From a bacterium (GTDB lineage: Bacteria > Patescibacteriota > WWE3 > 2-01-FULL-39-13 > JAACPI01), in assembly GCA_009995545.1 (NCBI GenBank), contig JAACPI010000001.1, positions 2,475 through 66,474 of the forward strand: 64,000 nt of DNA. Reading direction: 5' to 3'. The notes beneath the pieces are model-generated. The model did no database searches. It saw nothing but the letters and a program-made list of their open reading frames with translations, and was not told the origin of the DNA. Each line of letters starts with the position of its first letter. Positions within the stretch are counted from its first letter, which is position 1. The position numbers were made by a program, and so were the translations under genes. Below are positions 1 through 64,000 of the stretch, piece by piece.

Positions 1-1410
1 TATCTTTTCATTTGGTATATGCAGCACCCTGGAAAATTCTTTATCCTGGTTAATTACCTCGGCTATTTCGTAATATGCTTTGGGTATGTTCACTTTTGTA
101 AGAGGGCTAACTAATCCCGTGGTTAGTACCCCATAGAAAGGACACAAATACACCAATAAAATAGCTGCGGGTAGGTATTTAAGATAGTTTGCTTTTTTTA
201 CATTGTTTAAACATAGGTACAAGTAGTTTACAAAGTATCCCGCTGATACCGAACCTACTATCGCGATTAGTGGGTGTAATTTGGTATCCCCGAATCTTAA
301 AAGTATCTTTATACTTGGGGATCGGTCTGTAATTAATTGGTAAAGAAAACCTATCGGACTAGACTCCCTTTTTGCCAAAAAGATTAGAGCTATTAAACTT
401 AGGGGTAACCAGTACAAACTCTTCTTTCTATCGATTAGTATTTTTATGGATCCGAGTATGTAGAAAAGGGGGAATATAAGCATCATGTAGTATAAAATCC
501 CCCTATTTTCGTAAACTTTAGCCAGATTGTTTAGGTAGATTTTTTCTCCGGTGTCCATTGCACTAGGGTTACTTTCGTAAAAATTAGAGTACAAGCTAAG
601 TGTTTTATCCCAATTAAAATCTCTAACACTTCTATTTAGTTGAATTTCGTTTACTTCAATAAAAGTTGAAGAATTGGCCACTTTATCTGCAAATCTTAAG
701 GTATAGTCAGTAAAGCTTATTAACCAAAAGGAATTGATTAGAATAAATATTAACAATAGTTTTAACTTTTGTTTTATATTTCTAAAATCCAAAAAAGTTG
801 CTAGTAAAAGCCCCAATATAAGTAAAAAATAAGTTCCTGTTATAAACGAACTCGCCCCCAGTAATGTCAAAATGGTAAAGAACACTAGATCTCTATAGCT
901 GAATTTTTCTGATAACCTTAAAAAGATATAAAGAACACCCGGGAATAACCAAAACCTTGATATTAAAGGCAGTAGGGGAAAGGCGAACACGCTTGTTGTA
1001 TGGGCATTAAATAGGTAGAAAATAGCTGCGGTAAAAACTCCTATCTTAGTATTTTTTTTATTTTTGCCTAGTAACAAAGAGCTTAGCTTGTAGATGAAAA
1101 ACCCTCCTAATATATAGGTGGTGTAAACCCAAACATAATCAAATATTTTGTTCAGGCCACCTAAGTAAAACAAATAGGATAAAAGTTGTCTAAAAATATC
1201 CGACATTTCCGAGTCCGAAGGTGTTCCCAGACCCCTATACTCTCTCCAGGCTGAAAAGGTTCTAAAAAAGTTGATTTTCGGTGCCAGGTTAGTCGAAAAA
1301 TTGTCCCAACCCGCAATTGTGGAACTTACTAAAAAAAACATTATAACCAGAGCAGTGGCTACAACTAGAGCTGTTGTTAAGTATATTATTTTAGTTTTTT
1401 CTTTTGTCAT
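1..1410 (-). CDS. Polytopic integral membrane protein, possibly a GT-C-fold glycosyltransferase or related. The start codon is at 1410 on the complement and the C-terminus runs off the window start.
   Basis: Uninterrupted reverse-frame ORF from ATG (complement of 1408-1410) to the window edge, checked at several points (MTKEKTKIIYLTTALVVATALVIMFFLV...EVINQDKEFSRVLHIPNEKI). More than 10 hydrophobic helices. Divergent from the GT2 gene at 1649. The function call is weak. Confidence 0.45.
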   Translation of the reverse strand, partial: MTKEKTKIIYLTTALVVATALVIMFFLVSSTIAGWDNFSTNLAPKINFFRTFSAWREYRGLGTPSDSEMSDIFRQLLSYLFYLGGLNKIFDYVWVYTTYILGGFFIYKLSSLLLGKNKKNTKIGVFTAAIFYLFNAHTTSVFAFPLLPLISRFWLFPGVLYIFLRLSEKFSYRDLVFFTILTLLGASSFITGTYFLLILGLLLATFLDFRNIKQKLKLLLIFILINSFWLISFTDYTLRFADKVANSSTFIEVNEIQLNRSVRDFNWDKTLSLYSNFYESNPSAMDTGEKIYLNNLAKVYENRGILYYMMLIFPLFYILGSIKILIDRKKSLYWLPLSLIALIFLAKRESSPIGFLYQLITDRSPSIKILLRFGDTKLHPLIAIVGSVSAGYFVNYLYLCLNNVKKANYLKYLPAAILLVYLCPFYGVLTTGLVSPLTKVNIPKAYYEIAEVINQDKEFSRVLHIPNEKI

Positions 1411-1648
1411 TGTTACGGTAACTCCAGTGTTCTTAAATCCCTGAGCAAATGGCTATAGGAATACCCAATTATTACTTGGTTAATCTTAAGACATTATATA
1501 AATTGTATCTGTAAAACCTTTTAAAATCGACAAATAGATAGATAGGTTGTTTTGTATTAGTGGGTAGCTATTATACGGGAGCCTTAAAACCTATAAATAT
1601 AACCCATAGTAATTGACTAAAAGCTTTTATTGTGTTAATATTTATATT

Positions 1649-2452
1649 ATGAAAAAGATATCACTGTCCTTTGTCATTCCTGTTTACAATGAGGAAAAGA
1701 GACTTAAAAAAACATTTAAAGCTCTAAAAGAAGCTAATATACCTTCCGAACTTATAGTGAAGGAAGTTATATTTGTAAATGATGGTAGTAGGGACGACAC
1801 AAAGAAAATAATTGAAAAAAATATTCAGCGTTTGTCCAGTTATACTGGTGCCAAAGTGTCTTTAATTAACGTTACTCTTAATAGAGGTAAGGGACATGCT
1901 GTTAAAGTGGGTATGCTTGAGGCAAAAAGTGACTACACCTTGTTTTTTGATGCAGATATGGCTACACCCCTTAGTGAAATGAATAAGTTTGTTCCCTATT
2001 TTTTGAATAAAACAGAAGTAATAGTGGGAACCCGTAAGAATGGTCACTCTACTGTGGTAGTTCGTCAACCAAGACATCGGGAGATTCTTGGTCAGGGATT
2101 TACCTATTTAACTAAGATACTATTGAATACTTGGGTAACAGATTTTACCTGTGGATTCAAAGCTTTCAGTAAATCTGCAAAGAATAAGATATTTACGCAG
2201 AGCCTTGTTTCTAGGTGGGGATATGACGCTGAAATACTATTTTTAGCTAAGAATCTAAATCTAGAATGTAAAGAGGTTCCTGTTGCATGGAGTGATGACA
2301 GGAATTCCAAAGTTAAGGTTTTAAGAAGTATTTACACTACACTCAAAGACCTTCTTTTTATTAAGAAAAATCAATTGACCGGTGTTTATAAGTTTGGAAA
2401 TTCTTCTAAATACACTGATAAGCTACAGCTTTTACTATCAAGGGTGGTTTAG
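1649..2452 (+). CDS. Family-2 glycosyltransferase (dolichyl/polyprenyl-phosphate sugar synthase-like)
   Basis: MKKISLSFVIPVYNEE...FVNDGSRDDT...FFDADM: classic GT2 DxD/DAD motifs. The ORF track offers an upstream ATG at 1613, but the MKK start at 1649 fits GT2 N-termini better. Confidence 0.7.
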   Translation: MKKISLSFVIPVYNEEKRLKKTFKALKEANIPSELIVKEVIFVNDGSRDDTKKIIEKNIQRLSSYTGAKVSLINVTLNRGKGHAVKVGMLEAKSDYTLFFDADMATPLSEMNKFVPYFLNKTEVIVGTRKNGHSTVVVRQPRHREILGQGFTYLTKILLNTWVTDFTCGFKAFSKSAKNKIFTQSLVSRWGYDAEILFLAKNLNLECKEVPVAWSDDRNSKVKVLRSIYTTLKDLLFIKKNQLTGVYKFGNSSKYTDKLQLLLSRVV

Positions 2453-2590
2453 TGTAGGTTTGTTTTTAACGTAAAGTATTTCTAGCTGGAAAAGGTATTT
2501 TGGGTCTAGTATTAGTACGCAAAAATACCCCAGAGCTACCTTCCTTTCACTTGACTGTTCTGCTTTATATATCCTACAGTAACAAACATT

Positions 2591-3025
2591 ATGCTTAATA
2601 AACTGACTAGGCACGCACTAACTTTCTATAGAAACCACTTACCCAACGAAGAGAGGGACAAATTTGATATTTTGTATTGTATGTCTATAGCAGGGGATTA
2701 TTTAAGCAAAATAGATTTAGACTACTATAGTCCCTCTGCAGTAAAAGTGATTAAGCTTAGGGCAGCCTTGGAGGTGCTTTCATTTGCAGCGGTGGGAGAT
2801 TATGGCGATTTGGTTTTAGACGAAGTCTTTGGAAATTGCGCAGCCATTATGTTTAGTAACTTGCCTGATAATGTAGTTGCACTAAGTATTTGGGACAGTA
2901 TTTACTTACGAGGTACTTGTGATGATTTTAGCCCCGAAGACGACCCTGTTTGGACTTTACATGGTGTAGCAGAGTATCTAGAAAGAGTTGCTCCTGTTGT
3001 GAACGCAGGCTTCGTCTTAGAGTAG
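2591..3025 (+). CDS. Hypothetical protein (144 aa), GC-elevated
   Basis: ORF with no recognisable motif. Sits in the GC-shifted island and is convergent with the 862-aa gene. Confidence 0.35.
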   Translation: MLNKLTRHALTFYRNHLPNEERDKFDILYCMSIAGDYLSKIDLDYYSPSAVKVIKLRAALEVLSFAAVGDYGDLVLDEVFGNCAAIMFSNLPDNVVALSIWDSIYLRGTCDDFSPEDDPVWTLHGVAEYLERVAPVVNAGFVLE

Positions 3026-3087
3026 TGCCTACAAATGTTGTATTAGTTAAATAGTCACCTTCTTCTAAAGCCCAAGCAAGTACTTAC

Positions 3088-5676
3088 TTAAGGTGCTTGT
3101 TCCTGTTGATCCTTTATTGCTTTGTACGAATTATATAAGTAATAGTAAACGTATTCTGCTCTTTTATCTGCTACATTTCTAATTCCTTTAAGTATATTAA
3201 TAAAATCATCCCTAAAATTACTATCACTGCCTTGTGGGTATTCTTTATTGGCTAGTTCGCTTAGTTGGTCTTTTTTTGCCTCTATGGCTTTATATATTTT
3301 TTCTGTTTGAGCGTTTCGACCCAGCCTTGGGTATAAAAGCTCCGCAATGGTTCTTGGATCTAAAATGACGTTAACACCGTCTCCAAAGTTAATAGTAAAG
3401 TGCTCCATTCTTTTTTCTGCTAGTTTTGCTACTGTAGCTTCGCCGTTTCTTATTGTACTTCCAATTTTAAAACTTTCTGTTGGTTCTTGTTTTTTTACAG
3501 TGTAAAAATACTTAGTTTTAAATACAGGTTTTCCCTCTGCATCTTTTTCTTGTTTACCATTTCTGTCCAAGGATGGTACTAAAAATGCGCCCTCGAAGGG
3601 TAAGTCTTCCTCTTTTAAAATTAGGTCTGGTAATTGTAGGTTTTCAGGTGCCTCCTCACCTCCACCCTCCTCATTCTCATTAAGTACTCTCCAGTCTCCA
3701 TCTACAGGCTCTTCTTCTTGAGGTCTATTTACCTCAGGTGCTGGTCTTTGGGGTCTAATAGGAGGTACTGGTGGTGCAGGTGGGATATCTGGTTCTTCAT
3801 TGTTCCGTGGTCGTTCTGGAGCCCGCTGTGGCCTAAAATTTGCGGGTCCCTCGTATTTATCGCCAAATACAACCAACCCTTCATTTACAGTTGACCATAC
3901 TTCCGCCGCACTTACATAGGCAACAGAAAGCTGTACACCTGCATTTATCGCTTTAGCTATTGTAACTGCTTTATCTAAGTCTTTAAGTTGGCTAATCGCC
4001 TCTGTTTGTAAGTTATTTAAACCCTGAATTAAACCAACACCCCGGTTAAATAAATTTAGTCGTTCTTGATCTATATCTATGCTTTCAATTGGAGGGACAG
4101 GTGTATTTGTTAATAATCCATCCCAAATACCTCTCCAGGCAGAATGCAGGTTGCCTTTAGAGGCCTCTATTCCTTGTTTAAGGCTGTTTAAGGCATTTGC
4201 ATCGGTATTAACTTTATCTAGCCAATTACTCACGCTTTCGTACCCAAAACCGTGTACTCCACCTATCGTTACGCCGTTTAGATCATATGGGGCCCTGGTC
4301 ATAATTGCCTCTAGTAACTGGTCGTTACTAACTCCCAGGCTCTGTGCAGTCTCAGTGACTTGGGTTAGGACATGTGGGTTAGCCTGTAATTCTGTGTAGA
4401 TCTGTTTTATAGAATCAAATCGTAAAAGTCTCTCTTGCCCCCCGGCTGCCAGGTAAGCATCCACGTTGTTACCAAAACCGGCGCTATCGGCCGCTTTAAT
4501 TAGTTGGTGTTTTGCATAATCGTTAATTTCAACCCCACTTAATGAAAAAGAATCGCCTGTATGGGTTGGGGCCACATGCTTACTAAAAAATTCTTCGGCA
4601 TCTCCCTTCCACTGGTCTATCTGATGATTAAAATTGTCTGCTAAATCTGAAAAATGAGCGTCCTTAGATTCAAAAGCATTCTTGGCGTGTTCTGCAATTT
4701 CGGAGGCATTATCTAGGGCGGTTACAAATAAAAAGGATTTAGCGGCCCTAGAAATAGCTGAACCTATAACGTAATTTCGCTTTAACTTTTTAACTGCCCT
4801 TGCAACTTCTAACCTGCTTCTGTTAAAGGCTATTTTAACCTCTTCTGCCTTGCCCTCTTGTGCCATAGCAAAAGTTACTACACTAAGTGCATCTCTTCTT
4901 TTAGCAATCACATCATCATCTATGCTTTCGCTAAAGCCTGTAAGTGTGGCCTGAGTCATTAAATTTTGTAGTAATTTTTGTACTTGCGGCGTTTTTTCGG
5001 GTTGGTTTTGTAGTATTTGGGTGATGTCGGCAAATAGGTCTTTGTCAAAAAGCTCTATACCTAAATCTTTTACGTCAGTTCTAATCTCTTTATTTCTAGC
5101 TTTTGCTTTAAATGATTTTCGGGTAGCAATGCTTTCGGGCAGACTTAAAAAATCTGAGACAACTCGCCAGGCAGCTTTTAATACTTTTTTCTCGCCTAGG
5201 GCCTTTTCTATTTCTCTTGTTCTGCCTGAAACTTTTCTTTGGTAAAACTCCTGGGCACCTGCACCCCTTTGATCCACTTTTCTTACTTCCATTGCCCCAG
5301 AAACTGTTCCAGTTATAGCACCAACTATACCTGCAAGTGGGGGACCGCCCACCGTTCCAAATATAAGTTCTACTCCTGATCTGGCTGCTATTCCTGCAGC
5401 CACTGGTAAAGCAATTTCAGCAACTTTACCTGCTATCCTTGCTGCCTTGTTGCCTGGATGGGCCCTTTGTTCATAGTTGTCTGTGACATTTTCTGCATTA
5501 ACTAAATCAAAAAGGCTTTGAAGTGACTCACTGGCATCTTGAGGTATGCGGTAATTTCTTTTTACAACTTCGTGGATCGAGTCGGGGGCGGTCGGGGAGT
5601 AGCTTCCTTTGTGATCTGGTCCCTCGGTTGCGCTATCACGTAAGTTTTGAGCAATAAACCTTACTACTTCTGACAT
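3088..5676 (-). CDS. Large hypothetical protein (862 aa) with a glycine-zipper hydrophobic segment near the N-terminus and a Pro-rich hinge (PPAPPVPPIRPQRPAPE) before a roughly 200-aa C-terminal domain
   Basis: Long ORF of about 45-50% GC against a roughly 33% background. Its ATG overlaps the stop of the upstream 157-aa ORF (TAAATG). No catalytic motif recognised. Confidence 0.55.
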   Translation of the reverse strand: MSEVVRFIAQNLRDSATEGPDHKGSYSPTAPDSIHEVVKRNYRIPQDASESLQSLFDLVNAENVTDNYEQRAHPGNKAARIAGKVAEIALPVAAGIAARSGVELIFGTVGGPPLAGIVGAITGTVSGAMEVRKVDQRGAGAQEFYQRKVSGRTREIEKALGEKKVLKAAWRVVSDFLSLPESIATRKSFKAKARNKEIRTDVKDLGIELFDKDLFADITQILQNQPEKTPQVQKLLQNLMTQATLTGFSESIDDDVIAKRRDALSVVTFAMAQEGKAEEVKIAFNRSRLEVARAVKKLKRNYVIGSAISRAAKSFLFVTALDNASEIAEHAKNAFESKDAHFSDLADNFNHQIDQWKGDAEEFFSKHVAPTHTGDSFSLSGVEINDYAKHQLIKAADSAGFGNNVDAYLAAGGQERLLRFDSIKQIYTELQANPHVLTQVTETAQSLGVSNDQLLEAIMTRAPYDLNGVTIGGVHGFGYESVSNWLDKVNTDANALNSLKQGIEASKGNLHSAWRGIWDGLLTNTPVPPIESIDIDQERLNLFNRGVGLIQGLNNLQTEAISQLKDLDKAVTIAKAINAGVQLSVAYVSAAEVWSTVNEGLVVFGDKYEGPANFRPQRAPERPRNNEEPDIPPAPPVPPIRPQRPAPEVNRPQEEEPVDGDWRVLNENEEGGGEEAPENLQLPDLILKEEDLPFEGAFLVPSLDRNGKQEKDAEGKPVFKTKYFYTVKKQEPTESFKIGSTIRNGEATVAKLAEKRMEHFTINFGDGVNVILDPRTIAELLYPRLGRNAQTEKIYKAIEAKKDQLSELANKEYPQGSDSNFRDDFINILKGIRNVADKRAEYVYYYLYNSYKAIKDQQEQAP

Positions 5677-6150
5677 TTAGTTACTAAAATTTAACTTAGA
5701 CCTAAGCATCTGGTACTGATCTAGGGTTTTTTGGTCGTCCTCGCCTAAAGCGTCTACATCAATTAAAGATAAGAGCTTTGTACATATTTCTCTAACTTTT
5801 TGTTTTGTTTCTGGGGTTTTAATTTTAGTATCAGCAAAGTTTAAGAAATCGTTAATTTGGGTTTTAAGTGCGAGTATTTTAATTTTATTCACCTCTTTTA
5901 CTGTAATATCCGTAAAACCCGGCACTAGTTGAACTATTTTGTTCTGTACTTCCAGTGGGTCTTTGAGTGTGCTTAGACTATCCATTTGTTCCTTTGTAAT
6001 AAGGTTCATTTCTTGACAAATTACAAGGGCATTTTTAAAGGCTAAACGTGCTGCTTGAAGGTTAAAGATGTCTTGTTCTTCTCTAGATAAACCATCTAAT
6101 CCAAGAATACTTAATAAAGAATATTGAGCTATGAGGGCAGTAAAACTCAT
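5677..6150 (-). CDS. Small predicted all-helical protein (157 aa), translationally coupled partner of the 862-aa protein
   Basis: Its stop codon abuts the start codon of the downstream gene. No TM segment or known motif. Confidence 0.5.
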   Translation of the reverse strand: MSFTALIAQYSLLSILGLDGLSREEQDIFNLQAARLAFKNALVICQEMNLITKEQMDSLSTLKDPLEVQNKIVQLVPGFTDITVKEVNKIKILALKTQINDFLNFADTKIKTPETKQKVREICTKLLSLIDVDALGEDDQKTLDQYQMLRSKLNFSN

Positions 6151-6398
6151 TAGTTAAATTTTATCCTAAACTGGCTAATTGTCGACTGATTTAGGCATTA
6201 GAAATTCTAAATGCTGATCATTATATGGCTAGATGATCGGTCTAGATCTCACTTATTTCAGCTTAATCCTTTTGTTAGGCTTATATTTATAGTACTTATC
6301 ACTTGACAAAATACCCTATAATATGTATGATAGTGTTAATAATAAGATTTTTTCTTTGATATATAGGTTCTGCCTATGTTTAAAAGGATACAAAAACT

Positions 6399-7088
6399 AT
6401 GAAAAATTTGATTTTAACCAGTTTAATAGCGTTAGGATTTCTTGTAACAACTAGTGCTGTAAGTGCTAGACAGGTTTGTTTTACCCAATATGGCGGTGGA
6501 GAAACTTGTGTAAATGTTGAAGACAACTCTGATCTTGATGTTGAAAAATTAGTATCTAAAGAAGATATTTCTGACAGTTACAAAGATCACTTAAAGTCTA
6601 GTGAGCATATGTTTAATGCTGAAGATTACGTTTACTTTAGAATTAAAGTTAAAAACAAAGGTGACGTTGATTTAAAAGACGTTAAAGTAAAAGATGTTTT
6701 ACCTAACTTTGTTAAATACGACAAAACTTTAACTGATCAAGATTCTGATGTTAATGGTAACGAGGTTACTTACAATATTGGTTCGTTAAATGTTGGAAAC
6801 GATGTAGTAATAAAAGTTAGAACTAAAGTAGTAGAAGAGGCTGATCTACCAGCTGATGACAAAGTTTGTATAACAAACGTTGCGGAGGCTAAGGGTTATA
6901 GAAAAGACAATAATAAAAAGGAAAGCGATAGTGGCTATGCAAACTTCTGTATAGATCTACCCGCTGTACTTGGAACCCCTACTCAGTTACCTAAAGCAGG
7001 TCCAGAAAGCACTTTAGCTTTAATAGGAGCTTTAGTACTAAGTACCGGGGTAATTTACAACCGTAAAGTTGTAAAGTCAGTTAAATAA
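6399..7088 (+). CDS. Secreted cell-surface protein with an LPKAG sorting signal (likely sortase substrate)
   Basis: N-terminal signal peptide (MKNLILTSLIALGFLVTTSAVSA). The C-terminus is LPKAGPESTLALIGALVLSTGVIYNRKVVKSVK: motif, hydrophobic stretch, then basic tail. Confidence 0.6.
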   Translation: MKNLILTSLIALGFLVTTSAVSARQVCFTQYGGGETCVNVEDNSDLDVEKLVSKEDISDSYKDHLKSSEHMFNAEDYVYFRIKVKNKGDVDLKDVKVKDVLPNFVKYDKTLTDQDSDVNGNEVTYNIGSLNVGNDVVIKVRTKVVEEADLPADDKVCITNVAEAKGYRKDNNKKESDSGYANFCIDLPAVLGTPTQLPKAGPESTLALIGALVLSTGVIYNRKVVKSVK

Positions 7089-7156
7089 ATTTACCAGGCC
7101 GGACTAAATCCGGCCTTTAAATTCGCTACAAATTAGCGAAAATTTAATCATACACA

Positions 7157-7888
7157 ATGAAAGACAGAATAATATTTATAATCTCATTAATAATAGTTAT
7201 CCTTGGTATTTCTTATCTAGGTTACACCGCTTACAAATTTTTTAATCGTAAGGGTAATAATACTAATAACAATCAAAACAATAATAATATTATTGTAGAA
7301 AAAAAGGATATATTTAACGTTAAGGGAAGTACAAATAAAGACATTATTGGTGAAGATTTAAATAAAGGAGATCAGGTTAGTTTAAAAATTGAACTAGAAA
7401 ATTCCACAGACGAAAGAGCTGAATACAGCTACGAAGGAAGAATATATAAAGTAGAAGGTCTATACACCTTTCCTAATGTGGATTCACAGATTCCTATAAA
7501 TGTTTTTGCTTTACCTGTTACTTTAGACAAAAAAAGTGCTAATGAGTACGTTTACCCTTACACTGTCGAGGATTGTGGTGACTACTTTATAGCCATTGCT
7601 AGCAGTGATTACTGGAAACAGGGAAAAGGTAATATGGCCTATGGTTATTTTAATGCAACTTGTAATGAATCAAATGCTGTTAATTCAGGTCTAACAAGTT
7701 CAGACAATAATAGGGTTAAAAGCCCTCTGGCTGATAAAGTTTTGGGTGCAACCACAAAAGGTGGACAAACCGTAAGTGAATTACCTAAAGCAGGTCCAGC
7801 AGAGACTTTTAGCTTAATTGGTGCGGTACTACTTGGATTAGGTTTAATATATAATCTAAGGATTAATAAAACCGGATCTAGGATCTAG
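7157..7888 (+). CDS. Secreted or membrane protein with an LPKAG sorting signal (paralogous C-terminus to 6399-7088)
   Basis: N-terminal TM/signal segment and Asn-rich linker. The C-terminus is ELPKAGPAETFSLIGAVLLGLGLIYNLRINKTGSRI. Confidence 0.6.
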   Translation: MKDRIIFIISLIIVILGISYLGYTAYKFFNRKGNNTNNNQNNNNIIVEKKDIFNVKGSTNKDIIGEDLNKGDQVSLKIELENSTDERAEYSYEGRIYKVEGLYTFPNVDSQIPINVFALPVTLDKKSANEYVYPYTVEDCGDYFIAIASSDYWKQGKGNMAYGYFNATCNESNAVNSGLTSSDNNRVKSPLADKVLGATTKGGQTVSELPKAGPAETFSLIGAVLLGLGLIYNLRINKTGSRI

Positions 7889-8102
7889 TATTATACTTTG
7901 TCTGAGGTACTAAACCCCTGTATTAAGGTTAAATTCGTCAATTTTTAACTTTAAAGCTTGTTTTGTTACACGTAGGTATGCTATAGTGTTCACGTACTAC
8001 ACTTAGTGCAGTTTTTCACCAAATCCCTAATATCGATTTACTCTTAAAATAAAATTTATAATAAATTACATTCGCTAGTTTTTTCTGGCGCTAAATTTCA
8101 AA

Positions 8103-9371
8103 ATGGAAAATAATACACCTACTAGAAGAGTTACCAGAACCAGCTCTAGTTCTAGATCTAGATCTACAACCCCTTCTAGACCCCCCAGAAGTAATAACGA
8201 TAATAACAATAGACAAAATATTGACGAGCAGTTTGTTTCTAATCCTGATTTTCAAGACACTATAGCGGTTGAAGGCCATTTAGAGTTTATGCAAGAGTAC
8301 GGTATTTTAAGGCAAATAATTCCTGCTTTGGATCCAGACGTACCTCACGATGTTTATGTTAGTCAAAGCCAAATTAAAAAACTAGGGCTTAGAAAAGGCG
8401 ACTTATTAAAAGGTTTAGCCCGAAAACCTAAAGAAGGTGAGAGATACCTTTCTTTATTAAAGGTAGAGACGGTTCAGGGAATGGATCCTGTTCTTGCTCA
8501 AAAAAGACCTCAATTTGCAAGACTTACGCCTATTTTTCCTACAGAAAGAATACTTTTAGAAACCGAACCTGCCGTTTTAAGTACCCGGTTAATCGACCTA
8601 GTGGCTCCTGTAGGAAAAGGCCAAAGAGGTATGATTGTTGCACCTCCAAAGGCTGGTAAAACATGGCTTTTACAGGAAATAGCCTCGGGTGTTACTAAAA
8701 ATTTCCCTTCAGCTCACCTTATGGTAGTGCTAATAGGGGAGAGGCCCGAAGAAGTTACCGATATGCAAAGAAAAGTTACCGGAGAAGTTGTTGCCAGTAA
8801 TTTTGATCAACACGCGGAAGACCAAACCAGAGTTGCCGAATTAGCTTTAGAAAGAGCTAAAAGAAGAGCCGAAACGGGTGAGGACGTCGTTATTTTATTA
8901 GACTCTATTACGAGATTAGCAAGGGCCTACAACTTAGTTGTTCCACCAAGTGGGCGAACCTTAAGTGGTGGTTTAGACCCAGTATCTCTGTATCCCCCAA
9001 AGCATTTCTTTGGTGCTGCCCGAAATTTTGAAGAGGGTGGTTCCTTAACTATCTTAGGTACTGCACTTGTTGATACAGGTTCCAAAATGGATGATGTTAT
9101 TTACGAGGAGTTTAAAGGTACTGGTAATATGGAACTTCACTTAGACAGAGCTTTAAGTGAAAGAAGAATTTACCCCGCAATAGACATTAAACGTTCTGGT
9201 ACTAGACACGAAGAGTTACTGTTTAGTAAAGAAGATTTAGAAAAGATATTTACCTTTAGAAGAATGATTGACCTTTTAGGTGCCGACGAGGCTACCCAAT
9301 TGGTAATTGATAGACTTAAAAAAGGTAAAACCAATTTAGAGTTTCTTTCTGCCCTGCAAAACGGCGGGTAG
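8103..9371 (+). CDS. rho: Transcription termination factor Rho with a low-complexity Ser/Arg/Asn-rich N-terminal extension
   Basis: GQRGMIVAPPKAGKT Walker A and RecA-like core. The C-terminus (RIYPAIDIKRSGTRHEELL) is typical of Rho. Confidence 0.85.
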   Translation: MENNTPTRRVTRTSSSSRSRSTTPSRPPRSNNDNNNRQNIDEQFVSNPDFQDTIAVEGHLEFMQEYGILRQIIPALDPDVPHDVYVSQSQIKKLGLRKGDLLKGLARKPKEGERYLSLLKVETVQGMDPVLAQKRPQFARLTPIFPTERILLETEPAVLSTRLIDLVAPVGKGQRGMIVAPPKAGKTWLLQEIASGVTKNFPSAHLMVVLIGERPEEVTDMQRKVTGEVVASNFDQHAEDQTRVAELALERAKRRAETGEDVVILLDSITRLARAYNLVVPPSGRTLSGGLDPVSLYPPKHFFGAARNFEEGGSLTILGTALVDTGSKMDDVIYEEFKGTGNMELHLDRALSERRIYPAIDIKRSGTRHEELLFSKEDLEKIFTFRRMIDLLGADEATQLVIDRLKKGKTNLEFLSALQNGG

Positions 9372-9524
9372 AAGGATAACTCATAATTTTTCTTTATCTG
9401 TAAAAAAATGAGATAATAGAGAAATGTATTGTGGAGTGTCCTTAAAACCTAGGTATACCGTGGTTCAAGTTTTATACCCAATCCATATCTTATTATTTAA
9501 GGTTTTGCTTAAATTCTTCTAAAT

Positions 9525-10775
9525 GTGAAAATAAATTTATTTTCTAAAAAACCCAATTCTTTTAACCTATTTAAAAGGAAGAGGCCGCGTATTAACCAAT
9601 TGGCCTTTTCGGAGCTGCGTATTAAAGAAAAAAAGTCTATTAAGAATAAATTTAAACGTTTATTTGAATTTTTAGGTCATTTATCTTGGTATATTCAAAA
9701 AAAATATTCTAGAATCTTAAATTTTTCTTTAAAGTCGTTATCTAAAATCACCTCCTTAATATACAGTCTAAAGGGTAATATTACTGTAAGACTTATATGG
9801 GGTAGAGGGAGGCTAGGCAAGCCACTTTTACACTTAGGGACCTTGGTACTAGCATTATCCGTATTTTTGACCGGAGGTACCTTTCAGGGTAAGTTGATTG
9901 TTTTATCCAACGAGGAAAAAGAGGTATTTGTGACTTCCAGTAGTGATATTGTTCCCCAGTCAGTTTTGCTAACGACCTCAAGACCTGCTTTAGATCGAGA
10001 CTCTGTTACTCAATACACTGTCAAGCCAGGGGATACCCTGGGGTCTATTGGAAAAAAGTTTGGCGTGACCACGGATACAGTTAGGTATGCTAATAATATT
10101 TCAGATATCGGATATTTAAAGGTAGGTCAGGTATTGGAAATCCCTCCAGTAAATGGGGTAGTGTACGAGGTTAAATCTGGAGATACCTTAGCAAGCCTAT
10201 CTACAAAGTTTAAAGTTGCCGAACAAGCAATTGCCGACTTTAACTACCTAAGTAAGCCTTTTACTTTAACAAAGGGGCAGACATTGGTTCTACCCGATGC
10301 TAACATTCCCTCCCCAGTAGTAGCAATTGTTCCTACTCCTGTTTCTGGGCAAGTCAGTGGTGATTACTATACGGGGGCGGCTTATGGGTATATTCCCTAT
10401 TCAAGCACGGGTAGAAAAGGTACAGGCACATTTATATGGCCTACAAACAACCGTACTGTTACTCAAAACTTTAGTTGGTATCACCCTGCGATGGACATCG
10501 CTGTTCCGAGTCCTATATATGCTAGTGATTCCGGTGTAGTAGTACGTAGTGGGTGGTGGACTAATGGTTATGGTTTTGCGGTACAAATTGATCACAGAAA
10601 TGGATATGTTACTACATACGCACATATGTCAGTACTACAAGTTACAGTAGGTCAGGAGGTTGATCAGGGCAATGTTATTGGCCAAATGGGAAGTACCGGG
10701 AGAAGTACAGGTCCCCATGTTCACTTTACTATTCAAAAGAACGGGTCCTTTGTTGATCCCGCGGGGTATTTTTAA
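9525..10775 (+). CDS. Membrane-anchored peptidoglycan hydrolase with 2x LysM and a C-terminal M23 peptidase domain
   Basis: Two LysM repeats (YTVKPGDTLGSIGKKFGV... and YEVKSGDTLASLSTKFKV...). The M23 region carries HxxxD...HxH (HPAMDIA...GPHVHF). Basic N-terminus plus one TM helix. The true start is uncertain. Confidence 0.75.
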   Translation: MKINLFSKKPNSFNLFKRKRPRINQLAFSELRIKEKKSIKNKFKRLFEFLGHLSWYIQKKYSRILNFSLKSLSKITSLIYSLKGNITVRLIWGRGRLGKPLLHLGTLVLALSVFLTGGTFQGKLIVLSNEEKEVFVTSSSDIVPQSVLLTTSRPALDRDSVTQYTVKPGDTLGSIGKKFGVTTDTVRYANNISDIGYLKVGQVLEIPPVNGVVYEVKSGDTLASLSTKFKVAEQAIADFNYLSKPFTLTKGQTLVLPDANIPSPVVAIVPTPVSGQVSGDYYTGAAYGYIPYSSTGRKGTGTFIWPTNNRTVTQNFSWYHPAMDIAVPSPIYASDSGVVVRSGWWTNGYGFAVQIDHRNGYVTTYAHMSVLQVTVGQEVDQGNVIGQMGSTGRSTGPHVHFTIQKNGSFVDPAGYF

Positions 10776-10975
10776 TCTGATAAATCTTCTCTTTTCCTAT
10801 TTGGTCTAAGGTTCTACTAAATAGTAGTTAAATAAACTCTAGCCTATCTCTCTATTTAAATTTGCCTCCCTAAACCTTTTGACATTTTAGAGACTAAATC
10901 TTATATTTAATTATAGGTTGTTAGGGTAATAAATTCAGTCCGTCTTCATCTTTGTGATTTGGACTTTAAATCAAT

Positions 10976-13348
10976 ATGAAAAATCTGCCAAATGTCCATA
11001 ACTTGTCTATATATTTAATTAAAGCTTTCTTTTTGGTTTTTCCAATTTTCTTTTTACCAGTTACTTTTGATGTTTTAGAAATAAACAAGTCGTTATTAGT
11101 TCTCTTTGTCTCTGTGTTTTTATTAACTACTTTGGCGATAAAAGGTATAAAGGAAGGGGAGTTTAAGTTATCCGTAGGGTACATGACTTTACCTCTAGCT
11201 CTACTTTTTTTATCAGTCTTACTCTCCTTTGCTTTCTCAAGTTCGGGTACTTACAGTCTTTGGGGGTTCTATGGGTCCCTATCTAACTCTGTTCCTATAC
11301 TGCTCGCCTTGATTATCCTTCCTAAACTTATTTCTAGTCATATAGATAAAAAAGAAGACGTTAAAAATGTCATGTTTTATGTTCTAATTGGTTTAGTGGT
11401 AGTTTTTGCCCAGACTTTACTTAATTACTTTGGTGTATTTAGTTCCGCAGCGGAGACATCATTTGGGTTTTTAAATAATGTTTCTTTTTCTTTTTTCGGT
11501 TCCAGATCTAATCAGTTGGTGATGCTTATACTCGGTGCATTTTTATCCTCCCATTTTATACTTAGGTATAAAGATGACTTGTCTAAATTAGTTGTTTCCT
11601 CTATCTCCTTGCTTCTTATTTTAGTAGTTTCGGTTCTTTATTATACCGGTTTTAGCTTGTTACTAGTTTTTGCAGCATCTTTGGGATCTTTGTATTTTTA
11701 CAAATCTTTATTTCACAAAAAAGCGATTTATTCCCTATTTGGTGCCTTTGTTATTTCAATAGCTTTCTTTGCGGTGAAAATGAGTCCCAGCCTGTCTGAT
11801 AAATTGATGCTTTCTAAGACTGTGAATCCGGATGTAAAATCTATAAATTTTAGTACCTCTTGGACTGTAACTAACTCTGTAATAGGTAGTAGATTGCCTT
11901 TTGGGAGTGGTGTAGGTACTTTTAACTCTGATTATTCTGCCTTTAAACCTCGTTCAGTAAATAATACCGATAATTGGGATTCTAGTTATACCAAGCCTAG
12001 TTCTTTTTACTTACTAACTTTGGCAGAAATGGGGTTGGTAGGTTTCTTATCGCTACTTTACTTTGTGTTTAAATATATTACCCATGGTTTAGGTCGAGGG
12101 AGTGAGTTATCTCTTAAGTTAACCAAAGACGGTGTAGAAGAGTTCCAAGCAGATCTAAGTGTTGCGAAAATATTTGTATTGGGTTTAATAATTTCCTTCA
12201 TTTTTATTCCTAGCAATGCTTTAGTCTTAGGTTTATTCTTTGGAGTATTAGGTTTAGTTTTAGCCCTAGAGAAAATAAATAATACTGGCAAGGTAAAGCA
12301 TAGAAAGATAGGTTTTGCTATAGCTTCTGACGTTAAGGATAGAGAGGTTTCTAGTTTGGTTATTAGTGGTTACTCTGTGGTTCAGTTACACGTTTTGGTT
12401 GTAGCCTTAGCTATAGTTTCTCTTGTGGGTGCTAGTATTTTCACTTATACAGTGTTTGCTTCCGACCTAGCTTATAGATCTTACTTTAATACTCCTACGA
12501 ATCTAATAACCCTTAGAGATGCTTATAGAAAAGCTGCAAATTTAAATAGGAATAACGATTTTTATCAGAGATCTGTTATAGATATTAATTCTCAAATTGC
12601 TAGGTACTTAGCTCAACAAAACAATGAAAATACAGAATTAACTGAAGAACAGAAGCAGAATAATATTACAGATATTCAGACATTACTTAGTGAAGCTACT
12701 TCTAGGTCTGACTACATTACAAACGGCACTGATCTTGGGATTAACCCTATCAACTGGGAGGTTAGGGGTCAATTGCACCAAAGCCTAATTGGTTTAAACG
12801 AGCAATCTAGAGTTACAGCTTTACAGTCCTACAATGTAGCCTCTAGTCTAGATCCCCTTAACCCAAGACTTGTTGCAACTATAGGAACTGTCTACTACGC
12901 AGCAGAAGATTATGATCAAGCTCGACAGCTTTTTGAACGTGCTGTGATATTAAAACCCGACTATGCCGCCGCTAGGTTTAATTTAGCTAACTCACTAGAA
13001 AAATTAGGTAAAGAAAAAGAGGCATACGATGTGGCCAAGACTATACCTGCTTTATTAGATGTCGATAGTGATGACTATAAAAATGTAAATACATACATTA
13101 CGTCTTTGGATAAAAAAATAAAGGATAAAGCTGAGCAGGTTAATTCCGAAGGTACGGTCCCTAGCGATTTAGGTTTGGGTAAGGATCAGGAGTTAACTAA
13201 GCAACCCGCCTTAACTAACCCCAATCAACCCCTAGAAAGCGTTTCTGAAACTACTTTACCTAGTGACCCCCAGCCTTCAAAGGGTTCTGAGTTACCTAAC
13301 CAGAATCCCAATACAGATCCTGGAGCTGGTTTTATTGAGGGACAATAA
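10976..13348 (+). CDS. O-antigen ligase/Wzy-like polytopic membrane domain fused to C-terminal TPR repeats
   Basis: About 12 TM helices over the first 480 aa, then TPR-like repeats (AEDYDQARQLFERAVILKPDYAAARFNLANSLEKLGK) and a Pro/Gln-rich tail. Confidence 0.5.
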   Translation: MKNLPNVHNLSIYLIKAFFLVFPIFFLPVTFDVLEINKSLLVLFVSVFLLTTLAIKGIKEGEFKLSVGYMTLPLALLFLSVLLSFAFSSSGTYSLWGFYGSLSNSVPILLALIILPKLISSHIDKKEDVKNVMFYVLIGLVVVFAQTLLNYFGVFSSAAETSFGFLNNVSFSFFGSRSNQLVMLILGAFLSSHFILRYKDDLSKLVVSSISLLLILVVSVLYYTGFSLLLVFAASLGSLYFYKSLFHKKAIYSLFGAFVISIAFFAVKMSPSLSDKLMLSKTVNPDVKSINFSTSWTVTNSVIGSRLPFGSGVGTFNSDYSAFKPRSVNNTDNWDSSYTKPSSFYLLTLAEMGLVGFLSLLYFVFKYITHGLGRGSELSLKLTKDGVEEFQADLSVAKIFVLGLIISFIFIPSNALVLGLFFGVLGLVLALEKINNTGKVKHRKIGFAIASDVKDREVSSLVISGYSVVQLHVLVVALAIVSLVGASIFTYTVFASDLAYRSYFNTPTNLITLRDAYRKAANLNRNNDFYQRSVIDINSQIARYLAQQNNENTELTEEQKQNNITDIQTLLSEATSRSDYITNGTDLGINPINWEVRGQLHQSLIGLNEQSRVTALQSYNVASSLDPLNPRLVATIGTVYYAAEDYDQARQLFERAVILKPDYAAARFNLANSLEKLGKEKEAYDVAKTIPALLDVDSDDYKNVNTYITSLDKKIKDKAEQVNSEGTVPSDLGLGKDQELTKQPALTNPNQPLESVSETTLPSDPQPSKGSELPNQNPNTDPGAGFIEGQ

Positions 13349-13467
13349 TTGAGAAAAATCTCCCTACAGTTATCTATCTGTAGGGAGTTAAAAATTCTTT
13401 TTAGTTTTCAACTTACTCTGTTACAATTAAGTTAGTAATTTTATAACTTATATCTAGCCCCGCTGCC

Positions 13468-14151
13468 ATGAAAAATAAAAAAATATTTCATTTAAACTTT
13501 CTCTTTATTATAGCCATTCTATTTAGTCTTCCTTCTGTTATTAACGCTCAGAATTTGGGTGTTGAGGGCTTAGACAAAATGGGTAATAAGAACGGCAGCT
13601 TACAAAACAATGTTCATGTAGAGGACAAAAGTCGGCAAGAAAGGTTGCAAAACGTTGAGGAAATAAAGAACAAAAAAGAAACTAGAGCGGCGGAGCTACA
13701 AGAAAAGAAGAATGAGCTTAAAGAAAAAAAAGAGGTTGCTTCAGAACAAAAACTTGCAAGTCTTCGTTTAATGCTTTTCGATAAATTAGAAAAAGTAAAA
13801 GTTAGAGTTATAAATAGGGCCGATACTTTAGATTCTATAATAGTTCGTCTCGAAAATAATATTCTAGAACATTCCTCAAATATTGACTCGGCCACATTAG
13901 TTTCTGTGGGCAAAAAACTTGAAGAGGCTAAGCTGTTAATTAACAACTCTGTCTCCTCCGTGGAATCCCTCAAAATTTCCGAATCTTATCAAACGGGTGA
14001 GGAACTAAGGTTAGATGCACAAAATGTGCATTCCCAAATACTAGTTTCAGTTGAAGATTTAAAGTCTGCTAAGGATCTAATTAAGGAAGCTTTGGAAGAA
14101 CTAAAGTCCTCTAAAAATCTTAATGATTCTGGTTCTTCGATTAATCAGTAA
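13468..14151 (+). CDS. Secreted coiled-coil protein
   Basis: Signal peptide (…SVINAQN) followed by a heptad-rich Glu/Lys sequence. Confidence 0.4.
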   Translation: MKNKKIFHLNFLFIIAILFSLPSVINAQNLGVEGLDKMGNKNGSLQNNVHVEDKSRQERLQNVEEIKNKKETRAAELQEKKNELKEKKEVASEQKLASLRLMLFDKLEKVKVRVINRADTLDSIIVRLENNILEHSSNIDSATLVSVGKKLEEAKLLINNSVSSVESLKISESYQTGEELRLDAQNVHSQILVSVEDLKSAKDLIKEALEELKSSKNLNDSGSSINQ

Positions 14152-14156
14152 TTTAT

Positions 14157-14441
14157 TTGCGCGTATTTATGGTTAGGACTAGGTTTTTACTATGTTTAGC
14201 TTTTCTCACTATCCCTTTAATCTTAAGTGGTTGTTCAAATAGAGATTTGCAACTAAATAGTGTTTCTAAAGATGTTTCGGAGCCAACTGTTAACACACCG
14301 GGTGGGGGAGGGGAAGAGGAAAAAATCTTAGACACTATAAAGCAGAGTACTAACACAAACACCGAACAAATAGAGCGGGATCTAAAGGACTTAGAAGGTC
14401 AATTAGACCTGGACTTTAGTATTGATGATATAGCCCCTTAG
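14157..14441 (+). CDS. Small lipoprotein
   Basis: Lipobox LILSGCSN after a hydrophobic signal. The rest is acidic. Confidence 0.4.
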   Translation: MRVFMVRTRFLLCLAFLTIPLILSGCSNRDLQLNSVSKDVSEPTVNTPGGGGEEEKILDTIKQSTNTNTEQIERDLKDLEGQLDLDFSIDDIAP

Positions 14442-14613
14442 CCTTGCTTATCCCTCGCCCCTAACAAGTTATGTCTTAATGGGGAAAATTATACCTTAAG
14501 AATGTCTTCGAAGTCATATTTTGTCTTTAGTATCTAAATACACTTTCAGACATATCGATATCTTATTATAAGCTCCCTATACGATTACCCTTTTAAAGTT
14601 CTAATGTCTCAAT

Positions 14614-17600
14614 TTACTCTGTGTCTACTGTCGTTCCGTCTGAAGTTTTAAGCCCTTCTAAGGGAGCGACTGCGTTATTATCGTCTTCTACACTTATTAT
14701 CATCCAACTAAACATTATGTCTTTTTCTGACTTTACTGGCACTTCAATCTTAAATTTTTCCCCCTTATATTTTTCTGTCACAGCTAATGGATATTCTACT
14801 AGACTTTCTGGGGTTACAATGACTAAGGAGTTTTCGGCAATTCTACTGGTGAGGATTTCTATTTCTTGGCTACCCGCTTTTATAGTAGCTCTTCCAGCTG
14901 TATATAGTTGGTTTGAGCTGTCTTTATTTGCATTGTCTGCCGTCGTCTTGTAGCTTTCTTCGGTTATACTATATACATCCGCAACGTACTTCTTGGCTTT
15001 TATAGTGCCATCTTTTTCTATAGTTATTAGTCCGTTAAATATATCTATATTTTCGGAATTGGCTGAATTTTGGATATATAATTTTGAGCCTAAGCTACTG
15101 ATTGACCCTTGTGCTGCATCTATCATTATTAACCCTATATTGACTTTATTTGTTATAGTTAAATTTTTAGATGTTGTAGATCCTATAACTTGTAAGTCTT
15201 TGTATGCTATTAGATCCGAGTCACTGGTTACGGCGTTTTTAATCTCCTCCCAAACCCAATTATTGTCTGCTGATGCATTTATTTGATTCCGTTTTATTTC
15301 ATTTAACGATATGTTAATGGCTGAATTTTGCTCAATAAATGAGACCCTTGTTTCTATTTCTTTAATTCTCTTTTTGTTGTCTTCTGTTTCTTTTTGACTA
15401 GCTTTTTCACTTAATAATGCATTGACGTCTTTAATTTTTGAATTTTGAATACCTAACGTGTCCGTTACATAATCTGGCAGGTATTTAAATTGATCTACTG
15501 TTTCCTTGGTATCCAGGATTATGCCTTGTTGCTGTTGAATTGCTTTTACCAACAAAGTGGGTATTCTTGAGTAGTTTATTCCCATGTAACCATCCACTTT
15601 ATTGGTAAACACTATTTCTGGGAATATTTTAGCTGTTTGTTGTGCAATCAAACCAATATCGGTATTACTCGGTTGTCCTATCCAGTTAAAGGTGTAGGTC
15701 TTAAGATTTAAAACCTTTTCCAAAGTTGCGTCGGTTAGGGGTGATAAGTTCTCTTTTAAACGTAGGTCTGAAGATGAGGTTGTCAGGGTACCGTCCGCGG
15801 TTAGGTTTAGGTCATTTGCATACGCCCCTGAGCTTACTGAGCTGAATCTAGCGTTACCTGCTACGTCTAATCTCTCTCCTGGTGTTGTACTTCCTACACC
15901 CAAATTTCCGTCATACCCAATTGATATTACCGTGTTTGTACCTGTTGTAGTTCCTGTACCTATTCTTAAGTAGTCGTTATTATTCCCCAAACTGTCATTT
16001 ACATTAGCCAACCAGAAATCCGTCTCTAGGGGTGTACTTGCATTAAATATCATTGACCCGTTATCTCTGTTAAGTGTGATATTTTCTGTAAAAGTATTAG
16101 TGCCTGAAAATGTTTGTGATGAGCCAAGTAGTGCAAAAGTTCCGCTTGCGTCTGGTAAATTGTAAGTTCTTGGAGCTGTTAGGTTTGCTATGGTGAGCAA
16201 TCCGCGACCATCTGGGTCATAAAAGTACAGGCTTTTCCCCGACGATCCTGTAGCAGTAAAAGCATCGCCGGAAGTGACATCTCCTATGTTACTTATTCCG
16301 CTTGCGTCGTTTATTGTCCCACATATCCAGTTGCTTCCATCCCAAACTAAAAAATTCGATGCGCTACATCCTGATATTAAACTTAAGCCATCCCCGTCTA
16401 CTTCTAGTCCACTGTAGGACTGTGTGTTTTTTAGGTTTTGGCTGGTGGGTAGCTTTATTGTTATGTTGTCTGCTCCTATGGTAAGACCGTTGCCTGGTCC
16501 TATATTTAAAGTTACGCTTCCGGAGGTACCTCCTCCAGTTAGACCACTCCCTGCAGTGACACCGGTTATATCACCTGACGAACCCACTGCAGTCACCTCT
16601 TTCCACTCTAGTGTGTTGCCGGTTTGCCATGTTAAGACGTAGTCTGCACCACCGGACTGCGTCGGTAGGGTGTAAAGTAAGTTATTTGTTAAACTAGAGG
16701 GTGCCTTAAATCCGGTGTAGTTAGAACCTCCGCTTGTACTCTCCAAAAGCCTGAATTCCCCCTGATTTCCACCATTCACTGTTCCTAAACTTATCCCTTG
16801 CGTAGTTTCAAACAGAATTGAATTACCGAGAGTTGTTGTGTTTGTCATTTTTGGTATATAATTTATCGTCCCTGAACCGTCAAAACCTGACTCACCAACT
16901 CCTAAATTTTGATCTATATTCTCTAACACCGAGCTTATATTTTGATCTATATTCTCTAACACTGACTGTAAATTGTTGCTTGTAGGTGAGATATTTGTGA
17001 AATCCTCTGTATACACCCCTATTAAAGAAGATCCAGAACTAGAAGTAACATAATCCGATAAATTAACTCCTCCTATGCTAATAGCGCCTCCTGAGGGCAC
17101 CTGTATGTTGGTTACTGTTGTTAAGGTTGGGGATAGGGCAAAACTTATTCTTTTAGCACTGGATCTTGTCACGAGTATATCATTACCACTTATAAAATCT
17201 AATGCGTCCCCGTCCTTTATAACGTCACCGGAAGACCCATCTATAGTAGTTTTCCAAGAAGTAAAACCTTTGCTAGTTTCAGCCAATGCTATCTCCCCTC
17301 CATTTATGGAGATACCCGTCCCTGCGACTAAATAGTTCTCAATAGCTTGGACAGTCTCGTCACTGATATTTGTAGATATAGTTGGATTTTGAGGGTCTCC
17401 TGTAATTGAAATACCCGACCCTGCATTTAATTTGTAAACTATATTGCTCGCCGTTATAGAACCTGTACCCAGATCTAATGTCTGGCCATAAGCATTTATG
17501 GGAATATTTATTTCAAGAACTGGCGAGGTATTTATGTCTTTTGCTGCCAAAACACTACCTTTTAGGTCTAGGTTATTCTCAGTAACCGGGTTAATGTTCC

Positions 17601-18171
17601 TAACCTGTTTGTTTTTAAATGAGTTAATAAAATTAAAGGTTCTGAGGTTATATTTATTTAGTGCTGTAATTATAAGAGGTAACATCAAAATACAGGTTGT
17701 TACATAGATATGAGTTATTCTTATATTAGGAGCTTTAATTTTGGGGGTATCAATACCCCATTGAATATCGTTTACTTTATTTATTAGGGTTTTAAAGGTT
17801 TTCGTGCGAACAGTTTTTGATTTGAGTTTTACTTTATTCTCTTCCTGTGACATTAAAGCAGCCTTCTTTCTTTCTTTAAAAGCTTTTACCTCCTCAAATT
17901 TCTGAATAATTTGTGGTATCTTTAAGCTTTCTTCTTCTTGTAGTTTGTGGATTTTAACAAGTTTGTCTACTACATAGTCTGGTAGATAAGAATCCACCTG
18001 TTTTCCAGAGTATTTCCGAATCTGGTGGGGTAGTAGTCCGACCTTTATAAGGTATCTTATGCGGTTTTGTTCTTTACCAAAGCCAAAATACACACCCTTA
18101 TCTTTAGCGAGTTGTATTACTTCTGAAGTCAGAATTAAATTGTAAGTCTTGGCAGACTGATCAGAGATCAT
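14614..18171 (-). CDS. Giant membrane-anchored fibre or adhesin-like protein: N-terminal MerR-like HTH, one TM helix, Gly/Ser/Thr-rich beta-fibre, internal peptidase S74 (intramolecular chaperone autoprocessing) domain, then an approximately 260-aa C-terminal extension
   Basis: The S74 signature TSSSDLRLKENLSPLTDATLEKVLNLKTYTFNW...GLIAQQTAKIFPEIV...GYMGINYSRIPTLLVKAIQ encoded around 15480-15780 matches the phage tail-spike/endosialidase chaperone consensus (SDxRLKxNI...IAQEV..P..V). The N-terminus (YNLILTSEVIQLAKDKGVYFGFGKEQNRIRYLIKVGLLP) is MerR-like. The TM helix is IYVTTCILMLPLIITAL. Confidence 0.7.
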   Translation of the reverse strand: MISDQSAKTYNLILTSEVIQLAKDKGVYFGFGKEQNRIRYLIKVGLLPHQIRKYSGKQVDSYLPDYVVDKLVKIHKLQEEESLKIPQIIQKFEEVKAFKERKKAALMSQEENKVKLKSKTVRTKTFKTLINKVNDIQWGIDTPKIKAPNIRITHIYVTTCILMLPLIITALNKYNLRTFNFINSFKNKQVRNINPVTENNLDLKGSVLAAKDINTSPVLEINIPINAYGQTLDLGTGSITASNIVYKLNAGSGISITGDPQNPTISTNISDETVQAIENYLVAGTGISINGGEIALAETSKGFTSWKTTIDGSSGDVIKDGDALDFISGNDILVTRSSAKRISFALSPTLTTVTNIQVPSGGAISIGGVNLSDYVTSSSGSSLIGVYTEDFTNISPTSNNLQSVLENIDQNISSVLENIDQNLGVGESGFDGSGTINYIPKMTNTTTLGNSILFETTQGISLGTVNGGNQGEFRLLESTSGGSNYTGFKAPSSLTNNLLYTLPTQSGGADYVLTWQTGNTLEWKEVTAVGSSGDITGVTAGSGLTGGGTSGSVTLNIGPGNGLTIGADNITIKLPTSQNLKNTQSYSGLEVDGDGLSLISGCSASNFLVWDGSNWICGTINDASGISNIGDVTSGDAFTATGSSGKSLYFYDPDGRGLLTIANLTAPRTYNLPDASGTFALLGSSQTFSGTNTFTENITLNRDNGSMIFNASTPLETDFWLANVNDSLGNNNDYLRIGTGTTTGTNTVISIGYDGNLGVGSTTPGERLDVAGNARFSSVSSGAYANDLNLTADGTLTTSSSDLRLKENLSPLTDATLEKVLNLKTYTFNWIGQPSNTDIGLIAQQTAKIFPEIVFTNKVDGYMGINYSRIPTLLVKAIQQQQGIILDTKETVDQFKYLPDYVTDTLGIQNSKIKDVNALLSEKASQKETEDNKKRIKEIETRVSFIEQNSAINISLNEIKRNQINASADNNWVWEEIKNAVTSDSDLIAYKDLQVIGSTTSKNLTITNKVNIGLIMIDAAQGSISSLGSKLYIQNSANSENIDIFNGLITIEKDGTIKAKKYVADVYSITEESYKTTADNANKDSSNQLYTAGRATIKAGSQEIEILTSRIAENSLVIVTPESLVEYPLAVTEKYKGEKFKIEVPVKSEKDIMFSWMIISVEDDNNAVAPLEGLKTSDGTTVDTE
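16907..16972 (-). repeat. Two-copy 33-nt tandem repeat inside the fibre gene (encodes SVLENIDQNI/SVLENIDQNL)
   Basis: ttttgatctatattctctaacac is repeated with a 33-nt period. Confidence 0.8.
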
Positions 18172-18451
18172 TTAGGGCAGGTTATGAAATTGTACTTACG
18201 AGAAAATTATAGGAACATATTGCTATAAAAGCAATAACTAAATATATATACGACCTCCTGAGAAAAGGTATACCTATACCTACAGATTAAGCTTTAAAGA
18301 TATACAAGAAAGACAGTAGTAACCAGCTGCACCTATCAGTATAGCACATCGATTGACAGAAATTATTAAAGGCTTTAGTAAGGGGTTTAGTTTAAGGTAT
18401 ACTTTGTCATTTTTGGAACCTTATGTAGTATTTAGTCGGTATATGTCGTAG

Positions 18452-18970
18452 TTACTCGTTGCTTTCGGATTGTAGTTTTTTGTCAATTTCCTCTTCTGTG
18501 TATTTTTTATTTTTAATTAACTTATCTATAAACAAAATACCGTCTAAATGATCCTGCTCGTGTTGTATTACCAGCGATAGGTATCCTCCGGTACTAAGGG
18601 TTTTCGTAACCCCATTTGAATCTGTGTACACCACTTTAATGCTTTTTGCTCTCTCCACGTACCCGTAAGTGTCCTCTATGGATAGGCAGCCCTCTAACGA
18701 TCTAGTTTTGTTTTTGGATTTTTTTATAATCTTTGGGTTTACGAATACTATGTTCTTATATCTCTCCTGATCCCCTTCTAGCATTATTTTTCTTGCTATA
18801 TAAACTCTTTTTGCAATTCCTATTTGTGGGGCTGAAAGTCCTATTCCCTCTTTTTTTGACATCTTAAGACTTTTTTCTAATTCTTTAATGACCTTTCTTG
18901 TTTCTGTATTATACTCAACCTCCTCACATTTTTGTCTTAGTATTTTATTTGGGAACTTTACTATTTCCAT
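18452..18970 (-). CDS. def: Peptide deformylase
   Basis: GLSAPQIG, EGCLS and HEQDHL motifs. The likely start is MEIVKFPNKILRQ; the ORF track extends it to 19006. Confidence 0.85.
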   Translation of the reverse strand: MEIVKFPNKILRQKCEEVEYNTETRKVIKELEKSLKMSKKEGIGLSAPQIGIAKRVYIARKIMLEGDQERYKNIVFVNPKIIKKSKNKTRSLEGCLSIEDTYGYVERAKSIKVVYTDSNGVTKTLSTGGYLSLVIQHEQDHLDGILFIDKLIKNKKYTEEEIDKKLQSESNE

Positions 18971-19024
18971 ACGTCTTATTATACGGCGCTCCTTATATAC
19001 TGACAAATTTTTGCAAAAGATTTC

Positions 19025-19714
19025 TTACTGTAGAGATACGTTGTAGGGTATAGTTACTCCCTCTCTAGTTACCCCCAAGTAAAGTATAGTTGAGTTTACT
19101 AACTCTATTGGAATATTTTTAGTCTTTACTACGTAGTTATTAGTCCCGAATACTCTTACATTGTCGTTTAGTGCTATTACTTCCAACACAATTTTAGGGT
19201 CATCCACCTTAATAAACCCTGTCTTTTCATTTATCGTAATCACTGGTGTAGTCTGTTCTGAGTATACGTTTAATTTTCCATCCCAGAGTCCTCTATTTCC
19301 ATTTACGAACACTGTAATCTGGTAAAGGCCTGTTTCTCCGGGTAAGGATATCTCTAGCTCTTCGTCTGACCAATAAACAACATCGTCTTTCCTTATCGCC
19401 TTGTTATTCAAAAGTACCTTACTTTCTTTTTGTGCAGCTCCGAAGTTATGACCGTAAATTAGAATGCTATCTCCCGGTTTTCCATAGTATTTGTCTATAT
19501 ATACTATTTGAGGGGGTTCCGTTGGGTAGGGCACTTTAGACTCATCTACTAACATTACTGGTCTTTCCTTTCCCGCTTCTGTAAATATCTGTCCTTCTCT
19601 TTGTAGTAATAGGTAGATTAGAGGTACCGCCATAACTAATGACAATAGTAAAGAAACCCCTATAGCTTTCTTTATATTTAAATTATAAAGTGTGAATAAG
19701 AGATTTTTAAGCAT
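19025..19714 (-). CDS. Hypothetical membrane-anchored protein (229 aa)
   Basis: N-terminal TM helix. No recognised motif. Confidence 0.4.
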   Translation of the reverse strand: MLKNLLFTLYNLNIKKAIGVSLLLSLVMAVPLIYLLLQREGQIFTEAGKERPVMLVDESKVPYPTEPPQIVYIDKYYGKPGDSILIYGHNFGAAQKESKVLLNNKAIRKDDVVYWSDEELEISLPGETGLYQITVFVNGNRGLWDGKLNVYSEQTTPVITINEKTGFIKVDDPKIVLEVIALNDNVRVFGTNNYVVKTKNIPIELVNSTILYLGVTREGVTIPYNVSLQ

Positions 19715-19830
19715 TACCTCAATAATATCATAATATTAGACAGTGTTGTTATTAATTACCTCTTTGAGCTATTTATACTTTCTTAAAGTATTCTGTTAAC
19801 GATTTCTGCCTGTGTGTTAAACTATATTTA

Positions 19831-20394
19831 ATGCCAAATGGATATATTTTAAAAGCTTTCGTTAAGTTAATTTTTGTTATAGTTATCTTTTTGGGTATAA
19901 CTTTGGGTTTTACCTATGCCTACTTTTATATGGCTAAAGGCAGGTTTCCAAGAATTGGCGAAGTAGCCTCAAAATACAACGGAGGTTCTGACATACTTAT
20001 ACTACCCTATAACTCTAAATCCTACTCTGGGTACGGGGCTGTTTTTGAGCCAGAAATAACCTTAAAGGTAAAAAATAAAGATAGCAGTTACGAGGATATA
20101 AGTTTTTTACTTGATAGTGGGGCCGTGGTTAGTACTTTACCTTTTGACTACACAAAAACTTTGGGTAAGGATATTACGAACTCCAAAAGAATAGTACTAC
20201 GGGGTTTTGGGGATAAAAGAACTTTTGGCTATATGAGTACTTTGGATTTAAAAATTAAAGATAAAAAATTTGAAGTGCCTGTAGTATTTAGCGAAGGCGA
20301 AACTTCCAAGAGGATAATAGGTCGAAACGGGTTTTTTGACGTTTTTACTGTAGTTTTCGACCATAATGACCGAGTTATTCGGATCGCTGAGTAG
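19831..20394 (+). CDS. Membrane-anchored retropepsin-like (clan AA) aspartic protease
   Basis: N-terminal TM helix. FLLDSGAVVSTLPFDYTKTLG (D-S-G-A active-site motif) and the C-terminal ...RIIGRNGFFDVFTVVFDHNDRVIRI match the bacterial retropepsin-like fold. Confidence 0.5.
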   Translation: MPNGYILKAFVKLIFVIVIFLGITLGFTYAYFYMAKGRFPRIGEVASKYNGGSDILILPYNSKSYSGYGAVFEPEITLKVKNKDSSYEDISFLLDSGAVVSTLPFDYTKTLGKDITNSKRIVLRGFGDKRTFGYMSTLDLKIKDKKFEVPVVFSEGETSKRIIGRNGFFDVFTVVFDHNDRVIRIAE

Positions 20395-20516
20395 TGTTTC
20401 TTGTTATTTATAATATTTAATTGACCTAATATACAACTTGTTTATATATGATTTGTTTTTATTTCTAACACCCGTTTCCTTAGTCTTGGAAAATCCTACT
20501 ATGTTATAATTGAAAT

Positions 20517-21737
20517 ATGATTGATTATGCTGAAATTAAAGTCGCATCAGGAAAAGGTGGGGATGGTTTATCTCACTTTATGCGGATTAAATACAACGCC
20601 TGGGCGGGGCCCGATGGGGGGAATGGCGGAAAAGGTGGGGATGTTTATATCGTAGGTTCCTCAAAGATAAAGACTCTTAGTCATTTCCGGAGGAAAAAAT
20701 ATTATAAGTCTCTAGATGGCCAAGAAGGTCAGCAAAACTTTAAAAGCGGTAGGAATTCACCTTATTTAGAACTTAAAGTACCTATAGGTACCCTAGTGAC
20801 AAATAGCGACACACATAAGTTAATTGCTGATGTATCAAGAGATGACCAGAGGGTACTTTTAGCTGCTGGCGGAACTGGAGGTAGAGGTAATGCTTCTTTT
20901 AAATCTAGTACTAACCAGGCCCCGGATAATAAAACTTTTGGAAATGAGGGTGAGTCCTTAAATTTAAGATTAGAACTTAAACTCTTATCTGATGTAGGTT
21001 TTGTGGGTTTACCTAGCGTAGGTAAAAGTTCCCTGCTAAATTTTATGACCGGTTCTAAGTCAAAAACCGCTGAATATCGTTTTACTACTTTAGAACCCTC
21101 TATCGGTGTTTTAAAACTCGCTGAACTAAAAACCTTAGTTTTAGCAGACCTTCCAGGTTTAATAGAGGGGGCTAGTGAAGGCAGAGGATTGGGTGAGGCT
21201 TTTTTAAAACATGTAGAGCGTAGCGGTTTAATGGTACATGTGTTAGACCCCTTTCAAAACACGGGTTTTACTGACAAGCTATCCACTGAAGATATTATGA
21301 CAAATTTACTAAATGACTACCAAGTAATTAGAAAAGAAATGCAAAAGTGGGATAAAAAGATACTATCTAAATACGAATTATTATTACTTAATAAGTCAGA
21401 CTTACTAAAAGAGGGGCAGGCCGAAGACATTCTATTTAAATTAGAACACCAATTTGTTTCAAAGTATGAAAAAATTTCTGAAAGTATGTATATTAATACA
21501 CACCCTTTTAAAAATTCGAAAATACCTGTTGGCATAGCTTATTGTTCCACTTATTCTGGGTTTGGTGTAACAGATGTTGTTAACTTTTTTAACACTTACT
21601 ATGACAATATAATCCAGGGCTCTCAAGCTCAGATAGTAGAGGAGTCTGAACAAAAATCAATTTTAGAGATTAATATAAATAACTTACCTAATAAAAGAAT
21701 ATTTTTTAAGTTCGATAAAATCATAAAGAGGGTTTAA
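20517..21737 (+). CDS. obg: GTPase Obg/CgtA
   Basis: Gly-rich Obg fold N-terminus, G1 GLPSVGKSSLL, G3 DLPGLIEGA and G4 NKSD. Confidence 0.8.
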   Translation: MIDYAEIKVASGKGGDGLSHFMRIKYNAWAGPDGGNGGKGGDVYIVGSSKIKTLSHFRRKKYYKSLDGQEGQQNFKSGRNSPYLELKVPIGTLVTNSDTHKLIADVSRDDQRVLLAAGGTGGRGNASFKSSTNQAPDNKTFGNEGESLNLRLELKLLSDVGFVGLPSVGKSSLLNFMTGSKSKTAEYRFTTLEPSIGVLKLAELKTLVLADLPGLIEGASEGRGLGEAFLKHVERSGLMVHVLDPFQNTGFTDKLSTEDIMTNLLNDYQVIRKEMQKWDKKILSKYELLLLNKSDLLKEGQAEDILFKLEHQFVSKYEKISESMYINTHPFKNSKIPVGIAYCSTYSGFGVTDVVNFFNTYYDNIIQGSQAQIVEESEQKSILEININNLPNKRIFFKFDKIIKRV

Positions 21738-21794
21738 TCTACTTATTTCTATTTTGTTATTTGTCCTCAACTCTGAATCTACTATACTGTTAAC

Positions 21795-24257
21795 ATGAAA
21801 AGAGATTACAACCCAACTAAAATTGAAAATAAATGGAGGGATAACTGGTTTAAAGATAATATTTATGAGGCCGTAGATTTTTCAAAAAAGCCTAAAAAAT
21901 ATATTTTAGCCGAGCTGCCTTACCCTTCGGGTAAGTTTTTGCATGTTGGACATATGATGAGGTATACAGTGCCTGAAATATATTCACGCTTTTTACGTAT
22001 GCAGGGGTACAATGTTTTATACCCAATGGGTTGGGATTGTTTTGGATTACCCGCTGAGACATTTGCAATAAAAGAAGGCATAACTCCTCAAGAAGCTATT
22101 AAGAAGGCTGTAAAGTCTTTTAAGTCTTCCTTACAAAGAATGGGCTACGCTTTTGACTGGAGTAGAGAGATATCAACCTCTGACCCTAAGTTTTATAAAT
22201 GGACACAGTTAACATTTAAAAAGTTATGGGAGCAAGGTTTAGCAGAATTACAAGAAATGCCTGTTTGGTGGTGTGAAGAGCTGGGGGTATTGGCAGATGA
22301 GGAAGTAATTTCTACTTCAGAAGGGGATTGGAAGGTTTCTGAAAGAGGTGGCCATAAAGTAGAACGTAAAATGCTAAAGCAGTGGGTTCTAAAGTTGCCT
22401 GATTATGCAGAAAGACTTTTAGAGGGTTTAAATAGGGTAGATTATGAAGATTCTGTAAAACAGGCTCAAAGAAATTGGATAGGGCGTAGTGAAGGCATAA
22501 ACATTAGTTACGATTTAGTTGGGTTAAATGAAAAATTAATTTGTTTTACCACCACACCCGTAAATTTTGGGGCAACTTTTATTGTTATTTCCCCTGAGCA
22601 TAGTCTAGTTTCTAAACTTACTGCCCCATCCCAGATTCAGAAGGTTGCAGATTACGTTCGAAAATCTGCAAGTTTATCTGATCTTCAAAAACAACAAAAA
22701 GAAAAGTCTGGTGTTTTTACAGGTTCTTATGCTGTTAATCATTTAAATGGTGCCAAAATTCCTATTTGGATTGCGGACTTTGTATTAAGTAATGTTGGTA
22801 CAGGAGCGGTGCAGGGTTGTCCCGGGCACGATGAGAGGGATTTCGAATTTGCCACTAAATATGGTATTCCAATAAAAAGAGTTGTTGTCGGTCTTGATGG
22901 TGATACTAGCGCCATTGATAGCAAAGAAAAGATTATCTCTAAAGGAATGCCTGGTAAAATGATTAACTCTGAGTTTTTAAATGGGCTCGAGTTTTCTAAA
23001 GCTATGGATAAAACCAAGGAATACTTCGTAGAAAAGGGGTGGGGTGAGTGCGTAGTAACCTACAAAATGCGTAATCAGATATTTTCGCGCCAAAGGTATT
23101 GGGGAGAGCCTATCCCTTTAATTCACACTAAAGAAGGTCGTGTTGAGTCAGTACCCGACGAAGAATTACCTCTGGAGTTGCCCATAATGGAAGACTTTCT
23201 ACCCGGAAAGGACGGAAAAAGCCCGCTAAAAAGAGCAGAGAAGTGGGTTAACACAGTAGATAGTAAAGGTATGCCTGCTATAAGAGATACTGATACAATG
23301 CCCACCTGGGCTGGGTCTAATTGGTACTATTTAAGATATATTGATCCTCATAATGACAAAGAGCTTGTTGATATGGAAAAGGCAAAATATTGGATGCCCG
23401 TTGATAAGTATTTTGGAGATTCCGGACATACTACTGTTCATATGCTGTACTCTCGATTTTGGTATAAATTTTTATATGATCAGGGACTAGTTCCTAACGA
23501 TGAACCCTATAATTACCGTATGAGTGGTGGACTACTTTTAGGTGCTGACGGAAATAAAATGTCAAAATCTGCGGGTAATACCCTCGATCCTAAGGAAGTT
23601 GTAGATAACTATGGAGCCGATGCTGTCCGAACTTATTTAGCCTTTATTGGTCCATACGAAGAGACCTACCCTTGGAGTGAACAGGGTTTGGTAGCCTGTT
23701 ACAAACTTTTAAGAACTATTAATGGTTTAAGAGAAATAGTCTCGAAGGAGACAAAAGAAATAAACGACAGAACTGAGACTTCTTTGGCCTATCACAAAAT
23801 GGTTAAAAATATGACAGGGATGATGGAAAGCTTAAAAATGAACACCTCCGTTAGTGAAATAATGATTTTTACTAACCATCTAAAATCGCTTAAAAAAATT
23901 CCAGGAGACATCTGGGGGCAGTTTATAAAAGTTATTGCACCCTTCGCGCCCTTTTTAGCAGAGGATATGTGGCAAGATTTTCAGGGTTATAAAACTTGGG
24001 AAAAAGAAAACAGTGTGCACTTGCAGGATTGGCCTAAATACGATGTAACTCTGTCTCAGGGTACGGGTACTACTATCCCAATTCAGATAAATGGTAAAAG
24101 AAGAGGGGAGATTACTATTAAAAATGAGGAGGTAATTAATAAAGAATTGGTACTTAAAAAGTCCAAGCAAGCCGTTAGTAAATATTTGGAAAACACTACT
24201 ATTATAAAAGACATTTACATAGAGGGTAAAATAGTTAACTTTGTTGTTAAAGCCTAA
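21795..24257 (+). CDS. leuS: Leucyl-tRNA synthetase
   Basis: HVGHMMRY (HIGH region), KMSKS (GNKMSKSAGN) and class Ia architecture over 820 aa. Confidence 0.9.
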   Translation: MKRDYNPTKIENKWRDNWFKDNIYEAVDFSKKPKKYILAELPYPSGKFLHVGHMMRYTVPEIYSRFLRMQGYNVLYPMGWDCFGLPAETFAIKEGITPQEAIKKAVKSFKSSLQRMGYAFDWSREISTSDPKFYKWTQLTFKKLWEQGLAELQEMPVWWCEELGVLADEEVISTSEGDWKVSERGGHKVERKMLKQWVLKLPDYAERLLEGLNRVDYEDSVKQAQRNWIGRSEGINISYDLVGLNEKLICFTTTPVNFGATFIVISPEHSLVSKLTAPSQIQKVADYVRKSASLSDLQKQQKEKSGVFTGSYAVNHLNGAKIPIWIADFVLSNVGTGAVQGCPGHDERDFEFATKYGIPIKRVVVGLDGDTSAIDSKEKIISKGMPGKMINSEFLNGLEFSKAMDKTKEYFVEKGWGECVVTYKMRNQIFSRQRYWGEPIPLIHTKEGRVESVPDEELPLELPIMEDFLPGKDGKSPLKRAEKWVNTVDSKGMPAIRDTDTMPTWAGSNWYYLRYIDPHNDKELVDMEKAKYWMPVDKYFGDSGHTTVHMLYSRFWYKFLYDQGLVPNDEPYNYRMSGGLLLGADGNKMSKSAGNTLDPKEVVDNYGADAVRTYLAFIGPYEETYPWSEQGLVACYKLLRTINGLREIVSKETKEINDRTETSLAYHKMVKNMTGMMESLKMNTSVSEIMIFTNHLKSLKKIPGDIWGQFIKVIAPFAPFLAEDMWQDFQGYKTWEKENSVHLQDWPKYDVTLSQGTGTTIPIQINGKRRGEITIKNEEVINKELVLKKSKQAVSKYLENTTIIKDIYIEGKIVNFVVKA

Positions 24258-24709
24258 GCAAGCAAAATTCTTTATCTCCTCCCATCTAAATATATTATAG
24301 TTAATATAAATTAAGGTAGTAACTTTTATCTATCTCGAGTTGGGTTAAGTAGTGTAGATAAATACAAGTTAACCTACGTCGTATTTTGCCCATTCTAAGT
24401 TTTGTCAGTCAAATCCCCCCATGGTTCTAAGAGCGGTTTTAAACTTTTACTTATATAAGCTAAATTCAAAATATACTTTTTTGTCCGTTTGTAAAAATAG
24501 CTAGGGTCAACCTTGCAGGTATTGTAGAGGGTTATTATAAACAAACAGGATTCCTGGTTTGCAGATCTAATAAAGATGGAGATTTATGCATGAGGTACTT
24601 TTTTTATCTCTTTAACAATACCCAGGAAAAACTAAATAACCTGGGGTTGTGTCTCCTGGATAAAGATACCTTTAACTAATGTGATGTTTTGCTTTATACT
24701 TAGCTTACA

Positions 24710-26500
24710 ATGCTTTTGAATGAAGTTAAAGAAACTATAAGTGAATATCTAATTTCGGAGTTTGACATAGAAAATCCAGACTTTGACGTTTTACCCGCTG
24801 CAAAACCTGAGGATGGGGATTTTTATACCAATGCCGCTCTTAAACACCAAAAAATAACCTCTAAAGGCCCCTTATATTTAGCTGAGGTCTTAGCTAATTT
24901 GTTTGCAAAAAATGAAAACTTTTCTACTAAAATTGCAAAACCCGGCTTTGTTAATTTTTATTTAAATAACCAATTTTTAGAGGATTCATTAAGTAGTGCT
25001 CATAAAGTGGAGATGACAAACGTAGGGAAAAACGCAGTCATAGAGTATGTTTCTCCAAACACCAATAAACCTCTCCACATAGGACATATACGTAATTCAG
25101 CATTAGCAATTAGTTTAATTAATATTTTATCTAAAAGTGGTTATTTAGTAAAAAAGGCTATTGTTTACAACAACAGAGGTCTACACATAACCAAGTCTAT
25201 GTGGGGTTATCTTTTATTGGGGTGTACCAAAGCAGGTGTGACTGCTAGCTCTGACTGGAAAAATATTATAAAAATTTGGTCTGCAGGTAGAAAAGATTGG
25301 TTGACTCCTAGTATTATGGCGGAGGGTCGTCTCAATAAACCCGACCATTTTATTGGGCATTTTTATGTACTTGCCAATGAATTTGTTGATAAGAATAAGA
25401 AAGTAGAGGAGGATTGGCAACAAATGTTACTTGCGTGGGAGAACAAGAACGACCCAATGCACGATTTAGTGAGAGAGCTTTGGAGTTTTGTTAATAATTA
25501 CTTTTATACCGGTTACGAAGAAAGTGCTAAAGACTTTGAATTCCGCTTTGATGCTAGATACATAAGTTATGAGTCTAATATCTACGGTTCGGGAAAAGAA
25601 ACTATTCTTGAAGGAGTAAAAAAAGGGTTGTTCGAAAAAGTCAAAGGTGGTGCTATTGAGGCCGATTTAAGTGATTTTTCGTTACCCAACAAAATACTTG
25701 TAAGAAGCGACGGAACAGGTATTTATATGACATTTGATGTAGAGCTTACCCGGCAAAGGACCCAATTAAAATCGGATCTTCTAATCTGGGTAGTAGGTAG
25801 TGACCAAAATCTTTATTTTAAACAGCTGTTTGCTGTTTCCCAGCTATTAGGTTTAGGGTCGGGCAGCAAGTTTATTCATTATTCTTATGGCATGGTCCGT
25901 GTACCTGGGGGAAAGATGAGTTCTAGGGACGGCACTGTTGTATATGCCGATGATATGCTCACTTTAGTTAAATCAGAGATTAAAAATATAATGGAAAAAT
26001 CTTCTATTGGTAAGGAATCTGGGCTTGAGGATATAGAAAATACTGTACACGACATTGCTCTTGGGGCTTTGAAATGGTCAATGATTTCGAACGAGCCTGT
26101 AAAGGACATCGCCTTTGATTTAGCAAAAACAGTAAGCTTTACAGGTTTTAGCGGGCCTTATGTTCAGTATACCCACGCTAGATGCTTTTCTGTCTTAGAT
26201 AAGGCTCGTTTTAAATTAAATAAAAACAAAGATATTAGTTTAGACTCGGAAGATATTATTATTGCCCGAACACTTTTTGGGTTTACAGAGCAGGTAAATA
26301 TGGCAACCAAAGAACTGGCACCTCATTACATATGCCATTATTTATTCGACCTGTGTCAAACATTTAACTCTTACTACGCAAACACAAAAATAATAGGTAG
26401 TAAAAATGAGTACAGTAAGTTAGTTCTTACTTCTGCCACTAAAGAGGTTATTAAAACAGGGTTAAGTCTGTTAGGTATATCCGCCCCAGAAAAAATGTAG
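24710..26500 (+). CDS. argS: Arginyl-tRNA synthetase
   Basis: PNTNKPLHIGHIRNSALA HIGH motif and a C-terminal anticodon-binding region, 596 aa. Confidence 0.85.
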   Translation: MLLNEVKETISEYLISEFDIENPDFDVLPAAKPEDGDFYTNAALKHQKITSKGPLYLAEVLANLFAKNENFSTKIAKPGFVNFYLNNQFLEDSLSSAHKVEMTNVGKNAVIEYVSPNTNKPLHIGHIRNSALAISLINILSKSGYLVKKAIVYNNRGLHITKSMWGYLLLGCTKAGVTASSDWKNIIKIWSAGRKDWLTPSIMAEGRLNKPDHFIGHFYVLANEFVDKNKKVEEDWQQMLLAWENKNDPMHDLVRELWSFVNNYFYTGYEESAKDFEFRFDARYISYESNIYGSGKETILEGVKKGLFEKVKGGAIEADLSDFSLPNKILVRSDGTGIYMTFDVELTRQRTQLKSDLLIWVVGSDQNLYFKQLFAVSQLLGLGSGSKFIHYSYGMVRVPGGKMSSRDGTVVYADDMLTLVKSEIKNIMEKSSIGKESGLEDIENTVHDIALGALKWSMISNEPVKDIAFDLAKTVSFTGFSGPYVQYTHARCFSVLDKARFKLNKNKDISLDSEDIIIARTLFGFTEQVNMATKELAPHYICHYLFDLCQTFNSYYANTKIIGSKNEYSKLVLTSATKEVIKTGLSLLGISAPEKM

Positions 26501-26603
26501 GTGAGTAAGTACTATCTTATAGATTTCTACTTTACTGAATTATTATTCCTTACCTCTTCAAACAGCTTACACCTTTAAGTTTTAGATACTCTATAATGTA
26601 TTT

Positions 26604-27416
26604 ATGCAAAAAAAAGGTTTACTGCTTTTAACCATTTCAATGTTTATCGTGTCTACACTCTTTGTTTGGTTAACTGGTCTTTTAAAAACGAACAGCAAAT
26701 ATATCGCGATCCCTCCTAAAAAAGAAGTAGTGTATTCTATTGCCCTATTGGCAGACTCCCATTTAGACTATCAACTTTTACAAAAGGCCTTAGTTGAAGT
26801 AGAAAAATTAAATGTGGACAAAGTTTTACACCTTGGAGATTTGTCTGATTATGGAGGGTTAAGTAATTTAAAAAAATCCCGAACCCTTTTAGATAATTCT
26901 GGGTTAGACTATTTAGTCATACCAGGAGACCGCGACATTATTAAAAATGGCTTAGAGGTTAAATTAGAGGATTCTCCTTTTATGGAGGTATTTTCCGATA
27001 AGTTATGCACCTCACAGCTTGTAGCCGATTATAAAATCATCTGTTTTTCTAACCCTTACAACTATTTAAAGGTTTCAGATTTCGATTTGGCTGATTTTTC
27101 TACTAATATATCAAACTCCGATGTTGTAATAAGTTCTCAGCCCATATTTAATTCTATAAGTGATCAGTATATGGGTATTTACGATGGTGGTGTTTTAGAA
27201 CAAGGTCTGTTTGTAAAATCTCTACTTGAAAATTCTAATGTTAAAATGGCAATTTCTGCAGATACTCATTTTCAAAATCACTACGAAAGTAATAATATAA
27301 ACTACTATACTATTGGTGCTATTACTGAACAACGTAATATACAAAGACCTAGTTTTTCACTGTTATACTACTATACAGATAATTCCTACTCAGTGACTCA
27401 GTTTGAAATTGAGTAG
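26604..27416 (+). CDS. Calcineurin-like metallophosphoesterase with an N-terminal TM anchor
   Basis: LADSHLD...HLGDLSDYG...GDRD motifs. A TATAAT box lies immediately upstream of the ATG. Confidence 0.55.
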   Translation: MQKKGLLLLTISMFIVSTLFVWLTGLLKTNSKYIAIPPKKEVVYSIALLADSHLDYQLLQKALVEVEKLNVDKVLHLGDLSDYGGLSNLKKSRTLLDNSGLDYLVIPGDRDIIKNGLEVKLEDSPFMEVFSDKLCTSQLVADYKIICFSNPYNYLKVSDFDLADFSTNISNSDVVISSQPIFNSISDQYMGIYDGGVLEQGLFVKSLLENSNVKMAISADTHFQNHYESNNINYYTIGAITEQRNIQRPSFSLLYYYTDNSYSVTQFEIE

Positions 27417-27471
27417 TTGCTACATTTAAATGTTGCGATAGAATGTTTCTAGTTATAAATTAAAAAATAAT

Positions 27472-27945
27472 ATGCACGAACAAACATTGGTGTTAATAAA
27501 ACCCGACGCTGTACAAAGAGGAATTATAGGTAAAATAATTGAAAGGTTTGAGCAGAAGGGTCTTAAGATTGTGGGGTTAAAAATGATGTCCTTAGACGAT
27601 GCCTTATTAAGAGAGCATTACTCTCACCATGCTGACAAGCCCTTTTTTGAAGGAATAAAGAGTTTTATGATGAGCTCTCCTGTTATAGCCTTGGCTCTAG
27701 AGGGATTAGAAGCTTGCTCCGCTGTGCGTTTAATAGTTGGAGTAACTAAATCTCGAGAAGCTACAGCAGGGACTATTAGAGGGGACTTTGCGATGAGTAT
27801 TGGATCTAATGTAGTTCACGCTAGTGAAAGTTCTGCACATGCTAAACAAGAAGTGCCTAGGTTTTTTAGTAAAGACGAATTATTTAAGTATGGTAGATGT
27901 GACTACACTGTTGTATATGCAGAAGATGAAAAAGAACCCAAGTAG
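27472..27945 (+). CDS. ndk: Nucleoside diphosphate kinase
   Basis: TLVLIKPDAVQRG...NVVHAS (active-site His), about 150 aa. Confidence 0.85.
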   Translation: MHEQTLVLIKPDAVQRGIIGKIIERFEQKGLKIVGLKMMSLDDALLREHYSHHADKPFFEGIKSFMMSSPVIALALEGLEACSAVRLIVGVTKSREATAGTIRGDFAMSIGSNVVHASESSAHAKQEVPRFFSKDELFKYGRCDYTVVYAEDEKEPK

Positions 27946-28028
27946 TTATACTATATAAATATATATTGTTTTACCTCAGTTCTGTATTAGCTATTGACTG
28001 TATACTGTTCTAACTCTATATTTACTAT

Positions 28029-28394
28029 ATGAGTAAAGTAGTGTTATCCGACCAAGAGCGAAAAGATTTTTTTAAAAAATTTATTGACGTCATTAAATAC
28101 ACTGACGAAAAAGATCTTTTACCAGATTTTTTTATAGATTTTTTAAGTCAAACAGAGCTGGATAGTTTTATAAAAAGATTAGAGGTATTCAAAAGGTTAT
28201 ACAATGGCCACAGCTACGCAAGGGTTAATCAAGAACTTAGTGTTAGTCCTATAACTGCAAGTAAGGTATCGAGGTCACTTAGAGATTCTTCTGAAAGATT
28301 TAAAAGTATATTAGAGGCAATATCAGATACTGTACCTCAGCAAAAGGTAGAACAAAAAGTAGAAAAAGACGATAAAAGAAGTAGTTACTTATAA
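28029..28394 (+). CDS. TrpR/YerC-like small HTH protein
   Basis: YARVNQELSVSPITASKVSRSL matches the Trp-repressor-like family HTH. Confidence 0.5.
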   Translation: MSKVVLSDQERKDFFKKFIDVIKYTDEKDLLPDFFIDFLSQTELDSFIKRLEVFKRLYNGHSYARVNQELSVSPITASKVSRSLRDSSERFKSILEAISDTVPQQKVEQKVEKDDKRSSYL

Positions 28395-28414
28395 AGAACT
28401 GGTGCACTTGCTCA

Positions 28415-28681
28415 CTAATATACTTCGATTCCCAAGTAGACGTCTATCATGTTTTCAACCGCTCGTAATATACCTGTATCTAAAGTGTACTCTTTTATGC
28501 TACCCTCGGGGGTTCTGAGGGTAAGTTTATCCTTAATAATTGTTATAAAGTTTGTATGCATATAAAGCACGTCAAAGGGACCTGTAACATTGGTTGAGGA
28601 CACCGAAACAGCATTGCCGCCGTATACAAGGCCTTCTGGATTAGTGATTTTAACGTAAAATTGCTTTTTATTTTGGGCCAT
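28415..28681 (-). CDS. atpC: F-type ATP synthase epsilon subunit, truncated to the beta-sandwich domain only
   Basis: 88 aa directly downstream of atpD. Carries the beta-sandwich-like sequence but not the C-terminal helical hairpin. Confidence 0.6.
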   Translation of the reverse strand: MAQNKKQFYVKITNPEGLVYGGNAVSVSSTNVTGPFDVLYMHTNFITIIKDKLTLRTPEGSIKEYTLDTGILRAVENMIDVYLGIEVY

Positions 28682-28696
28682 GATTCACTACAATTT

Positions 28697-30253
28697 TTAT
28701 TTTTCCTTAGGTTCTTTTTTAAAAAAGTTTTTAAATTTACTTTCTTTTTTCTCTTCTTCCGGATTATTGTCCAGAACTACTTTTGTCTTATCAGCAGCCT
28801 CCCTGGCTTTTTTAGCTTCGAATTGAGCTCTTAATCCTATATCTGTTGTTCCTGTTGCCTCCTCGGTTTTTTTAGTTACATCTTCCAGGCTTCCTATAAA
28901 CAAGAATTCCTCTGGATCGTAACTATCAAATTTACCCTCTAAAATTGATTTTACATCTTTAACAGTTTGTTCCAGGGGTACTTTAACCCCGCTTTTTCCA
29001 GTTTGTGCCGCCACAACAAAAAAGTATTGTGTCATGTAGTTTTGTAATATTTTTGACTTTTTATATACTTTTGCGTTTTCATACGACAACTCTGACTCTC
29101 CTATTAAAGACACAATTCTTTCAAGGGTCGCTGACTTTTCCAAAAGAGATTTAGCTTCAATGTAGGTTTTATAATGATCCTCTCCTGCAAATTCAATATT
29201 CAAAGCTGCAGAATTTGACCCTAACAGATCGATTGCGGGCAACCTACCCTGTTGATAAATATCTCTTGAAAGCACTAGGTTGGTATCTAAATAAGGAAAA
29301 ATAGATCGAACTCCATAATCTGTTAAGTCGTCTGAAGGAACAAAAATTGCCTCGACACTCGTTATAATTGCTTTTTCCGTAGAGTAGAGCCTTTCATGCA
29401 CAGCTCCCATTTCTGATGTTAGTGTGGGTTGGTAACCATCCTCTGAGGGAATCACATTCATAAGTGTAGAGAGCTCGTTACCTGCTTGAGCAAACCTATA
29501 CATATTATCCATAAAAAACAAAACGTTTTTTTCTTTTATATCTCTAAAGTATTCCGAAATAGCCGCTGCAGCATAAGCCGTTCTAAATCTTACTGCAGGG
29601 TTTTCTCCCATTTGACCCAGTAACATAGCTGTTTTAGAAAGAACCTCTGCAGACTTTAAATTTTCATACAGCTCCTGTGCTTCCCTAGATCTTTCTCCAA
29701 CAGCGGCAAAAACAGAAACTGTGTCCGAACTATTTTTGTCTTTTCCCCCAACAACAATGTTGTTAATTAACTCTGTTAAAAGTACCGTTTTTCCAACACC
29801 AGCTCCTCCGAAAAGACCTGCTTTTCCCCCTTTAAAAAAAGGTGCAAAAAAATCTATAGCCTTAATTCCTGTCTCAAGTATTGTATTAGGGACCTGTACG
29901 ATATCCTTATCTAAATTTGATTTAAAAATTTCCTTATACTCGTCTGTCTTAATTTCTATATTGCTGTCGTGGGTGTTTCCAAAAACATCTATCACCCTAC
30001 CTAAAACATTTTCCGTGGCTGCTACTTTTAGCGTTTTTTCGGTGTTTATTACAACAGAGTTTCTACTCATGTCTTTTGATTCTGTTAGTAGTAGGCAGTA
30101 GAAGGTGTCGTTCGATGAGGATCTATATACTTCCAACTTTATTGTTCTATCAGCCTCAACTTCAAGTAAATCGTGTATATTGGGCTTTTCACCATCAAAC
30201 ATTATCTCTACAATTTGTCCTTTTATTGATATGACCTTACCTTTTGATTCCAT
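28697..30253 (-). CDS. atpD: F-type ATP synthase beta subunit with a roughly 50-aa Lys/Glu-rich C-terminal extension
   Basis: GGAGVGKT Walker A and the DELSEED-region equivalent. The tail is KKESKFKNFFKKEPKEK. Confidence 0.9.
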   Translation of the reverse strand: MESKGKVISIKGQIVEIMFDGEKPNIHDLLEVEADRTIKLEVYRSSSNDTFYCLLLTESKDMSRNSVVINTEKTLKVAATENVLGRVIDVFGNTHDSNIEIKTDEYKEIFKSNLDKDIVQVPNTILETGIKAIDFFAPFFKGGKAGLFGGAGVGKTVLLTELINNIVVGGKDKNSSDTVSVFAAVGERSREAQELYENLKSAEVLSKTAMLLGQMGENPAVRFRTAYAAAAISEYFRDIKEKNVLFFMDNMYRFAQAGNELSTLMNVIPSEDGYQPTLTSEMGAVHERLYSTEKAIITSVEAIFVPSDDLTDYGVRSIFPYLDTNLVLSRDIYQQGRLPAIDLLGSNSAALNIEFAGEDHYKTYIEAKSLLEKSATLERIVSLIGESELSYENAKVYKKSKILQNYMTQYFFVVAAQTGKSGVKVPLEQTVKDVKSILEGKFDSYDPEEFLFIGSLEDVTKKTEEATGTTDIGLRAQFEAKKAREAADKTKVVLDNNPEEEKKESKFKNFFKKEPKEK

Positions 30254-30256
30254 AAT

Positions 30257-31126
30257 TTAGTTCCAGAGACTCATTCCGGAGAGTCTTTGCAATTGTTTTT
30301 TATTTTCCAAAGATTTACCCACACTCCTATTTAGTCCAAGTAGATTCTTCATCCTATCTTCGGTGTTTTTAGAGGCCGTTTCCATAGCGTTAATTCTAGA
30401 TCCTAAACTAGCTAAGTTGGTTTCCGAAACAGTTTGTTTAAAAAGCGAAGCAAAAATTTGAACTTCAAAAAATCTAAGTACTTCTCTTAGTGAAGGCTCA
30501 AAAACATATTTGTTTCTTTTTTCTGTCTCTAAACTTTGCTGCAAAAGTTGTGCTGTTATATCAGACACCACTCCTTCTTGGTTAACCACGTTAAGAAGTT
30601 TTCCATGAAAAACATCGACATCTGCGTAGTTAACAATCTCTGAGATAATATCTTTTATGCTGCTCATGCCTTCACCCTTTTCCGGCAGGTCGTAGTAACT
30701 ATAACTTTTTTTAATGCCGTAGCTGTCATATAAAATCTTACCTCTTCTTCCTATAATTATGATATCCGAATTTCCATAATTAACTTTATCTATAAATTCT
30801 CTAAAAACTTTCTGCGAAATATCCCCACTTAGTCCAAAATTGGATGTCATTAAAACTGTGACTTTTTTTCCATTTTTATTTAAAGTAGAAAAAGTTATTT
30901 TTCCGGATCCCTTATTTTTTTCTATCAATTGGTCTATAACATCTTTATATGAGAATCTTACTTCTGCGTAAACTTCTAAAATTCTTTTTAGAAAGTCCCT
31001 TGTAGTTAAAACCCCGTCTCTTATCTTTTGCATTTCTAAAACGGCCAATTCTTCGTACGTTTGCACCACGGATTTCATAGTCTGAGTAAGGGCAATATCT
31101 TGGTGTATTTGTTTTAGTGAGTTCAT
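30257..31126 (-). CDS. atpG: F-type ATP synthase gamma subunit
   Basis: Position between atpA and atpD, length 289 aa and a conserved C-terminal helix. Confidence 0.8.
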   Translation of the reverse strand: MNSLKQIHQDIALTQTMKSVVQTYEELAVLEMQKIRDGVLTTRDFLKRILEVYAEVRFSYKDVIDQLIEKNKGSGKITFSTLNKNGKKVTVLMTSNFGLSGDISQKVFREFIDKVNYGNSDIIIIGRRGKILYDSYGIKKSYSYYDLPEKGEGMSSIKDIISEIVNYADVDVFHGKLLNVVNQEGVVSDITAQLLQQSLETEKRNKYVFEPSLREVLRFFEVQIFASLFKQTVSETNLASLGSRINAMETASKNTEDRMKNLLGLNRSVGKSLENKKQLQRLSGMSLWN

Positions 31127-31127
31127 T

Positions 31128-32672
31128 TTATGTTTTATCCAGCGATTCTACTTTATTACCAACAACTTCTTCAGTTACCTTAGGAATGCCCGCCCCTTTT
31201 AAACCCAGCATTTTAGTAAAGGTGTCTTTTTCCGCGAGTATGTTATTTGTTAGTTCCTTAAGCGTTTCTACCGTTAAAGCTTTTTGTACAAGGTTTTTAA
31301 ATTCTTTTTCTTCATATTTTGTAACTAACACTCTTCTTTTATCATCGACTTCACCGGTTGTTACTTCGTCGAACAAACCTGACCATACTAATCCAACTCC
31401 TATCTCTTGTATCTCTAAGGGAATAACTTCTTGATAACTTTGCTCAAATAAACTATATATTTTATTTCCTTTAGCTATTGTTTTTTTCACCTCTTCTGAG
31501 AGTTCAGCTCCAAAGTGTGAAAATTCTAAAGCTTTCTCGTACCTGATTAAAAAAGACATTATTTCCTGATTTATAGACCGGGAGAGCCTGCTTTGAGTTT
31601 GTTTTCCTACACGAGTGACTGATAAAAATATATTTACAGCAGGTCTTCTACCCTTGTTGAAAGTTTCACTATCAAACAATATGTGTCCATCAGTAATACT
31701 GATAAGGTTTGAAACTATAAAATCGGTTAAATTTCCTTGAATAGTTTCTGCAAGAGGTAGGCAGGTTATAGAGTTTTCTTTATCTCCCTTAGTTACAAAA
31801 TGCCCTCCCCGTTCTAAAAGCTTTGCATGTTTGTAAAAAATATCTCCTGGAAAGCTTTCCCTACCTGGAAACCTTTTTGCTATCAAGGAAATTTCTCGGT
31901 AGAATTTTGCATGTGTACTTAGATCATCAAAAATAACTACAACGTCATTTCCTTGTTCTCTAAAGTACTCTGCCAAAGACATTGCTGAATAGGGCGTTAA
32001 TTCAATTAGACTTGGGGAGTCCTGAGAACTTGATGCCACTACAACAGTGTTGTTGTCTAATTTATTAGTCTTCAAATAATTTACTACCCTTTTAATTTCC
32101 TCTTTTTTCTTACCTATTATTGCATATATAATGATATCCCCTAAGTTATGCTGTGACTTGAGTGTAGTTAAAACTGCGCTGGTCTTTCCTGTTTTTCTGT
32201 CCCCAACAATTAATTCTCTTTGGCCTTTACCCAGTGGTAATATTGTGTCTATTAAAGTTACACCAGTAATTAGTTGTCTAGTAATTCTACGACGCTGCAT
32301 TAATTTTAAAGGCTGCACTTCTATGCCTCTTTTTGTGGATGGGACTTTTGTACCTTTTGCAGTAAATAAATAATTTCCCAAAGGGTCAATGGTGTGGCCA
32401 AGGTACTCTTTGCCTACAGGAACTTGCAACTTTTCACCGGTTCTTGTTACCTGGATTCCAGGTTGTATGTCGTTTTGAGTGAAAATTATTATCTCAACTT
32501 TATCCCTAAGTAAAGACATTACTTGGCCAACTTCTTCATTTTCAAAGACTACTATTTCTCCGGTCATTGCTCCGGGAAGACCTGAACAAATGATAATAGG
32601 TGGGTTAACTTCTTCTACGACCCCGTACTCTTTTATTTTGTGGAGTGTTTGCTGGTAATTGTAGTCGGCCAT
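31128..32672 (-). CDS. atpA: F-type ATP synthase alpha subunit
   Basis: GDRKTGKT Walker A, 514 aa. Confidence 0.9.
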   Translation of the reverse strand: MADYNYQQTLHKIKEYGVVEEVNPPIIICSGLPGAMTGEIVVFENEEVGQVMSLLRDKVEIIIFTQNDIQPGIQVTRTGEKLQVPVGKEYLGHTIDPLGNYLFTAKGTKVPSTKRGIEVQPLKLMQRRRITRQLITGVTLIDTILPLGKGQRELIVGDRKTGKTSAVLTTLKSQHNLGDIIIYAIIGKKKEEIKRVVNYLKTNKLDNNTVVVASSSQDSPSLIELTPYSAMSLAEYFREQGNDVVVIFDDLSTHAKFYREISLIAKRFPGRESFPGDIFYKHAKLLERGGHFVTKGDKENSITCLPLAETIQGNLTDFIVSNLISITDGHILFDSETFNKGRRPAVNIFLSVTRVGKQTQSRLSRSINQEIMSFLIRYEKALEFSHFGAELSEEVKKTIAKGNKIYSLFEQSYQEVIPLEIQEIGVGLVWSGLFDEVTTGEVDDKRRVLVTKYEEKEFKNLVQKALTVETLKELTNNILAEKDTFTKMLGLKGAGIPKVTEEVVGNKVESLDKT

Positions 32673-32675
32673 AGG

Positions 32676-33104
32676 TTATTTTTTAGCTGCGCTAAGAGAG
32701 TAGTCCGCAAATTTGCCTTGATATTCTATGAGAGCCCCACCTAATATTTTTGGATTTGTATTTATTTCTAAAATTGTGGGTTGGTTAGTTCTTTCCGCAA
32801 TGAAACTGCTTATTCTTCTAACCGAGTGTGTTGAAGGGACATAGGCTAATGTTAATACAGCTGTGGGGGTGTTTTCGATTTCTTCTAATAATTTCGCTAT
32901 TCCCAATTTAATATTTTCTGTGCTTGTAATTTTTAAATTTTGCTCAGAAAAAAAATCTTTAAACCCCGCTTTCTCCTCGTGAGAAAAAATACTATCCAGT
33001 GTTTTATCTACATCATTTCCAATGTCAAAGATAGATCTATTCAAGGCAGATAATTTATTTTTAATCCTTACAGTGTCTTCTGTAGTTAGAATGTTGGGTA
33101 ACAT
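32676..33104 (-). CDS. atpH: F-type ATP synthase delta (OSCP) subunit, short form
   Basis: Operon position. The C-terminus (ILGGALIEYQGKFADYSLSAAKK) is OSCP-like. Confidence 0.6.
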   Translation of the reverse strand: MLPNILTTEDTVRIKNKLSALNRSIFDIGNDVDKTLDSIFSHEEKAGFKDFFSEQNLKITSTENIKLGIAKLLEEIENTPTAVLTLAYVPSTHSVRRISSFIAERTNQPTILEINTNPKILGGALIEYQGKFADYSLSAAKK

Positions 33105-33107
33105 AAT

Positions 33108-33725
33108 CTATTTAAATAGCCCTTCTTTTTCAGCTTTGATAATGGCCTGTTCTACTAGTGTTTCGTGATCTTCTACTGTTATATTAGCTGGCAGCAGTTC
33201 CCTTATTATATTTTCAATTCTCTCTGAAATATTACCCTTGACTCTTTCTTTTTCGCTTAATTTAAAATCCTCTAGCTCACTAGTAAAGGATTTTATAATA
33301 TTGTTGATCTGCTCTTGAACTGTACTTACGTTTTTTGCCATTTGGGTATTAATTTTTTCGCCGTATTCCTCTAACTTAAGATCCCCATTCTGCTCTAGTT
33401 TTTGAGTGAATTTTTTTACAGAGTCGCTTAATTCTTGTGTGGCTTTTTTGTAGTACTTCTCATTTTCAACACTTATTTGGGTAACTGTTTTTTTAAAGTT
33501 GGCATCGGTTTGTTCTTGTAATTTTTTAGAAACTTTTTTTGCATTAGCTATTATTTCGTCGTGTTTTTCGTAAGCTTTTTCTAATATTTTATCTACCTTA
33601 TTTCTAACTTTTTTTATGTCTTTATCTTTATTAAAAACCTTATTTTGAACAACTAACCAGTAGATTAAAAAAAGTATTAGCAGCGCAAAGTTAAATAGGC
33701 TAAGAATTATGTTTAGTGTATCCAT
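33108..33725 (-). CDS. atpF: F-type ATP synthase b subunit
   Basis: N-terminal TM helix followed by a long charged helix. First gene of the cluster. Confidence 0.6.
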   Translation of the reverse strand: MDTLNIILSLFNFALLILFLIYWLVVQNKVFNKDKDIKKVRNKVDKILEKAYEKHDEIIANAKKVSKKLQEQTDANFKKTVTQISVENEKYYKKATQELSDSVKKFTQKLEQNGDLKLEEYGEKINTQMAKNVSTVQEQINNIIKSFTSELEDFKLSEKERVKGNISERIENIIRELLPANITVEDHETLVEQAIIKAEKEGLFK

Positions 33726-33869
33726 ACAGGCAAGAAATTTATAAAATCATTTTCTCATGAATCCTATTTTTTATACATAGTTATAAAGATTTTATAAAAC
33801 CTTTTATCCTGGTTCTGGTTTAATGTTAATTCAAAAGACAATTGTTATTGATATTGCTATACTTAAAGT

Positions 33870-34091
33870 ATGAATTCTGCCGATATAAAAATATATGCAA
33901 TCGCTACAGGAGCAACCTTGGTTTTTTTACTGGGTGGGCTGTTCTTTTTTAAATGGTATACAAAACCAATGTTAAAAGATTACTGTGGTCAATTTAATAA
34001 CTATAGCTGTTCCATAGGAAAGTGTGATTACATTGTAAAATATGATACTGGACCTGTTGGTTATTGTAGAAAAACATTTTTAGGTTTTTAA
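33870..34091 (+). CDS. Small membrane-anchored Cys-rich protein (73 aa)
   Basis: One TM helix and 6 Cys in the C-terminal 40 aa. Confidence 0.3.
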   Translation: MNSADIKIYAIATGATLVFLLGGLFFFKWYTKPMLKDYCGQFNNYSCSIGKCDYIVKYDTGPVGYCRKTFLGF

Positions 34092-34095
34092 TAAA

Positions 34096-34893
34096 ATGAA
34101 TTCATCAAAAACAGTTTTCTTTATATCTTTTCTAGTTTTTGTACTCACTTCTATTACTACTCTTTTTATTCCTAAAGTACTCGCCCAAGAACAAGGTCTA
34201 GGTGTTGCCAGGTATATAGGTATTTCAGATGTTGAGCCTGGAGATATTATTTCGCTTTATGAAAATAAGTATGATAAAAGTAGGATATTCTACGATCCCG
34301 GTGTAATTGGTGTAGTTGTAAATAAACCTGCCTTAGCAATAAGTTCAAACGACACTGAAGGGAAGGTAGCTATTTTAGGTATTGGTCAGGCCCAGGTTAA
34401 GGTTAGTACCGTAAATGGAAAAATAAATGCTGGAGACGTTATAACTACTTCTGAAACTCCCGGAATTGGTGCAAAGTTGGTCAGGTCTGGCTTTGCAATA
34501 GGTATTGCAAACGAAAGTTATTCTGAGGAGGGTAGCGGTAAAGTAGGTATTATTAGTGTTGATTTGAATAGACAGTATGCCTATTCTTCAAATGATTCTG
34601 TAACTCAAAAGCTGCAAAGAAGTGTTACCGACGTTTTGGTTTTAAGTGAGATTGCTAGTTACGACTCTCCCACCCAAGTTCTGAGGTATTTAATGGCCGG
34701 AATTGTTTTATTAGGCAGTGTTATTTTGGGCATAAGCACCTTTGGTAAAATTGCTAGAACTGGTGTAGAGGCCATAGGTAGAAATCCTTTAGCCGGTAAA
34801 TCTATTAGTTTAGGTATAGCTTTTAATGTTTTAATAACATTGGCAATTATTGGGGCTGGGGTAGGCTTGGGGTACCTGATAATGATTTTCTAA
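34096..34893 (+). CDS. Secreted protein with a C-terminal two-helix membrane hairpin
   Basis: Signal peptide (…KVLAQEQ). The C-terminus is ...GIVLLGSVILGISTFGKIARTGVEAIGRNPLAGKSISLGIAFNVLITLAIIGAGVGLGYLIMIF. Confidence 0.4.
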   Translation: MNSSKTVFFISFLVFVLTSITTLFIPKVLAQEQGLGVARYIGISDVEPGDIISLYENKYDKSRIFYDPGVIGVVVNKPALAISSNDTEGKVAILGIGQAQVKVSTVNGKINAGDVITTSETPGIGAKLVRSGFAIGIANESYSEEGSGKVGIISVDLNRQYAYSSNDSVTQKLQRSVTDVLVLSEIASYDSPTQVLRYLMAGIVLLGSVILGISTFGKIARTGVEAIGRNPLAGKSISLGIAFNVLITLAIIGAGVGLGYLIMIF

Positions 34894-34912
34894 TTTGCCT
34901 TTAATTTAGTTA

Positions 34913-35599
34913 ATGGGGACAATAATAAAAAATAAACTTTTCCATCAGTTTTTTCTGTCCTACCTGCTTATAATTGGCGGTATTACAATGATAGTACTGG
35001 GGTTTGGCAGTACAATAATTAGTGAAGTAAATTTTTATAAAGACAAGGTTAGTGGGGTAAAGTACTACTTTAAAGATAAGCAGGAAGTCGCGTCCTCAAC
35101 CCCCGTGTCTTCTTTTGGAGGTTTAATAAAAAGGCAATTAGTCCCTTTAGTTCCAGTCAACAATGACTTTTCAATTATTATAGAAAAAATTGGAGTCAAT
35201 TCCCCTGTGATTAAAAATGTAAGCGTGACTGAGGAAAGCGAGTATTTTGAGGCTTTAAAAAAGGGTGTGGCCCACGCTAAAGGTAAAAGCCTGCCAGGAG
35301 AAACTGGAAACGTTTATTTGTTTGCTCATTCAAGTATTGAGTTTTGGAAAATGGGTCCCTATGCCACTGTATTTAATCAGCTACGGAGACTGGAAAACGG
35401 AGATAAAATCAACTTAATTTATAATAATTCTGTTTATAACTACGAGGTTTTGGATAAAAATATTGTTAGTGGTTTTGATACATCACCCTACGAAACCCTA
35501 TATAATTCTAAATCAGTTTTAACGCTACAAACCTGTGATCCACCGGGTACTACGCTAAACCGACTAATAGTTCGAGCTGTTCTAGTAACTAGCAAGTAA
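34913..35599 (+). CDS. Sortase (transpeptidase)
   Basis: N-terminal TM anchor, His motif YLFAHSS, catalytic-Cys motif LTLQTC and a downstream Arg (NRLIVRAVLV). Confidence 0.65.
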   Translation: MGTIIKNKLFHQFFLSYLLIIGGITMIVLGFGSTIISEVNFYKDKVSGVKYYFKDKQEVASSTPVSSFGGLIKRQLVPLVPVNNDFSIIIEKIGVNSPVIKNVSVTEESEYFEALKKGVAHAKGKSLPGETGNVYLFAHSSIEFWKMGPYATVFNQLRRLENGDKINLIYNNSVYNYEVLDKNIVSGFDTSPYETLYNSKSVLTLQTCDPPGTTLNRLIVRAVLVTSK

Positions 35600-35668
35600 A
35601 TTAAACACCTTTTCAAATTGTTTAATATCGACCATTTGGCTTAATTGGGGTAAAATAAGCAGGTTTAT

Positions 35669-35744
35669 GCCCGCGTAGCTCAGGGGATAGAGCACAGGTT
35701 TCCTAAACCTGGTGTCGCAGGTTCAAGTCCTGCCGTGGGCGCCA
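35669..35744 (+). tRNA. tRNA-Arg (anticodon CCT)
   Basis: Full cloverleaf with anticodon loop TTCCTAA, T-loop TTCAAGT, 7-bp acceptor stem and encoded CCA. Confidence 0.85.
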
Positions 35745-35820
35745 CACTGATAACAATTTAAATAAAGAAGATTTTATTTACAACTAGTCACTGATTATTA
35801 GCTAATATATACTTAAAGAT

Positions 35821-36981
35821 ATGAAAGGTTTTCAACGCAAGGTCCTTCCTATAATACTTACTTTAACTACAGTCAGTTTGCTTACTACCCTGAGTATGTT
35901 TTATGCTAAGGGGTACCGTTTTATTGTAAATCCTGAGTCCGAAGAAACTATTTCTATAGAGGTAAAGAAAACAGGAATATTGGCTGTACGCTCTATTCCT
36001 GATACCGCAAAAATATTGCTGAATGGTGAGTTAAAGGATGTAACAAATACAACTTTAAGTTCCCTTACCCCGGGAAAATACTTGTTGCAGGTAGAAAAAG
36101 CTGGATACGAGCCTTGGAAGAAGGATATTGAGGTATTCGAAGACTTAGTAACAGACATTACTGCTACCCTAGTGCTAAAAGGCGGGGGATTAAACCCGTT
36201 AACAAATGGGGGGGTGTTAAAATTCCAGCTTTCAAATAACGGTGAACACATAGCGTATACTTCTAAAGGAGAGGAAAAATCAGGACTCTGGGTTTTACAG
36301 CTTTCTAACCGTCCAGTTAATATATTTCAAACCAACAAAAAGTTAGTGGCTGTAGATCAGCCAAATTACAGTTTTTCCGATGCTACGGACATAGTCTGGT
36401 CTCCTGATGACCAAAAAATTATGCTTAAATTTACCGATAATTTTTACATGTTAGTAGATTTATCTAAGCCTGCCTTACAAGCTCCTGTAACTTACACTAA
36501 CCCACAAGATGTTTTTACAGCCTGGAAAGAGACAGAACTTAAAAACAAAAGATCCAGAATAATATCCTTAGAAGTACCTGCTGAACTTACGGATATTGCC
36601 ATCACGGGAAACTCCACTTGGTCCCCGGATGGTGAAAAATTTTACTATCTTCAAAATACTGATGACAACAAAACTGTTGTAAAAGTCTATGATTTTAAAA
36701 CTCCCTTGCCCATAGGTGAAAGTAGATATAACGAGCCTTTAATTGTAAATTCAGTAGATCTTCCAAAGATATTCTGGTTTAGCGATAGTGAACACTTGCT
36801 CCTAGTCAAAGGTGACAGCGTGAGTTTTGTAAGAATTGATGGATCTAATTTTGTAGAGGTATTTAATGGTTCTATTATAGGGGATAAGGCTTATCCAACT
36901 CCTGGTGGAGATAGGATTGTTATATTATCAAAATTTAAGTCAGATACTCCTGAAAACCTATATACTATTAGCATAAGGTAG
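35821..36981 (+). CDS. Membrane-anchored PEGA-domain protein with a TolB-like beta-propeller region
   Basis: TM helix, a PEGA-like segment (ILAVRSIPDTAKILLNGE...LTPGKYLLQVEKAGYEPWKKDIEV) and WSPDG propeller-like repeats. Confidence 0.5.
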   Translation: MKGFQRKVLPIILTLTTVSLLTTLSMFYAKGYRFIVNPESEETISIEVKKTGILAVRSIPDTAKILLNGELKDVTNTTLSSLTPGKYLLQVEKAGYEPWKKDIEVFEDLVTDITATLVLKGGGLNPLTNGGVLKFQLSNNGEHIAYTSKGEEKSGLWVLQLSNRPVNIFQTNKKLVAVDQPNYSFSDATDIVWSPDDQKIMLKFTDNFYMLVDLSKPALQAPVTYTNPQDVFTAWKETELKNKRSRIISLEVPAELTDIAITGNSTWSPDGEKFYYLQNTDDNKTVVKVYDFKTPLPIGESRYNEPLIVNSVDLPKIFWFSDSEHLLLVKGDSVSFVRIDGSNFVEVFNGSIIGDKAYPTPGGDRIVILSKFKSDTPENLYTISIR

Positions 36982-37067
36982 TTGAAATCGAGTGGTCATT
37001 ATTTAGTGTCTATTAAGAAAGAATAGGGAAATCAATACCAAGTTAGGTGGGAGAAATTTAACTCTCT

Positions 37068-38123
37068 TCACTTTATCAAACTTCTTTCAAAGTACCCTAC
37101 ATTATTCATAACACTGGACAGGCCCCTAATTACGCAATACAAAGGGTCCTCTGCTCTTACTGCAGGTATATTAGTTTGTTCTGTAATGTAGTCATCTAAA
37201 CCGCTTAAAAGAGCTGTACCACCACTTAGTACCATACCTTTATCTAAAATATCGCTGCTTAACTCCGGAGAAGTGTTTTCCAAGACTGCCTGAATTCCCT
37301 TTATTATTTCTTTTAGGGGTGCTTGAATAGCTTCTACCACCTCATTAGTGGTTAAAATAATATTTTTTGGCATTCCGGAAGCGCTGTTTCTCCCTCTAAT
37401 TTCAACTTTCTGCTGCACATTTTCTAATACTTTTACAGCAGAACCAATCTTTATTTTTATACGTTCCGCTGTTTGCTCTCCAATTACTAAACCATGTTTT
37501 TTTCTTACGTAATTAATTATCGCTAGATCTATTTTGTTTCCTGCAGTCCTTACACTTTTATAACTTACCATACCTCCCAAAGACACCACTGCAACTTCTG
37601 TTGTACCACCCCCACTATTTACAATCATGTTTCCGGTTGGGTTAAAAATGGGAAGTTCTGCACCAATTGCTGCGGCCAGAGGTTCTGGTATTAAGTAAGA
37701 ATTTTTCACACCAGCACTTTCGAGCGCGTCCACAACTGCACGGTACTCTACAGAACTAGAACCAGCCGGGACAGCAATAGTAATATCGGGTTTAATTAAC
37801 CTGACGCGTCCTAGTGATTTATTTATAAAATAATGAAGCATTTGTTCAGTAAGCGTAAAATTTGCAATTGAACCGTCCATCAAAGGGCGTACTGCAATTA
37901 GATTTTGAGGTGTTTTGCCTATCATATTGTAGGCCTCTTTGCCTATCGCTAAAACCTCTTCAGTGTCTTCTACTACAGCTAAAACGGTAGGTTCGTTTAA
38001 TAAAATTTCTCCTTTTTTATCACAAATAACGCTGTTTGCTGTGCCTAGGTCTATGGCAATGCTAGGATTTAGCAGATTTGCTAGGTTAATTTTACTAAAA
38101 TCAAATACTTGAGTTTTAATCAT
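37068..38123 (-). CDS. mreB: Rod-shape-determining actin homologue MreB
   Basis: IAIDLGTANSVI phosphate-1 motif and actin-fold length of 351 aa. Confidence 0.85.
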   Translation of the reverse strand: MIKTQVFDFSKINLANLLNPSIAIDLGTANSVICDKKGEILLNEPTVLAVVEDTEEVLAIGKEAYNMIGKTPQNLIAVRPLMDGSIANFTLTEQMLHYFINKSLGRVRLIKPDITIAVPAGSSSVEYRAVVDALESAGVKNSYLIPEPLAAAIGAELPIFNPTGNMIVNSGGGTTEVAVVSLGGMVSYKSVRTAGNKIDLAIINYVRKKHGLVIGEQTAERIKIKIGSAVKVLENVQQKVEIRGRNSASGMPKNIILTTNEVVEAIQAPLKEIIKGIQAVLENTSPELSSDILDKGMVLSGGTALLSGLDDYITEQTNIPAVRAEDPLYCVIRGLSSVMNNVGYFERSLIK

Positions 38124-38231
38124 GGTTTTTATCTAATTAGGTAATTGTTATTGTAAGTGCGTTTAAATTATGGTTATGTCTACTGCTATAGATACATTAT
38201 AATGTAATTAATATTAGTCTATGGTAATAAA

Positions 38232-39047
38232 ATGAAATTTTACGATAATTTAAATATTCTAAATATCCCTACTTCTACTATACCAAAAAAAGACGTTTTA
38301 GATTTAGTAAAAAAAGAATTACTTAAGAGTAGTAGTCCCTTATTTATAGCAACTATAAATCCTTCTTTTTTAGTTAAAGCTCAAAAAAATGCAGAATTTC
38401 TAGAAATACTAAGTCATAAGACTAGCCTGAATGTACCAGATGGCATAGGTATACAATTGGCAGGGGAGTATCTTAGCAAAATAAAAAATAAGAATATTTT
38501 TGGAAGACTTGGCACAGGTTTAAACTTAGGAATAAAGCATACATTTTTAAAAGCACCTTTTACTGTTCTTACAAATAAAATTACAGGGGTAGATCTTACC
38601 CAAAATGCTTTGCAAATATGCGAGCGGAGTAATAAAAAAGTATTGTTAGTTTTAAGAAAGGGCGGTTTAACCTCTGCAAAAACAGTACACAGTTATTTAA
38701 AAAATAATTACCCAAAACTTAAATTTATAATTCTAGAATTTACTTTAGATCAAAAAATTTCACTTAATAAAGTAGGTCACTTTGCTTTACTACTGTGTGG
38801 CTTGGGTGAATTTACTCAAGAAAAAGTTATTTTAAATAGTTTAAATTTAGTTAAACCCAACGTCGCTATAGGTATAGGCGGTACATTTGATGTTCTAACC
38901 TCCAATAAGAGCAACAGTGAATCTTTAAGCCAGTATGGTTTAAGCTGGTTGTCTAGATTAATTCAAAATCCTAAACGCATTAAAAAAATTTTAACGTCGG
39001 TTTTTGTATTTCCTTTTTTAGTTTTTGTAAATTATTCCCGCAATTAA
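38232..39047 (+). CDS. Possible WecB/TagA/CpsF-family (GT26) glycosyltransferase
   Basis: VPDGIGIQLAGEYL motif and a length of about 270 aa. The call is moderate to weak. Confidence 0.45.
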   Translation: MKFYDNLNILNIPTSTIPKKDVLDLVKKELLKSSSPLFIATINPSFLVKAQKNAEFLEILSHKTSLNVPDGIGIQLAGEYLSKIKNKNIFGRLGTGLNLGIKHTFLKAPFTVLTNKITGVDLTQNALQICERSNKKVLLVLRKGGLTSAKTVHSYLKNNYPKLKFIILEFTLDQKISLNKVGHFALLLCGLGEFTQEKVILNSLNLVKPNVAIGIGGTFDVLTSNKSNSESLSQYGLSWLSRLIQNPKRIKKILTSVFVFPFLVFVNYSRN

Positions 39048-39364
39048 AGCTTTTACGACGTTGTGTCGTTTTTTACCCTACTTTGTAATTGACATATAAA
39101 CTCACTGTATTATTCTTTAAGTAGTCCTGTTTAGGTTAAAAAAACTTCTTAACAAACGGCATTATTTGTTAGCTAATTGGGGTAAAGAATGACCCTAATT
39201 AGGTAATAATTAATAATTTTATTGGCTAATCTTCATCCAATTAGCAAAGCAATTTTTAGAGTCTGCCTTCTTGCCCGAGAGACTCTGTCACATTAGTGAA
39301 ATTTAAGTCATAAGACTTTTAAAAAAGCTTTTATGGGTGATAATACTGCCTAGGAAAGGGTCAC

Positions 39365-40489
39365 ATGGAACTAAATGACCGTTTTTATAAGTCAACTGAG
39401 GTCTCAGAGATTCTTGGAGTGTCTTTAAGAACACTCTATCGTTACATGGATTCGGGTAAAATCCAATCAGTACAGCTTCCAAGTGGAAGACATCGGTTTA
39501 CTAAACAGCAAGTGGAGTCTTTTTTGTACTCTAATGGCTCAGGTGGTTTAGGGCAAAATGTTCCTATTCAGTCTTATCAAAATAATGCTGACAGAGTTTA
39601 TGTAGATACTGGTTATTCACAAAACCAGAACCAGAACCAATACCAGAACCAGAATCAAAACTCAGGTCAGGGTCAAAACAATGCTTCTGGGATGCCAAAT
39701 AATCAATATAACGGACAGCAGACACCTTTTAACGAATCACAAGGACAACAGCCTGTAGCCCAGGTTAACCCTTATAGCGCACCGGTGCAAAACCAGAACG
39801 CTAGTCCCTTTGCATCTTCACCTTCTGTAAGCCCCCAAATGGATAACAATGTCGCTAATACTCCTGCAGCTCCTGTTGAGGAAGAAGCAGACGATTTAGA
39901 CGCTGAGTTAGAAGAGCTGTTGGCCTCTCTGGAGAGTGACTCCGAGGATGATACAGCTGTAGTAGAAAACTCATCACCTAATAGCGCCCCCCAAAATAAT
40001 GCAGACACTTCTAGTGCTGACCAAACCAAATCTTATACAGGTGGTTTAGGTGGTTTTGCGGATGAAGAAGAGGTTGAAGAAAAAATTACTATACCTAGCG
40101 TAGATGAGAATAATGTTGTTTATTTCTACTGTCCTTATAATCAGTTAAGGGCTATCGCTAGAATGGTAAAAACAACTTCTGAAGATAATGGCAAAAACTA
40201 TGCTTTTACAATGAACGCTGGTTTGTCGCTATACTTTCCTTTAGATCCTTTTTCTGTCATTCACTTCTATATAGAAGAATCTGATTTGGATTTTTGGAAA
40301 GATAACTTACAGCTTAAAGAAAGTAGTAAAAGTGACGCTAACATAGGTTTATTACTTACAAAAGGTGGGGCTTTAAACAATACTAAAGAAGTTAGTGGGT
40401 TAAAAGTTGTATCTAAAGAAGTAATGATAAACAACCTAAAAGCAAATGGCCTTGAAAATTTAATTTCTCAGGTCGAAAGTAAGCTTTAA
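39365..40489 (+). CDS. DNA-binding protein: N-terminal excisionase/MerR-type HTH, a Q/N-rich low-complexity region, an acidic tract and an uncharacterised C-terminal domain
   Basis: YKSTEVSEILGVSLRTLYRYMDSGKIQSVQLPSGRHRFTKQQVESFL (HTH_17-like), followed by NQNQNQYQNQNQN. Confidence 0.5.
   Translation: MELNDRFYKSTEVSEILGVSLRTLYRYMDSGKIQSVQLPSGRHRFTKQQVESFLYSNGSGGLGQNVPIQSYQNNADRVYVDTGYSQNQNQNQYQNQNQNSGQGQNNASGMPNNQYNGQQTPFNESQGQQPVAQVNPYSAPVQNQNASPFASSPSVSPQMDNNVANTPAAPVEEEADDLDAELEELLASLESDSEDDTAVVENSSPNSAPQNNADTSSADQTKSYTGGLGGFADEEEVEEKITIPSVDENNVVYFYCPYNQLRAIARMVKTTSEDNGKNYAFTMNAGLSLYFPLDPFSVIHFYIEESDLDFWKDNLQLKESSKSDANIGLLLTKGGALNNTKEVSGLKVVSKEVMINNLKANGLENLISQVESKL
39620..39662 (+). repeat. 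Simple CAGAAC-type microsatellite encoding the Q/N tract
   Basis: aaccagaaccagaaccaataccagaaccagaatcaaaa. Confidence 0.7.
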
Positions 40490-40611
40490 GTAGGTTACTT
40501 GAATGAATCAATCCTTAACCTGGTCAAATTCTTTGGCTAGGTTTAAGGGTTAGTTTTAAATAACTACTAGAGAATTCTAAAACTCCCTTTTAATTTCGTT
40601 CTGTTTATATT

Positions 40612-40718
40612 CTCCTTCATGCACCCAGTCGACTAAGCTTCGAATCTCAGCAACTCTATTGTGGATTTGCACCCAAGCAGCCTCAGTTCATAAAATCACT
40701 GTGTTTTATGTGCATACA
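40612..40718. repeat. Copy A of a roughly 100-bp intergenic element (modules Y then X) with reiterated (A/T)TGCACCC motifs
   Basis: catgcacccagtcgactaagcttcgaatctcagcaactctattgtg then tttgcacccaagcagcctcagttcataaaatcactgtgttttatgtg. About 80% identical to the modules at 55668-55779. Confidence 0.6.
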
Positions 40719-40956
40719 GTTCCGTACTTTATTTACTACCAATAATTATAACTTCAATAAATGAGTGTAAAAATTTAAGGGTAAGGTTGCGTCAATGATT
40801 AAATAAAAAATAATCGTGTGATCATTACGCTAGTGTTACCAGTAATTTAATACTTAAAATAACTTAGATTGGAGAATAAAGTAGGGGAGTGTTTGCACAA
40901 TATTAAGTGCTAATTAAAACCTAAAATCGATTCTTTCTTTTAACATTAAGAGCTTA

Positions 40957-41016
40957 AAACCCACCTCGGCAACAAGTGTCCTGCCCAACCACTCGTTACG
41001 GGGGTGAGGTGGGTTT
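40957..41016. other. Long GC-rich hairpin (11-bp stem, 38-nt loop) in a non-coding region
   Basis: aaaacccacctc...gaggtgggttt. The loop contains cctcggcaac, which is shared with the repeat element. Confidence 0.5.
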
Positions 41017-41306
41017 AAAACTCTTAACTTTTAATGTTCCAAAGCAATGCTGTTTAGCAATTCTTATGTAAATACTATAGCATAAGTCAGCGTACTTGTC
41101 AATACTATGGGGTCGATATAAAATGAAATCTTGTTATAAGCTTTTGTAACAGGATTTTGTCTTTATCTAATAAACATAGATTAACGAAAAACATAATAAC
41201 ACAGCAAAATAATTTAATCTATAGTCTAATTTAACTTTCGCTAGGGGATTGCTTAACTAATAGTAAAAGGGGGTTAAACCAAATGTGGGTATTTTATTAT
41301 GCAAAT

Positions 41307-41335
41307 TTTCCTCGGGGGATAGTCCCCCGAGGAAA
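41307..41335 (-). terminator. Probable intrinsic terminator of rplL
   Basis: tttcctcggggga-tag-tcccccgaggaaa forms a 10-13-bp GC stem 8 nt downstream of the rplL stop, followed by AAAATTT on the transcribed strand. The U-tract is imperfect. Confidence 0.4.
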
Positions 41336-41342
41336 GAGTAAA

Positions 41343-41768
41343 CTATTTAAGTGTTACTTTAGCTCCAGCTTCTTCTAATTTAGCTTTTGCTGCTTCTGCT
41401 GCTTCTTTTTTAGCTCCTTCTAATATTACTTTAGGGGCTGCTTCTACTAAGTTCTTTGCGTCTAATAGACCTAATGAACTATCTAATTCTCTTACTGCCT
41501 TAATAACTGCAATTTTGTTACCACCAGCTTCTGTAAGCTCTACGTCGTAACTACTTTTTTCTTCTTCAGCTGCTCCTCCTTCTGCAGGGGCTGCTCCTAC
41601 CATTGCTACAGGTGCTGATGCGCTAACACCAAATTTTTCTTCCATAGCTTTTACTAAATCTGCTAATTCTAAAACGGTCATTTTTTCTACCATTTCCATT
41701 ACTTTTTTAGCATTTGCGGATAATTCCACAGTTGCTTTTTCTTCTACTACTGATTTTTCGTCTGCCAT
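41343..41768 (-). CDS. rplL: Ribosomal protein L7/L12
   Basis: Ala/Glu-rich, with a KAAP...GAKK...[11 protein letters not shown]-terminus. Confidence 0.9.
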
Positions 41769-41856
41769 AATAAATTCACCTCCTAAGGTTGGTTACAGAG
41801 AATAGAATTTTAAGATTTGTATCTTGTTTCTTGTCTCTTGTTACTTAACTTTATAA

Positions 41857-42357
41857 TTATTCCTTGCCTTCTCTAATAGCATTCAAAACCCTGGTAAAGC
41901 TTCCATAAACTTCTCTATTAACAGTTACAAATCCCGAGATAGGAGACATCATGCTTCCTAAAAGCTTGGCTCTAAGCTCTTCTAATGAGGGGAGTTTAGA
42001 AAGTTGTTCTACTTTTTGTGCCCCTATAACTTGTCCATCTAAAAAACCAAGTTTTACTACGGGTAAGTGATATTGTTTGATAAAACTATATAGTTCTTTT
42101 ATAGGTTCCACTATTCCATCAAAACCATATATAACTGCAGTGGGTCCTTCTAGGTCAATATCTTTATTAATTTTCTTTAATAAAGAGTTTTTAGTAACTA
42201 CCATTTCCGCACCAGATTCTTTTAATTTACTTCTAAGTTCGTTTACCCGGTTAACATCCATTTGGGAATTATCGGTAAAAACTACTGATTTAGCGTTTTT
42301 TAAATTTTCTTCTGTAGCAAGTAAATCTTTTTGTTTTTGTTCTTTTGTTTTTGGCAT
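41857..42357 (-). CDS. rplJ: Ribosomal protein L10
   Basis: Position upstream of rplL. 166 aa with an L10 fold sequence. Confidence 0.85.
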   Translation of the reverse strand: MPKTKEQKQKDLLATEENLKNAKSVVFTDNSQMDVNRVNELRSKLKESGAEMVVTKNSLLKKINKDIDLEGPTAVIYGFDGIVEPIKELYSFIKQYHLPVVKLGFLDGQVIGAQKVEQLSKLPSLEELRAKLLGSMMSPISGFVTVNREVYGSFTRVLNAIREGKE

Positions 42358-42680
42358 ATTCTAGCTAAAAATTATTAATTATTGTTACAGATTGGAGTTT
42401 CTAAATAAGAGGGGGTTTGATTAGCCTAAATCCTAGATTCTAAATCCCAGATCCTGGCTTGCCTTCTCCCTCGGAGAGTCTTATTTTTACGCTCTCTGTC
42501 TTTAGGAACAGGGTTTATTATAAACAAGTACCTATGTTTGTCAATCTTATGCTAGCGTGGGTAAGCTAAAAAATTGCAGTGCAGCTAGTATCTAATATTT
42601 TACCAAATACATCAAATTATCTTATGGGGTGTTTTTAGAAATTAGATCGATTTCTACCTCGAAATCCTAAATCCTGTATT
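42358..42680 (-). promoter_or_regulatory. 323-nt 5' leader of rplJ-rplL, candidate L10-leader autoregulatory RNA
   Basis: Unusually long non-coding spacer between rplA and rplJ with GC-rich paired segments (ccctcggagag…). Position matches the known L10(L12)4-binding leader in other bacteria. Confidence 0.35.
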
Positions 42681-43370
42681 CTAGAGCTGAACCCTTACTG
42701 CAGGACTCATTGTAGATTTAATATAAACACTCTCAATTAAAACTTTTTTAACTTTAGCAGGTTTGTGTTTATTTATTTCGTCTATTACTTTGTTAAGGTT
42801 TTCTGCTAACTCCTCTGCTTTATTTTCTGTTTTTCCTAAAACCAAATGAATTACCTTATTGCTGGGTTGACTTCTAACTTCTATTTGGCCACCATCTAAG
42901 TTTTGTAAAATTTTGGTAACATCTCCTACGGTTTCAGTTTTGGGTGAGGGCATAAGACCTTTTGGACCTAATACTCTAGCTATCTTTGCAATTTTTGGCA
43001 TATAGCTTGGGTCGGCAACTACCATTGTAAAGTCTTTACCTGCAACTAATTTGTTAGTGTTTACAGATTCTATAGCTTTGTCATCTCCTTTAACCACTTC
43101 TAAAGATTTAAATTTAAGTTTACTGAGATCTGCGTCTGTAAAAGCTAGTACTATTTTCTTTCTGCCAGTAGAGTGGGGAAGAGAGGTTGTAAATCTTATG
43201 TTTTGCTCATTATCTGCAACATCAATACCTACATTTATTTTAGCTTCAAATGTGGATTTAAACGAAGTATATTCAGCCTTTTTGACTAGTTCAATAGCTT
43301 CTGTTACCGAGTATAATTTACCCGGCTTCAGGCTTTTAGCTGCTTTTTTGTAGTTTTTTCCTCTTTTCAT
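42681..43370 (-). CDS. rplA: Ribosomal protein L1
   Basis: 229 aa, L1 family. Confidence 0.9.
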   Translation of the reverse strand: MKRGKNYKKAAKSLKPGKLYSVTEAIELVKKAEYTSFKSTFEAKINVGIDVADNEQNIRFTTSLPHSTGRKKIVLAFTDADLSKLKFKSLEVVKGDDKAIESVNTNKLVAGKDFTMVVADPSYMPKIAKIARVLGPKGLMPSPKTETVGDVTKILQNLDGGQIEVRSQPSNKVIHLVLGKTENKAEELAENLNKVIDEINKHKPAKVKKVLIESVYIKSTMSPAVRVQL

Positions 43371-43413
43371 TTTTCGTTTTAATTAGTTATGCTTTGTTAA
43401 ATTAGCTTGTTGC

Positions 43414-43836
43414 TTAAGCAACTTCTACACCCATGGATCTTGCAGTTCCAGCAACAATCTTCATTGCTTGGTCAATATCATGTGCATTTAAGTCGGGCAT
43501 TTTAACTTCTGCAATTTCTTTTAATTGATCTTTAGTAAGTTTACCTACTTTTTTAGTATTTGGTTCTCCACTGCCTTTTTTTTGATTTAAAGCTTTTAAA
43601 ATAAGACTAGCAGTAGGAGGAGTTTTAATTATAAAAGTAAAACTTCTGTCTTCGTATACAGTAATAACTGCAGGAGCAATAACGTCTCCAAGCTCTCTGG
43701 TTTGCTCATTAAAAGCATTACAAAAATCCATTATAGGTATTCCTGCTTGTCCTAAAGCCGGTCCTACTGGAGGAGAAGGGTTAGCTTTTCCTGCTGGTAT
43801 ATTTAATTTTAAAACGTTTATTATTTTTTTAGCCAT
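43414..43836 (-). CDS. rplK: Ribosomal protein L11
   Basis: [32 protein letters not shown]. Starts at the internal Met of the track ORF. Confidence 0.9.
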
Positions 43837-43919
43837 GTACAGACGATAATTTAACAAAAAATAACGAATTATGCTAGCACTAGCTATTTATTAGCTAGTA
43901 TTGACGTAAACTCGTGTCC

Positions 43920-44492
43920 TTACAAAGGTGAAATTTGACTAATATCGAATTCTACCGGAACTTCTCTACCAAAAGAACTAATTAAAACTTTAACTTTACC
44001 CTGATCTTCGTTTATGCTTTCTACTTTACCTAAAAATTCTTTAAAAGGTCCTTCTAAAACTTTAACACTGTCAGATACTTTAAATTTAGCCTCAAACTTA
44101 GGAGCATCCATTTTCATTACCTTTAATATCGCATCTACTTCGCTTTGGGGTAATGGTAGGGGATTAGTTCCAGTTCCAATAAAACCGGTTACGTGATCTG
44201 TACCCCTAATTAAGTGCCAAACCTCATCGTTTAAATTCATTCTAACTAAAACATACCCCGGAAATATTTTTTCTTCTACTTCTTTTTTTTGCCCATCACT
44301 TACTACTATCTTTTTTTGTACTGGAACAATTATTTTACTTACAAATTCAACTAAACCTGTGGCATTTAAACGATCTTCAAGACTTAAAGCTACCTTATTT
44401 TCGTATCCACTGTAGGAGTGAACAACATACCACCTAAATCGGTCGTCTGTTTTTGTATCAAAATCTATAACACTTTTATTTTTGGTAGCCAT
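43920..44492 (-). CDS. nusG: Transcription antiterminator NusG
   Basis: RWYVVHSYSGYENKV NGN domain and a C-terminal KOW (KVLEGPFKEFLGKVESI). Confidence 0.85.
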   Translation of the reverse strand: MATKNKSVIDFDTKTDDRFRWYVVHSYSGYENKVALSLEDRLNATGLVEFVSKIIVPVQKKIVVSDGQKKEVEEKIFPGYVLVRMNLNDEVWHLIRGTDHVTGFIGTGTNPLPLPQSEVDAILKVMKMDAPKFEAKFKVSDSVKVLEGPFKEFLGKVESINEDQGKVKVLISSFGREVPVEFDISQISPL

Positions 44493-44512
44493 TTAATTTT
44501 AAAATTTTTATA

Positions 44513-44713
44513 TTAGCTAGTAAATCCTAGCAGATATCTTAATCCTTCTGTTAAGCCGGTGTCTATTATAGCTAATATTCCCGCTAATACCAAGCTTATT
44601 ACTACAACTACCTTTGTACTGTTGTAAACGGCTTGTTTATTTGGCCAATCTACTCTTTTCATTTCGGCGTAAACCTCTCTTAAGTAGCTGACTGTTTTGT
44701 TAATTATTTTCAC
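44513..44713 (-). CDS. secE: Preprotein translocase SecE
   Basis: 66 aa with a single C-terminal TM helix, directly upstream of nusG. Confidence 0.7.
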   Translation of the reverse strand: MKIINKTVSYLREVYAEMKRVDWPNKQAVYNSTKVVVVISLVLAGILAIIDTGLTEGLRYLLGFTS

Positions 44714-44747
44714 AGTGTAGCTATTTTATACTGTATCTAGGTTTTTG

Positions 44748-47135
44748 TTAACGATCATTCTGAAAGTACCACAACATTCCGTCTACTAACTCTTCCATAT
44801 GTTTTGGTGTAAGGGCCAATTTGTTTTGTTGATTTAACCAACTTACATATTCCTTAAAAAAGTCCGGGCCCAGTACTATTAATTGGCTTCCAGTACTCCG
44901 AGTTATGTTTAATACGTGGTCGGTTAATTCTTTAACACGAAAAGCTCCAAATATTTTGCCGTAACTACTGTTATTAGCAATAACTCTATGACTGCCGTAT
45001 TTATCTTGGCTTATTACACCTGGGGTATTTTTTATACACACATCCAAAAGTTCTGCAAAAGCATAGCCCATAAGATCATTTGGTATGTATTTTATTAACC
45101 AATCTTGTGTAAGAGTATCCAGTGCTATCACTCTAGGGGTAACCTCCATACCTGCGGATAATGCTGCATTAAATTTATTTGCATAAGCCTCGTCGTAGTA
45201 AAAGACCTCTTTTTTAGTTTCTTGTTTTTTACTTGGCCCGCCAGTTTTAATCATTTTAGATCTTTTTATAGCAACTTCTACACCTTCTTGTGCCTGTATT
45301 TCTTCCAAAGCTTGTCTGTGGGCTGTACTACCGGGTTTGAAGGGCATTAGCATTTGTAAGTACTCAAAAATTTTATCGTAACTTATAAACTCTAAAAAGA
45401 CCTGTTTTAAGTCTAAAATGTCCTCGTTGCCCTCTAAATTAGCCGTATCTACTAAGTAGTATAAAAATTTTATTCTAGCATCAATGTCTGCCTTTAATGT
45501 TTCTACAGTCTGGATAATACTTGGCCTTAGTCTTACAAGATTTGTTCGTTGACCTCTACAGTACCTTTTTATGTTTTCTAGCCTGCCCGCCGTAAAATCA
45601 AAATCCCCTAAGTTATGGGGGTGAATAGCCTGTTGTATCAATATTATAAGATGTTCACCCATTAAAATTACATCTTCGTCTGTTATTGCAATTTCTGGTT
45701 TTTTATCTTCATTTTTCAATTTTAGCTTGTAGATAGATCCTTCCAACTTCCAACCGTTCTGCTGACCATTTAAGATTTTGGAATAAATCTCTTCTCTTTC
45801 ACTACCCTTTAACTGTAAAAGCAAACTTAAAGTTTGTGCCAGCAATTCCTGAGTTTCTATAGAAACGGTTGCTTTAGACCAGCTGTGTAGAGCGTTTTCT
45901 ACATCCTGTATAGAAAATTCTTCACCCACAAAATTTTGTAGTGCCAGTTCTACTGCTTCTATCCCACCTACTCTTTGGGCAGTAGCATGCTCTTTGTTGG
46001 ATCCATCAAACCCTTTTTTAGATAAGTATTGAAGTAATTGTCCTTGTGAGCAACATCTAAGTTCTTCTATTGCTTTTGCTAAAGATGGTCTATCTAACGA
46101 ACTTAAAAAAGTTCTTGTTGTTGTGCCCAAAAAATTCGCTTTGTCTAACTTATGTTCTAAAGTTTGCAATAAAATTAAAAAGGTTCTGTGGTTTAGTCCC
46201 GATGCTGTAATAATACCTTTTACAGCTTCTAGTGTGTCTTGTGAAGATTTCTCTACTAAAATAGGTTGTACTTCGGATCTTACTCTACCTGAAATACCTC
46301 TCACTTCTCTAATCATTTGGTATATTCTTGCCTGTTTAGTATTTTGGCACAAAGTTAAGTACAGGTCTTGCTGTCTGGTAGCCGCGATTTCTTTTCTACC
46401 CAGGTGTTTAAAACCCGCCCCCTCAGTAGTTTTAATTCCCGATAAATCCAGTAGTTCTTGTATTGGGTCCACCCCTTCCTCTTCGTCAAAATTTTTCAAA
46501 GTCTCGGGATCAACAATTAATTCTTGTCTTTGTTTTTTAAGTGTTGGATTGAATTTTAAAAAATCCCTGTATTTTGAAACTTGCTCCCAAATATTTACTA
46601 AGGGTAAGTTGGTCGTTTTCTCAACGTTAAATAAAACTTCTCTTCTGTAGGCTGCAATGGCGGGTAATACTGGGTAAATAACTGCTCTAAAGTCTTCTAT
46701 TTGTTTTTCTATTTCTGCTAACTGTTCTACTGCGTAATTTTGTTGGTACCTTAAGGCAGTTCTTGCCGTAGTTACAAGGCAAGGAAAGTCTTGTGCCCCA
46801 TCGTAAATATCCTGTAATAGGGGAGTAGTATAGTAGTCAACTTCAAATCCAAAGTTTGCGTGTATAAATTGCTTTTCTAAGTACTCATAGTAGTAAATAT
46901 TAGACGCTTCTTCAGGTTTTGCCTGTGGGGTAGAGTTTTGTGGTGTGAAGTAGTTTTCTCCAAACAGCTGTTTAATAAGTAATACCTCTTCTTGTTTGAT
47001 ATAGGGCTGTTCAAAAGGAATACTTGTTTCTTCCATCACTCTATTAGCGGCCTCTAGAAGACAGTCTCTCCACTCTTGTTGTGCTGGGTTTTCAAACTCT
47101 ATTTGATTTTCGTTTGTATCTTGTTTTAGTTTCAT
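44748..47135 (-). CDS. Large hypothetical protein (795 aa), 34 bp upstream of secE on the same strand
   Basis: Long ORF, predominantly helical by composition, with no recognisable catalytic motif. The C-terminal roughly 150 aa has faint macro-like spacing (VIANNSSYG…LIVLGPDF). Confidence 0.5.
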   Translation of the reverse strand: MKLKQDTNENQIEFENPAQQEWRDCLLEAANRVMEETSIPFEQPYIKQEEVLLIKQLFGENYFTPQNSTPQAKPEEASNIYYYEYLEKQFIHANFGFEVDYYTTPLLQDIYDGAQDFPCLVTTARTALRYQQNYAVEQLAEIEKQIEDFRAVIYPVLPAIAAYRREVLFNVEKTTNLPLVNIWEQVSKYRDFLKFNPTLKKQRQELIVDPETLKNFDEEEGVDPIQELLDLSGIKTTEGAGFKHLGRKEIAATRQQDLYLTLCQNTKQARIYQMIREVRGISGRVRSEVQPILVEKSSQDTLEAVKGIITASGLNHRTFLILLQTLEHKLDKANFLGTTTRTFLSSLDRPSLAKAIEELRCCSQGQLLQYLSKKGFDGSNKEHATAQRVGGIEAVELALQNFVGEEFSIQDVENALHSWSKATVSIETQELLAQTLSLLLQLKGSEREEIYSKILNGQQNGWKLEGSIYKLKLKNEDKKPEIAITDEDVILMGEHLIILIQQAIHPHNLGDFDFTAGRLENIKRYCRGQRTNLVRLRPSIIQTVETLKADIDARIKFLYYLVDTANLEGNEDILDLKQVFLEFISYDKIFEYLQMLMPFKPGSTAHRQALEEIQAQEGVEVAIKRSKMIKTGGPSKKQETKKEVFYYDEAYANKFNAALSAGMEVTPRVIALDTLTQDWLIKYIPNDLMGYAFAELLDVCIKNTPGVISQDKYGSHRVIANNSSYGKIFGAFRVKELTDHVLNITRSTGSQLIVLGPDFFKEYVSWLNQQNKLALTPKHMEELVDGMLWYFQNDR

Positions 47136-47140
47136 TTATA

Positions 47141-47170
47141 AACAAAAAAGGCGCCCTTAAGACGCCTTTT
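47141..47170 (-). terminator. Intrinsic terminator between the 447-aa and 795-aa genes (bidirectional hairpin)
   Basis: aaggcgcccttaagacgcctt hairpin followed by TTTTTTGTTT on the minus strand. Confidence 0.55.
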
Positions 47171-47196
47171 AATATCAGTATAGGTTCGGTTAATTA

Positions 47197-48540
47197 TTAA
47201 TTTCCTCCGTTCAAAAAGTCGATTCGTTCCGCCTCTGACCAGTCAGTAGGGTCTACACCAAAATGATTCGCATTTGGGTTTGTCCAGTGGCTTTGCATAA
47301 AAGCAGTTTGGTCTCTTTCTCCCAATTTAACTAGAAGTGCCGTGTACGACGAATCTGAACCACTAAGATCTGTGTTACGGACCAGCTGCTTAGCTGTATT
47401 TCGGACTCTCTTTGTTCTACCTGCCACGCTAACTACACCAGCCTTGCTCTCTGTAGTCTCAGGTTCGAAGTAAAGTTGCAGAGATAAAACGCTCCTAGCG
47501 GCCTTAACCGGATCAAAGTGTCTATTTGAAAAATTTGGGTCCTGTAAGGCTTGTAGATTATTTTTATTACGTAATAGTTGCTCCACAATACCTATCCTAA
47601 ATAATTCATACTCGCTCCCCATGTTTTCTAAACTATAGCTGTAAACATCGTCTGAAATATCCGTTTGGAGTATTCCTGACTTTCCTTCATCTTCCAAATC
47701 ACAATGAATTCCCAAAATTCTGCAGGCTATCTCGTGTGCCTCTGTAATTATCTCCAGATTTGTCAGGTCAATATTTACCCCAAATAGTTGTTTTAGCTGA
47801 TTAAATAAGGCTGATTCAAAGTACTCCTGGTTTCCTGATGCTATATTACTTAACACTATTAATAGTGTTTCCGCTAGTGCCACTTCCTTATTTTTCCTGT
47901 CCCTCATCAGTTGTTCTCGATCTTGCTCCCTTCCTTTTTGTTTTGATTGGTGTGCAATCTGTACTATTCTAATAATTTTAGAAACTGGCCCGGTACGGGA
48001 TTCCATTATCTGCCTAGGTGTTTCCTCAAAGTCAGTAGGGGCTCCAAGTATTTGCATAATAGTTTCATTAGATAAAGCACTTGCCCCAGGGAAATATTTT
48101 TCCATTCTACGTGTAGAAATTGGGTGACCAAAAAGTGAACTTATTTCATCTAGTGCCCTGGGGTCTACTGTTTCTCTTTTAATTCCACTGGAAGTTCGTC
48201 TCCAAAACTCTTCCATGTGAGCCTGTCCAGTTGTATCCGCTATCCGACCTATCCGACCTATCATTATTAGGTCCTTGTCCCTGGTTACATAGGGAAGTCT
48301 CCCTGCAATTAAAGCAAACTCTCCGATTCCACTCCCGCTGTTTGCAATTTCTGAGGCTGTAACTCTTGCTAGCACGCCGTGGGTATTTAATACTGTGGCC
48401 ACATCTGTAGCTGTAGGTATAAATTCTTGGATTTCCTTATTTTCCTTTACAGGCACAATTTCTGTGCCCATTTGTACAGATTCTCTAGATATGGGTTCGT
48501 TTGGTTTGTTTGACATATTTAATGTATAAAAATCTTGCAT
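47197..48540 (-). CDS. Hypothetical protein (447 aa), GC-elevated
   Basis: ORF with no recognised motif. GC is about 40-45%. Confidence 0.5.
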   Translation of the reverse strand: MQDFYTLNMSNKPNEPISRESVQMGTEIVPVKENKEIQEFIPTATDVATVLNTHGVLARVTASEIANSGSGIGEFALIAGRLPYVTRDKDLIMIGRIGRIADTTGQAHMEEFWRRTSSGIKRETVDPRALDEISSLFGHPISTRRMEKYFPGASALSNETIMQILGAPTDFEETPRQIMESRTGPVSKIIRIVQIAHQSKQKGREQDREQLMRDRKNKEVALAETLLIVLSNIASGNQEYFESALFNQLKQLFGVNIDLTNLEIITEAHEIACRILGIHCDLEDEGKSGILQTDISDDVYSYSLENMGSEYELFRIGIVEQLLRNKNNLQALQDPNFSNRHFDPVKAARSVLSLQLYFEPETTESKAGVVSVAGRTKRVRNTAKQLVRNTDLSGSDSSYTALLVKLGERDQTAFMQSHWTNPNANHFGVDPTDWSEAERIDFLNGGN

Positions 48541-48679
48541 TATATTAACCTATAGGTTTTTTTATGTCAAGACATTTTATGCTCTATTAACAAGATATGG
48601 AACTTCTAAAATACAGTAATACCTCGTGGGACTGTAAGTTTTTGTTTTTTTTACTTAACTCTATTTTAAATGTATATAA

Positions 48680-48708
48680 TTGACTTTTCTAAGTACCTAT
48701 AGTATAAA
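48680..48708 (+). promoter_or_regulatory. Sigma70-like promoter (TTGACT-17-TATAAA) for the 218-aa gene
   Basis: Near-consensus spacing. A GAGAGGG SD-like sequence lies 8 nt before the ATG at 48764. Confidence 0.35.
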
Positions 48709-48763
48709 ATAGGTGCTGTTAATCGACGTTGTTAATTGAAGTACTAGTGAGAGGGCATTAAAA

Positions 48764-49420
48764 ATGCAGACAACACAGGCAGTTGTAAGTGGGGATCAGT
48801 TCCTCGGTGAATTGGAGTTTGGTATAACGTGGGATCCGTCTCGTATGGAGGAGTCCAAGACATACTTTGGTCTTCTCATCGAAGGGGCCGGCGACCAGGG
48901 AATACTAGCTTCAGAAGCCCAGGAGTTGATGAAGAAGGAGGGGCTTTGGCCTGACGTAGGGCCCAAGGCCGGGGCGGTCGTGAGATCGTACGCAGTGAAG
49001 GATGTCCGGGACGAGGGGGTCTTTTATATTCCCAAAGCCTCCAAATCCACACAAGTTGTTGAGTCAGTTGGGGAAGCCGCCGTCTCTACAGGTGACCCTG
49101 CCTCTACGGTTGAAGCCGCCGCAAAAGTTGCTGCTGAATCCGTAGAAGAGAAGTCGGCCGCTGAGTCTGTGAAAGAAGAGATTGGGTCCAAAACCCCAAC
49201 CCCTGAATTGGATTACATGCTCGCCTTGGTCGAAGGTCTTGAGTCTAGGGTTCACGAGTTGGAGCAGGTAAACAATGCTCTCACTGAGATGTTTGAACTG
49301 CTAGAGGCAAAGGTTATTTCCGGGCTCTCCAGACTTGAGGTTGAATTGGATCTCAGTATGGTGAAGGGAGATCCTCAGCCGAAGAAGCATGTTGTGCATC
49401 TGCACTTCCACGACGAGTAG
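48764..49420 (+). CDS. Hypothetical protein (218 aa) with strongly elevated GC, an Ala/Glu-rich linker, a coiled coil and a His-rich C-terminus
   Basis: Local GC is about 47-60%, the highest in the window. Ends …HVVHLHFHDE. Confidence 0.5.
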   Translation: MQTTQAVVSGDQFLGELEFGITWDPSRMEESKTYFGLLIEGAGDQGILASEAQELMKKEGLWPDVGPKAGAVVRSYAVKDVRDEGVFYIPKASKSTQVVESVGEAAVSTGDPASTVEAAAKVAAESVEEKSAAESVKEEIGSKTPTPELDYMLALVEGLESRVHELEQVNNALTEMFELLEAKVISGLSRLEVELDLSMVKGDPQPKKHVVHLHFHDE

Positions 49421-49433
49421 GGTTAACAGCAAC

Positions 49434-49493
49434 CGACTGGGGGTCGAGAATAAACGCAATGAATTATTGCAACTATATCTCGACCCCCAGTTG
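49434..49493. other. 15-bp-stem inverted repeat with a 30-nt loop (the loop itself is a small hairpin), immediately 3' of the GC-rich gene
   Basis: cgactgggggtcgag … ctcgacccccagttg. No U-tract follows on either strand. Confidence 0.5.
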
Positions 49494-49519
49494 GAAACCC
49501 AAAAATATAAATAATATAA

Positions 49520-52273
49520 ATGTCAAAAGCACTAGCAGAATCTCAATTTAAGGGTGATCAAGAAAAGGTTTTTATAGACTTGTTTGGTAATGCTTGCGTA
49601 GAGATAGCTAACGAGGAATACTTTGATGCTTACAATAAATATCCAAAACCTACTGGTGAGGAAGACCCTCATTTTAATACTTTTTTACAATCTAGAATTT
49701 CTGTTTACCAACGAGCTTTGGAAATAGGAAAATCCTGCTTAGATAATAGATTTACAAACGACCCAGAGGTTACTTTGCAAGATCCCAAAGACGGTGTATT
49801 TAAAACCTATAAATATGACCCTGTTAGTAGGGGGGTAGTTCTCGTTAATGAAGCAGTCTCCAAACAGGGTAATAGTTTTATAGATTTTACGCTAAATTTT
49901 GGAGAAGAATCTGCCTCGGACAATTCAGATAACGGAGACTTCCGCCGATCGGAAAATGACGAGATTAACTTTTACTCTGATTATACCTTGATGCACCAAA
50001 TGCTTTCAAAGGGCATGGAAGAGTTAGGTGCTCAATATACTTTTTTTGAGGCAGCCTTAAATAAATTTAAAAGATTTGACTCCACTGGTTGGGCTACATT
50101 AAAAAACACACCCCCCATTGATATAAACTTAAAAAGGGCTAAAAACTATCTTGCGATTCTAGATAAAATGCCCTCAAATGTAGAAAAAAGCTCTTGGTTT
50201 GTAAACCAAAGGGTCTTAGATCCTTCTTTAGAGAACTGGTCAGATAGAAGTAATCAGTTGCTAGAAGAGGCTGAAATTTTGGAAGGATTTTTTAATTCTG
50301 GCCCGGAGTATAAAACTGTACGAACTTTAAACTCTGAGAATTCTTTTGCTGTAGCATTGATTGGGGAAAGATATACCCCTTCTTCATTTCCTCAAATATA
50401 TATTGACGATGTTATTGCGATTAGTAGGATAATTTATGATCTAGCTATTTCTATACCCGATCCAATTGACAGAGAAAGTGCCTTAACAAATGTTGCTAGC
50501 GAGATTTTTATTAAAAGGTCTTCTCAGTTAGTCTCTTTATTGGAATCAAGAGGCATGCCTGTTGAATTGGGGTTAAATTACTTTAGGCAGATATTACAAA
50601 AGTACATTATGCGTCTCCCGGAACAATACTGCGTAGACTTTTTTGAGGGTAGAGAAGTTGAATTTACAATGAGAAACTTACTTTATGGTAGATATAACAC
50701 TGTTCACGATGAAAGAGAAAACTCCGAACGACATTTAGCCTCTTTTTTACAGCAGTATAAACAGGGGAAGTACAAGTCAGACTCGTTGGAGTCTTTAGAA
50801 CCCGGTACCGTTAAAGAAGTTTACGCCAAACTGGTAACAGGAAAACTAGAGGGTTTTGACTCAGAAAGCACTAGAAATGCCCTTATAGCCACTTTGAGAT
50901 ATTTTCAAATCGACTACGAGGATTCTTTGCAGGTTTTTGTTCCCACCGAAGGGTCGGTTACGTGCAGAACTTTTTTTGGGTCGATTAAAGATAACTTAAA
51001 ACAGCTTTCCCCTGTGGTTATCGAAGTGTTTTCTGAAATTTACGCTTATAAAAGTCTAGTTAACGAACTTAATGAGCTTGGAAAAGCAGGTCAAATAAAA
51101 GCTGACGCCCTTTTGGTTGGAAGAATTAAAAACAAGTATTCTGGCGAGAACGTCTCTGATTTCAGATCTGGTGATAAATTATATTTAGATTTGGATGTTT
51201 TTGTTGAATGCCACTTGCCCCAGATTGCAAGAAACATTAAATCTGTAATTGAGCAAGTTTCTTACTATAGTCAGCCTTTAAGTTCCGAAAATATTATATT
51301 ATCTGTAAAAAAATGGGTTAAAGAAAGACCAGAACTGGTAAGCCCCGCGTGTGCGGCTTTTGGTTTAAGCCCTCTCCAATTAGAGCAATATATAGCTGCT
51401 AAAGTAACCTTTATAACTGTAAAATCTAAGCGCTATTTTGCAAGTAACCCTAATTTTATGTTAGTTACCCTAGAAAACTCTTGGGCAGAAAACTTAGCAG
51501 AGCAAGAAAGTAAAAAAAAAGTTGAAAAACTTGTAAATAAAGGATTCACCTGGCAGGAATTCTCTGCTTTACCCGTTATAGTGCAAAATAGGCTGGTAGA
51601 TGCTGTTTTCGAAATGCCCGATACCAAGGAAAAACAGGAATTGCTTTTAGATATCTTTTACTATCTAAGGCTTAAATATTCTATGAGAGGGCCACTAAAG
51701 TTGTTTGATGTTACAAAACAGAAATCAGAAGAGCCCTTAGTAAAAATTAAACGCATTCAGGCTGTGTCTCATTTTTCTGTTAGAGCCATTCAAGGTTTAT
51801 CTAGTGAGTCTGTACTTGCAGATTATCTTGATACCGTTTTACTAAGGGATAGACTCTTTTCTACTATAGACAGCGGCATACCCAAACCTTTTACGGGTCA
51901 GTTGGGTAAAGAACTTAGACAAGAATTTTTTACATATTATTTTGCTAAACATGGCACTAGAAAGGGAAGTGTTATACCAAAAACCCTATACAGTAAAGAC
52001 ACTATATCTTTGATGGCAAGGGATTTTGTACAAGAAAACTTAAGTATAGTCGAGGAAAAAATGGAACGGAGAAACGTAAAAATTAGAAGAGCGGAAAACC
52101 ATTATGATTTAGACCGATTTACTAATGAACTTGTAGAATATGCTGAGGATGCCTTTGAAAGAACCCGAAGGTTACTTTACGGTAATGGATACGTGGTTGA
52201 GAGAGGTTTAACAAGTAAGGTTGTTATACAAACATTAACATCTCTACTTGAGGCTTCCTTAGAAAGAATATAA
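49520..52273 (+). CDS. Large hypothetical protein (917 aa)
   Basis: Long ORF with no TM segment, no signal peptide and no nucleotide-binding or metal-binding motif visible. Confidence 0.5.
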   Translation: MSKALAESQFKGDQEKVFIDLFGNACVEIANEEYFDAYNKYPKPTGEEDPHFNTFLQSRISVYQRALEIGKSCLDNRFTNDPEVTLQDPKDGVFKTYKYDPVSRGVVLVNEAVSKQGNSFIDFTLNFGEESASDNSDNGDFRRSENDEINFYSDYTLMHQMLSKGMEELGAQYTFFEAALNKFKRFDSTGWATLKNTPPIDINLKRAKNYLAILDKMPSNVEKSSWFVNQRVLDPSLENWSDRSNQLLEEAEILEGFFNSGPEYKTVRTLNSENSFAVALIGERYTPSSFPQIYIDDVIAISRIIYDLAISIPDPIDRESALTNVASEIFIKRSSQLVSLLESRGMPVELGLNYFRQILQKYIMRLPEQYCVDFFEGREVEFTMRNLLYGRYNTVHDERENSERHLASFLQQYKQGKYKSDSLESLEPGTVKEVYAKLVTGKLEGFDSESTRNALIATLRYFQIDYEDSLQVFVPTEGSVTCRTFFGSIKDNLKQLSPVVIEVFSEIYAYKSLVNELNELGKAGQIKADALLVGRIKNKYSGENVSDFRSGDKLYLDLDVFVECHLPQIARNIKSVIEQVSYYSQPLSSENIILSVKKWVKERPELVSPACAAFGLSPLQLEQYIAAKVTFITVKSKRYFASNPNFMLVTLENSWAENLAEQESKKKVEKLVNKGFTWQEFSALPVIVQNRLVDAVFEMPDTKEKQELLLDIFYYLRLKYSMRGPLKLFDVTKQKSEEPLVKIKRIQAVSHFSVRAIQGLSSESVLADYLDTVLLRDRLFSTIDSGIPKPFTGQLGKELRQEFFTYYFAKHGTRKGSVIPKTLYSKDTISLMARDFVQENLSIVEEKMERRNVKIRRAENHYDLDRFTNELVEYAEDAFERTRRLLYGNGYVVERGLTSKVVIQTLTSLLEASLERI

Positions 52274-52277
52274 GAAA

Positions 52278-52892
52278 TTAAATAAACCTACTCAACAAGT
52301 TGTAAGTAAAGTTAATTACCGGGCCTAGTATTTTACCTGTAGTGCCTGTAAATATAAGCAAGAGTAAAATTATTGTTCCGTATCTGTAGGTCTCTTTAAA
52401 TTGCTCGCTTAATTCGTTTGGCAAAATGCTGGATATCACATTAAAACCGTCCAAAGGGTAAATAGGTATTAAATTAAAGGTAGCTAATACTACGTTTATA
52501 ATTATAAATTGTAAAATTATGGCTATTAGTACCTCGGGTATTGTCCCAAATCCAATATACAGTGTCCCAAATCCCAATAATGCCATAGCAATATTGCTTA
52601 AAGGTCCTGCGAAGGCAATTATTCCTGTATCTCTCTTGGGGTTTTTTAGGTTGTAAGGGTTAAATATAACAGGCTTTCCCCAGCCGAAAGTTGGTCCTGG
52701 TATAAGGGCTGTGATTACTAAAAGAGCCGTTCCTACAGGGTCTAAATGCTTTAAAGGGTTTAAGGTCACCCTACCCATCATTCTTGGTGTGGCATCGCCT
52801 AATTTATCCGCGGCATAAGCATGCGCAAACTCGTGAATAGATAAAGCTAAAAGCAGTACTGGTAATAAAAATAATAGTGTAAAAATAGACAT
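52278..52892 (-). CDS. Site-2-protease-family (peptidase M50) zinc metalloprotease
   Basis: HEFAHA zinc motif and NLIPIYPLDGFN second motif. Polytopic membrane protein. Confidence 0.65.
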   Translation of the reverse strand: MSIFTLLFLLPVLLLALSIHEFAHAYAADKLGDATPRMMGRVTLNPLKHLDPVGTALLVITALIPGPTFGWGKPVIFNPYNLKNPKRDTGIIAFAGPLSNIAMALLGFGTLYIGFGTIPEVLIAIILQFIIINVVLATFNLIPIYPLDGFNVISSILPNELSEQFKETYRYGTIILLLLIFTGTTGKILGPVINFTYNLLSRFI

Positions 52893-52937
52893 ATCGTTAG
52901 TATAGAGGATCTCCGACGTACTATCTAGGTTTAAAAA

Positions 52938-53405
52938 TCACCTAAAAATAAATAATGTACTCAGGAGTATTAATTTCGGTAAAAATATTATTATTCCAAT
53001 TAAAACGGCAAAGGCAGCGCTTATTAAAACTGCACCACTAGAAGTATCTTTGGCAACTCTAATACGTTCTTTGTACTTTTCATCTGCAACCTCATCGCTT
53101 AATGATTCTATTGCTGTGTTAACCATTTCCATAGCAAAAACTAAGGCCGAGACTAACATTAAAACTACTATCTCGTAGTACTCTATGAGGCTAAAAAAAC
53201 TAAAAAATAGAATTGTAATTCCTAATAAAGTAAAAGCGTAGGTATGTATTTGAAAGTTGGGTTGGGTTTTAAACGCCCATTTAACACCGTTAAAAGCGTA
53301 TTTAAAACTAACATGGTGAAATTTTCTTTCGCCTTTAGTTTTGGGGTAGGGGAGTTTTTCAACTTTATTACTAATTTTTTTGTGAAAATTAAATATTTTA
53401 AACAT
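52938..53405 (-). CDS. dgkA: Diacylglycerol/undecaprenol kinase (DgkA family)
   Basis: EMVNTAIESLSDEV motif and three TM helices, about 155 aa. Confidence 0.6.
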   Translation of the reverse strand: MFKIFNFHKKISNKVEKLPYPKTKGERKFHHVSFKYAFNGVKWAFKTQPNFQIHTYAFTLLGITILFFSFFSLIEYYEIVVLMLVSALVFAMEMVNTAIESLSDEVADEKYKERIRVAKDTSSGAVLISAAFAVLIGIIIFLPKLILLSTLFIFR

Positions 53406-53417
53406 TTTTTGTTGTTA

Positions 53418-53777
53418 TTAAATTTTTTCTCTTAACCATAGGTCTAGTCCATCGTTTTTGTACCTAGGTACAACATGCATATGAAAATGAAAAACCGATT
53501 GGCCGGCATCTTTTCCTGAAGCCTGGAGCAAATTTACCCCTGTGGCTTTGTACTTTTTGGTTAATTCCATACTTATATCTTTACTAACCAAAATCAGTTC
53601 TTTAAGCACACTGGGGTCAATATCTAAAATATTTTCAAAATGTTCTTTTGGTACAACCAAGGTATGCCCTTTAGAAACGGGATCAATTGGGTTGAAAACT
53701 ATTATTTTGCTGTTTTCAAAAATTATAGTGGCTGGGGACTTACGATTGTTTATTTGGCAGAATATACACGATTCCAT
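53418..53777 (-). CDS. HIT-family nucleotide hydrolase
   Basis: HFHMHVVPR histidine triad. Confidence 0.8.
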   Translation of the reverse strand: MESCIFCQINNRKSPATIIFENSKIIVFNPIDPVSKGHTLVVPKEHFENILDIDPSVLKELILVSKDISMELTKKYKATGVNLLQASGKDAGQSVFHFHMHVVPRYKNDGLDLWLREKI

Positions 53778-53885
53778 ATAAATATAATATCATCAAACCT
53801 ACTTTTTTGTAGTCGAGTTAAGGTTTGTCTACCTCGTGTTTTTTTGGCGCTGGCACCTCTTAAATTAGTGATATAATACTTATTA

Positions 53886-54179
53886 ATGAATTTGCCGACT
53901 GGGTCAAACATCCAAATTAATGTAATCGATGATGCCGAGATGCTTAGAATCGGAAAAGAATATAAAGATAAGGATTACCCCACAGATGTTCTAACTTTTA
54001 ACTACAGTAAAACTGCCGGGTATAAAAAAGGTGATTTATTTGGGGAGATATACGTAAATAAAAATGCTGCAAAACGCCAGGCAAAAGAAAATGGCAATAC
54101 TGTAGAACAGGAAATTGCCTTTTTAGTACAACATTCTATGTTGCATATGCAGGGTATTCATCACGAGGGTGATAATTAG
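53886..54179 (+). CDS. ybeY: Compact YbeY-like rRNA maturation endoribonuclease
   Basis: …YKDKDYPTDVLTF… and HSMLHMQGIHHE align with the YbeY PTNVLSF and HGxLHLxGYDH motifs. N-terminally short at 97 aa. Confidence 0.55.
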   Translation: MNLPTGSNIQINVIDDAEMLRIGKEYKDKDYPTDVLTFNYSKTAGYKKGDLFGEIYVNKNAAKRQAKENGNTVEQEIAFLVQHSMLHMQGIHHEGDN

Positions 54180-54260
54180 TCTTGCAAAGTATTAATCAAA
54201 ATTCACTAATGTGCTAATATTTTGCAGAAGAAACTGAAGTTTCAGTTACCTTTAAACTAA

Positions 54261-54337
54261 GCCACCTTAGCTCAGTTGGTCAGAGCAACGGTTTTGTAAA
54301 CCGTAGGTCCGGAGTTCGAATCTCCGAGGTGGCTCCA
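54261..54337 (+). tRNA. tRNA-Thr (anticodon TGT)
   Basis: Cloverleaf with anticodon loop TTTGTAA, T-loop TTCGAAT and encoded CCA. Confidence 0.85.
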
Positions 54338-54390
54338 TTGTAAAATTTGTTGCGGCATAGGCCTTTTAATTAATTTAAATTTTCTCAAAA

Positions 54391-54466
54391 GCCGTTGTAG
54401 CTCAATTGGTAGAGCGCGTCCATGGTAAGGACGAGGTAGCCGGTTCAAAACCGGCCAACGGCTCCA
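54391..54466 (+). tRNA. tRNA-Thr (anticodon GGT)
   Basis: Cloverleaf with anticodon loop ATGGTAA, T-loop TTCAAAA and encoded CCA. Confidence 0.8.
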
Positions 54467-54521
54467 TTTACGCTCTTTCTATTGTACTTAACTGTTTTGG
54501 GTGTTAAAATCTCAACTGTCT

Positions 54522-54797
54522 ATGTCAAGAACATGCTCAGTGTCAGGAAAAACTAAATTTAAAGGGAATAAAGTTTCTCACTCACAGGTTAAGACTATTA
54601 GGCACTATTTGCCTAATTTAAGAACCGTAAAGGTGAAAAGTAATGGTGTTGTTAAAAGAGTTAAAGTTGCCATGAATGTTTACAAAAAACTTAGAAAAAC
54701 AGGTGAATATCAGGGATTAGTAATGGTGGATAGTCGCACTAAAAATGCTGAGGCAAACTCTACTAAAGATAATAAAGTCGCAGAAGTTAAAGAATAA
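54522..54797 (+). CDS. rpmB: Ribosomal protein L28 with a C-terminal basic extension
   Basis: MSRTCSVSGKTKFKGNKVSHSQVKTIRHYLPNL matches L28 (MSRVCQVTGK…). Starts at an internal Met of the track ORF. Confidence 0.75.
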   Translation: MSRTCSVSGKTKFKGNKVSHSQVKTIRHYLPNLRTVKVKSNGVVKRVKVAMNVYKKLRKTGEYQGLVMVDSRTKNAEANSTKDNKVAEVKE

Positions 54798-54803
54798 ATA
54801 ACT

Positions 54804-54980
54804 ATGGCAAAAAAAGGTAATCGAATACTACTACTTTTAGAATGTACAGCTTGTAAGGCAAGAAATTACATTAGTGAAAAAAATAAAGTAAATACCCCTG
54901 ATAAAATAACTGAGTTAAATAAGTTTTGCACCAAGTGCAAAAAGCATACTCCTCACAAAGAACAAACTAGGTTAAAGTAA
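54804..54980 (+). CDS. rpmG: Ribosomal protein L33 (58 aa, below the ORF-track size cutoff)
   Basis: MAKKGNRILLLLECTACKARNYISEKNKVNTPDKITELNKFCTKCKKHTPHKE is an L33 Cys4 zinc ribbon, 6 nt after rpmB. Confidence 0.75.
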   Translation: MAKKGNRILLLLECTACKARNYISEKNKVNTPDKITELNKFCTKCKKHTPHKEQTRLK

Positions 54981-54983
54981 AAT

Positions 54984-55637
54984 TTACCCAACTACTTCAA
55001 AGTATCTTCCTCTAAGCTTGTATAAAATAGGTATAAATATTGCTAGCGCAAATACTGTCCACAAAAAGTTTCCTTTAGTTACTACACTTGTTAAGTAAAA
55101 TAGAGGTATTCCTAGGGTAATTTGGGTTAGTATCATCGCAAAAATATATTTTTTGAAGTCTATTTTAAGAATCCCCGCAGCGTAATGTATAGCTTCTAGT
55201 ACAACAGAGCCGGATAATATTCTAATTACTACTAATGACTCAATTTCCTTACCTTTTTTAATTTTAATTTTTTCAACTTTTAAAGCCCAACTTTCTCCAA
55301 ACATTTTTCTAATTACAGAAATTCCGTACTTTTTGGCCAGATAGTAATTAAATATGCCCCCTAGTGTTGAACCCAGGGCATCGGCCACAAAAGCCGACTC
55401 CCATCCAATTATGGGTACCGTGGCTACCGTAACTACACCTCCAACCAGGGGAGGGTAAATAATAGCAATAAATTTGTATAGGGTGATTATAAATAAAAAC
55501 AGCCAATAATTTTCTTTAGACCAAATAAGTAGGATATTAAATAGGGGGGTAGTACTAAACCAGTAGTAACTAATTATGGCTAGTACCGTTACTAAACCAA
55601 TCCAAATAAAACTTTTTGGTATTTTCGGTAGTTGCAT
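54984..55637 (-). CDS. DedA/TVP38-family membrane protein
   Basis: PPLVGGVVTVATVPIIGWESAFVADALGSTLGGIFNYYLAKKYG core motif and about 6 TM helices. Confidence 0.5.
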   Translation of the reverse strand: MQLPKIPKSFIWIGLVTVLAIISYYWFSTTPLFNILLIWSKENYWLFLFIITLYKFIAIIYPPLVGGVVTVATVPIIGWESAFVADALGSTLGGIFNYYLAKKYGISVIRKMFGESWALKVEKIKIKKGKEIESLVVIRILSGSVVLEAIHYAAGILKIDFKKYIFAMILTQITLGIPLFYLTSVVTKGNFLWTVFALAIFIPILYKLRGRYFEVVG

Positions 55638-55667
55638 CTTAAGATTATACCAGCTTTAGTTGATAGT

Positions 55668-55779
55668 TGTTGTGCACACCCCTCTTGCACCCCAGCAACA
55701 CCGGTTCGATCCCTCACCGTGTTTTATGTGTCCATGCACCCAAAACGAGTAAGCTTCGTTCCTCGGCAACTCTATTGTG
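55668..55779. repeat. Copy B of the intergenic element (modules X then Y), containing a degenerate tRNA T-arm-like GGTTCGATCCC and running into the tRNA-Trp promoter
   Basis: ttgcaccccagcaacaccggttcgatccctcaccgtgttttatgtg then tccatgcacccaaaacgagtaagcttcgttcctcggcaactctattgtg. Compare 40612-40718. Confidence 0.6.
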
Positions 55780-55786
55780 CTATAAT
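55758..55786 (+). promoter_or_regulatory. Extended -10 promoter (TGcTATAAT) for tRNA-Trp
   Basis: TATAAT at 55781-55786 preceded by TGc, 11 nt before the tRNA 5' end. The -35 is weak. Confidence 0.35.
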
Positions 55787-55797
55787 TTTGTCTGTCT

Positions 55798-55872
55798 AGG
55801 GCTATAGTGTTAGTGGTAGCACGTGGGTCTCCAAAACCTAAAGCGAGGGTTCAAATCCTTCTGGCCCTGCCA
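55798..55872 (+). tRNA. tRNA-Trp (anticodon CCA)
   Basis: AGGGCTA… with anticodon arm GGTCTCCAAAACC as in trpT, an A1:U72 pair, discriminator G and encoded CCA. Confidence 0.85.
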
Positions 55873-56519
55873 TTTTTCTCATGAGGCTACGGACTGTAAA
55901 CCAGACGAAACTTGCTTTGATGAAGTACCCGAAGAGTCTGAATCTTCCAACCAAGCCTGACTTGGCCTCCCCTTATTCGACATTGCGTGTCCGCAATTTT
56001 ATTTTAACCCCAACCCTACCTCCTACATCCAATATCCTGATTTCTGTGTAACCCTTACTCCTTTTGACAAAATTTTCAGTCGGTGTAGTATTAAATTATT
56101 AGGGGACACAGTTTAAACGGTAAAGTCCCATTGCACATTAGTAATTCACTGTCCTGCGCTACATGTTTTAAAGTTGTAGTTTCCTTGTATAAAAAACTAC
56201 CGGGACTTCTGATCATTTTAAACCTTGGTTTAAAGTACGAAGACCCACCTTGCGTTCGCAAGGAACTTTTTAACTTTTAACGGTAGTGTGGGTAGTATTA
56301 GTACGTGTATCAAATTACCGAAAGGCGTAATATGGTCGCACGTTACCAGACTTGGGGCGCAAGCACCTTTCCAGGGCACGGCGCCCCATTCACATATAAA
56401 TACCCCTTTATTCTGCTAACTCTTTATATCCTTTAACTACTTACCTTTAATTATTTTGTAAACTTGTGAGATAATTTAATTGTTTGTGTTAGATAACAAT
56501 ACATACCCAAATATTTTAA

Positions 56520-57437
56520 ATGAATAATATACAATACAGTAATAAAACATTAAATATAGTTTTCTTTGGATCCAGTGAATTTAGCCTTACCGTACTAAAA
56601 GAACTTTTGGATAGTTCTACTATAAAAGTATGTACTGTTGTAACAAAAAGTGATAAGAAAATAGGCCGCAATTCTAGTATACAGCAGAATATTATAGCTA
56701 AATTTGCACAAGGACGTGGCTTAAATGTTGTAAAGGTCACTAGTTTACTAAAAGACCCCACCCAACTTAAAGGTATTTTTAATAAGATAGACTACGCAGT
56801 GGTGGTTAGCTTTGGCTATATACTACCCAACGAGGTTTTAGACCTACTGCCTAACCTATTTATCAATCTACATGCTAGTTTGCTTCCTAAATACCGTGGT
56901 GCTTCGCCGATTCAGCAAGCTGTTGTCAGTGGTGATACAGTTACTGGTAACTCTATTATGATATTAGATGACAAAATGGATGAAGGCCCAATATTAAAAA
57001 ATGAAAAAATAACAATAGGGTTTAATCAAACATCAAAAGACTTGTTTAGTGCACTTGCAAAGTCTGGTAGTAAGCTACTAATCGATACTTTACTACAACA
57101 TAAATCCGGTAAGATTAAACCCACACTGCAAGACCCTTCTAAAGCCACATACACCAAATTAATTACAAAAGACGAGGGCTTTGTGACACTAACTGAAAAT
57201 TATGTGGATATATACAATAAGTATAGGGCCTATATACAGTGGCCGGGTCTGTATACCAACATTCAGTCACTAGAAAAATTCCTTGGTATAACAACCAAAA
57301 TTGACAATAAGCAACTTGTTGTCAAACTTAAAAAACTGGCGCTAATAGATGACAATTTGCATATTGAGTACTTACAGTTGCCAAATAAACCTACAATAAG
57401 TTTAAAAGATTTTTACAATGGGTACTTAATAAAATAG
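56520..57437 (+). CDS. fmt: Methionyl-tRNA formyltransferase
   Basis: IVFFGSSEFS…HASLLPKYRGASPIQ motifs, 305 aa. Confidence 0.8.
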   Translation: MNNIQYSNKTLNIVFFGSSEFSLTVLKELLDSSTIKVCTVVTKSDKKIGRNSSIQQNIIAKFAQGRGLNVVKVTSLLKDPTQLKGIFNKIDYAVVVSFGYILPNEVLDLLPNLFINLHASLLPKYRGASPIQQAVVSGDTVTGNSIMILDDKMDEGPILKNEKITIGFNQTSKDLFSALAKSGSKLLIDTLLQHKSGKIKPTLQDPSKATYTKLITKDEGFVTLTENYVDIYNKYRAYIQWPGLYTNIQSLEKFLGITTKIDNKQLVVKLKKLALIDDNLHIEYLQLPNKPTISLKDFYNGYLIK

Positions 57438-57612
57438 ATATTTTTATTTATCTTATAGCTTTTACGGCGTTACTAAGCCTTGTTGTATTTATTTAATTCT
57501 TTATTCTTACTGCCCTTTACCTTATGACTTGGTAAATTTAGAACTTGTTTACACTATAATTTGCTTGTATTAAGCCTTAAATATGTGTAAACGTTACATA
57601 ACCCATAGTTTA

Positions 57613-57641
57613 TTGACAAGTTGTGAATTTTACTGTATTAA
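57613..57641 (+). promoter_or_regulatory. Consensus-like promoter TTGACA-17-TATTAA ending 7 nt before the ATG at 57649 (leaderless or near-leaderless transcript)
   Basis: Exact TTGACA, a 17-nt spacer and a TATTAA -10. Confidence 0.4.
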
Positions 57642-57648
57642 TTAATGC

Positions 57649-60204
57649 ATGGCCATAATGTACCAAGCTGTAGATAATGATCGTGTTCCAGGTGAATATT
57701 GTCCTTTATCAAACACAGTAGGGAGTGAAAATAAAGCATTATCTGAATTTACTCCTGCAGATATTTTTACAAAATCAGACCTTGGGCCTGTTCTTGCAGA
57801 AGTAATTACTGTGGGTAGGCAGTTTCATGAGGCAACCGGTATCATTCCCCGTGCTCTTATAATTCCTGTTTCTGGGACTTTGCAAGTAGAGACAAGGATA
57901 CCCGGCGTATCCTCTATTGTAGTCCCTCGTTCCGTTGATTTTATAGGAAGTCTTTCTGTAGACCCTGTCTTATTAAATGAGCAACTTTGTGCAAACGGTG
58001 TATCCCTTTTAACAATTCGTAAACAAATAAAAGCAGCTAACGATATTTTAAATACACCCTCAACTTCTAGAACACTTAGGCAAAGTACTGTAAAACAATT
58101 AGCTGAACTTGAGGCAAAACAGTCATTGTTGGTGAGTGGTATTTTATCTGCATCAGGTGCTTTATACCTACCTTTTTCTAAAACAGAGACACCTGTATCT
58201 GTACCTCAAAACAGTACGGGTAATAAAACCCCCTTACCTCCGATTGTTCCCACACCTAGCAGCTCGGGTAAAAAGTCTTCAAAGACTACAGGAGGGGAAG
58301 TTGTGTCCCTTGATGAAGTTACTAAACCTTTGCCTCAGAAAAAAAGACGTAATGGCGCCCTTATTGCTATTACAAGTACAGTTATTGCCTCGTTGGTAGT
58401 GGGTTGTGCTTCAGGTAAACCGGTTGACTCTGCTCCCTCACCTACGGTGACTATTGCAGTTCCTGCTAACTCTGTACCAGAACAAATATTACCTGAGGGT
58501 CTAGATGTTAGAGAGGTAAATGTACATTTTGATACATCGGCAATTAAGGCTGAGCTTCCTAACGGCACTACCGTAACTATCCCTAATTTAGAAACATTGT
58601 TAGCGGAATCTTCTTTGGGAGTTAGTACTACTATTAATGCAGATTCTGGTGCTAAGGTACGAGGCTACACCTTGGATTCCGAGGGTAATCCCATAATTGA
58701 TGGCGTCGTTAAAAACTTGCCTAACGGTAGCCCTGTTGTTGTTGTAGGTATAAAAAAAGCATCTGACGAGGCACCCGCCCCAGAGGATAACTGGGCATTG
58801 CTTGAGGACGGAACCTCCGTTGCAGCAAGTTTAGTAAACCTTGTCTCTGCAGAGCGTCTGATTGGTACTGGTGGAGATCAAGCATCTTTAGAAAAAATGA
58901 ATGAGGAACTTGCTAAGGTAACAGGATTATCTGTAGGTGAGGTAGCTTTATTACCGGAATCGATACGTAGTATTTTAATAAGAGGTGCAGGTTCTTCCTA
59001 TACTATTGAAGGCTATTCTGTCGCAGCTCTACTTCCCAACAGTAATTTATTTGTTTTAACAGGCCCAGATGGTCGTATTGTTTTTTCTCCCGCGGACAGT
59101 ATAGCCTCAGTTTTGGGTCTTTCAGCTGAGGAATACTCTAATTTAATGGCAAATATAAGTGTTGTTGTAAACCCACAAACTCTAGGAGACCTTTCAATAT
59201 ACATGGGCACTGTACTTTCGGTAGATTTTGCTACTGAATATTCTCAGGGTGTACCGAATTTTGAGGCACAAAATATACCTACTGAACTCTCCAGCAGGTT
59301 TCCAGATTTGTCTATACGTGGGAAGGAAAGTACCGTTCCTCCCAGATTAGTTCAAACAATTTTGGGCAGGGATGTTACAGTTGCAGTTTGGGACACAGAA
59401 TCCTCAAATTGGGTGCAATCTGGTTTAACACAAGCTGAGTTAGAAGAAATTGAAAGTAGTAACGTAATTCTTTTTAACGATGGTAAAGGCGACGGGAATA
59501 AAAAACCACTAGAGTTGGGTCCTTTTTACGAAGATACTGTTGGTAGCTTGGCCTTATATGGAATAGCTGCTTCAGATTACAAGTTTACTCAAGTTGACAT
59601 TTTAAACAAATCAGATGGAACCCCAACAGGGTGGAAATTCGGTTCTTTGTCAATTGATATTTATCAGAAGGATGTTGATGGAAGTTACACTGCTCAAAAT
59701 TGGTTGATTCAATCGGGGAGTGTCTTTATATCTCCAAATGGTAAAAGATTTACCTCAATCGTACAACAGGGTGGTTCTACAATCGGTATTGGTGAACTGC
59801 CAGAACATTTATTCCCAGATAGAGATTTAGGAGATGGGGGTAGTTTTACAAAAGTTGGTAATTCTCCCACCCCAAATACCCCTATAAGTGTAGGTGAACC
59901 TGTAGTACTTTGGTGGCAGAATTTTGCATCGGATAATGGTTATGCAGAAAAGGTAGCTTCTGCTACTGGTAGTCTTGGAGATTACCTGAGCTCAGGTAAT
60001 TTAGACGGTACAACTGTCAGACTTGCAGGTCTAGCGTTGCAGAGAGGTGTAGATGCCAACTTTACGCTAGGTGGTTACTCTTTAGCACGATTCACCATGG
60101 AGGAAATTTCTGCAGCTATATCTTCCCACAGTCCCTTGCCAGTACCCGAAGGTCTTTTTAGCGGTGGACCTGGGTTTATAGTAAGATTTCCGGCTCAAAA
60201 ATAG
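57649..60204 (+). CDS. Large bitopic surface protein (851 aa): roughly 230-aa cytoplasmic N-domain, Ser/Pro-rich linker, TM helix (ALIAITSTVIASLVVG), roughly 600-aa extracellular domain
   Basis: ORF plus hydropathy. No recognisable catalytic motif. Confidence 0.5.
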   Translation: MAIMYQAVDNDRVPGEYCPLSNTVGSENKALSEFTPADIFTKSDLGPVLAEVITVGRQFHEATGIIPRALIIPVSGTLQVETRIPGVSSIVVPRSVDFIGSLSVDPVLLNEQLCANGVSLLTIRKQIKAANDILNTPSTSRTLRQSTVKQLAELEAKQSLLVSGILSASGALYLPFSKTETPVSVPQNSTGNKTPLPPIVPTPSSSGKKSSKTTGGEVVSLDEVTKPLPQKKRRNGALIAITSTVIASLVVGCASGKPVDSAPSPTVTIAVPANSVPEQILPEGLDVREVNVHFDTSAIKAELPNGTTVTIPNLETLLAESSLGVSTTINADSGAKVRGYTLDSEGNPIIDGVVKNLPNGSPVVVVGIKKASDEAPAPEDNWALLEDGTSVAASLVNLVSAERLIGTGGDQASLEKMNEELAKVTGLSVGEVALLPESIRSILIRGAGSSYTIEGYSVAALLPNSNLFVLTGPDGRIVFSPADSIASVLGLSAEEYSNLMANISVVVNPQTLGDLSIYMGTVLSVDFATEYSQGVPNFEAQNIPTELSSRFPDLSIRGKESTVPPRLVQTILGRDVTVAVWDTESSNWVQSGLTQAELEEIESSNVILFNDGKGDGNKKPLELGPFYEDTVGSLALYGIAASDYKFTQVDILNKSDGTPTGWKFGSLSIDIYQKDVDGSYTAQNWLIQSGSVFISPNGKRFTSIVQQGGSTIGIGELPEHLFPDRDLGDGGSFTKVGNSPTPNTPISVGEPVVLWWQNFASDNGYAEKVASATGSLGDYLSSGNLDGTTVRLAGLALQRGVDANFTLGGYSLARFTMEEISAAISSHSPLPVPEGLFSGGPGFIVRFPAQK

Positions 60205-60259
60205 TATTTTCACTTTATTAACTCTTAATAAAAAGTGATTTTTATAGTAGATTGTATTT

Positions 60260-60865
60260 GTGAGAACTGCCAAATTAAAACTAATAATACTTTCATTTTT
60301 TGTTTTGCTTGTTTTGGTTTTAGTAACTTACTTACTATCTAGATCAAAAAAAAGTGATTCTCCCATTTCGGATATCAACACTACTCCTGTTTCCAGTGAA
60401 CTTGAGTCTGATAAAAGTTGGTATTCTCGACAGGAAGGCTTATGGATTATTGGCACTTTAATTGAATCTAAGGAAGAAGGTGATGATTTTTATCTCAAAA
60501 TAGGGGTAGATAATTTTGAAATTAAAGTTTTATTAGGGTCTAAAGAGCTTAGTAAGTTCGGTGTTTCCTATCCCGAAAACAACCAGGTCGTGCCCTTTCA
60601 TTCCAAAAAATGGGAAACTCTTGGTTTTACAGAAATATCCTCAGATTTAATTTCCGGTCACAAAATAGCGGTTCTGATAAAAACTAGCTTTCCTGAATCA
60701 GCCTCTTTGTGCAGTAACAAGGTTTGTTCTTACTCTTTAGCTAATTTAGAAAAATATCTCCCTAATAACAAATCCCTGCAGGATAAGTTAGGTTCTGAGA
60801 ATACGGGACATTTAGAATCGGGTTTAATATATGGTCCTGTATCTCAAATTTCGCTCTACAAATGA
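60260..60865 (+). CDS. Small N-terminally anchored extracellular protein (201 aa)
   Basis: Signal or anchor segment LKLIILSFFVLLVLVLVTYLL. Its stop overlaps the next start (ATGA). Confidence 0.4.
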   Translation: MRTAKLKLIILSFFVLLVLVLVTYLLSRSKKSDSPISDINTTPVSSELESDKSWYSRQEGLWIIGTLIESKEEGDDFYLKIGVDNFEIKVLLGSKELSKFGVSYPENNQVVPFHSKKWETLGFTEISSDLISGHKIAVLIKTSFPESASLCSNKVCSYSLANLEKYLPNNKSLQDKLGSENTGHLESGLIYGPVSQISLYK

Positions 60866-63800
60866 ATACGAAGATCTTTAAGGTATTAGTGCTTTTTTTC
60901 CTACTCTTAACCTTAGTACTGCTTATTTTCCCATCTAAAAAACATGTTTCAGCTCAGACCTGTACAGGTTCTGCTCAATATGTCGACTACAGCTGTGTTT
61001 TTGATGACATAACTTTACTTTATAGCTGTATTGCTAATGGCGGTATGACCGTAGCCTGTGCAGGAGTTCCGTGCCAGACTTTCGGCCCAGTCTTTTGTTG
61101 GGGGGGTCTTAGTTGCGGCCTGTCTGCCTATGGTTCTACAGCAGGTTGCAGCACAACCCCCGTACCCCCTGCTGTTTGCGGTAACGGTACTAGAGAAACA
61201 GGAGAAGGTTGTGATGACGGCAATAAAACGAATGGTGATGGCTGTAGTTCTTCTTGTCAGATAGAAACTTCTAAACCCGTCTGCGGAAATGGTAAAAAGG
61301 AAACAGGAGAAGGTTGTGATGACGGCAATAAAACGAATGGTGATGGCTGTAGTTCTTCTTGTCAGCTAGAACCTTCCTTGCCCGTGTGTCCAAACGGTAT
61401 TGTGGAAGCTGGGGAGGCTTGTGATGACGGTAATAGTAACAATTTGGATGGTTGCAGAAATAACTGCACCACTCCTTATTGTGGCGATGGTATTATAGAC
61501 TCTCCAGGGGAGACCTGTGATGGGGGAGTGGGGTGTACTTCTAACTGTACCGGTATTACAGGAGGGGGATACGCTTGTAATGGGTCCTCCTGTGAAGCCT
61601 CTGTTGGTGGTCCATACACTGCCTCAGATTGCGGAGGAGCTTGTAATACTCCGACAGGACAATTTTTTTGTGGAAATGACCTGGCTTGCCACCCTTGTGG
61701 TGCGGGCGACTCAAATTGTAAATCCTTGGGAGATTGTCAAAGTGAGTGTGTATGTACTTCTCCAGGTGGGTGCTTTGTTTCTGGGTGTAACCCCTTAGCC
61801 ACTTCGGGAATTTGCGATGGTGCACTTATCCCTGGCGCCAACACTACTGGCTGTATGGGGAACGGTTGGATGGATCTTTTAGATTTAGCTTCAAAAAGGG
61901 TTAGGTATAATTTAGATTGTGGTAATGCAAACTGGGGCCAAACCAACATTGGTGGTGGAGGGACAAACTACGAGGGGTTGGGTGTTTTACGTAAATTACC
62001 AAATCCCCCCGATCCAAACTACCCTTGGGTTGAGGTGGCACTAGTACCTAATGGCCAGGGGGGTTCTATTGATTTTACCGACCCTTATCTTACCACGGGT
62101 GTTAATCAATATAAGGTTATAGCCAGATGTGCTTATCGTGAAAACACAGGTACTGCCGATAGGATAAAATGGGTAAAGATTGGTGGTACTACATATCACA
62201 ACAATGACGATTTCTACGATGTGAGTATGTACTCTGCATGTAGCCAGGATAAGATACTGCAGCTGGTTCTAACTCCCCCCGTCTGCAATAACTGGTTTGT
62301 TAGTCCGAACATAGACAGCATCCCAAAAACTGTAAGCATAGAATCCAATGCTTACGACGGCGAGGGTCTATCAGGGGGAGGTATGTATTACAGCACTACC
62401 CAAAATGGGGCTTACGGCAGCATAGATAGTAATGGAAACTTTGTAGCTGGGACGGCTGGAGAAATTATTGCTAACAGGGCAGATTATTTTTCTTCGGGTA
62501 CTTTAGCAGGTAAAATAACTTCTACCTTTAACATACAAAACTTACCATCGGGTAATTATCAGTTTCAGGGTAATTATTGGAATAAATATGCAAGTTTTCC
62601 CAGTACCGACCCTTTGCACTTCAAGCAATGTCTCTCCCCTCAAGTATATATAGATAATACTCCGCCTACCTGCGGAAATTGGAATTTTAACCCCGCTTCC
62701 CCTTTGGATTCGACCCAAAACTCCTTTAGCGTTTCCACTTCTGCTACGGACAACTCTGCAATTAGAGATTTCGGTTTTTACTACCAGAACTACGACGAAT
62801 CTACAAGTACCTGGGGATACTACGATGCCGGAGGTGTTTTTGTTCCAAATTCTTACGTACCTCTCGTAAAAAACAAATCAGATTATTTTACTCCCCCTGT
62901 TCCGAGCCCTACAACTACTAATTTTATTAATAGGTCCAATATACCCTCAAATAAATTTAGGTTTTTTGCAAACTACTGGGATTCCTCAGCACCTCATAAC
63001 TTGTCGGCAGGGAGTAATAATTTTTCTCAGTGTGTTTCGCCCGTTTATGAAATAAAATCCTCGGCTCCTGTAATTTCTTTAACAATTCCTGCCGCAACTA
63101 CTTACAAGGGATATAATAATTATTATTCTGATGGTAAATATTCTGTTCAGGTAAAAATTACCGATACCCCAGGAGACGTTAATACTTACAATTGGGGAGT
63201 ACTAGGCGGGTTATTAACTGGATCTCTAACCAGTGGCTTAAAGAATGGTACAGTTGTAAATTATCCTTTCAGTTTAAGTTTAGACTGGGCTCCCGGATCA
63301 GCATTTAACCAAGTTGGCACATCTCAGGTGTCTTTTAATAGTATAGACTCACAGGGTAACGATATTACTGTTTCTGACCAGATAAGTACCGTATCCCCAA
63401 CTTTTACAGCAAACACTAGCCTTCGTTATAGAAACAAGGTTGTTAGCGGTTCTCAGGACTTAAAAGCCTTTTGTGAAGATGCCGAGTTTAACAACAATGC
63501 GAATACCAAGAATTTCAATTCAGGAAATAATGGAATCTCCGCGATAGTCAATTTTACCTCTGCAGGTCCTCTTGCGAGTTCTTCCTACAACAAAAGCTTT
63601 AATACTAAAATCCAGGGCACCGACGTTTATACTAATTTAGTTGAGATGGTGGGAACTAGCTACTATACTGCCAGTTTTCTTCCCCAGTTTACTGTCCCTG
63701 GTTACGAGGTACTATGCATCAAAGACATGACGAACAACAAAACATACTCTGGGCAATCCGACTTGCTTGTTAACGTAGCTCGAGAGTCGACTCTGAATTT

Positions 63801-64000
63801 AAGAGCTGTATTTGGAAAGGTGACTCCCAAAGGTTGGTTTCAGGCAGTTGGTGGAAATATATTTACAGGTGCGGCGCCAACCTACCAATATCCTGATGTT
63901 TCGGAGGTGACTAGTGCCTTTACTGCAAATCTATATAATTTGAGTTCTAGTACTACTGCCTCTTTCAATACTCCTCCTGCTGAGGCTATATTTTCTAATT
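60862..64000 (+). CDS. Secreted giant protein with Myxococcus-type cysteine-rich repeats (CGNGxxExGExCDDGNxxxGDGCSxxC), 3'-truncated by the window end
   Basis: Frame-1 ORF from the ATG at 60862, read codon-by-codon to 64000 without a stop (more than 1040 aa). Signal peptide MNTKIFKVLVLFFLLLTLVLLIFPSKKHVSAQ. Three or more CxxGxxExxExCDDGN repeats, then a long Asn/Ser/Thr/Gly-rich beta region. The ORF track misses it because it has no in-window stop. Confidence 0.7.
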   Translation, partial: MNTKIFKVLVLFFLLLTLVLLIFPSKKHVSAQTCTGSAQYVDYSCVFDDITLLYSCIANGGMTVACAGVPCQTFGPVFCWGGLSCGLSAYGSTAGCSTTPVPPAVCGNGTRETGEGCDDGNKTNGDGCSSSCQIETSKPVCGNGKKETGEGCDDGNKTNGDGCSSSCQLEPSLPVCPNGIVEAGEACDDGNSNNLDGCRNNCTTPYCGDGIIDSPGETCDGGVGCTSNCTGITGGGYACNGSSCEASVGGPYTASDCGGACNTPTGQFFCGNDLACHPCGAGDSNCKSLGDCQSECVCTSPGGCFVSGCNPLATSGICDGALIPGANTTGCMGNGWMDLLDLASKRVRYNLDCGNANWGQTNIGGGGTNYEGLGVLRKLPNPPDPNYPWVEVALVPNGQGGSIDFTDPYLTTGVNQYKVIARCAYRENTGTADRIKWVKIGGTTYHNNDDFYDVSMYSACSQDKILQLVLTPPVCNNWFVSPNIDSIPKTVSIESNAYDGEGLSGGGMYYSTTQNGAYGSIDSNGNFVAGTAGEIIANRADYFSSGTLAGKITSTFNIQNLPSGNYQFQGNYWNKYASFPSTDPLHFKQCLSPQVYIDNTPPTCGNWNFNPASPLDSTQNSFSVSTSATDNSAIRDFGFYYQNYDESTSTWGYYDAGGVFVPNSYVPLVKNKSDYFTPPVPSPTTTNFINRSNIPSNKFRFFANYWDSSAPHNLSAGSNNFSQCVSPVYEIKSSAPVISLTIPAATTYKGYNNYYSDGKYSVQVKITDTPGDVNTYNWGVLGGLLTGSLTSGLKNGTVVNYPFSLSLDWAPGSAFNQVGTSQVSFNSIDSQGNDITVSDQISTVSPTFTANTSLRYRNKVVSGSQDLKAFCEDAEFNNNANTKNFNSGNNGISAIVNFTSAGPLASSSYNKSFNTKIQGTDVYTNLVEMVGTSYYTASFLPQFTVPGYEVLCIKDMTNNKTYSGQSDLLVNVARESTLNLRAVFGKVTPKGWFQAVGGNIFTGAAPTYQYPDVSEVTSAFTANLYNLSSSTTASFNTPPAEAIFSN
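61195..61365 (+). repeat. Perfect 66-bp direct repeat (61195-61260 and 61300-61365) spaced 105 bp apart inside the Cys-rich repeat gene
   Basis: gaaacaggagaaggttgtgatgacggcaataaaacgaatggtgatggctgtagttcttcttgtcag occurs twice with 100% identity. Confidence 0.85.

Follow-up and report, generated by a model that had tools for sequence, protein, structure and literature searches.

A tightly coupled gene pair encoding a small helical protein and a large modular protein in an apparently WWE3-like genome

Is a stretch of raised GC content, in which a small helical protein is encoded directly ahead of a large one, an acquired island carrying a secreted toxin and its adaptor, or does it hold a gene pair of another kind? 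The question is posed by positions 2500-6200 of the window analyzed here, a 64-kb stretch of DNA from what appears to be a WWE3-like genome of the candidate phyla radiation (CPR). The three open reading frames (ORFs) that the original prediction had called in this region are all present, and they are given below with the junction and the promoter match that concern them.

5677..6150, minus strand: partner gene (157-aa ORF)
3088..5676, minus strand: large gene (862-aa ORF, a rare family without annotation)
5674..5679, minus strand: abutting codons TAA and ATG, in the same reading frame
6158..6185, minus strand: sigma-70-like promoter match TCGACA-16-TAAAAT (a consensus match, weak evidence)
2591..3025, plus strand: adjacent acidic orphan ORF (144 aa)

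The gene pair and its relatives

The 157-aa and 862-aa proteins are always encoded together and tightly coupled. In the window, the stop codon of the first (TAA, 5679-5677) abuts the start codon of the second (ATG, 5676-5674) on the minus strand, giving the fused TAAATG that had been predicted (...AGTAACTAAATGTCAG), and there is no Shine-Dalgarno-like purine run within 30 nt upstream of this ATG. The partner ATG begins 7 nt after the end of the -10 element of the promoter match; since the promoter scan gave fewer sites than shuffled sequence, we read TCGACA-16-TAAAAT as a consensus match only. An exhaustive HMMER search through 1.84 billion representatives recovered the window protein and 12 others at E ≤ 1e-3. 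At all 12 loci examined, the large gene is directly preceded, on its own strand and across a junction of -14 to +33 nt, by a homologous gene for a 153- to 176-aa protein, which bears out the dedicated two-gene pair originally proposed. Carriers of the cassette include a 275-kb contig, MAG GW755, GCA_048499955.1, GCA_964629715.1, and GCA_964635995.1. Only the exhaustive search found this family. Word-indexed searching was insufficient, returning the query's own cluster alone for both the 862-aa protein and a trimmed 13-sequence profile, and metagenome contigs and IMG/VR viral contigs yielded no relatives to the single protein or to a two-sequence alignment.

The partners form a family of their own. 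The closest homologues of the window partner are 79% and 66% identical to it, each family member has an upstream homologue at about 20% identity (alignments A3 and A7), and a partner profile matched at all loci in a local hmmsearch (E = 1e-32 to 1e-56). The AlphaFold2 model is all-helical, with eight helices (mean pLDDT, 90.8; pTM, 0.80), and no family or fold match was found for the partner in the databases searched. Purifying selection acts on both genes, dN/dS being 0.12-0.16 in the partner and 0.13-0.27 in the large gene. Partners share an N-terminal motif like F-x-LLGL-x-x-LS-x-EE, with Q69 and K91 invariant, and in this motif they resemble DUF5663 (PF18908), small helical proteins without known function, mostly from CPR bacteria. 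A weak precomputed match to DUF5663 existed for the partner at locus L091, but it was not reproduced; hmmscan matched PF18908 in none of nine partners at E ≤ 1. A JGI label of "CbrC/UPF0167" on one partner was not reproduced either, and a reading as a defense system was dropped, PADLOC having given just a 14-bit CARF_HEPN fragment match on the partner.

Genes near the pair at other loci include those for Rho, adenylate kinase, PGK, tRNA synthetases, Ruv, and ClpB; because these neighbors are housekeeping genes and change from locus to locus, the cassette is self-contained. Downstream, too, the genes differ at every locus with sequence on that side (a convergent 144-aa orphan, GtrA, DeoC, adenylate kinase, integrases, Asn synthase, and a PEGA/SH3 protein). 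The 144-aa ORF is outside the conserved cassette. A 62-nt spacer separates it from the large gene, with which it converges; it is missing from the syntenic locus L085, where GtrA occupies its position, and it found no match in family searches; its 90% cluster consists of four near-identical sequences, including one with a 114-aa alternative start. Its GC content at third codon positions (GC3) is 0.366 (z = 1.28), with a codon-usage z of -0.75.

Given these neighborhoods, one can ask whether the pair is what is left of a phage tail module, in which a tail-assembly chaperone precedes a tape-measure protein, a long helical polypeptide with Gly-rich hydrophobic segments that often bears a C-terminal addition. 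The sizes and order of the genes are compatible with this, as is the long helical body, which contains Gly-rich hydrophobic stretches; 3 of the 12 loci have a tyrosine integrase downstream, and one faint PHROG match covers the Gly zipper (phrog_18476, E = 0.034). However, no PHROG match is significant (none below E = 0.03), viral contigs in IMG/VR hold no relative, and at no locus are there further phage genes beside the pair, its neighbors being housekeeping genes. The pair is also inherited vertically in synteny, as described below, and the J-domain or GT2 tails found in some homologues are not a mark of tape-measure proteins. Because the pair occurs in chromosomal housekeeping settings alone, we regard a phage origin as highly improbable.

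Base composition and synteny

The original prediction had the three genes at 45-50% GC. We measured 40.5% for the 144-aa ORF, 41.1% for the 862-aa gene, and 33.3% for the 157-aa gene, the last of which is background, and 47-50% is reached only by single 300-bp peaks. Positions 2500-6200 average 39.7%, compared with 32-34% in the flanks and 36.5% for the window, at the 91st percentile among 3.7-kb windows. The 862-aa gene ranks third in GC among 46 ORFs (z = 1.35), and the housekeeping gene rho is close at 40.0%. The excess in the 862-aa gene falls in codon positions 1 and 2 (GC1, 0.55; GC2, 0.39) and is a matter of Ala/Gly/Pro/Arg content. GC3 is 0.295 for the 862-aa gene and 0.278 for the 157-aa gene (z = 0.14 and -0.14), against a window mean of 0.287, and synonymous codon-usage z scores of -0.08 and +0.10, respectively, mark both genes as native.

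In the related genome L085, the pair is found at the same site, beside a DUF11-Rho-LysM/M23-TPR-S74 block. The proteins there are 41-66% identical to those of the window, and dS is saturated; shared position together with this degree of divergence suggests a long vertical history. In L005, a more distant WWE3 genome, the pair is missing within 9 kb of rho.

A horizontally acquired, GC-rich genomic island was the origin first suggested. The region does exceed its immediate flanks in GC (39.7% versus 32-34%), and the right-hand neighbors of the pair are unlike between the window and L085. Yet rho equals the region in GC and the 157-aa gene does not rise above background, and within the window the borders of the region carry no integrase, tRNA, or repeats. 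The original prediction had named native codon usage and conservation in relatives as observations that would speak against an island, and both are what we find, in the GC3 and codon usage of the two genes and in the old, shared site in L085. Codon usage and synteny thus already refute an island, and we leave it almost no weight.

Organization of the large protein

Alignment of the 13 members establishes, at the level of sequence, a modular family with a conserved body of about 610 aa, a low-complexity linker, and a C-terminal module that varies by lineage. In the window protein, the parts are as follows.

5284..5448, minus strand: Gly/Ala-rich helical hairpin with GxxxG zipper, aa 77-131 (alignments A1 and A2)
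3970..5283, minus strand: conserved helical body, aa 132-569, with coiled-coil spacers of variable length
3844..3969, minus strand: second Gly/Ala-rich hydrophobic helix plus VVFGDKYEGP, aa 570-611
3610..3843, minus strand: acidic, proline-rich linker, aa 612-689, predicted to be disordered
3091..3609, minus strand: lineage-specific C-terminal alpha/beta domain, aa 690-862

All 12 other representatives share aa 1 to about 610 with the window protein, and the hairpin is the best-conserved part of the family, with P91, G111, P112, G119, and G123 invariant (alignment A1). The glycine-zipper peptide noticed in the original prediction, GTVGGPPLAGIVGAITGTVSGAM, lies within it at aa 107-129. The hairpin is weakly hydrophobic (Kyte-Doolittle maxima of 1.5-1.6), and AlphaFold2 models it as two helices at low pLDDT. 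For the best 19-mer of the window protein, the Hessa apparent free energy is +5.6 kcal/mol; across all 13 members, the best 19-mers span Kyte-Doolittle values of 1.3-1.9 and Hessa values of +1.8 to +7.1 kcal/mol, which are borderline for insertion and seem too weak for classical transmembrane helices, so that membrane association is only a guess. The strongly basic stretch right after the hairpin (MEVRKVDQRG...RKVSGRTREIEKALGEKK) would fit a cytoplasmic location for what follows. Conserved motifs of the body are G-x-GA-x-EFYQ (138-146), L(S/T)GFSE (245-250), R310/K313, Y408, and Y464. The long helical body that had been foreseen is present in the AlphaFold2 model, helical from residue 2 to 598, in a model that is poor overall (mean pLDDT, 54).

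Homology across the whole family runs out right after VVFGDKYEGP, whose family form is V-x-(F/Y)-G-(D/E)-K. The homologues P0009 and P0011 illustrate this boundary, being 43% identical up to an ADxxYGxK motif and unrelated beyond it. In the linker, the Pro-rich hinge described earlier (PPAPPVPPIRPQRPAPE) sits at aa 632-648, and aa 641-700 have a net charge of -12; AlphaFold2 gives no regular secondary structure from about 599 to 688, with linker pLDDT values of about 26-36. Homologues have Pro-, Gly-, Asn-, or Gln-rich linkers in its place.

The separate C-terminal domain of the original prediction is seen in the model as an alpha/beta region (pLDDT of 60-81 in parts), although its length is about 170 aa and not about 200. 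It is common only to P0005, at about 43% identity. A match to a housekeeping fold had been anticipated as one outcome for this domain; it matches nothing, and no Pfam family is hit even at E ≤ 10. Compared with L085, the domain and the N-terminal body have similar dN; the domain is thus not hypervariable. The recognizable modules among the homologues are only a J domain and a GT2 glycosyltransferase. P0015 ends in DnaJ (PF00226; E = 2.6e-8, 34.3 bits when scanned alone), lacking the HPD motif; P0010 has a weak J domain with the HPD motif (E = 0.006, below the Pfam cutoff); and P0011 carries the GT2 domain (E = 6e-6). Both kinds of module normally act in the cytoplasm. A J-like fold was also suspected for the window C terminus, as MAFFT had aligned it under the J domain of P0015, and was rejected: hmmscan gave no DnaJ match, and hhalign returned a probability of 0.1 against the J-domain profile.

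Neither protein has a detectable relative, by sequence or fold, in Pfam, NCBIfam, PHROGs, PADLOC, or the PDB; a PDB sequence search with the protein and both family profiles returned coiled-coil noise only (SSO1, viral fusion proteins, and ACE2; E ≥ 0.03). In the literature on DUF5663, on WWE3/Katanobacteria, and on polymorphic toxins in CPR bacteria, we found no description of this family. As far as comparison of sequences and models goes, the pair appears only to match no known family or system, and a new mechanism is not implied.

Possible functions and known systems

The original prediction saw in this layout a polymorphic toxin or secreted effector. The layout itself, with its body, linker, and variable C-terminal module, is real across the family; the toxin or secreted effector is unsupported. 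The large protein might be an effector whose small helical partner keeps its Gly-zipper segments soluble and targets it to an export route that we do not recognize, the body then serving to place the variable C-terminal effector in or on the cell of a host or competitor. In formal terms this is a polymorphic architecture, since related proteins share the body and a boundary motif but end in unrelated modules. Every locus has a dedicated small partner gene upstream, as in LXG-Lap or translocator-chaperone pairs, and the weakly hydrophobic Gly/Ala-rich helices resemble segments that insert conditionally. CPR bacteria are episymbionts and must act on host cells, and glycosyltransferase toxins with a GT-A fold occur in other bacteria.

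Several observations argue against an effector. The 862-aa protein has no signal peptide, its N terminus being acidic and polar, and neither it nor its homologues have LXG, WXG, PAAR, Rhs, TPS, or any other trafficking domain in Pfam, NCBIfam, and PADLOC. As had been anticipated, no toxin domain is recognizable in the window protein, nor is there one in any family member. The search for an adjacent immunity-like ORF went against the prediction, since no gene is kept downstream across the 12 loci and the 144-aa ORF is convergent and missing from L085. The 64-kb window contains neither arrays of orphan C-terminal cassettes nor paralogues, the C-terminal domain diverges between orthologues no faster than the body, and base composition is native. 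We therefore consider an effector unlikely; the cassette is no foreign island, and nothing that we found points to a toxin.

We tentatively favor, at somewhat less than even chances, a vertically inherited two-gene cassette, without assigned function, that encodes a cytoplasm-facing, membrane-associated, two-subunit scaffold in this WWE3-like CPR genome. We imagine that the two products form a stoichiometric complex, in which the small protein would bind or cap the conserved N-terminal part of the large one during its synthesis. Through its GxxxG hairpin (aa 77-131) and its second Gly/Ala helix (aa 570-600), the large protein may oligomerize and associate, peripherally or in a re-entrant manner, with the cell membrane at its cytoplasmic face. 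The helical body would then serve as the scaffold, with the linker displaying the C-terminal module toward the cytoplasm. Among relatives this module is a J or J-like domain, which could recruit DnaK, or a GT2 glycosyltransferase; in the window protein, it is the orphan alpha/beta domain. The pairing in 12 of 12 loci, purifying selection on both genes, native codon usage and GC3, and synteny with L085 support such a scaffold, as do C-terminal modules of a cytoplasmic type, the lack of a signal peptide, and the basic stretch after the hairpin. We also counted against it that neither protein has a structural match, that the J domain of P0015 lacks HPD, and that the window C terminus is not J-like.

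It is more speculative, and we hold it to be quite a long shot, that the cassette is a CPR-specific delivery module for episymbiosis. The partner would hold the Gly-zipper helices soluble until, upon host contact, the large protein inserts into a membrane via its two Gly/Ala-rich segments and exposes its exchangeable C-terminal module to the host cytoplasm. If this were true, the module might engage host Hsp70 where it is J-like, or be a glycosyltransferase or, in the window protein, the orphan domain, and the cassette would be a polymorphic effector system unrelated to the known secretion-linked families. Several divergent uncultivated lineages keep the two genes strictly as a pair, with translational coupling and purifying selection, and this makes the pair a well-defined target among the large share of CPR genes without annotation. 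That C-terminal modules are exchanged behind a fixed motif offers a concrete experimental handle.

Type III translocators and their class II chaperones (IpgC-IpaB and SicA-SipB) are similar in gene order, the gene for a helical chaperone of about 155-170 aa standing immediately ahead of one for a large helical protein that contains a hydrophobic hairpin; the pair has no TPR-like chaperone fold, Lap/WXG family match, or LXG domain that would place it with these or with the LXG-Lap proteins of type VII secretion. DjlA of E. coli and the cyanobacterial and plastid ZipN/Ftn2/ARC6 proteins join, in one polypeptide, hydrophobic anchors to an extended helical or linker region and to a domain of the J or J-like type, as do P0015 and P0010. 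In the present family, however, just one or two of the 13 members have a J domain, which lies at the C terminus; the window protein carries its orphan domain instead, and no similarity in sequence or fold is apparent. Neither DjlA nor ZipN is known to have an obligate small partner. From the polymorphic toxins (CdiA-CT, Rhs, LXG, and MafB), the cassette differs in having no known trafficking domain, no toxin domain, and no immunity gene downstream in 12 loci, and in its J-domain and GT2 modules, native composition, and single-copy gene. What it has in common with them is a conserved body, a short boundary motif, and unrelated C-terminal modules and, with the LXG toxins in particular, small helical partner genes upstream.

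A coupled gene pair

The three ORFs on which the original prediction was built were found in the window where it had placed them:

2591-3025, plus strand, 144-aa ORF
3088-5676, minus strand, 862-aa ORF (large gene)
5677-6150, minus strand, 157-aa ORF (partner gene)

As predicted, the partner stop codon adjoins the large gene's start (AGTAAC TAA ATG TCAG); both ORFs are in the same frame. The two peptides quoted as membrane-active segment and hinge lie in the 862-aa protein (aa 107-129 and aa 632-648).

A gene of 153-176 aa lies directly upstream of the large gene, on the same strand, in all of the 12 loci fetched (12/12), with junctions, in nucleotides, of 0 in the window, +1 in L085, 0 in L090, +5 in L091, -11 in L092, +1 in L093, -1 in L095, -8 in L096, +33 in L097, -4 in L099, -14 in L100 and +2 in L101. 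The small proteins are mutually homologous (~20% identity), with a common motif, F-x-LLGL-x-x-LS-x-EE, and two residues, Q69 and K91, that never vary. By local hmmsearch, each locus carries exactly one copy of each gene, and neither has a paralogue in the 64-kb window. The two genes are an obligate, coupled pair. Their other neighbors varied and were mostly housekeeping genes (adenylate kinase, ClpB, RmuC, PGK, CysRS, RuvA/B/C, SufB), with no downstream gene conserved across the 12 loci. In 3 of the 12, the pair is closely followed on the opposite strand by a gene for a large tyrosine integrase of 432-585 aa (L095 3252-4760, L096 11453-12751, L101 8957-10714), with Ruv genes nearby in two; this adjacency could reflect either mobility or lineage synteny.

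In the window (5674-5679) and L090 (695-700), only TAA separates the two ORFs in the same frame, so that stop-codon readthrough would fuse partner and large protein. This arrangement is not a conserved feature, since the junctions elsewhere range from -14 to +33 nt and put the two ORFs in different frames. Upstream of the partner (6151-6185, minus strand), a -10-like TAAAAT stops 7 nt short of the ATG, and there is no recognizable Shine-Dalgarno sequence; thus, the mRNA may be leaderless. A promoter scan showed no enrichment over shuffled sequence.

Module exchange in the large protein

Exhaustive HMMER searching of 1.84 billion cluster representatives (E <= 1e-3) returned the 862-aa query's own cluster and 12 others. 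Matches were confined to the first ~540 residues; only the homologue P0005 reached the C terminus. Family alignments, in window numbering, gave the following order:

Variable acidic N terminus
Gly/Ala-rich helical hairpin, aa 77-131, with invariant P91, G111, P112, G119 and G123 (GxxxG zipper)
Motif G-x-GA-x-EFYQ, after the hairpin
Helical domain, with L(S/T)GFSE and R310/K313
Coiled-coil spacer of variable length
Second helical domain, with Y408 and Y464
Long helix, its last part (aa 570-600) a second hydrophobic stretch rich in Gly/Ala
Motif V-x-(F/Y)-G-(D/E)-K (VVFGDKYEGP in the window), the end of family-wide homology

Past this motif comes a low-complexity linker, acidic and Pro-rich in the window and, in other members, rich in Pro, Gly, Asn or Gln. 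Two homologues, P0009 and P0011, share 43% identity as far as ADxxYGxK and show no relationship beyond it. The family is modular, with modules exchanged exactly past the conserved motif. Three homologues have recognizable tails:

P0015, DnaJ J domain lacking the HPD motif (E = 2.6e-8 scanned alone)
P0010, weak J domain with HPD (E = 0.006)
P0011, GT2 glycosyltransferase (E = 6e-6)

No domain was recognizable in the tails of the remaining members. The ~170-aa tail of the window protein is common only to it and P0005; a J-domain assignment was rejected, the tail not being J-like.

The best 19-mers across all 13 members (Kyte-Doolittle 1.3-1.9; Hessa apparent free energy +1.8 to +7.1 kcal/mol) are weakly hydrophobic, borderline for membrane insertion, and do not look like transmembrane helices of the classical type. 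Helices that oligomerize, insert conditionally, or sit in a re-entrant or peripheral position are all possible.

Composition and descent

The region had been described as a GC-elevated island with genes at 45-50% GC. The genes in fact have 40.5% (144 aa), 41.1% (862 aa) and 33.3% (157 aa), and only single 300-bp peaks reach 47-50%. Mean GC across 2500-6200 is 39.7%, compared to 32-34% in the flanks and 36.5% in the window, the 91st percentile among 3.7-kb windows. The excess is located in codon positions 1 and 2 and therefore reflects an Ala/Gly/Pro/Arg-rich protein; the nearby rho gene is as GC-rich as the large gene. In the same gene order, GC3 is 0.366, 0.295 and 0.278, against 0.287 +/- 0.061 for 46 ORFs, and synonymous codon choice, scored by its likelihood given how the other genes use codons, has z values of -0.75, -0.08 and +0.10.

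The Rho protein (8103-9371) is closest (67% identity) to that of a candidate division WWE3 metagenome-assembled genome, which makes a WWE3/Katanobacteria-like bacterium of the candidate phyla radiation (CPR) the most likely source of the window. Several samples yielded an assembly of the same contig. The window and L085, a related genome, have these genes in common and in this order: S74 protein, TPR protein, LysM/M23 peptidase, Rho, 242-aa protein and DUF11 protein. After this block, L085 has a 157-aa gene (66% identical) and then an 893-aa gene (41-44% over its full length); beyond the pair the neighbors differ, with GtrA and GT4 in L085 and the 144-aa ORF and GT2 in the window. The pair of a third relative, L090, is 79% and 78% identical to that of the window. 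In L005, a WWE3 genome at greater distance, DUF11-Rho-M23 is retained and the pair is absent within 9 kb. The small gene has a dN/dS of 0.12-0.16 and the large gene one of 0.13-0.27; dS is close to saturated or past it. The pair is old and functional, and has come down by vertical inheritance in this lineage. Given its native GC3 and codon usage, the shared order in L085 and this descent, the island claim falls, and horizontal transfer of the region is very improbable.

By far the strongest compositional outlier among the 46 ORFs is a 218-aa ORF (48764-49420, plus strand; 52.5% GC, GC3 0.56), more promising as an island than the region reported; neither it nor the flanking 447-aa (47197-48540, minus) and 917-aa (49520-52273, plus) ORFs matched Pfam. 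Positions 61001-62000 (48% GC) hold only short ORFs, with no Rfam match at gathering thresholds.

Divergent from the pair are two small surface proteins (6399-7088 and 7157-7888, both plus strand), each ending in LPKAGPE plus a hydrophobic tail, much like a sortase-type anchor. A DUF11/CLIPPER domain is present in the first; a DUF11 protein beside Rho and LysM/M23 is kept in L085 and L005. Between its DUF11 and partner genes, L085 has an 88-aa and 85-aa gene pair (9261-9784) not found in the window, the second gene being ParE-like (E = 0.0013). The 1185-aa protein at 14614-18171 (minus strand) carries a domain characteristic of phage tail spikes, Peptidase_S74 (endosialidase chaperone), and lies within the chromosomal block kept in L085.

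Possible function and relation to known systems

Tentatively, we imagine that the small and large products would join in a complex, that the Gly/Ala helices would anchor it to the cytoplasmic membrane face or drive oligomerization, and that the flexible linker would hold out a module specific to each lineage on the cytoplasmic side. Three points suggest this orientation: homologues have J-domain and GT2 modules, no signal peptide is present, and a basic stretch comes after the hairpin.

The original prediction saw instead a polymorphic toxin or secreted effector. Its layout of body, linker and separate C-terminal domain stands, and the reading retains some weight, since in form the architecture is that of a polymorphic system and CPR bacteria need to act on hosts. 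However, there are no hallmarks of secretion, toxin or immunity, and all other defining features failed in tests; we consider an effector unlikely. Pfam, NCBIfam, PHROGs and PADLOC gave no credible match for any of the three proteins, and PDB searches with single sequences and family profiles gave coiled-coil noise only. That the large protein is a phage tape-measure remnant seems extremely doubtful. The rest of the probability falls to functions other than those considered here.

Since neither protein fits a known family or system, the pair is filed outside known kinds, a filing that reflects absence of matches rather than demonstration of a mechanism. CPR genomes commonly have unannotated genes, and this pair is distinctive only by its strict pairing, its coupling and the exchange of its C-terminal modules.

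What the first reader, a model, noticed from the sequence alone, without database searches (positions are those of the whole stretch)
6399..7888. Non-canonical LPKAG cell-wall sorting signals on two adjacent secreted proteins, with a sortase elsewhere in the window
Both proteins end in …LPKAGP(E/A)(S/E)T(L/F)(A/S)LIGA… followed by a hydrophobic stretch and a basic tail. This is the tripartite architecture of sortase substrates, but with LPKAG instead of LPxTG or LAxTG.

The sortase at 34913-35599 has the His, TLxTC and Arg motifs. This defines a substrate motif for this lineage's sortase and flags the two proteins (one with a strongly Asn-rich linker) as covalently anchored or processed surface proteins.
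Basis: partly seen in the sequence, partly recalled or inferred. Interest (0 to 1): 0.5.

Follow-up and report, generated by a model that had tools for sequence, protein, structure and literature searches.

The report
LPKAG sortase anchors in a CPR bacterium
Two neighbouring surface-protein genes of an uncultured ultra-small (CPR/Patescibacteria) bacterium end in a real sortase anchoring signal in which the usual LPxTG reads LPKAG. This variant is already known from Staphylococcus aureus SasF, so the finding is correct but fairly ordinary.

Summary
ORFs 6399-7088 and 7157-7888 both end in LPKAGP, a 16-residue hydrophobic stretch and a basic tail. The ORF at 34913-35599 is a sortase with invariant His139, Cys208 and Arg217.

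LPKAG is expected 0.02 times in the window's proteins. It occurs twice, both times 33-35 residues from a C-terminus.

Comparative data support a sortase signal:
- In orthologues of protein 1, the same alignment column reads LPKTG, LPTTG or LPVTG.
- Three Microgenomates-type genomes have a sortase homologue directly upstream of that orthologue.
- The two proteins share only their last 37 residues.
- Both genes carry LPKAG in seven related genomes. One nested relative has reverted to LPKTG and passes NCBI's LPXTG_anchor model, whereas the LPKAG tails fall 3-4 bits short.

The variant is not new. S. aureus SasF uses LPKAG and is wall-associated, and sortases are already known to be common in CPR.

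The sortase fits none of the A-F class models. It lies in a conserved cluster of sortase, PEGA/beta-propeller protein, MreB and TagA.

A genome-wide count of the motif could not be made.

Verdict: a new member of a known kind, of modest interest.

The parts
6303..6331 (+). Promoter-like site (TTGACA-17-TATGAT, 11 of 12) upstream of protein 1. No terminator-like site lies on this strand between the two genes, so the pair is probably one transcription unit.
   Evidence: This is a consensus match only; the number of such sites in the region is not above the shuffled expectation.
6399..7088 (+). Protein 1, 229 aa. It has a Sec signal peptide (aa 1-23, ...AVSA|RQ), a conserved CFTQYGGGETC motif, one CLIPPER/DUF11 CnaA-like Ig domain (aa 69-174), four invariant Cys, and a C-terminal sorting signal.
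   Evidence: Pfam PF01345 E=1.5e-12. The AF2 model has pLDDT 77; Foldseek hits include 9IFR CLIPPER, the Cna collagen-binding domain and the pilins SpaD and PilB. There are 24 orthologues.
6987..7001 (+). LPKAG pentapeptide of protein 1 (aa 197-201). The predicted scissile bond is Ala200-Gly201.
   Evidence: L197, P198 and G201 are invariant in 24 orthologues; position 4 is Ala in the near clade and Thr in the far clade.
7011..7085 (+). Hydrophobic segment TLALIGALVLSTGVIY (aa 205-220) and basic tail NRKVVKSVK (aa 221-229) of protein 1.
   Evidence: AF2 predicts helix 203-227. The region aligns to TIGR01167 LPXTG_anchor positions 1-30 at 11.5 bits, below the 15.9 cut-off.
7157..7888 (+). Protein 2, 243 aa. 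It has a nearly invariant N-terminal TM segment (aa 5-29), an Asn-rich linker, a roughly 100-aa beta-rich domain with two invariant Cys (C140, C169), a linker, and a C-terminal sorting signal. No Pfam family matches.
   Evidence: The AF2 model has pLDDT 51 and was not usable.
7781..7795 (+). LPKAG pentapeptide of protein 2 (aa 209-213).
   Evidence: ELPKAGP is invariant in the six aligned family members, and LPKAG is also kept in the L025, L026 and L108 neighbours.
7805..7885 (+). Hydrophobic segment TFSLIGAVLLGLGLIY (aa 217-232) and basic tail NLRINKTGSRI of protein 2.
   Evidence: TIGR01167 scores 12.8 bits at aa 208-237. hhalign matches this region to the protein 1 signal with 94% probability.
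34913..35599 (+). Sortase, 228 aa. It has an N-terminal membrane anchor and a catalytic domain with His139, Cys208 (TLQTC) and Arg217. It is the only sortase locus in the window.
   Evidence: Pfam PF04203 at 79.4 bits. NCBIfam sortase_fam passes at 49.5 against 39.35, but no class A-F model reaches its cut-off. PDB alignments are, invariant residues, and the single-locus check.
35821..36981 (+). PEGA plus PD40/TolB-like beta-propeller membrane protein. It is a conserved neighbour of this sortase family. Its role is unknown and it has no sorting signal.
   Evidence: Pfam PEGA E=4.7e-12. It is present next to the sortase in 54 of 80 metagenome loci.

Best explanation
The two adjacent, probably co-transcribed genes encode surface proteins of a CPR/Patescibacteria bacterium related to WWE3. 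Each carries a genuine sortase-dependent cell-wall sorting signal in which the P1 Thr of LPXTG is Ala (LPKAG).

Inferred mechanism, by analogy with characterised sortases:
1. Sec exports the proteins.
2. The C-terminal hydrophobic segment and basic tail hold them in the membrane.
3. Cys208 of the genome's housekeeping sortase (34913-35599) attacks the Ala-Gly bond and forms an acyl-enzyme.
4. An amine of a peptidoglycan precursor resolves the acyl-enzyme, leaving the protein covalently attached to the wall.

Protein 1 is a small CnaA-like (CLIPPER) Ig-domain protein of the kind found in Gram-positive adhesin stalks and pilins. Protein 2 is a lineage-restricted beta-rich protein of unknown fold.

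Shown here: the signal architecture, its positional homology to LPxTG, its conservation, the intact sortase, and gene linkage between sortase and substrate in relatives.

Inferred only: cleavage at Ala-Gly, the acceptor, and that this particular sortase is the enzyme.
For: 1. The tripartite signal is on both proteins at the stated coordinates and is far beyond chance.
2. In the 24-sequence alignment of protein 1 orthologues, L, P and G of the motif are invariant. Position 4 is Ala in 15 near relatives and Thr in 9 others: LPKTG, LPTTG and LPVTG. GTDB genomes from WWE3, Saccharibacteria, Shapirobacteria, Gottesmanbacteria and Roizmanbacteria show LPTTG, LPKTG, LPVTG, MPKTG, QPKTG, TPVTG, MPVTG, VPSSG and LPVAG in the same place.
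3. In L014, L015 and L018 a sortase 39-45% identical to the window's lies directly upstream on the same strand, 17-455 bp away. In L016 it lies 5 kb away.
4. Proteins 1 and 2 are unrelated except for the last 37 columns (hhalign 94%, 49% identity), as expected for a shared sorting module.
5. Both genes carry LPKAG in seven genomes whose protein 1 copies are only about 50-85% identical: the window, L107, L025, L026, L108, L110 and L111.
6. The curated LPXTG_anchor model TIGR01167 aligns to both tails at the right place (11.5 and 12.8 bits against a cut-off of 15.9). It passes for the 71%-identical orthologue P0004, which has LPKTG (17.8 bits).
7. The sortase has the Pfam domain and the His/Cys/Arg residues.
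8. Peptidoglycan machinery is present: a LysM/M23 peptidase, MreB, MreC and PBP2.
9. There is precedent. SasF with LPKAG is cell-wall associated in S. aureus (PMC3398289), and 2 of the 21 S. aureus SrtA substrates are LPxAG (PMC3436756).
Against: - There is no biochemical evidence.
- Neither tail reaches the curated LPXTG_anchor cut-off.
- The sortase is 28 kb away and not linked to substrates. None of 80 related sortase loci has either family nearby.
- The rest of the genome could not be read, so another sortase or other motifs cannot be excluded.
- Protein 2 has a highly conserved N-terminal TM segment without an obvious signal-peptidase site. It may stay membrane-anchored at its N-terminus, which is unusual for a classical sortase substrate.
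Confidence: 0.78

Rival explanations
1. The T-to-A change inactivated the signal. The proteins would then be simple C-terminally membrane-anchored (tail-anchored) surface proteins that are no longer cleaved by sortase.
For: Both tails score below the LPXTG_anchor cut-off. Thr at P1 makes specific contacts in class A sortase structures (PMC9520033).
Against: LPKAG, including the normally free position 3, is completely fixed on two unrelated proteins in seven genomes, while the flanking residues diverge; a decayed motif should drift. SasF with LPKAG is wall-associated. LPVAG arose independently in L018 next to a sortase gene.
Confidence: 0.1
2. The sortase polymerises the CLIPPER protein, possibly together with protein 2, into a covalent pilus-like fibre rather than only anchoring monomers.
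For: Protein 1 has a CnaA-like fold shared with sortase-assembled pilins such as SpaD, PilB and the C. perfringens major pilin. It has an invariant Lys50. The two substrate genes form a conserved cassette. Sortase and substrate genes are adjacent in some lineages.
Against: The sortase does not reach the class C cut-off (52 against 160 bits). It has no C-terminal membrane anchor and no recognisable lid motif. Lys50 is more simply the intramolecular isopeptide Lys of the CLIPPER fold, together with invariant Asn160 and near-invariant Asp99. Protein 1 contains no YPK-type pilin motif. Only one sortase was found in the window.
Confidence: 0.08
3. The signal is processed by a different C-terminal sorting enzyme (exosortase, archaeosortase or rhombosortase type) and the sortase is irrelevant.
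For: None was found beyond the generic tripartite layout shared by all such signals.
Against: The motif aligns column for column with LPxTG in orthologues. Sortase genes are adjacent to those orthologues. No PEP, PGF or GlyGly signature is present.
Confidence: 0.02

Closest known systems
S. aureus SasF (LPKAG) and SasD (LPAAG, recalled from memory), the LPxAG substrates of sortase A
   Same: The pentapeptide is identical (LPKAG), followed by a hydrophobic segment and a basic tail. SasF is cell-wall associated despite the non-classical motif (PMC3398289). LPxAG is counted among SrtA substrates (PMC3436756). Streptococcus dysgalactiae SDEG_0714 and SDEG_0805 are also annotated with LPKAG (PMC3027156).
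   Different: In Firmicutes, LPxAG is a minority variant beside many LPxTG substrates of a class A sortase. Here it is the only form seen on both known substrates across seven genomes, the organism is a CPR bacterium, and the sortase is unclassified.
Canonical LPXTG cell-wall sorting signal (NCBIfam TIGR01167 LPXTG_anchor)
   Same: The tripartite layout and position at the extreme C-terminus are the same, and the model aligns end to end. The orthologue P0004 passes the model.
   Different: Ala replaces Thr at P1. Both window tails are sub-threshold (11.5 and 12.8 bits against 15.9), so standard annotation calls them hypothetical proteins.
Sortase classes A-F (NCBIfam class models; Pfam PF04203)
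   Same: It has the sortase fold domain, the His-Cys-Arg residues, the TLxTC signature, an N-terminal membrane anchor, and a stand-alone 'housekeeping' genomic position.
   Different: No class model reaches its cut-off. The best scores are the LPxTATN-specific class D model at 52 against 140, class C at 52 against 160, class D at 47 against 165, class E at 43 against 160 and class F at 19 against 166. It belongs to the CPR-enriched sortase family noted by Meheust et al. (PMC6744442). It has a conserved PEGA/beta-propeller-MreB-TagA neighbourhood.
CLIPPER (DUF11, PF01345) CnaA-like isopeptide domains of fibrillar adhesins and pilins
   Same: Protein 1 has a Pfam match above the cut-off and a predicted Ig-like fold that hits 9IFR. 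It has conserved Lys, Asp and Asn candidates and disulfide-forming Cys, and it is combined with a sorting signal.
   Different: It has a single domain in a 229-aa protein rather than tandem repeats in a long stalk. It has no adhesive head domain. The isopeptide triad is inferred from conservation only.

Membership tests
LPXTG-type sortase sorting signal | Pentapeptide LPXTG about 30-40 residues from the C-terminus | tested here: not met
   The motif is LPKAG, with Ala rather than Thr at position 4. The same column is LPxTG in 9 of 24 orthologues.
LPXTG-type sortase sorting signal | Hydrophobic segment followed by a positively charged tail at the extreme C-terminus | tested here: met
   Each protein has 16 hydrophobic residues followed by a tail with 4 (protein 1) or 3 (protein 2) Lys/Arg. 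AF2 predicts a terminal helix at 203-227 in protein 1.
LPXTG-type sortase sorting signal | Score at or above the curated cut-off of NCBIfam TIGR01167 LPXTG_anchor (15.9 bits) | tested here: not met
   The window tails score 11.5 and 12.8 bits and are aligned at the correct place. Orthologue P0004 (LPKTG) scores 17.8 and passes.
LPXTG-type sortase sorting signal | N-terminal secretion signal | tested here: inconclusive
   Protein 1 has a typical signal peptide ending VSA|RQ, judged by eye. Protein 2 has a conserved TM-like N-terminus with no clear cleavage site. No signal-peptide predictor was available.
LPXTG-type sortase sorting signal | A sortase encoded in the same genome | tested here: met
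   The sortase is on the same contig at 34913-35599. Sortase genes are adjacent to orthologues in L014, L015 and L018.
LPXTG-type sortase sorting signal | Cleavage between positions 4 and 5 and amide linkage to peptidoglycan | not testable with these tools
   This needs biochemistry or mass spectrometry.
Sortase (Pfam PF04203, MEROPS C60) | Sortase domain above the gathering score | tested here: met
   79.4 bits against 26.6. NCBIfam TIGR01076 scores 49.5 against 39.35.
Sortase (Pfam PF04203, MEROPS C60) | Catalytic His, Cys (TLxTC) and Arg | tested here: met
   H139, C208 and R217 are invariant in A4 and align with solved sortases.
Sortase classes A-F | Score at or above the curated class cut-off | tested here: not met
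   All class models are far below their cut-offs, and the class A and B models are not listed at all. No reference phylogeny was built.
CLIPPER / DUF11 isopeptide domain | Pfam PF01345 above the gathering score | tested here: met
   48.3 bits against 24.6. TIGR01451 scores 25.4 against 24.
CLIPPER / DUF11 isopeptide domain | Lys-Asn intramolecular isopeptide bond with a catalytic Asp | tested here: inconclusive
   K50 and N160 are invariant and D99 is nearly invariant, and all three lie in predicted strands.

The most novel reading that the evidence does not exclude
The sortase of this WWE3-related CPR clade may have a genuinely shifted, narrow specificity for L-P-K-A-G, with Lys at P2 and Ala at P1 both required. 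It would serve a dedicated two-gene substrate cassette. This would be the first defined substrate motif for the CPR-specific sortase family, which sits in a conserved cell-envelope cluster of sortase, PEGA/beta-propeller protein, MreB and TagA. It would also be a naturally orthogonal enzyme for sortase-mediated ligation.
Probability: 0.15. Interest if true: 0.55.

Novelty: new member of a known kind. Interest (0 to 1): 0.3.

Why it matters
The finding gives the first concrete candidate substrates and a motif for the sortase family that is widespread in CPR/Patescibacteria. No characterised substrate for that family was found in the searched literature.

It also shows that standard LPXTG models miss these proteins by a few bits, so surface-protein inventories of CPR genomes are likely under-counted. 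Relaxing the pattern to xPx[T/A/S]G plus a TM segment and basic tail would recover them.

The proteins themselves are plausible wall-anchored surface components of an episymbiotic cell: a small isopeptide-type Ig domain and a lineage-specific partner. The mechanism is the ordinary sortase one, and the LPKAG variant is already documented in staphylococci and streptococci.

Tried and rejected
- **Profile of the 21 C-terminal signals (A3) in the search for homologous proteins.** After two parameter errors, the search returned one junk hit. Locally the same profile scores members at 44-66 bits, so the word index was the limit.
- **The same profile against 1.84 billion representatives.** Only members of the two families and one repetitive false positive were listed, because only E<=0.001 is reported. 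It therefore cannot say how many other protein families carry LPKAG tails.
- **Walking along the 275-kb contig to sample more of the genome.** Only about 6 kb beyond the window end was seen, with no further signals.
- **80 metagenome loci with sortase homologues, searched for adjacent substrates.** There was no CLIPPER or protein 2 homologue and only one plausible substrate, L099 with LPATG. Sortase-motif co-variation could therefore not be tested.
- **Clade-specific sortase residues.** K125, E143, K146, M147, Q156 and Y193 were listed, but they are only a lead.
- **Structure and remote homology.** The AF2 model of protein 2 was too poor (pLDDT 51) for a fold search. PDB profile searches for both proteins gave nothing useful.
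- **The CPR pilus preprint** (10.64898/2026.03.03.709456) describes donor-strand-exchange Pam pili, not sortase substrates, so it is not relevant here.
- **Gene conversion between the two tails.** They share 19 identical nucleotides, but these are single codons for LPKAGP in an AT-rich genome, so this was not pursued.

Full report
**Observation**

- Protein 1 (6399-7088, 229 aa) ends TQLPKAGPES-TLALIGALVLSTGVIY-NRKVVKSVK.
- Protein 2 (7157-7888, 243 aa) ends SELPKAGPAE-TFSLIGAVLLGLGLIY-NLRINKTGSRI.
- The ORF at 34913-35599 is a sortase. It matches Pfam PF04203 at 79.4 bits against a cut-off of 26.6. It has His139 (LFAHS), Cys208 (TLQTC) and Arg217. These are invariant among five CPR sortases and align with the catalytic residues of solved sortases.

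From the composition of the window's 51 ORFs, LPKAG is expected 0.02 times. It occurs twice, both 33-35 residues from a C-terminus. No other LP.[TAS]G occurs in these ORFs.

**What the organism is**

The window has 36.5% G+C. The same sequence lies on contigs of up to 275 kb in several metagenome assemblies held by ENA and JGI, and NCBI labels the protein only as hypothetical, from 'bacterium'.

The nearest species representatives in GTDB are only about 41% identical for protein 1. They are WWE3, Saccharibacteria and Microgenomates-group MAGs. Rho is 68% identical to a WWE3 MAG that keeps the order CLIPPER gene then rho.

The organism is therefore a CPR/Patescibacteria bacterium related to WWE3. 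It has peptidoglycan-related genes: a LysM/M23 peptidase, two MreB copies, MreC and PBP2.

**What the two proteins are**

Protein 1 has these features:
- a typical signal peptide (…AVSA|RQ);
- an invariant CFTQYGGGETC motif;
- one CLIPPER/DUF11 domain (PF01345, E=1.5e-12).

CLIPPER is a CnaA-like Ig domain with an intramolecular isopeptide bond, typical of adhesin stalks and pilins (PMC12617251). The AF2 model (pLDDT 77) is a beta-sandwich whose Foldseek matches include 9IFR (CLIPPER), the Cna collagen-binding domain and the pilins SpaD and PilB. Invariant K50 and N160, near-invariant D99 and four invariant Cys fit an isopeptide bond plus two disulfides. This mapping is inferred from conservation, not verified.

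Protein 2 has no Pfam family. Its parts are a nearly invariant N-terminal TM segment, a non-conserved low-complexity linker that is Asn-rich only in this species, a beta-rich domain of about 100 aa with two invariant Cys, and the signal. Its AF2 model was too weak to use.

The two families are homologous only in the last 37 columns (hhalign 94%). That is what a transferable sorting module looks like.

A strong promoter-like site lies upstream of protein 1, and no terminator-like site lies on the + strand between the genes. This suggests one operon, but it rests on a consensus match only.

**Is LPKAG a sortase signal?** Four independent lines of evidence say yes.

1. *Positional homology.* In 24 orthologues of protein 1, the L, P and G are invariant. 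Position 4 is Ala in 15 near relatives and Thr in the rest: LPKTG, LPTTG and LPVTG. GTDB genomes add MPKTG, QPKTG, TPVTG, MPVTG, VPSSG and an independent LPVAG.
2. *Gene linkage.* In L014, L015 (Shapirobacteria) and L018, a sortase 39-45% identical to the window's lies 17-455 bp upstream of the orthologue on the same strand. In L016 (Gottesmanbacteria) it lies 5 kb away. In a rough NJ tree these sortases fall among the other members of the family.
3. *Conservation.* Both genes carry LPKAG in seven genomes: the window, L107, L025, L026, L108, L110 and L111. Protein 1 identity across them falls to about 50% and Rho identity to 75%, and the residues just after the Gly vary (P, G, A, N, S, T).
4. 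*The curated model.* TIGR01167 LPXTG_anchor aligns to both tails in the right place at 11.5 and 12.8 bits, below the 15.9 cut-off. It passes at 17.8 bits for P0004, the 71%-identical orthologue with LPKTG.

P0004 is nested among LPKAG relatives. Its tail is closest to those of L110 and L111. The Ala-to-Thr reversal is therefore recent, which suggests that this clade's sortase accepts either residue at P1.

**The sortase and its surroundings**

NCBIfam's generic sortase model passes, but none of the class models does. The best scores are about 52 bits against cut-offs of 140-160. PDB sequence matches are weak (E about 1e-6) and spread over classes A, C and D. The enzyme has an N-terminal anchor and no C-terminal one.

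There is a single sortase locus in the window. It is not next to a substrate.

It lies in a conserved cluster of sortase, PEGA/PD40 beta-propeller membrane protein, MreB, WecG/TagA and an HTH protein. Among 80 metagenome loci with homologues (37-66% identity):
- the PEGA gene is present in 54;
- MreB is present in 32;
- WecG is present in 23.

None of those loci carries either substrate family. This is the layout of a housekeeping sortase tied to envelope growth rather than a pilus operon.

**Mechanism**

The mechanism is inferred from established sortase biochemistry.
1. Sec exports the proteins.
2. The hydrophobic segment and basic tail retain them in the membrane.
3. Cys208 attacks the Ala-Gly bond.
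4. The acyl-enzyme is resolved by a peptidoglycan-precursor amine.

The steps shown here are the signal, its homology to LPxTG, the intact enzyme and the linkage in relatives. Cleavage, the acceptor and the enzyme-substrate pairing are inferred.

**Comparison with what is known**

LPKAG is not new.
- S. aureus SasF carries LPKAG and is cell-wall associated (PMC3398289).
- S. aureus has 19 LPxTG and 2 LPxAG SrtA substrates (PMC3436756).
- S. dysgalactiae proteins are annotated with LPKAG (PMC3027156).
- Sortases are known to be present in more than half of CPR genomes and in nearly all Microgenomates (PMC6744442).

What is new is modest:
- candidate substrates and a motif for the CPR sortase family, for which I found no described substrate;
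- fixation of the Ala variant, and of Lys at the 'x' position, on both substrates of a clade;
- the wider drift of the motif (xPx[T/A/S]G) in this family.

**Limits**

- the signal-profile searches were uninformative;

In about 160 kb of sequence from the LPKAG clade, the only sorting signals detected are these two genes per genome.

**Verdict**

It is a new member of a known kind, with interest 0.3.

Noticed in passing
window 34913-40489; loci L027-L106: There is a conserved CPR gene cluster: sortase, PEGA plus PD40/TolB-like beta-propeller membrane protein, MreB, WecG/TagA glycosyltransferase and an HTH protein. Among 80 sortase-homologue loci the PEGA gene is present in 54, MreB in 32 and WecG in 23. 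In 42 of the 59 loci that could be evaluated, the PEGA gene starts less than 600 bp downstream of the sortase (31 convergent, 11 on the same strand). I did not find this sortase-PEGA pairing described.
   Followed up: partly
window 34096-34893 (+) and 28697-33725 (-): A 265-aa secreted protein ends in a two-helix hairpin resembling ATP synthase subunit c (NF005521, E=5.5e-4, loop GRNPLAG), after a weak RnfG/FMN_bind-like region. It lies divergently next to an F-type ATP synthase operon (b, delta, alpha, gamma, beta) that has no a or c subunit gene beside it. A homologue also lies near the sortase in L027.
   Followed up: partly
window 7157-7250 (protein 2, aa 1-31): The N-terminal hydrophobic segment of protein 2 (MKDRxIFIxSLxxVxxGxxYLGYTAYKFFxR) is nearly invariant across the family. 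This is much more conserved than a disposable signal peptide, and it has no clear AxA cleavage site. The protein may be held at both ends, by the membrane at the N-terminus and the wall at the C-terminus.
   Followed up: no
window 6984-7004 and 7778-7798: The two sorting-signal coding regions share 19 identical nucleotides (TTACCTAAAGCAGGTCCAG), with identical codons for LPKAGP. This could reflect codon bias or past gene conversion.
   Followed up: no
window 14614-18171 (-): A 1185-aa protein has a C-terminal Peptidase_S74 domain, the intramolecular chaperone of phage tail-spike/endosialidase type. It is conserved at the same place in related genomes (L001-L006, L107).
   Followed up: no
L026 1-8891: A glycosyltransferase gene block of about 4.3 kb (DUF218, a 115-aa protein, GtrA, GT4, GT4/GT2, GT2) appears twice as a mirror-image inverted duplication on the contig. 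It is either a real palindromic duplication or an assembly artefact.
   Followed up: no
L014 and L018 (GTDB records titled 'uncultured Gammaproteobacteria bacterium'): Both contigs carry the CPR-type gene pair of sortase plus CLIPPER protein. The record titles are probably taxonomic mislabels of Patescibacteria MAGs.
   Followed up: no
window 35669-35744 (+): A tRNA-Arg(CCT) gene sits between the sortase and the PEGA gene. Three further tRNAs lie at 54261-55872: Thr-TGT, Thr-GGT and Trp-CCA.
   Followed up: no
sortase aa 125, 143, 146, 147, 156, 193 (window 34913-35599): Six residues are shared by the four sortases of the window's clade (window, L027, L028, L029) but are rare or absent in 57 other family members: K125, E143, K146, M147, Q156 (Leu in 53 of 57) and Y193 (Leu in 52 of 57). 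They are possible specificity determinants, but this is untested.
   Followed up: partly

What the first reader, a model, noticed from the sequence alone, without database searches (positions are those of the whole stretch)
14614..18171. Membrane-tethered 1185-aa fibre protein joining a MerR-like HTH, a TM helix, a tail-fibre-like beta region and an internal peptidase S74 autocleaving chaperone domain
The phage tail-spike intramolecular-chaperone signature (SSSDLRLKENLSPL…LKTYTF…GLIAQQTAKIFPEIV…GYMGINYSRIPTLLVKAIQ) is unmistakable. In phage proteins this domain is strictly C-terminal and is shed after folding the fibre.

Here it sits at about residue 800 and is followed by roughly 260 more residues: a coiled-coil segment and then a beta-rich domain. 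Autocleavage would therefore release a roughly 380-aa C-terminal product rather than a bare chaperone.

The N-terminus carries a MerR/excisionase-like HTH and a single TM helix, an arrangement resembling a membrane-bound one-component regulator fused to an extracellular fibre or adhesin. In a small-genome, possibly episymbiotic bacterium this could be an attachment or host-sensing organelle whose processing is coupled to signalling. The gene is followed by def and a TM protein on the same strand and contains a 33-nt tandem repeat.
Basis: partly seen in the sequence, partly recalled or inferred. Interest (0 to 1): 0.8.

Follow-up and report, generated by a model that had tools for sequence, protein, structure and literature searches.

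The report
Membrane-anchored phage-like fibre, CPR bacterium
A tiny, probably host-dependent (CPR) bacterium encodes a cell-surface fibre built from phage tail-fibre parts, anchored in the membrane by a single helix with a DNA-binding-type domain on the inside, and it belongs to a large family nobody seems to have described that may be how these bacteria grip other cells.

Summary
Window 14614-18171 (-) is one 1185-aa ORF. Its parts are:
- one TM helix (152-172);
- a Gly/Ser/Thr/Asn-rich shaft;
- a Peptidase_S74 chaperone domain (799-882, Pfam E 1.4e-13) with the Ser801/Lys806 dyad;
- 303 further residues.

New here: the post-S74 part ends in a recurrent C-terminal module, which I call CTD (977-1164). 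It has 640 cluster representatives, always at the extreme C-terminus of proteins of 120-7408 aa. Its last sub-domain is a K1-lyase_C-like beta-sandwich of phage tailspikes. Many complete relatives begin with a canonical MerR/HTH_17 domain plus a TM helix, and 33 of the 150 best also have S74 upstream of the CTD.

The gene lies among core genes (def, Obg, LeuRS, Rho), in synteny with a 58%-identical orthologue. The host is CPR: its LeuRS is closest to WWE3.

Best reading: a type-II-anchored trimeric surface fibre. Its C-terminal cassette nucleates trimerisation and is shed by self-cleavage after Ser801. S74 cleavage cannot release the HTH, so the proposed processing-to-signalling link is unsupported. 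It is a new variant of known cellular S74 fibres (Bdellovibrio MAT).

The parts
14614..18171 (-). Whole CDS, 1185 aa plus stop
   Evidence: Full-length orthologue P0001, 58% identical, in a syntenic locus.
17896..18144 (-). Cytoplasmic MerR-fold winged HTH, residues ~10-92 (beta-a1-a2-beta hairpin wing-a3-a4)
17719..17895 (-). Basic, helix-prone juxtamembrane linker, residues 93-151
   Evidence: Low-confidence long helix in the model. Residues 1-150 are 20% K+R; residues 1-151 have pI 9.86.
17656..17718 (-). Single TM helix (signal anchor), residues ~152-172
   Evidence: The only segment with Kyte-Doolittle score >1.4 over 19 aa. Same position in P0001; TM at residues 71-221 in the MerR-type and window-type relatives.
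15778..17655 (-). Extracellular fibre shaft, residues 173-798. 47% G/S/T/N, with LGVGSTTPGERLDV (757-770) about 30 residues upstream of S801.
   Evidence: Composition. Shares repeats with other S74 fibres P0003, P0008 and P0009. No PDB or GenBank-phage match.
16903..16968 (.). 33-nt tandem duplication (2 copies, 85% identical) encoding SVLENIDQN twice
   Evidence: Single copy in the orthologue. Lies in a heptad-like segment, residues 386-424.
15526..15777 (-). Peptidase_S74 intramolecular chaperone domain, residues 799-882
   Evidence: Pfam PF13884, E 1.4e-13. PHROGs. PDB 8jov tail fibre, E 1.5e-4.
15754..15771 (-). Predicted self-cleavage motif S801|D802-L-R-L-K806
   Evidence: Ser and Lys are invariant in 35/35 aligned S74 domains, including all that carry the CTD.
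15244..15525 (-). Charged linker between S74 and CTD, residues 883-976
   Evidence: Linkers of 32-331 aa in relatives. Coiled coil not established.
14680..15243 (-). Recurrent C-terminal module 'CTD', residues 977-1164
   Evidence: 640 representatives at E<=1e-3, always at the extreme C-terminus. Local HMM.
14680..14907 (-). Terminal beta-sandwich of the CTD, residues ~1089-1164, K1-lyase_C-like
18172..18290 (-). Near-invariant upstream region: TTGCTT (18229-18234), 17 nt, TATAAT (18206-18211), and the palindrome ATTGCT-N5-AGCAAT (18219-18235)
   Evidence: 95-98% identical to the orthologous locus, against a 61% mean for the CDS. The palindrome is unique in the window. No RNA fold signal or Rfam hit.

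Best explanation
The gene encodes a type-II (N-in, C-out) membrane-anchored, trimeric cell-surface fibre of a CPR/Patescibacteria bacterium, assembled from phage tail-fibre and tailspike modules.

Proposed sequence of events:
1. The signal-anchor helix (152-172) is inserted and about 1000 residues are exported.
2. The C-terminal cassette, which is the last part to emerge, brings three chains into register and lets the shaft fold from C- to N-terminus. The cassette comprises the S74 chaperone (799-882), a linker, and the CTD (977-1164) with its K1-lyase_C-like beta-sandwich.
3. The S74 Ser801/Lys806 dyad cuts after Ser801. This sheds a 384-aa (42.7 kDa per chain) C-terminal fragment and exposes the mature fibre tip, as in K1F endosialidase, T5 pb1 and Bdellovibrio Bd3182.
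4. The mature product (residues 1-801) stays in the membrane. Its fibre projects outward, most likely as an adhesin for a host or partner cell surface. The basic MerR-fold wHTH remains in the cytoplasm.

Shown here: the ORF, the S74 domain and its dyad, the TM helix, the fold-level MerR and tailspike-CTD similarities, the family-wide architecture, and the cellular genomic context.

Inferred, not shown: trimer formation, cleavage, loss of the CTD, the adhesin role, and DNA binding by the HTH.
For: - ORF and conserved orthologue with the same ends and synteny.
- Core-gene context with no phage genes: Rho, LysM-M23, def, Obg, LeuRS.
- S74 above the Pfam cutoff. Catalytic Ser and Lys invariant in 35/35 domains, including every S74+CTD protein.
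- One TM helix with pI 9.9 inside and 4.2 outside.
- N-terminal MerR fold.
- The CTD is always at the extreme C-terminus of 640 representatives, which fits a module that acts last during export.
- Published precedent that tailspike C-terminal domains drive folding and trimerisation (PMC10653864).
- Published precedent that a cellular S74 fibre self-cleaves to expose its binding tip (Bd3182, PMC10769870).
- Every N-terminally complete S74+CTD relative begins with MerR+TM or a TM/signal, so these are cell-anchored proteins: P0144, P0158, P0063, P0110, P0041, P0048, P0112.
Against: - No experiment: cleavage, trimerisation and surface exposure are all inferred.
- About 50 long relatives carry the CTD without a detectable S74. 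In those it must remain on the mature protein. That fits a distal binding tip at least as well as a disposable folding nucleus.
- The CTD fold also resembles lectins: discoidin, Helix pomatia agglutinin, H-type lectin.
- The first half of the CTD is modelled only at pLDDT 58-72, and the monomer model says nothing about oligomeric state.
- The fibre shaft has no match in the PDB or GenBank phages.
- The window's own HTH and CTD both fall below Pfam thresholds.
Confidence: 0.6

Rival explanations
1. The CTD is the functional distal tip, a lectin-like receptor-binding domain. It stays on the fibre, either because S74 here acts only as a trimerisation clamp without cleaving, or because the cleaved C-terminal trimer remains non-covalently attached.
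For: - The CTD is the terminal domain of many S74-less fibres and of beta-helix proteins such as P0089 (Beta_helix/NosD + CTD). That is the layout of a tailspike depolymerase, where this domain is part of the mature protein.
- Structural neighbours include pyocin and phage fibre tips and lectins.
Against: - The Ser/Lys dyad is invariant in all 35 S74 domains, including those followed by the CTD. That argues cleavage is retained.
- In every characterised S74 protein the part after the Ser is released (PMC10769870).
Confidence: 0.25
2. One reading: a membrane-bound one-component regulator whose extracellular fibre senses host contact, with S74 processing coupled to signalling through the MerR-like HTH.
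For: - MerR fold plus a TM helix.
- A near-invariant promoter region with a perfect palindrome over the -35 box, which could be an autoregulatory operator.
- MYRF shows that an S74 domain can gate a membrane-bound transcription factor (PMC3742443, listed).
Against: - The S74 site is extracellular and about 630 residues distal to the TM helix, so cleavage cannot free the HTH.
- 17 of 19 MerR+TM relatives with the CTD lack S74.
- A trimeric anchor is an odd scaffold for a MerR-type dimeric operator complex.
- No effector or dimerisation domain follows the wHTH.
- The promoter conservation rests on only two sequences.
Confidence: 0.12
3. A prophage or phage-derived virion tail-fibre gene, with the N-terminal part an annotation artefact or a separate gene.
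For: S74 and K1-lyase_C-like modules are typical phage parts.
Against: - Flanked by core genes in conserved synteny.
- No stop codon between the N-terminal module and the fibre. The only internal Met codons in the first 260 residues are at 107 and 163, the latter inside the TM helix.
- The start and its upstream region are conserved in the orthologue.
- No match to the shaft or the CTD in GenBank phages or IMG/VR.
Confidence: 0.03

Closest known systems
Bdellovibrio bacteriovorus MAT (mosaic adhesive trimeric) fibres, e.g. Bd3182 (S74 class) and Bd2133 (non-S74 beta-sandwich tip); PMC10769870
   Same: - Chromosomal, non-phage proteins of about 1000 aa on the surface of a bacterium that lives on other bacteria.
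- A phage-like shaft.
- An SDxxxK S74 domain that self-cleaves, or alternatively a beta-sandwich tip domain.
- Modular tip swapping across a family.
   Different: - MATs have a signal peptide plus a conserved ~130-aa beta-rich N-terminal domain. Here there is a cytoplasmic MerR-fold wHTH plus a TM anchor.
- MATs end in either S74 or a tip domain. Here S74 is internal and is followed by a linker and a conserved tailspike-like CTD.
- Different phylum (CPR), with no outer membrane expected.
Phage tail fibres and tailspikes with a C-terminal intramolecular chaperone (K1F endosialidase, T5 pb1; Pfam PF13884)
   Same: - S74 domain with the Ser-Lys dyad.
- An IGTxxPxxxLxV-type motif upstream.
- Predicted trimerise-then-cleave logic.
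   Different: - In the phage profiles and structures examined, the domain ends the protein. Here 303 more residues follow.
- The protein is membrane-anchored and chromosomal.
MYRF (eukaryotic membrane-bound transcription factor with an S74/ICA domain)
   Same: One polypeptide combines a DNA-binding-type domain, a single TM helix and an internal S74 domain followed by a further C-terminal region.
   Different: - MYRF order is DBD-ICA-TM, all on the cytosolic side, so cleavage frees the DBD.
- Here the order is HTH-TM-fibre-S74, so cleavage happens outside and cannot free the HTH.
- The DBD type differs: Ndt80 versus MerR.
Phage capsule depolymerase tailspikes with K1-lyase_C (PF24146; PDB 7w1c, 9k4a) and the cyanophage Pam1 tailspike (7eea)
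   Same: The terminal beta-sandwich of the CTD matches their C-terminal domain, by Pfam in 14/25 relatives and by fold. Some relatives (P0089) also have a beta-helix before it.
   Different: - The window protein has no beta-helix or lyase hit.
- Its own CTD is below the Pfam threshold.
- An S74 domain sits upstream.
MerR-fold proteins that are not classical metal or drug sensors: GlnR/TnrA (minimal wHTH), RacA (chromosome anchor), CbpM/DafA (chaperone modulators)
   Different: None of them is fused to a TM helix and an extracellular fibre.

Membership tests
Peptidase_S74 / C-terminal intramolecular chaperone domain | Match to PF13884 above the gathering cutoff | tested here: met
   51.3 bits against a cutoff of 22, E 1.4e-13, residues 801-854.
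Peptidase_S74 / C-terminal intramolecular chaperone domain | Catalytic Ser-Lys dyad in an S-D-x-x-x-K motif | tested here: met
   S801-D-L-R-L-K806. Ser and Lys invariant in 35/35 aligned domains.
Peptidase_S74 / C-terminal intramolecular chaperone domain | Domain lies at the C-terminal end of the precursor | tested here: not met
   303 residues follow, against 11-63 in S74 proteins without the CTD.
Peptidase_S74 / C-terminal intramolecular chaperone domain | Trimerisation-dependent self-cleavage after the Ser | not testable with these tools
   Needs recombinant protein and S801A/K806A mutants.
MerR-family winged HTH | Sequence-profile match (PF00376, PF13411 or PF12728) | tested here: not met
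   No hit at E<=1. hhalign against canonical N-termini of relatives gives probability 0.2. Relatives with canonical N-termini do pass.
MerR-family winged HTH | Fold: beta-a1-a2-wing-a3-a4 | tested here: met
MerR-family winged HTH | Long dimerisation helix plus C-terminal effector-binding domain of classical MerR regulators | tested here: not met
   The wHTH is followed by a basic linker and a TM helix.
MerR-family winged HTH | Sequence-specific DNA binding | not testable with these tools
   Only a lead: a conserved palindrome at 18219-18235.
Bdellovibrio MAT fibre family | Signal peptide followed by the conserved ~130-aa beta-rich N-terminal domain | tested here: not met
   The N-terminus is a MerR-fold wHTH plus a TM helix. 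The MAT definition is taken from PMC10769870. No direct sequence comparison with MAT proteins was run.
Bdellovibrio MAT fibre family | Ends in either S74 or an alternative adhesive tip domain | tested here: inconclusive
   It has both in series: S74, then the CTD.
MYRF-like self-cleaving membrane transcription factor | [quoted passage not shown] | tested here: not met
   The order is HTH (10-92), TM (152-172), S74 (799-882).
K1-lyase_C (PF24146) tailspike C-terminal domain | Profile match | tested here: inconclusive
   The window copy gives no hit. 14 of 25 aligned relatives hit at E<=0.01, best 1.9e-7. Precomputed PF24146 on 4 of 19 hits.
K1-lyase_C (PF24146) tailspike C-terminal domain | Fold similarity to the solved domain | tested here: met

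The most novel reading that the evidence does not exclude
The MerR-wHTH + TM module, found at the N-terminus of dozens of CPR surface fibres up to 7408 aa long, is a real DNA-binding anchor. Each trimeric fibre would cluster three DNA-binding domains under the membrane. This would either tether the nucleoid or specific promoters (including the gene's own near-invariant palindromic promoter) to sites of host contact, or act as a contact- or force-gated membrane-tethered regulator released by a second protease. That would be a previously unrecognised way of linking cell-cell attachment to the genome in episymbiotic bacteria.
Probability: 0.15. Interest if true: 0.85.

Novelty: new variant of a known kind. 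Interest (0 to 1): 0.6.

Why it matters
How CPR/Patescibacteria recognise and hold on to their hosts is largely unknown beyond type IV pili. This gene is one member of a large family that, as far as my full-text searches show, has not been described. There are at least 640 clusters at 50% identity, including giant proteins that annotation pipelines label 'excisionase family DNA binding protein'. In these proteins phage tail-fibre and tailspike modules have become chromosomal, membrane-anchored surface fibres.

The family gives concrete, testable candidates for host-attachment structures. It supplies a new architectural context for the S74 self-cleaving chaperone, internal and followed by a tailspike C-terminal domain. 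It also poses an unexplained question: why is a cytoplasmic MerR-type domain fused to extracellular fibres?

Tried and rejected
1. Pfam, NCBIfam and PHROGs on the whole protein found only S74. There was no HTH hit.
2. A word-indexed homologue search with residues 1-174 returned nothing, not even the orthologue P0001. I treat this as a tool limitation, not as evidence.
3. hhalign of the divergent N-terminal profile (3 sequences, Neff 1.7) against canonical MerR N-termini gave no signal. The MerR assignment therefore rests on the predicted fold.
4. The CTD alignment was too divergent for a pattern scan of GTDB genomes. A scan with the two-orthologue alignment found no relative.
5. PDB sequence searches:
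   - the shaft gave nothing;
   - the CTD profile gave only chance-level HisF hits and a weak 7eea match.
6. tblastn of the shaft and of the CTD against GenBank phages, and an IMG/VR scan with residues 796-1185, found nothing.
7. A leader-RNA explanation for the conserved upstream region is not supported: fold z-score -0.62 and no Rfam hit.
8. The promoter/terminator scan gave no excess over shuffles. Inverted repeats upstream of two other family genes were uninformative in AT-rich DNA.
9. Literature searches found no description of the architecture. I searched S74 + Patescibacteria; MerR + TM + CPR; giant proteins + HTH; and CPR adhesin / tail fibre.
10. The afdb50 fold library was unavailable.
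Full report
**1. The observation**

Window 14614-18171 (-) is a single 1185-aa ORF that starts at the first possible start codon. The identical protein is on record as NCT55221.1, 'hypothetical protein [bacterium]'. It occurs on at least 23 contigs from JGI, ENA, Logan and NCBI, so it is not an assembly artefact.

What the profile searches show:
- **S74.** Pfam gives Peptidase_S74 (PF13884) at residues 801-854, E 1.4e-13, 51.3 bits against a cutoff of 22.
- **Phage profiles.** PHROG profiles match only residues 799-882, and always at the C-terminal end of the phage profile, for example positions 2218-2301 of 2313.
- **Cleavage motif.** The motif is S801|D802-L-R-L-K806.
- **TM helix.** One hydrophobic helix lies at about 152-172. 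Residues 1-151 have pI 9.9 and the mature ectodomain pI 4.2, which fits an N-in, C-out orientation.
- **Tandem repeat.** The 33-nt repeat is real (16903-16968, 85% identical). It is a recent duplication, because the orthologue has one copy.
- **No HTH family** is detected by Pfam or NCBIfam.

**2. Context and organism**

The neighbours are core cellular genes: Rho, a LysM-M23 peptidase, a TPR membrane protein, def, a TIG-domain membrane protein, Obg, LeuRS and ArgRS. No phage genes are present.

def and the TIG gene lie upstream of the fibre gene in the direction of transcription, separated from it by 280 nt.

A 58%-identical, full-length orthologue (P0001, 1161 aa) sits in the same gene order in another metagenome lineage.

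The window's LeuRS is closest (57%) to candidate division WWE3 genomes, and 55% to a Saccharibacteria genome. Named family members come from Daviesbacteria and Microgenomates. The host is therefore a CPR/Patescibacteria bacterium.

**3. The N-terminal module**

Sequence profiles fail here. There is no Pfam hit, and hhalign against the canonical MerR N-termini of relatives gives probability 0.2, from a 3-sequence query profile.

- TnrA, TipA, BmrR, CbpM, MerR, CueR, RacA

The same divergent variant heads P0088, a 3674-aa protein with a TM helix and the same C-terminal domain.

**4. The post-S74 extension**

An exhaustive phmmer search with residues 886-1185 found 640 cluster representatives at E<=1e-3. 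The conserved part is residues ~981-1160. In every hit it lies at the extreme C-terminus, in proteins of 120 to 7408 aa. I call it the CTD.

Evidence on what the CTD is:
- **Pfam.** 14 of 25 aligned CTDs hit PF24146 (K1-lyase_C), best E 1.9e-7. The window copy is below threshold.
- **Model.** The AlphaFold model is confident (pLDDT 89-96) for the last beta-sandwich, residues ~1089-1164. It is only moderate (58-72) for the first half.
- **BFVD.** This library gives K1-lyase_C-containing phage proteins, pectate-lyase tailspikes and tail fibres.

**5. The family**

Among the 150 best CTD representatives, 33 have an S74 domain 32-331 residues upstream of the CTD. About 50 long ones have none detectable.

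Of the proteins with a recognisable N-terminus:

| N-terminus | Count | With S74 |
|---|---|---|
| Canonical MerR/HTH_17 domain(s) plus a TM helix | 19 | 2 |
| Window-type N-terminal module plus a TM helix | 3 | 2 |
| TM helix or signal peptide only | 21 | 5 |

The canonical MerR assignments were checked on ten full-length relatives, and all ten pass Pfam cutoffs. Four of those ten carry two HTHs in tandem.

The middle regions vary: collagen repeats, right-handed beta-helix/NosD, or no Pfam match. P0144 (2886 aa) and P0158 (3195 aa) show the complete MerR-TM-...-S74-CTD layout with all Pfam hits above cutoff. JGI annotates some of these giant proteins as 'excisionase family DNA binding protein'.

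The catalytic Ser and Lys are invariant in all 35 aligned S74 domains, including every one followed by a CTD. S74 proteins without a CTD have tails of 11-63 aa; those with one have about 200-525 aa.

Two smaller family genes (P0003, P0178) lie in syntenic chromosomal positions next to ATP synthase, LeuRS and ComEA-ComEC.

**6. Mechanism**

The best-supported reading is a type-II-anchored trimeric surface fibre:
1. The C-terminal cassette (S74, linker, CTD) is exported last and sets the register of three chains.
2. The shaft folds.
3. S74 cuts after Ser801, shedding a 384-aa, 42.7-kDa fragment.
4. HTH-TM-fibre (residues 1-801) remains in the membrane with its tip exposed.

This follows the behaviour of the Bdellovibrio MAT fibre Bd3182. 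There, S782A blocks processing and abolishes the protein's localisation to the prey bdelloplast (PMC10769870). It also follows the general role of tailspike C-terminal domains in folding and trimerisation (PMC10653864). All steps after domain identification are inference.

The main open point is whether the CTD is a disposable folding nucleus or a lectin-like tip. Its presence on many S74-less fibres favours a role in the mature protein. The invariant dyad favours its removal when S74 is present.

**7.

The architecture resembles MYRF only superficially. [quoted passage not shown] Here S74 is outside the cell, about 630 residues past the TM helix. In addition, 17 of 19 MerR+TM relatives lack S74. 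Processing cannot release the HTH.

**8. A lead found in passing**

The 115 nt upstream of the ATG plus the first ~45 nt of the CDS are 95-98% identical between the window and the orthologous locus. The CDS averages 61% and peaks at 83%.

This region contains TTGCTT-17 nt-TATAAT and a perfect palindrome, ATTGCT-N5-AGCAAT, over the -35 box. The palindrome is unique in the window. There is no RNA-structure signal or Rfam hit.

It may be a tightly constrained promoter and operator, possibly for autoregulation. With two sequences this is only a lead.

**9. Novelty**

Full-text searches found no description of this architecture. The library does not cover subscription journals.

The closest characterised systems are the Bdellovibrio MAT fibres and phage S74 fibres. 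The differences are the MerR-fold + TM anchor and the internal S74 followed by a conserved tailspike-type CTD. I rate it a new variant of a known kind, with moderate-to-high interest as an entry point to CPR host attachment.

Noticed in passing
window 18125-18290 (- strand): The ~115 nt upstream of the fibre gene plus its first ~45 coding nt are 95-98% identical to the orthologous locus L003. The CDS mean is 61%. The region holds TTGCTT-17-TATAAT and a perfect palindrome ATTGCT-N5-AGCAAT (18219-18235) over the -35 box. No RNA fold signal and no Rfam hit.
   Followed up: partly
window 39365-40489 (+): A 374-aa soluble protein with a canonical N-terminal HTH_17/MerR domain (Pfam E 3.3e-10), a long Q/N-rich low-complexity linker and an uncharacterised C-terminal domain. 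It has no TM helix. The same HTH type that heads many CTD fibres is therefore used elsewhere in this genome.
   Followed up: partly
L005 7871-9956; L011 6001-7296; L004 1-4160: Other MerR-TM-(fibre)-CTD genes (P0003, P0178) lie in syntenic chromosomal positions, after ATP synthase plus three small genes and next to LeuRS and ComEA/ComEC. The P0001 locus also has ComEC-ComEA-LeuRS nearby. This may be an old, positionally conserved locus with a rapidly changing ectodomain.
   Followed up: partly
proteins P0064, P0113, P0116, P0141, P0178 (relatives, not in the window): Several family members carry two MerR/HTH_17 domains in tandem before the TM helix. Giant members (P0161 at 7408 aa, P0102 at 6172 aa) are annotated only as 'excisionase family DNA binding protein'.
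   Followed up: partly
window 16903-16968 (protein residues 386-424): The 33-nt duplication falls in the only strongly heptad-like segment of the shaft (crude scan). It lengthens a short helical or coiled segment by 11 residues compared with the orthologue.
   Followed up: partly
window 14157-14441 (+) and 13468-14151 (+): Two small ORFs lie convergent with the fibre gene. One is a 94-aa protein with a lipobox-like LSGC. The other is a 227-aa protein with a signal peptide and a charged, helix-rich body. Neither has a Pfam hit. Genes of similar size occupy the same place in the orthologous locus.
   Followed up: no
window 19025-19714 (-): A 229-aa protein with an N-terminal TM helix and an IPT/TIG domain lies two genes upstream (TIG-def-fibre). 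This order is conserved in the orthologous locus. It is another small surface protein of unknown role.
   Followed up: no
window 3088-5676 (-), 44748-47135 (-), 49520-52273 (+), 57649-60204 (+): Four large ORFs (795-917 aa) have no Pfam family at E<=1e-3. None matches the local CTD, S74 or MerR HMMs.
   Followed up: partly

What the first reader, a model, noticed from the sequence alone, without database searches (positions are those of the whole stretch)
40612..40718. Roughly 100-bp intergenic element present twice (here and at 55668-55779) with modules in swapped order, reiterated TGCACCC motifs and a tRNA T-arm-like core
Module Y (catgcaccca…taagcttcg…gcaactctattgtg) and module X (ttgcaccc.agca.c…gttc…cac.gtgttttatgtg) are about 80% identical between the two loci but occur as Y-X at 40.6 kb and X-Y at 55.7 kb.

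(A/T)TGCACCC recurs five times, and cctcggcaac also recurs inside the big hairpin at 40957-41016.

In copy B, module X contains GGTTCGATCCC (a tRNA T-loop consensus without a matching stem), and module Y runs straight into the extended -10 promoter of tRNA-Trp.

The element could be a family of regulator-binding sites (iterated TGCACCC half-sites), a decayed tRNA-derived attachment-site remnant, or a small dispersed repeat (MITE-like).
Basis: seen in the sequence. Interest (0 to 1): 0.5.

Follow-up and report, generated by a model that had tools for sequence, protein, structure and literature searches.

The report
Two-module intergenic repeat near tRNA genes
Two ~46-base non-coding DNA modules occur side by side at two places in this candidate-phylum (WWE3) bacterial genome, and in relatives, always beside tRNA or small-RNA genes; they are conserved far more than neutral DNA, so they probably act as protein-binding control DNA, but this is an ordinary kind of element whose function is untested.

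Summary
Module X (40667-40712 and 55685-55730, 74% identical) and module Y (40619-40663 and 55734-55779, about 85%) are real repeats. They run Y-X at locus A and X-Y at locus B.

The "swap" is a phase effect. Both loci carry partial neighbouring modules at their edges, so each is a different cut of an alternating ...X-Y-X-Y... array.

X and Y share only the head WTGCACCC and the tail TGTG. They do not fold as RNA, and no Rfam family, tRNA included, matches copy B's X module. The cctcggcaac match to the hairpin is at chance level.

Y-like copies turn up in another WWE3 genus at other loci: abutting tRNA-Arg and upstream of a 6S-like gene. X is 87% conserved upstream of tRNA-Trp in a sister species whose synonymous sites are only 51% identical. 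Locus A is missing from the orthologous spacer of a relative.

Best reading: a lineage-restricted, sequence-constrained dispersed repeat that is probably protein-binding or regulatory DNA. At locus B it fills the gap between the DedA and tRNA-Trp promoters.

I found no transposase or integrase. The rest of the genome could not be searched. Interest is modest.

The parts
40602..40618 (+). Degenerate X-tail remnant (TGTTTATATTCTCCTTC) just before Y_A
   Evidence: The local alignment of locus A to an X-Y-X-Y array built from the B units extends into this stretch.
40619..40663 (+). Module Y, copy A (ATGCACCC...CGACTAAGCTTCG...GCAACTCTATTGTG)
   Evidence: Repeat family D19; blastn to B E=7e-6; nhmmer; null test.
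40667..40712 (+). Module X, copy A (TTGCACCC.AGCA...GTTC...TCAC.GTGTTTTATGTG)
   Evidence: Repeat family D11, 74% identical to the B copy; pattern search.
40713..40718 (+). Degenerate Y-head remnant (CATACA, compare CATGCA); GTGCAT at 40709-40714 is the inverted complement of the Y_A head ATGCAC
   Evidence: Alignment; TGCAC/GTGCA site list.
55661..55684 (+). Left edge of copy B: Y-tail-like GTTGTTGTG fused to CACACCCCTC, forming the 8-bp palindrome TGTGCACA (55671-55678), which is conserved in L006
   Evidence: Sequence; alignment with L006; TGCAC sites.
55685..55730 (+). Module X, copy B (contains GGTTCGATCCC at 55703-55713)
   Evidence: Family D11. 33 of 38 nt are identical to the orthologous X in L006, while 4-fold sites are 51% identical.
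55734..55779 (+). Module Y, copy B; its last bases supply the TGTG of the tRNA-Trp extended -10
   Evidence: Family D19; sequence.
55776..55786 (+). Extended -10 promoter TGTGCTATAAT of tRNA-Trp (tRNA at 55798-55872)
   Evidence: Sequence; tRNA; identical in L006. tRNA-Thr has a similar TGTGCTAATAT.
55644..55652 (-). Divergent DedA/VTT promoter TGGTATAAT, 6 nt before the ATG (55637); probably a leaderless mRNA
   Evidence: Read from the sequence; gene identified; conserved in L006.

Best explanation
X and Y are two distinct ~46-nt non-coding DNA modules. They belong to a small repeat family restricted to this candidate-division WWE3 (Patescibacteria) lineage.

They occur as short head-to-tail alternating arrays (...X-Y-X-Y...) in the few long spacers next to stable-RNA genes. 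Each module starts with WTGCACCC and ends with T.TT.TGTG. Locus A (x'-Y-X-y') and locus B (y'-X-Y) are two different phases of such an array. That is why the order looks swapped.

The modules are held by selection on the DNA sequence itself, not by RNA folding or coding. The most likely role is protein-binding cis-regulatory or architectural DNA, with TGCAC/GTGCA half-sites (inferred).

At locus B the array fills the ~130 bp between the divergent leaderless DedA promoter and the tRNA-Trp promoter. The Y tail forms the TGTG of the tRNA-Trp extended -10 (shown). Locus A is a secondary, lineage-specific copy in the HTH-rplL spacer, downstream of a conserved hairpin sRNA gene. How it was copied there is unknown.
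For: The repeat is real and its two modules are adjacent at both loci.

Array phase: homology runs past one Y-X unit into partial neighbouring modules at both loci. X and Y share nothing beyond the head and tail.

Constraint: window versus L006 shows 51% identity at 4-fold sites. Against that, X is 87% identical (33/38), the promoter plus tRNA 89%, the DedA-promoter side 74%, and Y 63%. Window versus the L012 organism shows 46% at 4-fold sites, yet Y_A versus the L012 Y copy is about 80% over 44 nt, including an identical CGACTAAGCTTCG.

Not RNA: folding z-scores run from -0.2 to +0.5 on both strands. Consensus folds are only -3 to -7 kcal/mol with one or a few compensatory pairs. There are no Rfam hits.

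Motif: 120-nt clusters of three or more TGCAC sites occur at A and B and at only one other place in 64 kb, inside the leuS coding region. L006 keeps the three orthologous TGCAC sites and adds a perfect TGCAC-AAA-GTGCA dyad. The TGTGCACA palindrome at the left edge of B is conserved.

Context: every copy sits in a stable-RNA spacer. These are tRNA-Trp (window, L006), tRNA-Arg (L012), the 6S-like gene (L019), and the hairpin sRNA (locus A).
Against: No binding protein is identified. The neighbouring HTH_17 gene keeps its synteny in relatives that lack the element.

Locus A has no convincing promoter next to it and is absent from the orthologous spacer in L012.

Y is only about 63% conserved at locus B between the window and L006, so its constraint there is weak.

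The L012 and L019 copies have altered heads (GCGCACCC, GGGCACTC, CTGCAC).

High identity between genera could also come from recent transfer of a mobile sequence rather than from selection.

Only 64 kb of this genome plus a few short contigs of relatives could be searched, and the family rests on six to seven copies.
Confidence: 0.4

Rival explanations
1. X/Y is a non-autonomous mobile or recombination-prone element. X and Y would be cassette-like units bounded by a shared junction (TGTG-N3-WTGCACCC) and moved between stable-RNA spacers by a recombinase or transposase encoded elsewhere. The between-genus similarity would then reflect the enzyme's recognition requirements or recent transfer.
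For: Presence/absence differs between lineages at two loci. Locus A is missing in L012. The tRNA-Arg trailer copy is missing in the window, where that spacer is only 76 nt. Copies occur in both orientations. The module order is permuted and every junction has the same form, including L019: TTTTGTG-GCT-CTGCAC. Identity is about 80% where synonymous sites are saturated. In L012, 16 nt of the tRNA-Arg 3' end are duplicated next to Y copies. Contigs of relatives break at or next to the element.
Against: There are no terminal inverted repeats or target-site duplications. No integrase, transposase or recombinase domain was found in any window ORF of 110 aa or more. There are only two loci in 64 kb. 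X at locus B is kept in place and conserved across species like a resident functional site. Phage, plasmid and viral collections gave no match.
Confidence: 0.25
2. The element is a neutral relic. A local tandem duplication upstream of tRNA-Trp was copied once to the HTH-rplL spacer. It has no function beyond the promoter bases it happens to overlap.
For: Only two copies lie in the window, and they differ by 15-26%. Locus A is absent in L012, L013 and L015. Y at locus B diverges quickly between the window and L006 (63%). No promoter or terminator is tied to locus A.
Against: X is 87% conserved where neutral sites are 51%. Y-like copies are about 80% identical across genera whose 4-fold sites are 46% identical. 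TGCAC dyads are retained or regained in L006.
Confidence: 0.15
3. X/Y is a decayed tRNA-derived attachment-site scar. The modules would descend from tRNA 3' halves duplicated by integrase-mediated insertion at tRNA genes.
For: X_B carries GGTTCGATCCCTC.CCGTGT, which resembles the T-arm plus acceptor strand of a tRNA-Leu (none of 300 shuffles reached the score). In L012 a Y copy abuts the CCA end of tRNA-Arg, and the last 16 nt of that tRNA recur 210 nt away, followed by another partial Y. Copies lie next to tRNA genes.
Against: The Rfam scan, which includes the tRNA covariance model, finds nothing in 55660-55735 even in a 76-nt search space. The T-loop string is absent from X_A and has no matching stem. 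Neither Y nor X_A matches any window tRNA in either orientation at p<=0.03. Copies A and B are direct repeats around 15 kb that hold nusG, rplKAJL, rpmBG and tRNA-Thr, which is not an island. No integrase was found.
Confidence: 0.1
4. X/Y acts at the RNA level: as a small RNA, as a 3' trailer or terminator on the reverse strand, or as a C-rich Rho-utilisation (rut) region on the forward strand.
For: In the reverse orientation, Y directly follows tRNA-Arg in L012, and short hairpin plus U-run shapes can be drawn, for example CCGAAGAAACUCGGUUUU in L019. The forward strand is C-rich, G-poor and unstructured, and the window encodes Rho. A weak minus-strand promoter-like site (40771-40742) points into locus A.
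Against: There is no folding signal or consistent structure on either strand. The candidate hairpins sit at different positions in different copies. rut sites are not conserved at the 87% level. There is no Rfam match.
Confidence: 0.07

Closest known systems
Upstream activating regions of stable-RNA promoters (E. coli rrnB P1 and tyrT UAS with phased Fis sites and an UP element; from my own knowledge)
   Same: Copy B lies directly upstream of a tRNA core promoter, from about -14 to -110. It carries reiterated short motifs and is conserved between species as sequence rather than as structure.
   Different: No Fis homologue or known binder was found here. The motif (TGCAC dyads) is unrelated. 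The same modules also occur away from promoters and in the opposite orientation. No activity has been measured.
REP/BIME-type mosaic extragenic repeats and MITEs
   Same: They are short, strictly intergenic and built from modules that combine in variable order and orientation. Their presence varies between related genomes.
   Different: The modules are not palindromic hairpins. There is no GTAG-type head, no TIR or TSD, and no RAYT or transposase in the window. Only two loci occur in 64 kb.
Repeats distal to tRNA genes that contain the tRNA 3' end (E. coli tyrT 178-bp repeats; tRNA-gene att sites of integrative elements; from my own knowledge)
   Same: In L012 the last 16 nt of tRNA-Arg, plus a Y-like trailer, are duplicated 210 nt apart.
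   Different: The window copies contain no recognisable tRNA segment and are not followed by island DNA or an integrase.
TIGR arrays (tandem interspaced guide RNA arrays; PMC12045711)
   Same: Two different short conserved motifs alternate with intervening segments in a head-to-tail array, and the ends of the array are truncated.
   Different: TIGR units have a 36-nt period with 8-12-nt repeats and 9-nt spacers. They usually have 5-15 units, lie next to a Nop-domain tas gene, and have variable spacers. Here the period is about 48 nt, there are two units, the 'spacers' are conserved between loci, and no Tas-like gene is adjacent.

Membership tests
MITE / non-autonomous DDE transposon | Terminal inverted repeats at both ends | tested here: not met
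   X and Y share their head and tail in direct orientation. The only inverted match is the 6-nt ATGCAC/GTGCAT at locus A.
MITE / non-autonomous DDE transposon | Target-site duplication flanking each copy, with the same internal order in every copy | tested here: not met
   The flanks of A and B share no duplicated bases. The order is permuted, Y-X versus X-Y.
MITE / non-autonomous DDE transposon | Many copies per genome, and a cognate transposase somewhere | tested here: inconclusive
   The window has two loci in 64 kb and no transposase domain in its ORFs. The rest of the genome could not be reached: the genome and metagenome DNA scans do not hold this organism.
REP/BIME | Imperfect palindrome (stem-loop) in each unit, with a conserved head tetranucleotide | tested here: not met
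   There is no consistent hairpin. Folding z-scores are about 0 and consensus folds are weak.
tRNA-derived att site / tRNA pseudogene | Recognisable tRNA segment (T-arm plus acceptor strand) scoring with a tRNA model | tested here: not met
   No Rfam hit on 55660-55735 at E<=10. Only X_B resembles the T-arm of a tRNA-Leu, and X_A lacks it.
tRNA-derived att site / tRNA pseudogene | Integrase and island DNA between the direct repeats | tested here: not met
   The 15 kb between A and B hold nusG-rplKAJL, rpmB/G, tRNA-Thr x2, ybeY and dgkA, and no integrase domain.
Structured small RNA / Rfam family | Stable conserved secondary structure with covariation, or a match to a curated model | tested here: not met
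TIGR array | 36-nt units of edge repeat, 9-nt spacer A, loop repeat and 9-nt spacer B, repeated about 5-15 times beside a Nop-domain tas gene | tested here: not met
   Here the period is about 48 nt, there are two units, and the intervening segments are conserved between loci. The neighbouring genes are an HTH_17 protein, rplL, DedA and tRNA-Trp.
Operator / upstream regulatory array of a promoter | Position within about 150 bp upstream of a promoter, and sequence conservation above neutral | tested here: met
   This is met for copy B. It lies between the DedA and tRNA-Trp -10 elements, and X is 87% identical against 51% at neutral sites. It is not met for copy A.
Operator / upstream regulatory array of a promoter | Demonstrated binding by a regulator and an effect on transcription | not testable with these tools
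   This needs EMSA, DAP-seq or reporter assays. The candidate proteins in the window are only leads: the TrpR/YerC-like gene at 28029-28394 and the HTH_17 gene at 39365-40489.

The most novel reading that the evidence does not exclude
The X/Y array could be the operator array of a so far unrecognised regulator of stable-RNA genes (tRNA-Trp, 6S, tRNA-Arg, a hairpin sRNA) in Patescibacteria. It would be a compact, portable control module that these reduced genomes reuse next to their stable-RNA promoters, read through TGCAC dyads. The TrpR/YerC-like protein encoded 27 kb away is a possible binder.
Probability: 0.15. Interest if true: 0.6.

Novelty: new member of a known kind. Interest (0 to 1): 0.3.

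Why it matters
Almost nothing is known about transcriptional control in candidate phyla radiation bacteria, and no curated library describes their non-coding elements. A short module that is conserved well above the neutral rate and recurs beside several stable-RNA genes gives a concrete, testable handle on how these reduced genomes regulate tRNA and small-RNA synthesis. If it proves mobile instead, it bears on how their few spacers are remodelled. If it is only a local duplication, the value is limited to better annotation of the tRNA-Trp promoter region.

Tried and rejected
1. Structured RNA. Single-sequence folds on both strands give z about 0, alignment folds are weak, and Rfam shows nothing at gathering or E-value thresholds.

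2. tRNA remnant. Smith-Waterman comparison against seven tRNAs in both orientations found only X_B resembling a tRNA-Leu T-arm, and the Rfam scan (which includes the tRNA model) found nothing.

3. X and Y as two variants of one unit. Rejected: without the TGCACCC head their similarity is at chance level.

4. Link to the big hairpin through CCTCGGCAAC. It applies to Y_B only, p about 0.045.

5. More copies. nhmmer profiles of X, Y, X+Y and the Y core found none in the window or in the more distant loci.

6. Collection scans. The X pattern and the hairpin core found nothing in genome contigs. The X pattern found nothing in metagenome contigs, not even the source contig. The Y-core pattern in metagenome contigs returned two unrelated high-GC chance hits. 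Viral contigs, phages and plasmids gave nothing.

7. Same-species contigs are 100% identical, so there is no population variation to use.

8. Distant DedA and fmt homologue loci (L007, L009, L010, L023) lack synteny or the element.

9. TIGR array and CRISPR-like geometry were rejected on period, copy number and conserved 'spacers'.

10. dif/Xer, DnaA-box, CRP-like, IHF, CIRCE and Tn7 TnsB-site resemblances were checked by eye from memory. None fits in spacing or is shared by all copies.

11. A short ORF through Y is not conserved in frame (read from the sequences).

12. A sigma-70 promoter inside the modules. TTGCAC is a poor -35, and only Y_B is followed by a -10.

Full report
SETTING

The window is low-GC DNA (about 36%). 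It comes from a Patescibacteria/CPR bacterium: homologues of a neighbouring protein are named 'candidate division WWE3'. Identical DNA occurs on JGI, ENA and Logan metagenome contigs, the longest being Ga0100378_1000030 at 167 kb.

Locus A (40612-40718) lies in an 850-bp spacer between two convergent genes. One is an HTH_17 gene (39365-40489, +). The other is rplL (41343-41768, -), the last gene of a nusG-rplKAJL cluster.

Locus B (55668-55779) lies between a DedA/VTT gene (54984-55637, -) and tRNA-Trp (55798-55872, +). These two genes are divergent.

CHECK OF THE OBSERVATION

Both modules are real.
- X is 46 nt and 74% identical between 40667-40712 and 55685-55730.
- The Y core is 34 nt and 85% identical between 40630-40663 and 55746-55779. 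With its head, Y spans 40619-40663 and 55734-55779.
- The order is Y-GAT-X at A and X-TCC-Y at B.

The similarity exceeds chance. I compared each module with random 46-nt window segments, whose best match elsewhere scores 14.7 +/- 2.7. Y_A scores 28 and X_A scores 22, and their best matches are adjacent. A head-to-tail pattern has 2 hits against 0 expected.

TGCACCC is present four times exactly, plus one variant, TGCACACCC. The string GGTTCGATCCC exists only in copy B.

Y_B does run into TGTGCTATAAT, an extended -10 that lies 11 nt before the tRNA. A similar TGTGCTAATAT precedes tRNA-Thr.

The CCTCGGCAAC match to the hairpin involves Y_B only and sits at p about 0.045. I regard it as chance.

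WHY THE ORDER LOOKS SWAPPED

I aligned each locus to an artificial X-Y-X-Y array built from the other locus's units. The alignment extends past one unit pair.
- Locus A reads x'(tail)-Y-X-y'(head).
- Locus B is preceded by a Y-tail-like GTTGTTGTG fused to CACACCCC.

Both loci are therefore fragments, in different phase, of an alternating array with a period of about 96 nt. X and Y are not variants of one unit. Once the shared head (WTGCACCC) is removed, their similarity is at chance level; they also share the TGTG tail.

WHAT IT IS NOT

- It is not a structured RNA. Folding z-scores are +0.46, +0.45, -0.21 and +0.16 for the two loci on the two strands. Consensus folds of the three X copies and the four Y copies give only -3 to -7 kcal/mol, with one to three isolated compensatory pairs. 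Rfam gives nothing at any threshold.
- It is not a recognisable tRNA fragment. The Rfam scan, which includes the tRNA model, finds nothing in a 76-nt search space around X_B. Only X_B resembles a tRNA-Leu T-arm in pairwise tests, and X_A lacks the motif.
- It is not coding. No frame is conserved (sequences).
- It shows none of the classical transposon features: no terminal inverted repeats, no target duplications, a permuted module order, and no transposase or integrase domain in any window ORF of 110 aa or more.
- The 15 kb between the two direct copies carry essential genes, so they are not the ends of an island.
- TIGR arrays (PMC12045711) share the idea of two alternating short repeats. 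They differ in period (36 nt), spacer length (9 nt), copy number, variable spacers and the adjacent tas gene.

RELATIVES

Contigs of the same species are 100% identical.

L006 is a sister species (DedA 91% amino-acid identity, 4-fold sites only 51% identical). It has the same DedA/tRNA-Trp spacer:
- X is 87% identical (33/38).
- The promoter plus tRNA is 89% identical.
- The DedA-promoter side is 74% identical.
- The Y region is only about 63% identical. It still keeps the orthologous TGCAC sites and gains a perfect TGCAC-AAA-GTGCA dyad.
- The TGTGCACA palindrome at the left edge is conserved.

L012 and L019 come from a second genus. They share a sequencing-run series, and 4-fold sites are 46% identical to the window.
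- The orthologous HTH-rplL spacer lacks X/Y entirely, although other blocks of that spacer are nearly invariant.
- A Y-like module lies elsewhere, in the opposite orientation. It abuts the CCA end of tRNA-Arg(CCT) and is about 80% identical to Y_A, including CGACTAAGCTTCG.
- The last 16 nt of that tRNA recur exactly 210 nt downstream, followed by a partial second Y-like stretch.
- A further Y-like core, TTCTTCGGCAAGTCTTTTGTG, followed by GCT-CTGCAC, sits at the end of contig L019, about 60 nt upstream of the promoter of a 6S-like gene. It was detected with a profile that did not include it, at E=0.03.

The window has no Y after its own tRNA-Arg, where the spacer is only 76 nt.

Profiles of X, Y and the Y core find no further copy in the 64-kb window. 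DNA-pattern scans of the genome, metagenome, viral, phage and plasmid collections found nothing relevant. They evidently do not contain this organism. The genome-wide copy number therefore remains unknown.

INTERPRETATION

Four points are shown:
- This is a real two-module repeat.
- It has an alternating-array structure.
- It is conserved far above the neutral level, both at one orthologous locus (X) and between genera at non-orthologous loci (Y).
- It has no RNA structure, and it is always located in spacers beside stable-RNA genes. At copy B it overlaps the tRNA-Trp promoter.

The following are inferred. The constraint acts on double-stranded DNA, so the most economical function is binding of a protein. 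Candidate recognition units are the TGCAC/GTGCA dyads. In 64 kb, clusters of three or more of these in 120 nt occur at A, at B and at one coding site. At B the array would serve the divergent DedA and tRNA-Trp promoters. I give this reading about 0.4.

The main rival, at about 0.25, is that the modules are recognition sequences of a mobile or site-specific recombination system. That would explain the presence/absence differences, the mixed orientations, the uniform TGTG-N3-TGCAC junctions and the tRNA-Arg 3' duplication in L012. It lacks any enzyme or defined termini.

The other rivals score lower:
- A functionless relic (0.15) conflicts with the conservation.
- A tRNA-derived att scar (0.1) conflicts with the Rfam result and the gene content between the copies.
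- RNA-level roles (0.07) conflict with the folding results.

VERDICT

The family is dispersed and probably protein-binding. It is not convincingly tRNA-derived, and it is not MITE-like in the strict sense.

It is a new, lineage-specific member of a familiar class: short conserved intergenic repeat or regulatory modules. The interest is modest. The most useful by-products are the neighbouring conserved RNA genes listed under 'noticed in passing'.

Noticed in passing
window 40945-41040 (minus strand); promoter 41074-41102: The 'big hairpin' is a strongly conserved structured small RNA candidate on the minus strand. It has 31 base pairs, 4 of them with compensatory changes, and the one-sided changes give G-U pairs only on the minus strand. 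Its 11-nt loop GUUGGGCAGGA is nearly invariant across four WWE3 genomes (window, L012, L013, L015). It is preceded by a conserved TTGACA-17-TGnTATAGT promoter. The whole block is inverted in L015, so it is an independent gene. It has no Rfam match.
   Followed up: partly
window 41096-41200 (plus strand): A divergent plus-strand promoter, TTGTCA-17-TAAAAT, overlaps the sRNA promoter. It is followed by about 80 nt conserved in L012 and L015 (GTTATAAGCTTTTGTAACAGG...ATAGATTAACGAAAAACATAATA). This may be a second small RNA, running antisense towards the rplL 3' end.
   Followed up: no
window 40825-40848: The block TTACGCTAGTGTTACCAGTAATT is almost identical in the L012 spacer, although the surrounding DNA cannot be aligned. 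Its function is unknown.
   Followed up: no
window 56148-56297 (+), promoter 56064-56091; L019:164-337: A 6S RNA-like gene lies between tRNA-Trp and fmt. It scores below the Rfam gathering threshold (38.8 bits, E 4e-6). The same sub-threshold hit (37.6 bits) recurs at the syntenic place in L019 with a conserved TTGACA promoter, so it is probably a genuine divergent 6S RNA.
   Followed up: partly
window 55635-55652 (minus strand): The DedA/VTT gene has TGGTATAAT ending 6 nt before its ATG and no room for a Shine-Dalgarno sequence. It is probably a leaderless mRNA. rpmG and DedA are convergent with only about 3 nt between their stop codons, so rpmBG read-through would run antisense through DedA into locus B.
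   Followed up: no
L012:36-51 and 246-261: There is an exact 16-nt direct repeat of the tRNA-Arg(CCT) 3' end (GAGTCCTGCCGTGGGC), 210 nt apart. Each copy is followed by a Y-like trailer. It looks like a tandem duplication or an integration scar, and the window has no counterpart.
   Followed up: partly
window 28029-28394 (+): A 121-aa TrpR/YerC-YecD-like protein (Pfam Trp_repressor, E 1e-12; below the NCBIfam cut-offs) is encoded in a genome not expected to make tryptophan (from my own knowledge of this group). It is a candidate DNA-binding regulator with no known target. In L006 the region upstream of tRNA-Trp contains AACTAGTT...CTAGAAC, which resembles a trp operator by eye only.
   Followed up: no
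window 44748-52273: Four large ORFs (795, 447, 218 and 917 aa) between the ribosomal-protein cluster and the M50 peptidase gene have no Pfam or NCBIfam hit. Their GC content is slightly raised (0.40-0.43).
   Followed up: no
window 61174-61457: A tandem 105-nt repeat (3 units, 71-92% identical) lies in the GC-richest part of the window. It is probably a repeated protein domain.
   Followed up: no
window 14614-18171 (-): A 1185-aa protein carries a Peptidase_S74 domain (intramolecular chaperone of endosialidase or tail-fibre type), which is unusual outside phage tail fibres.
   Followed up: no
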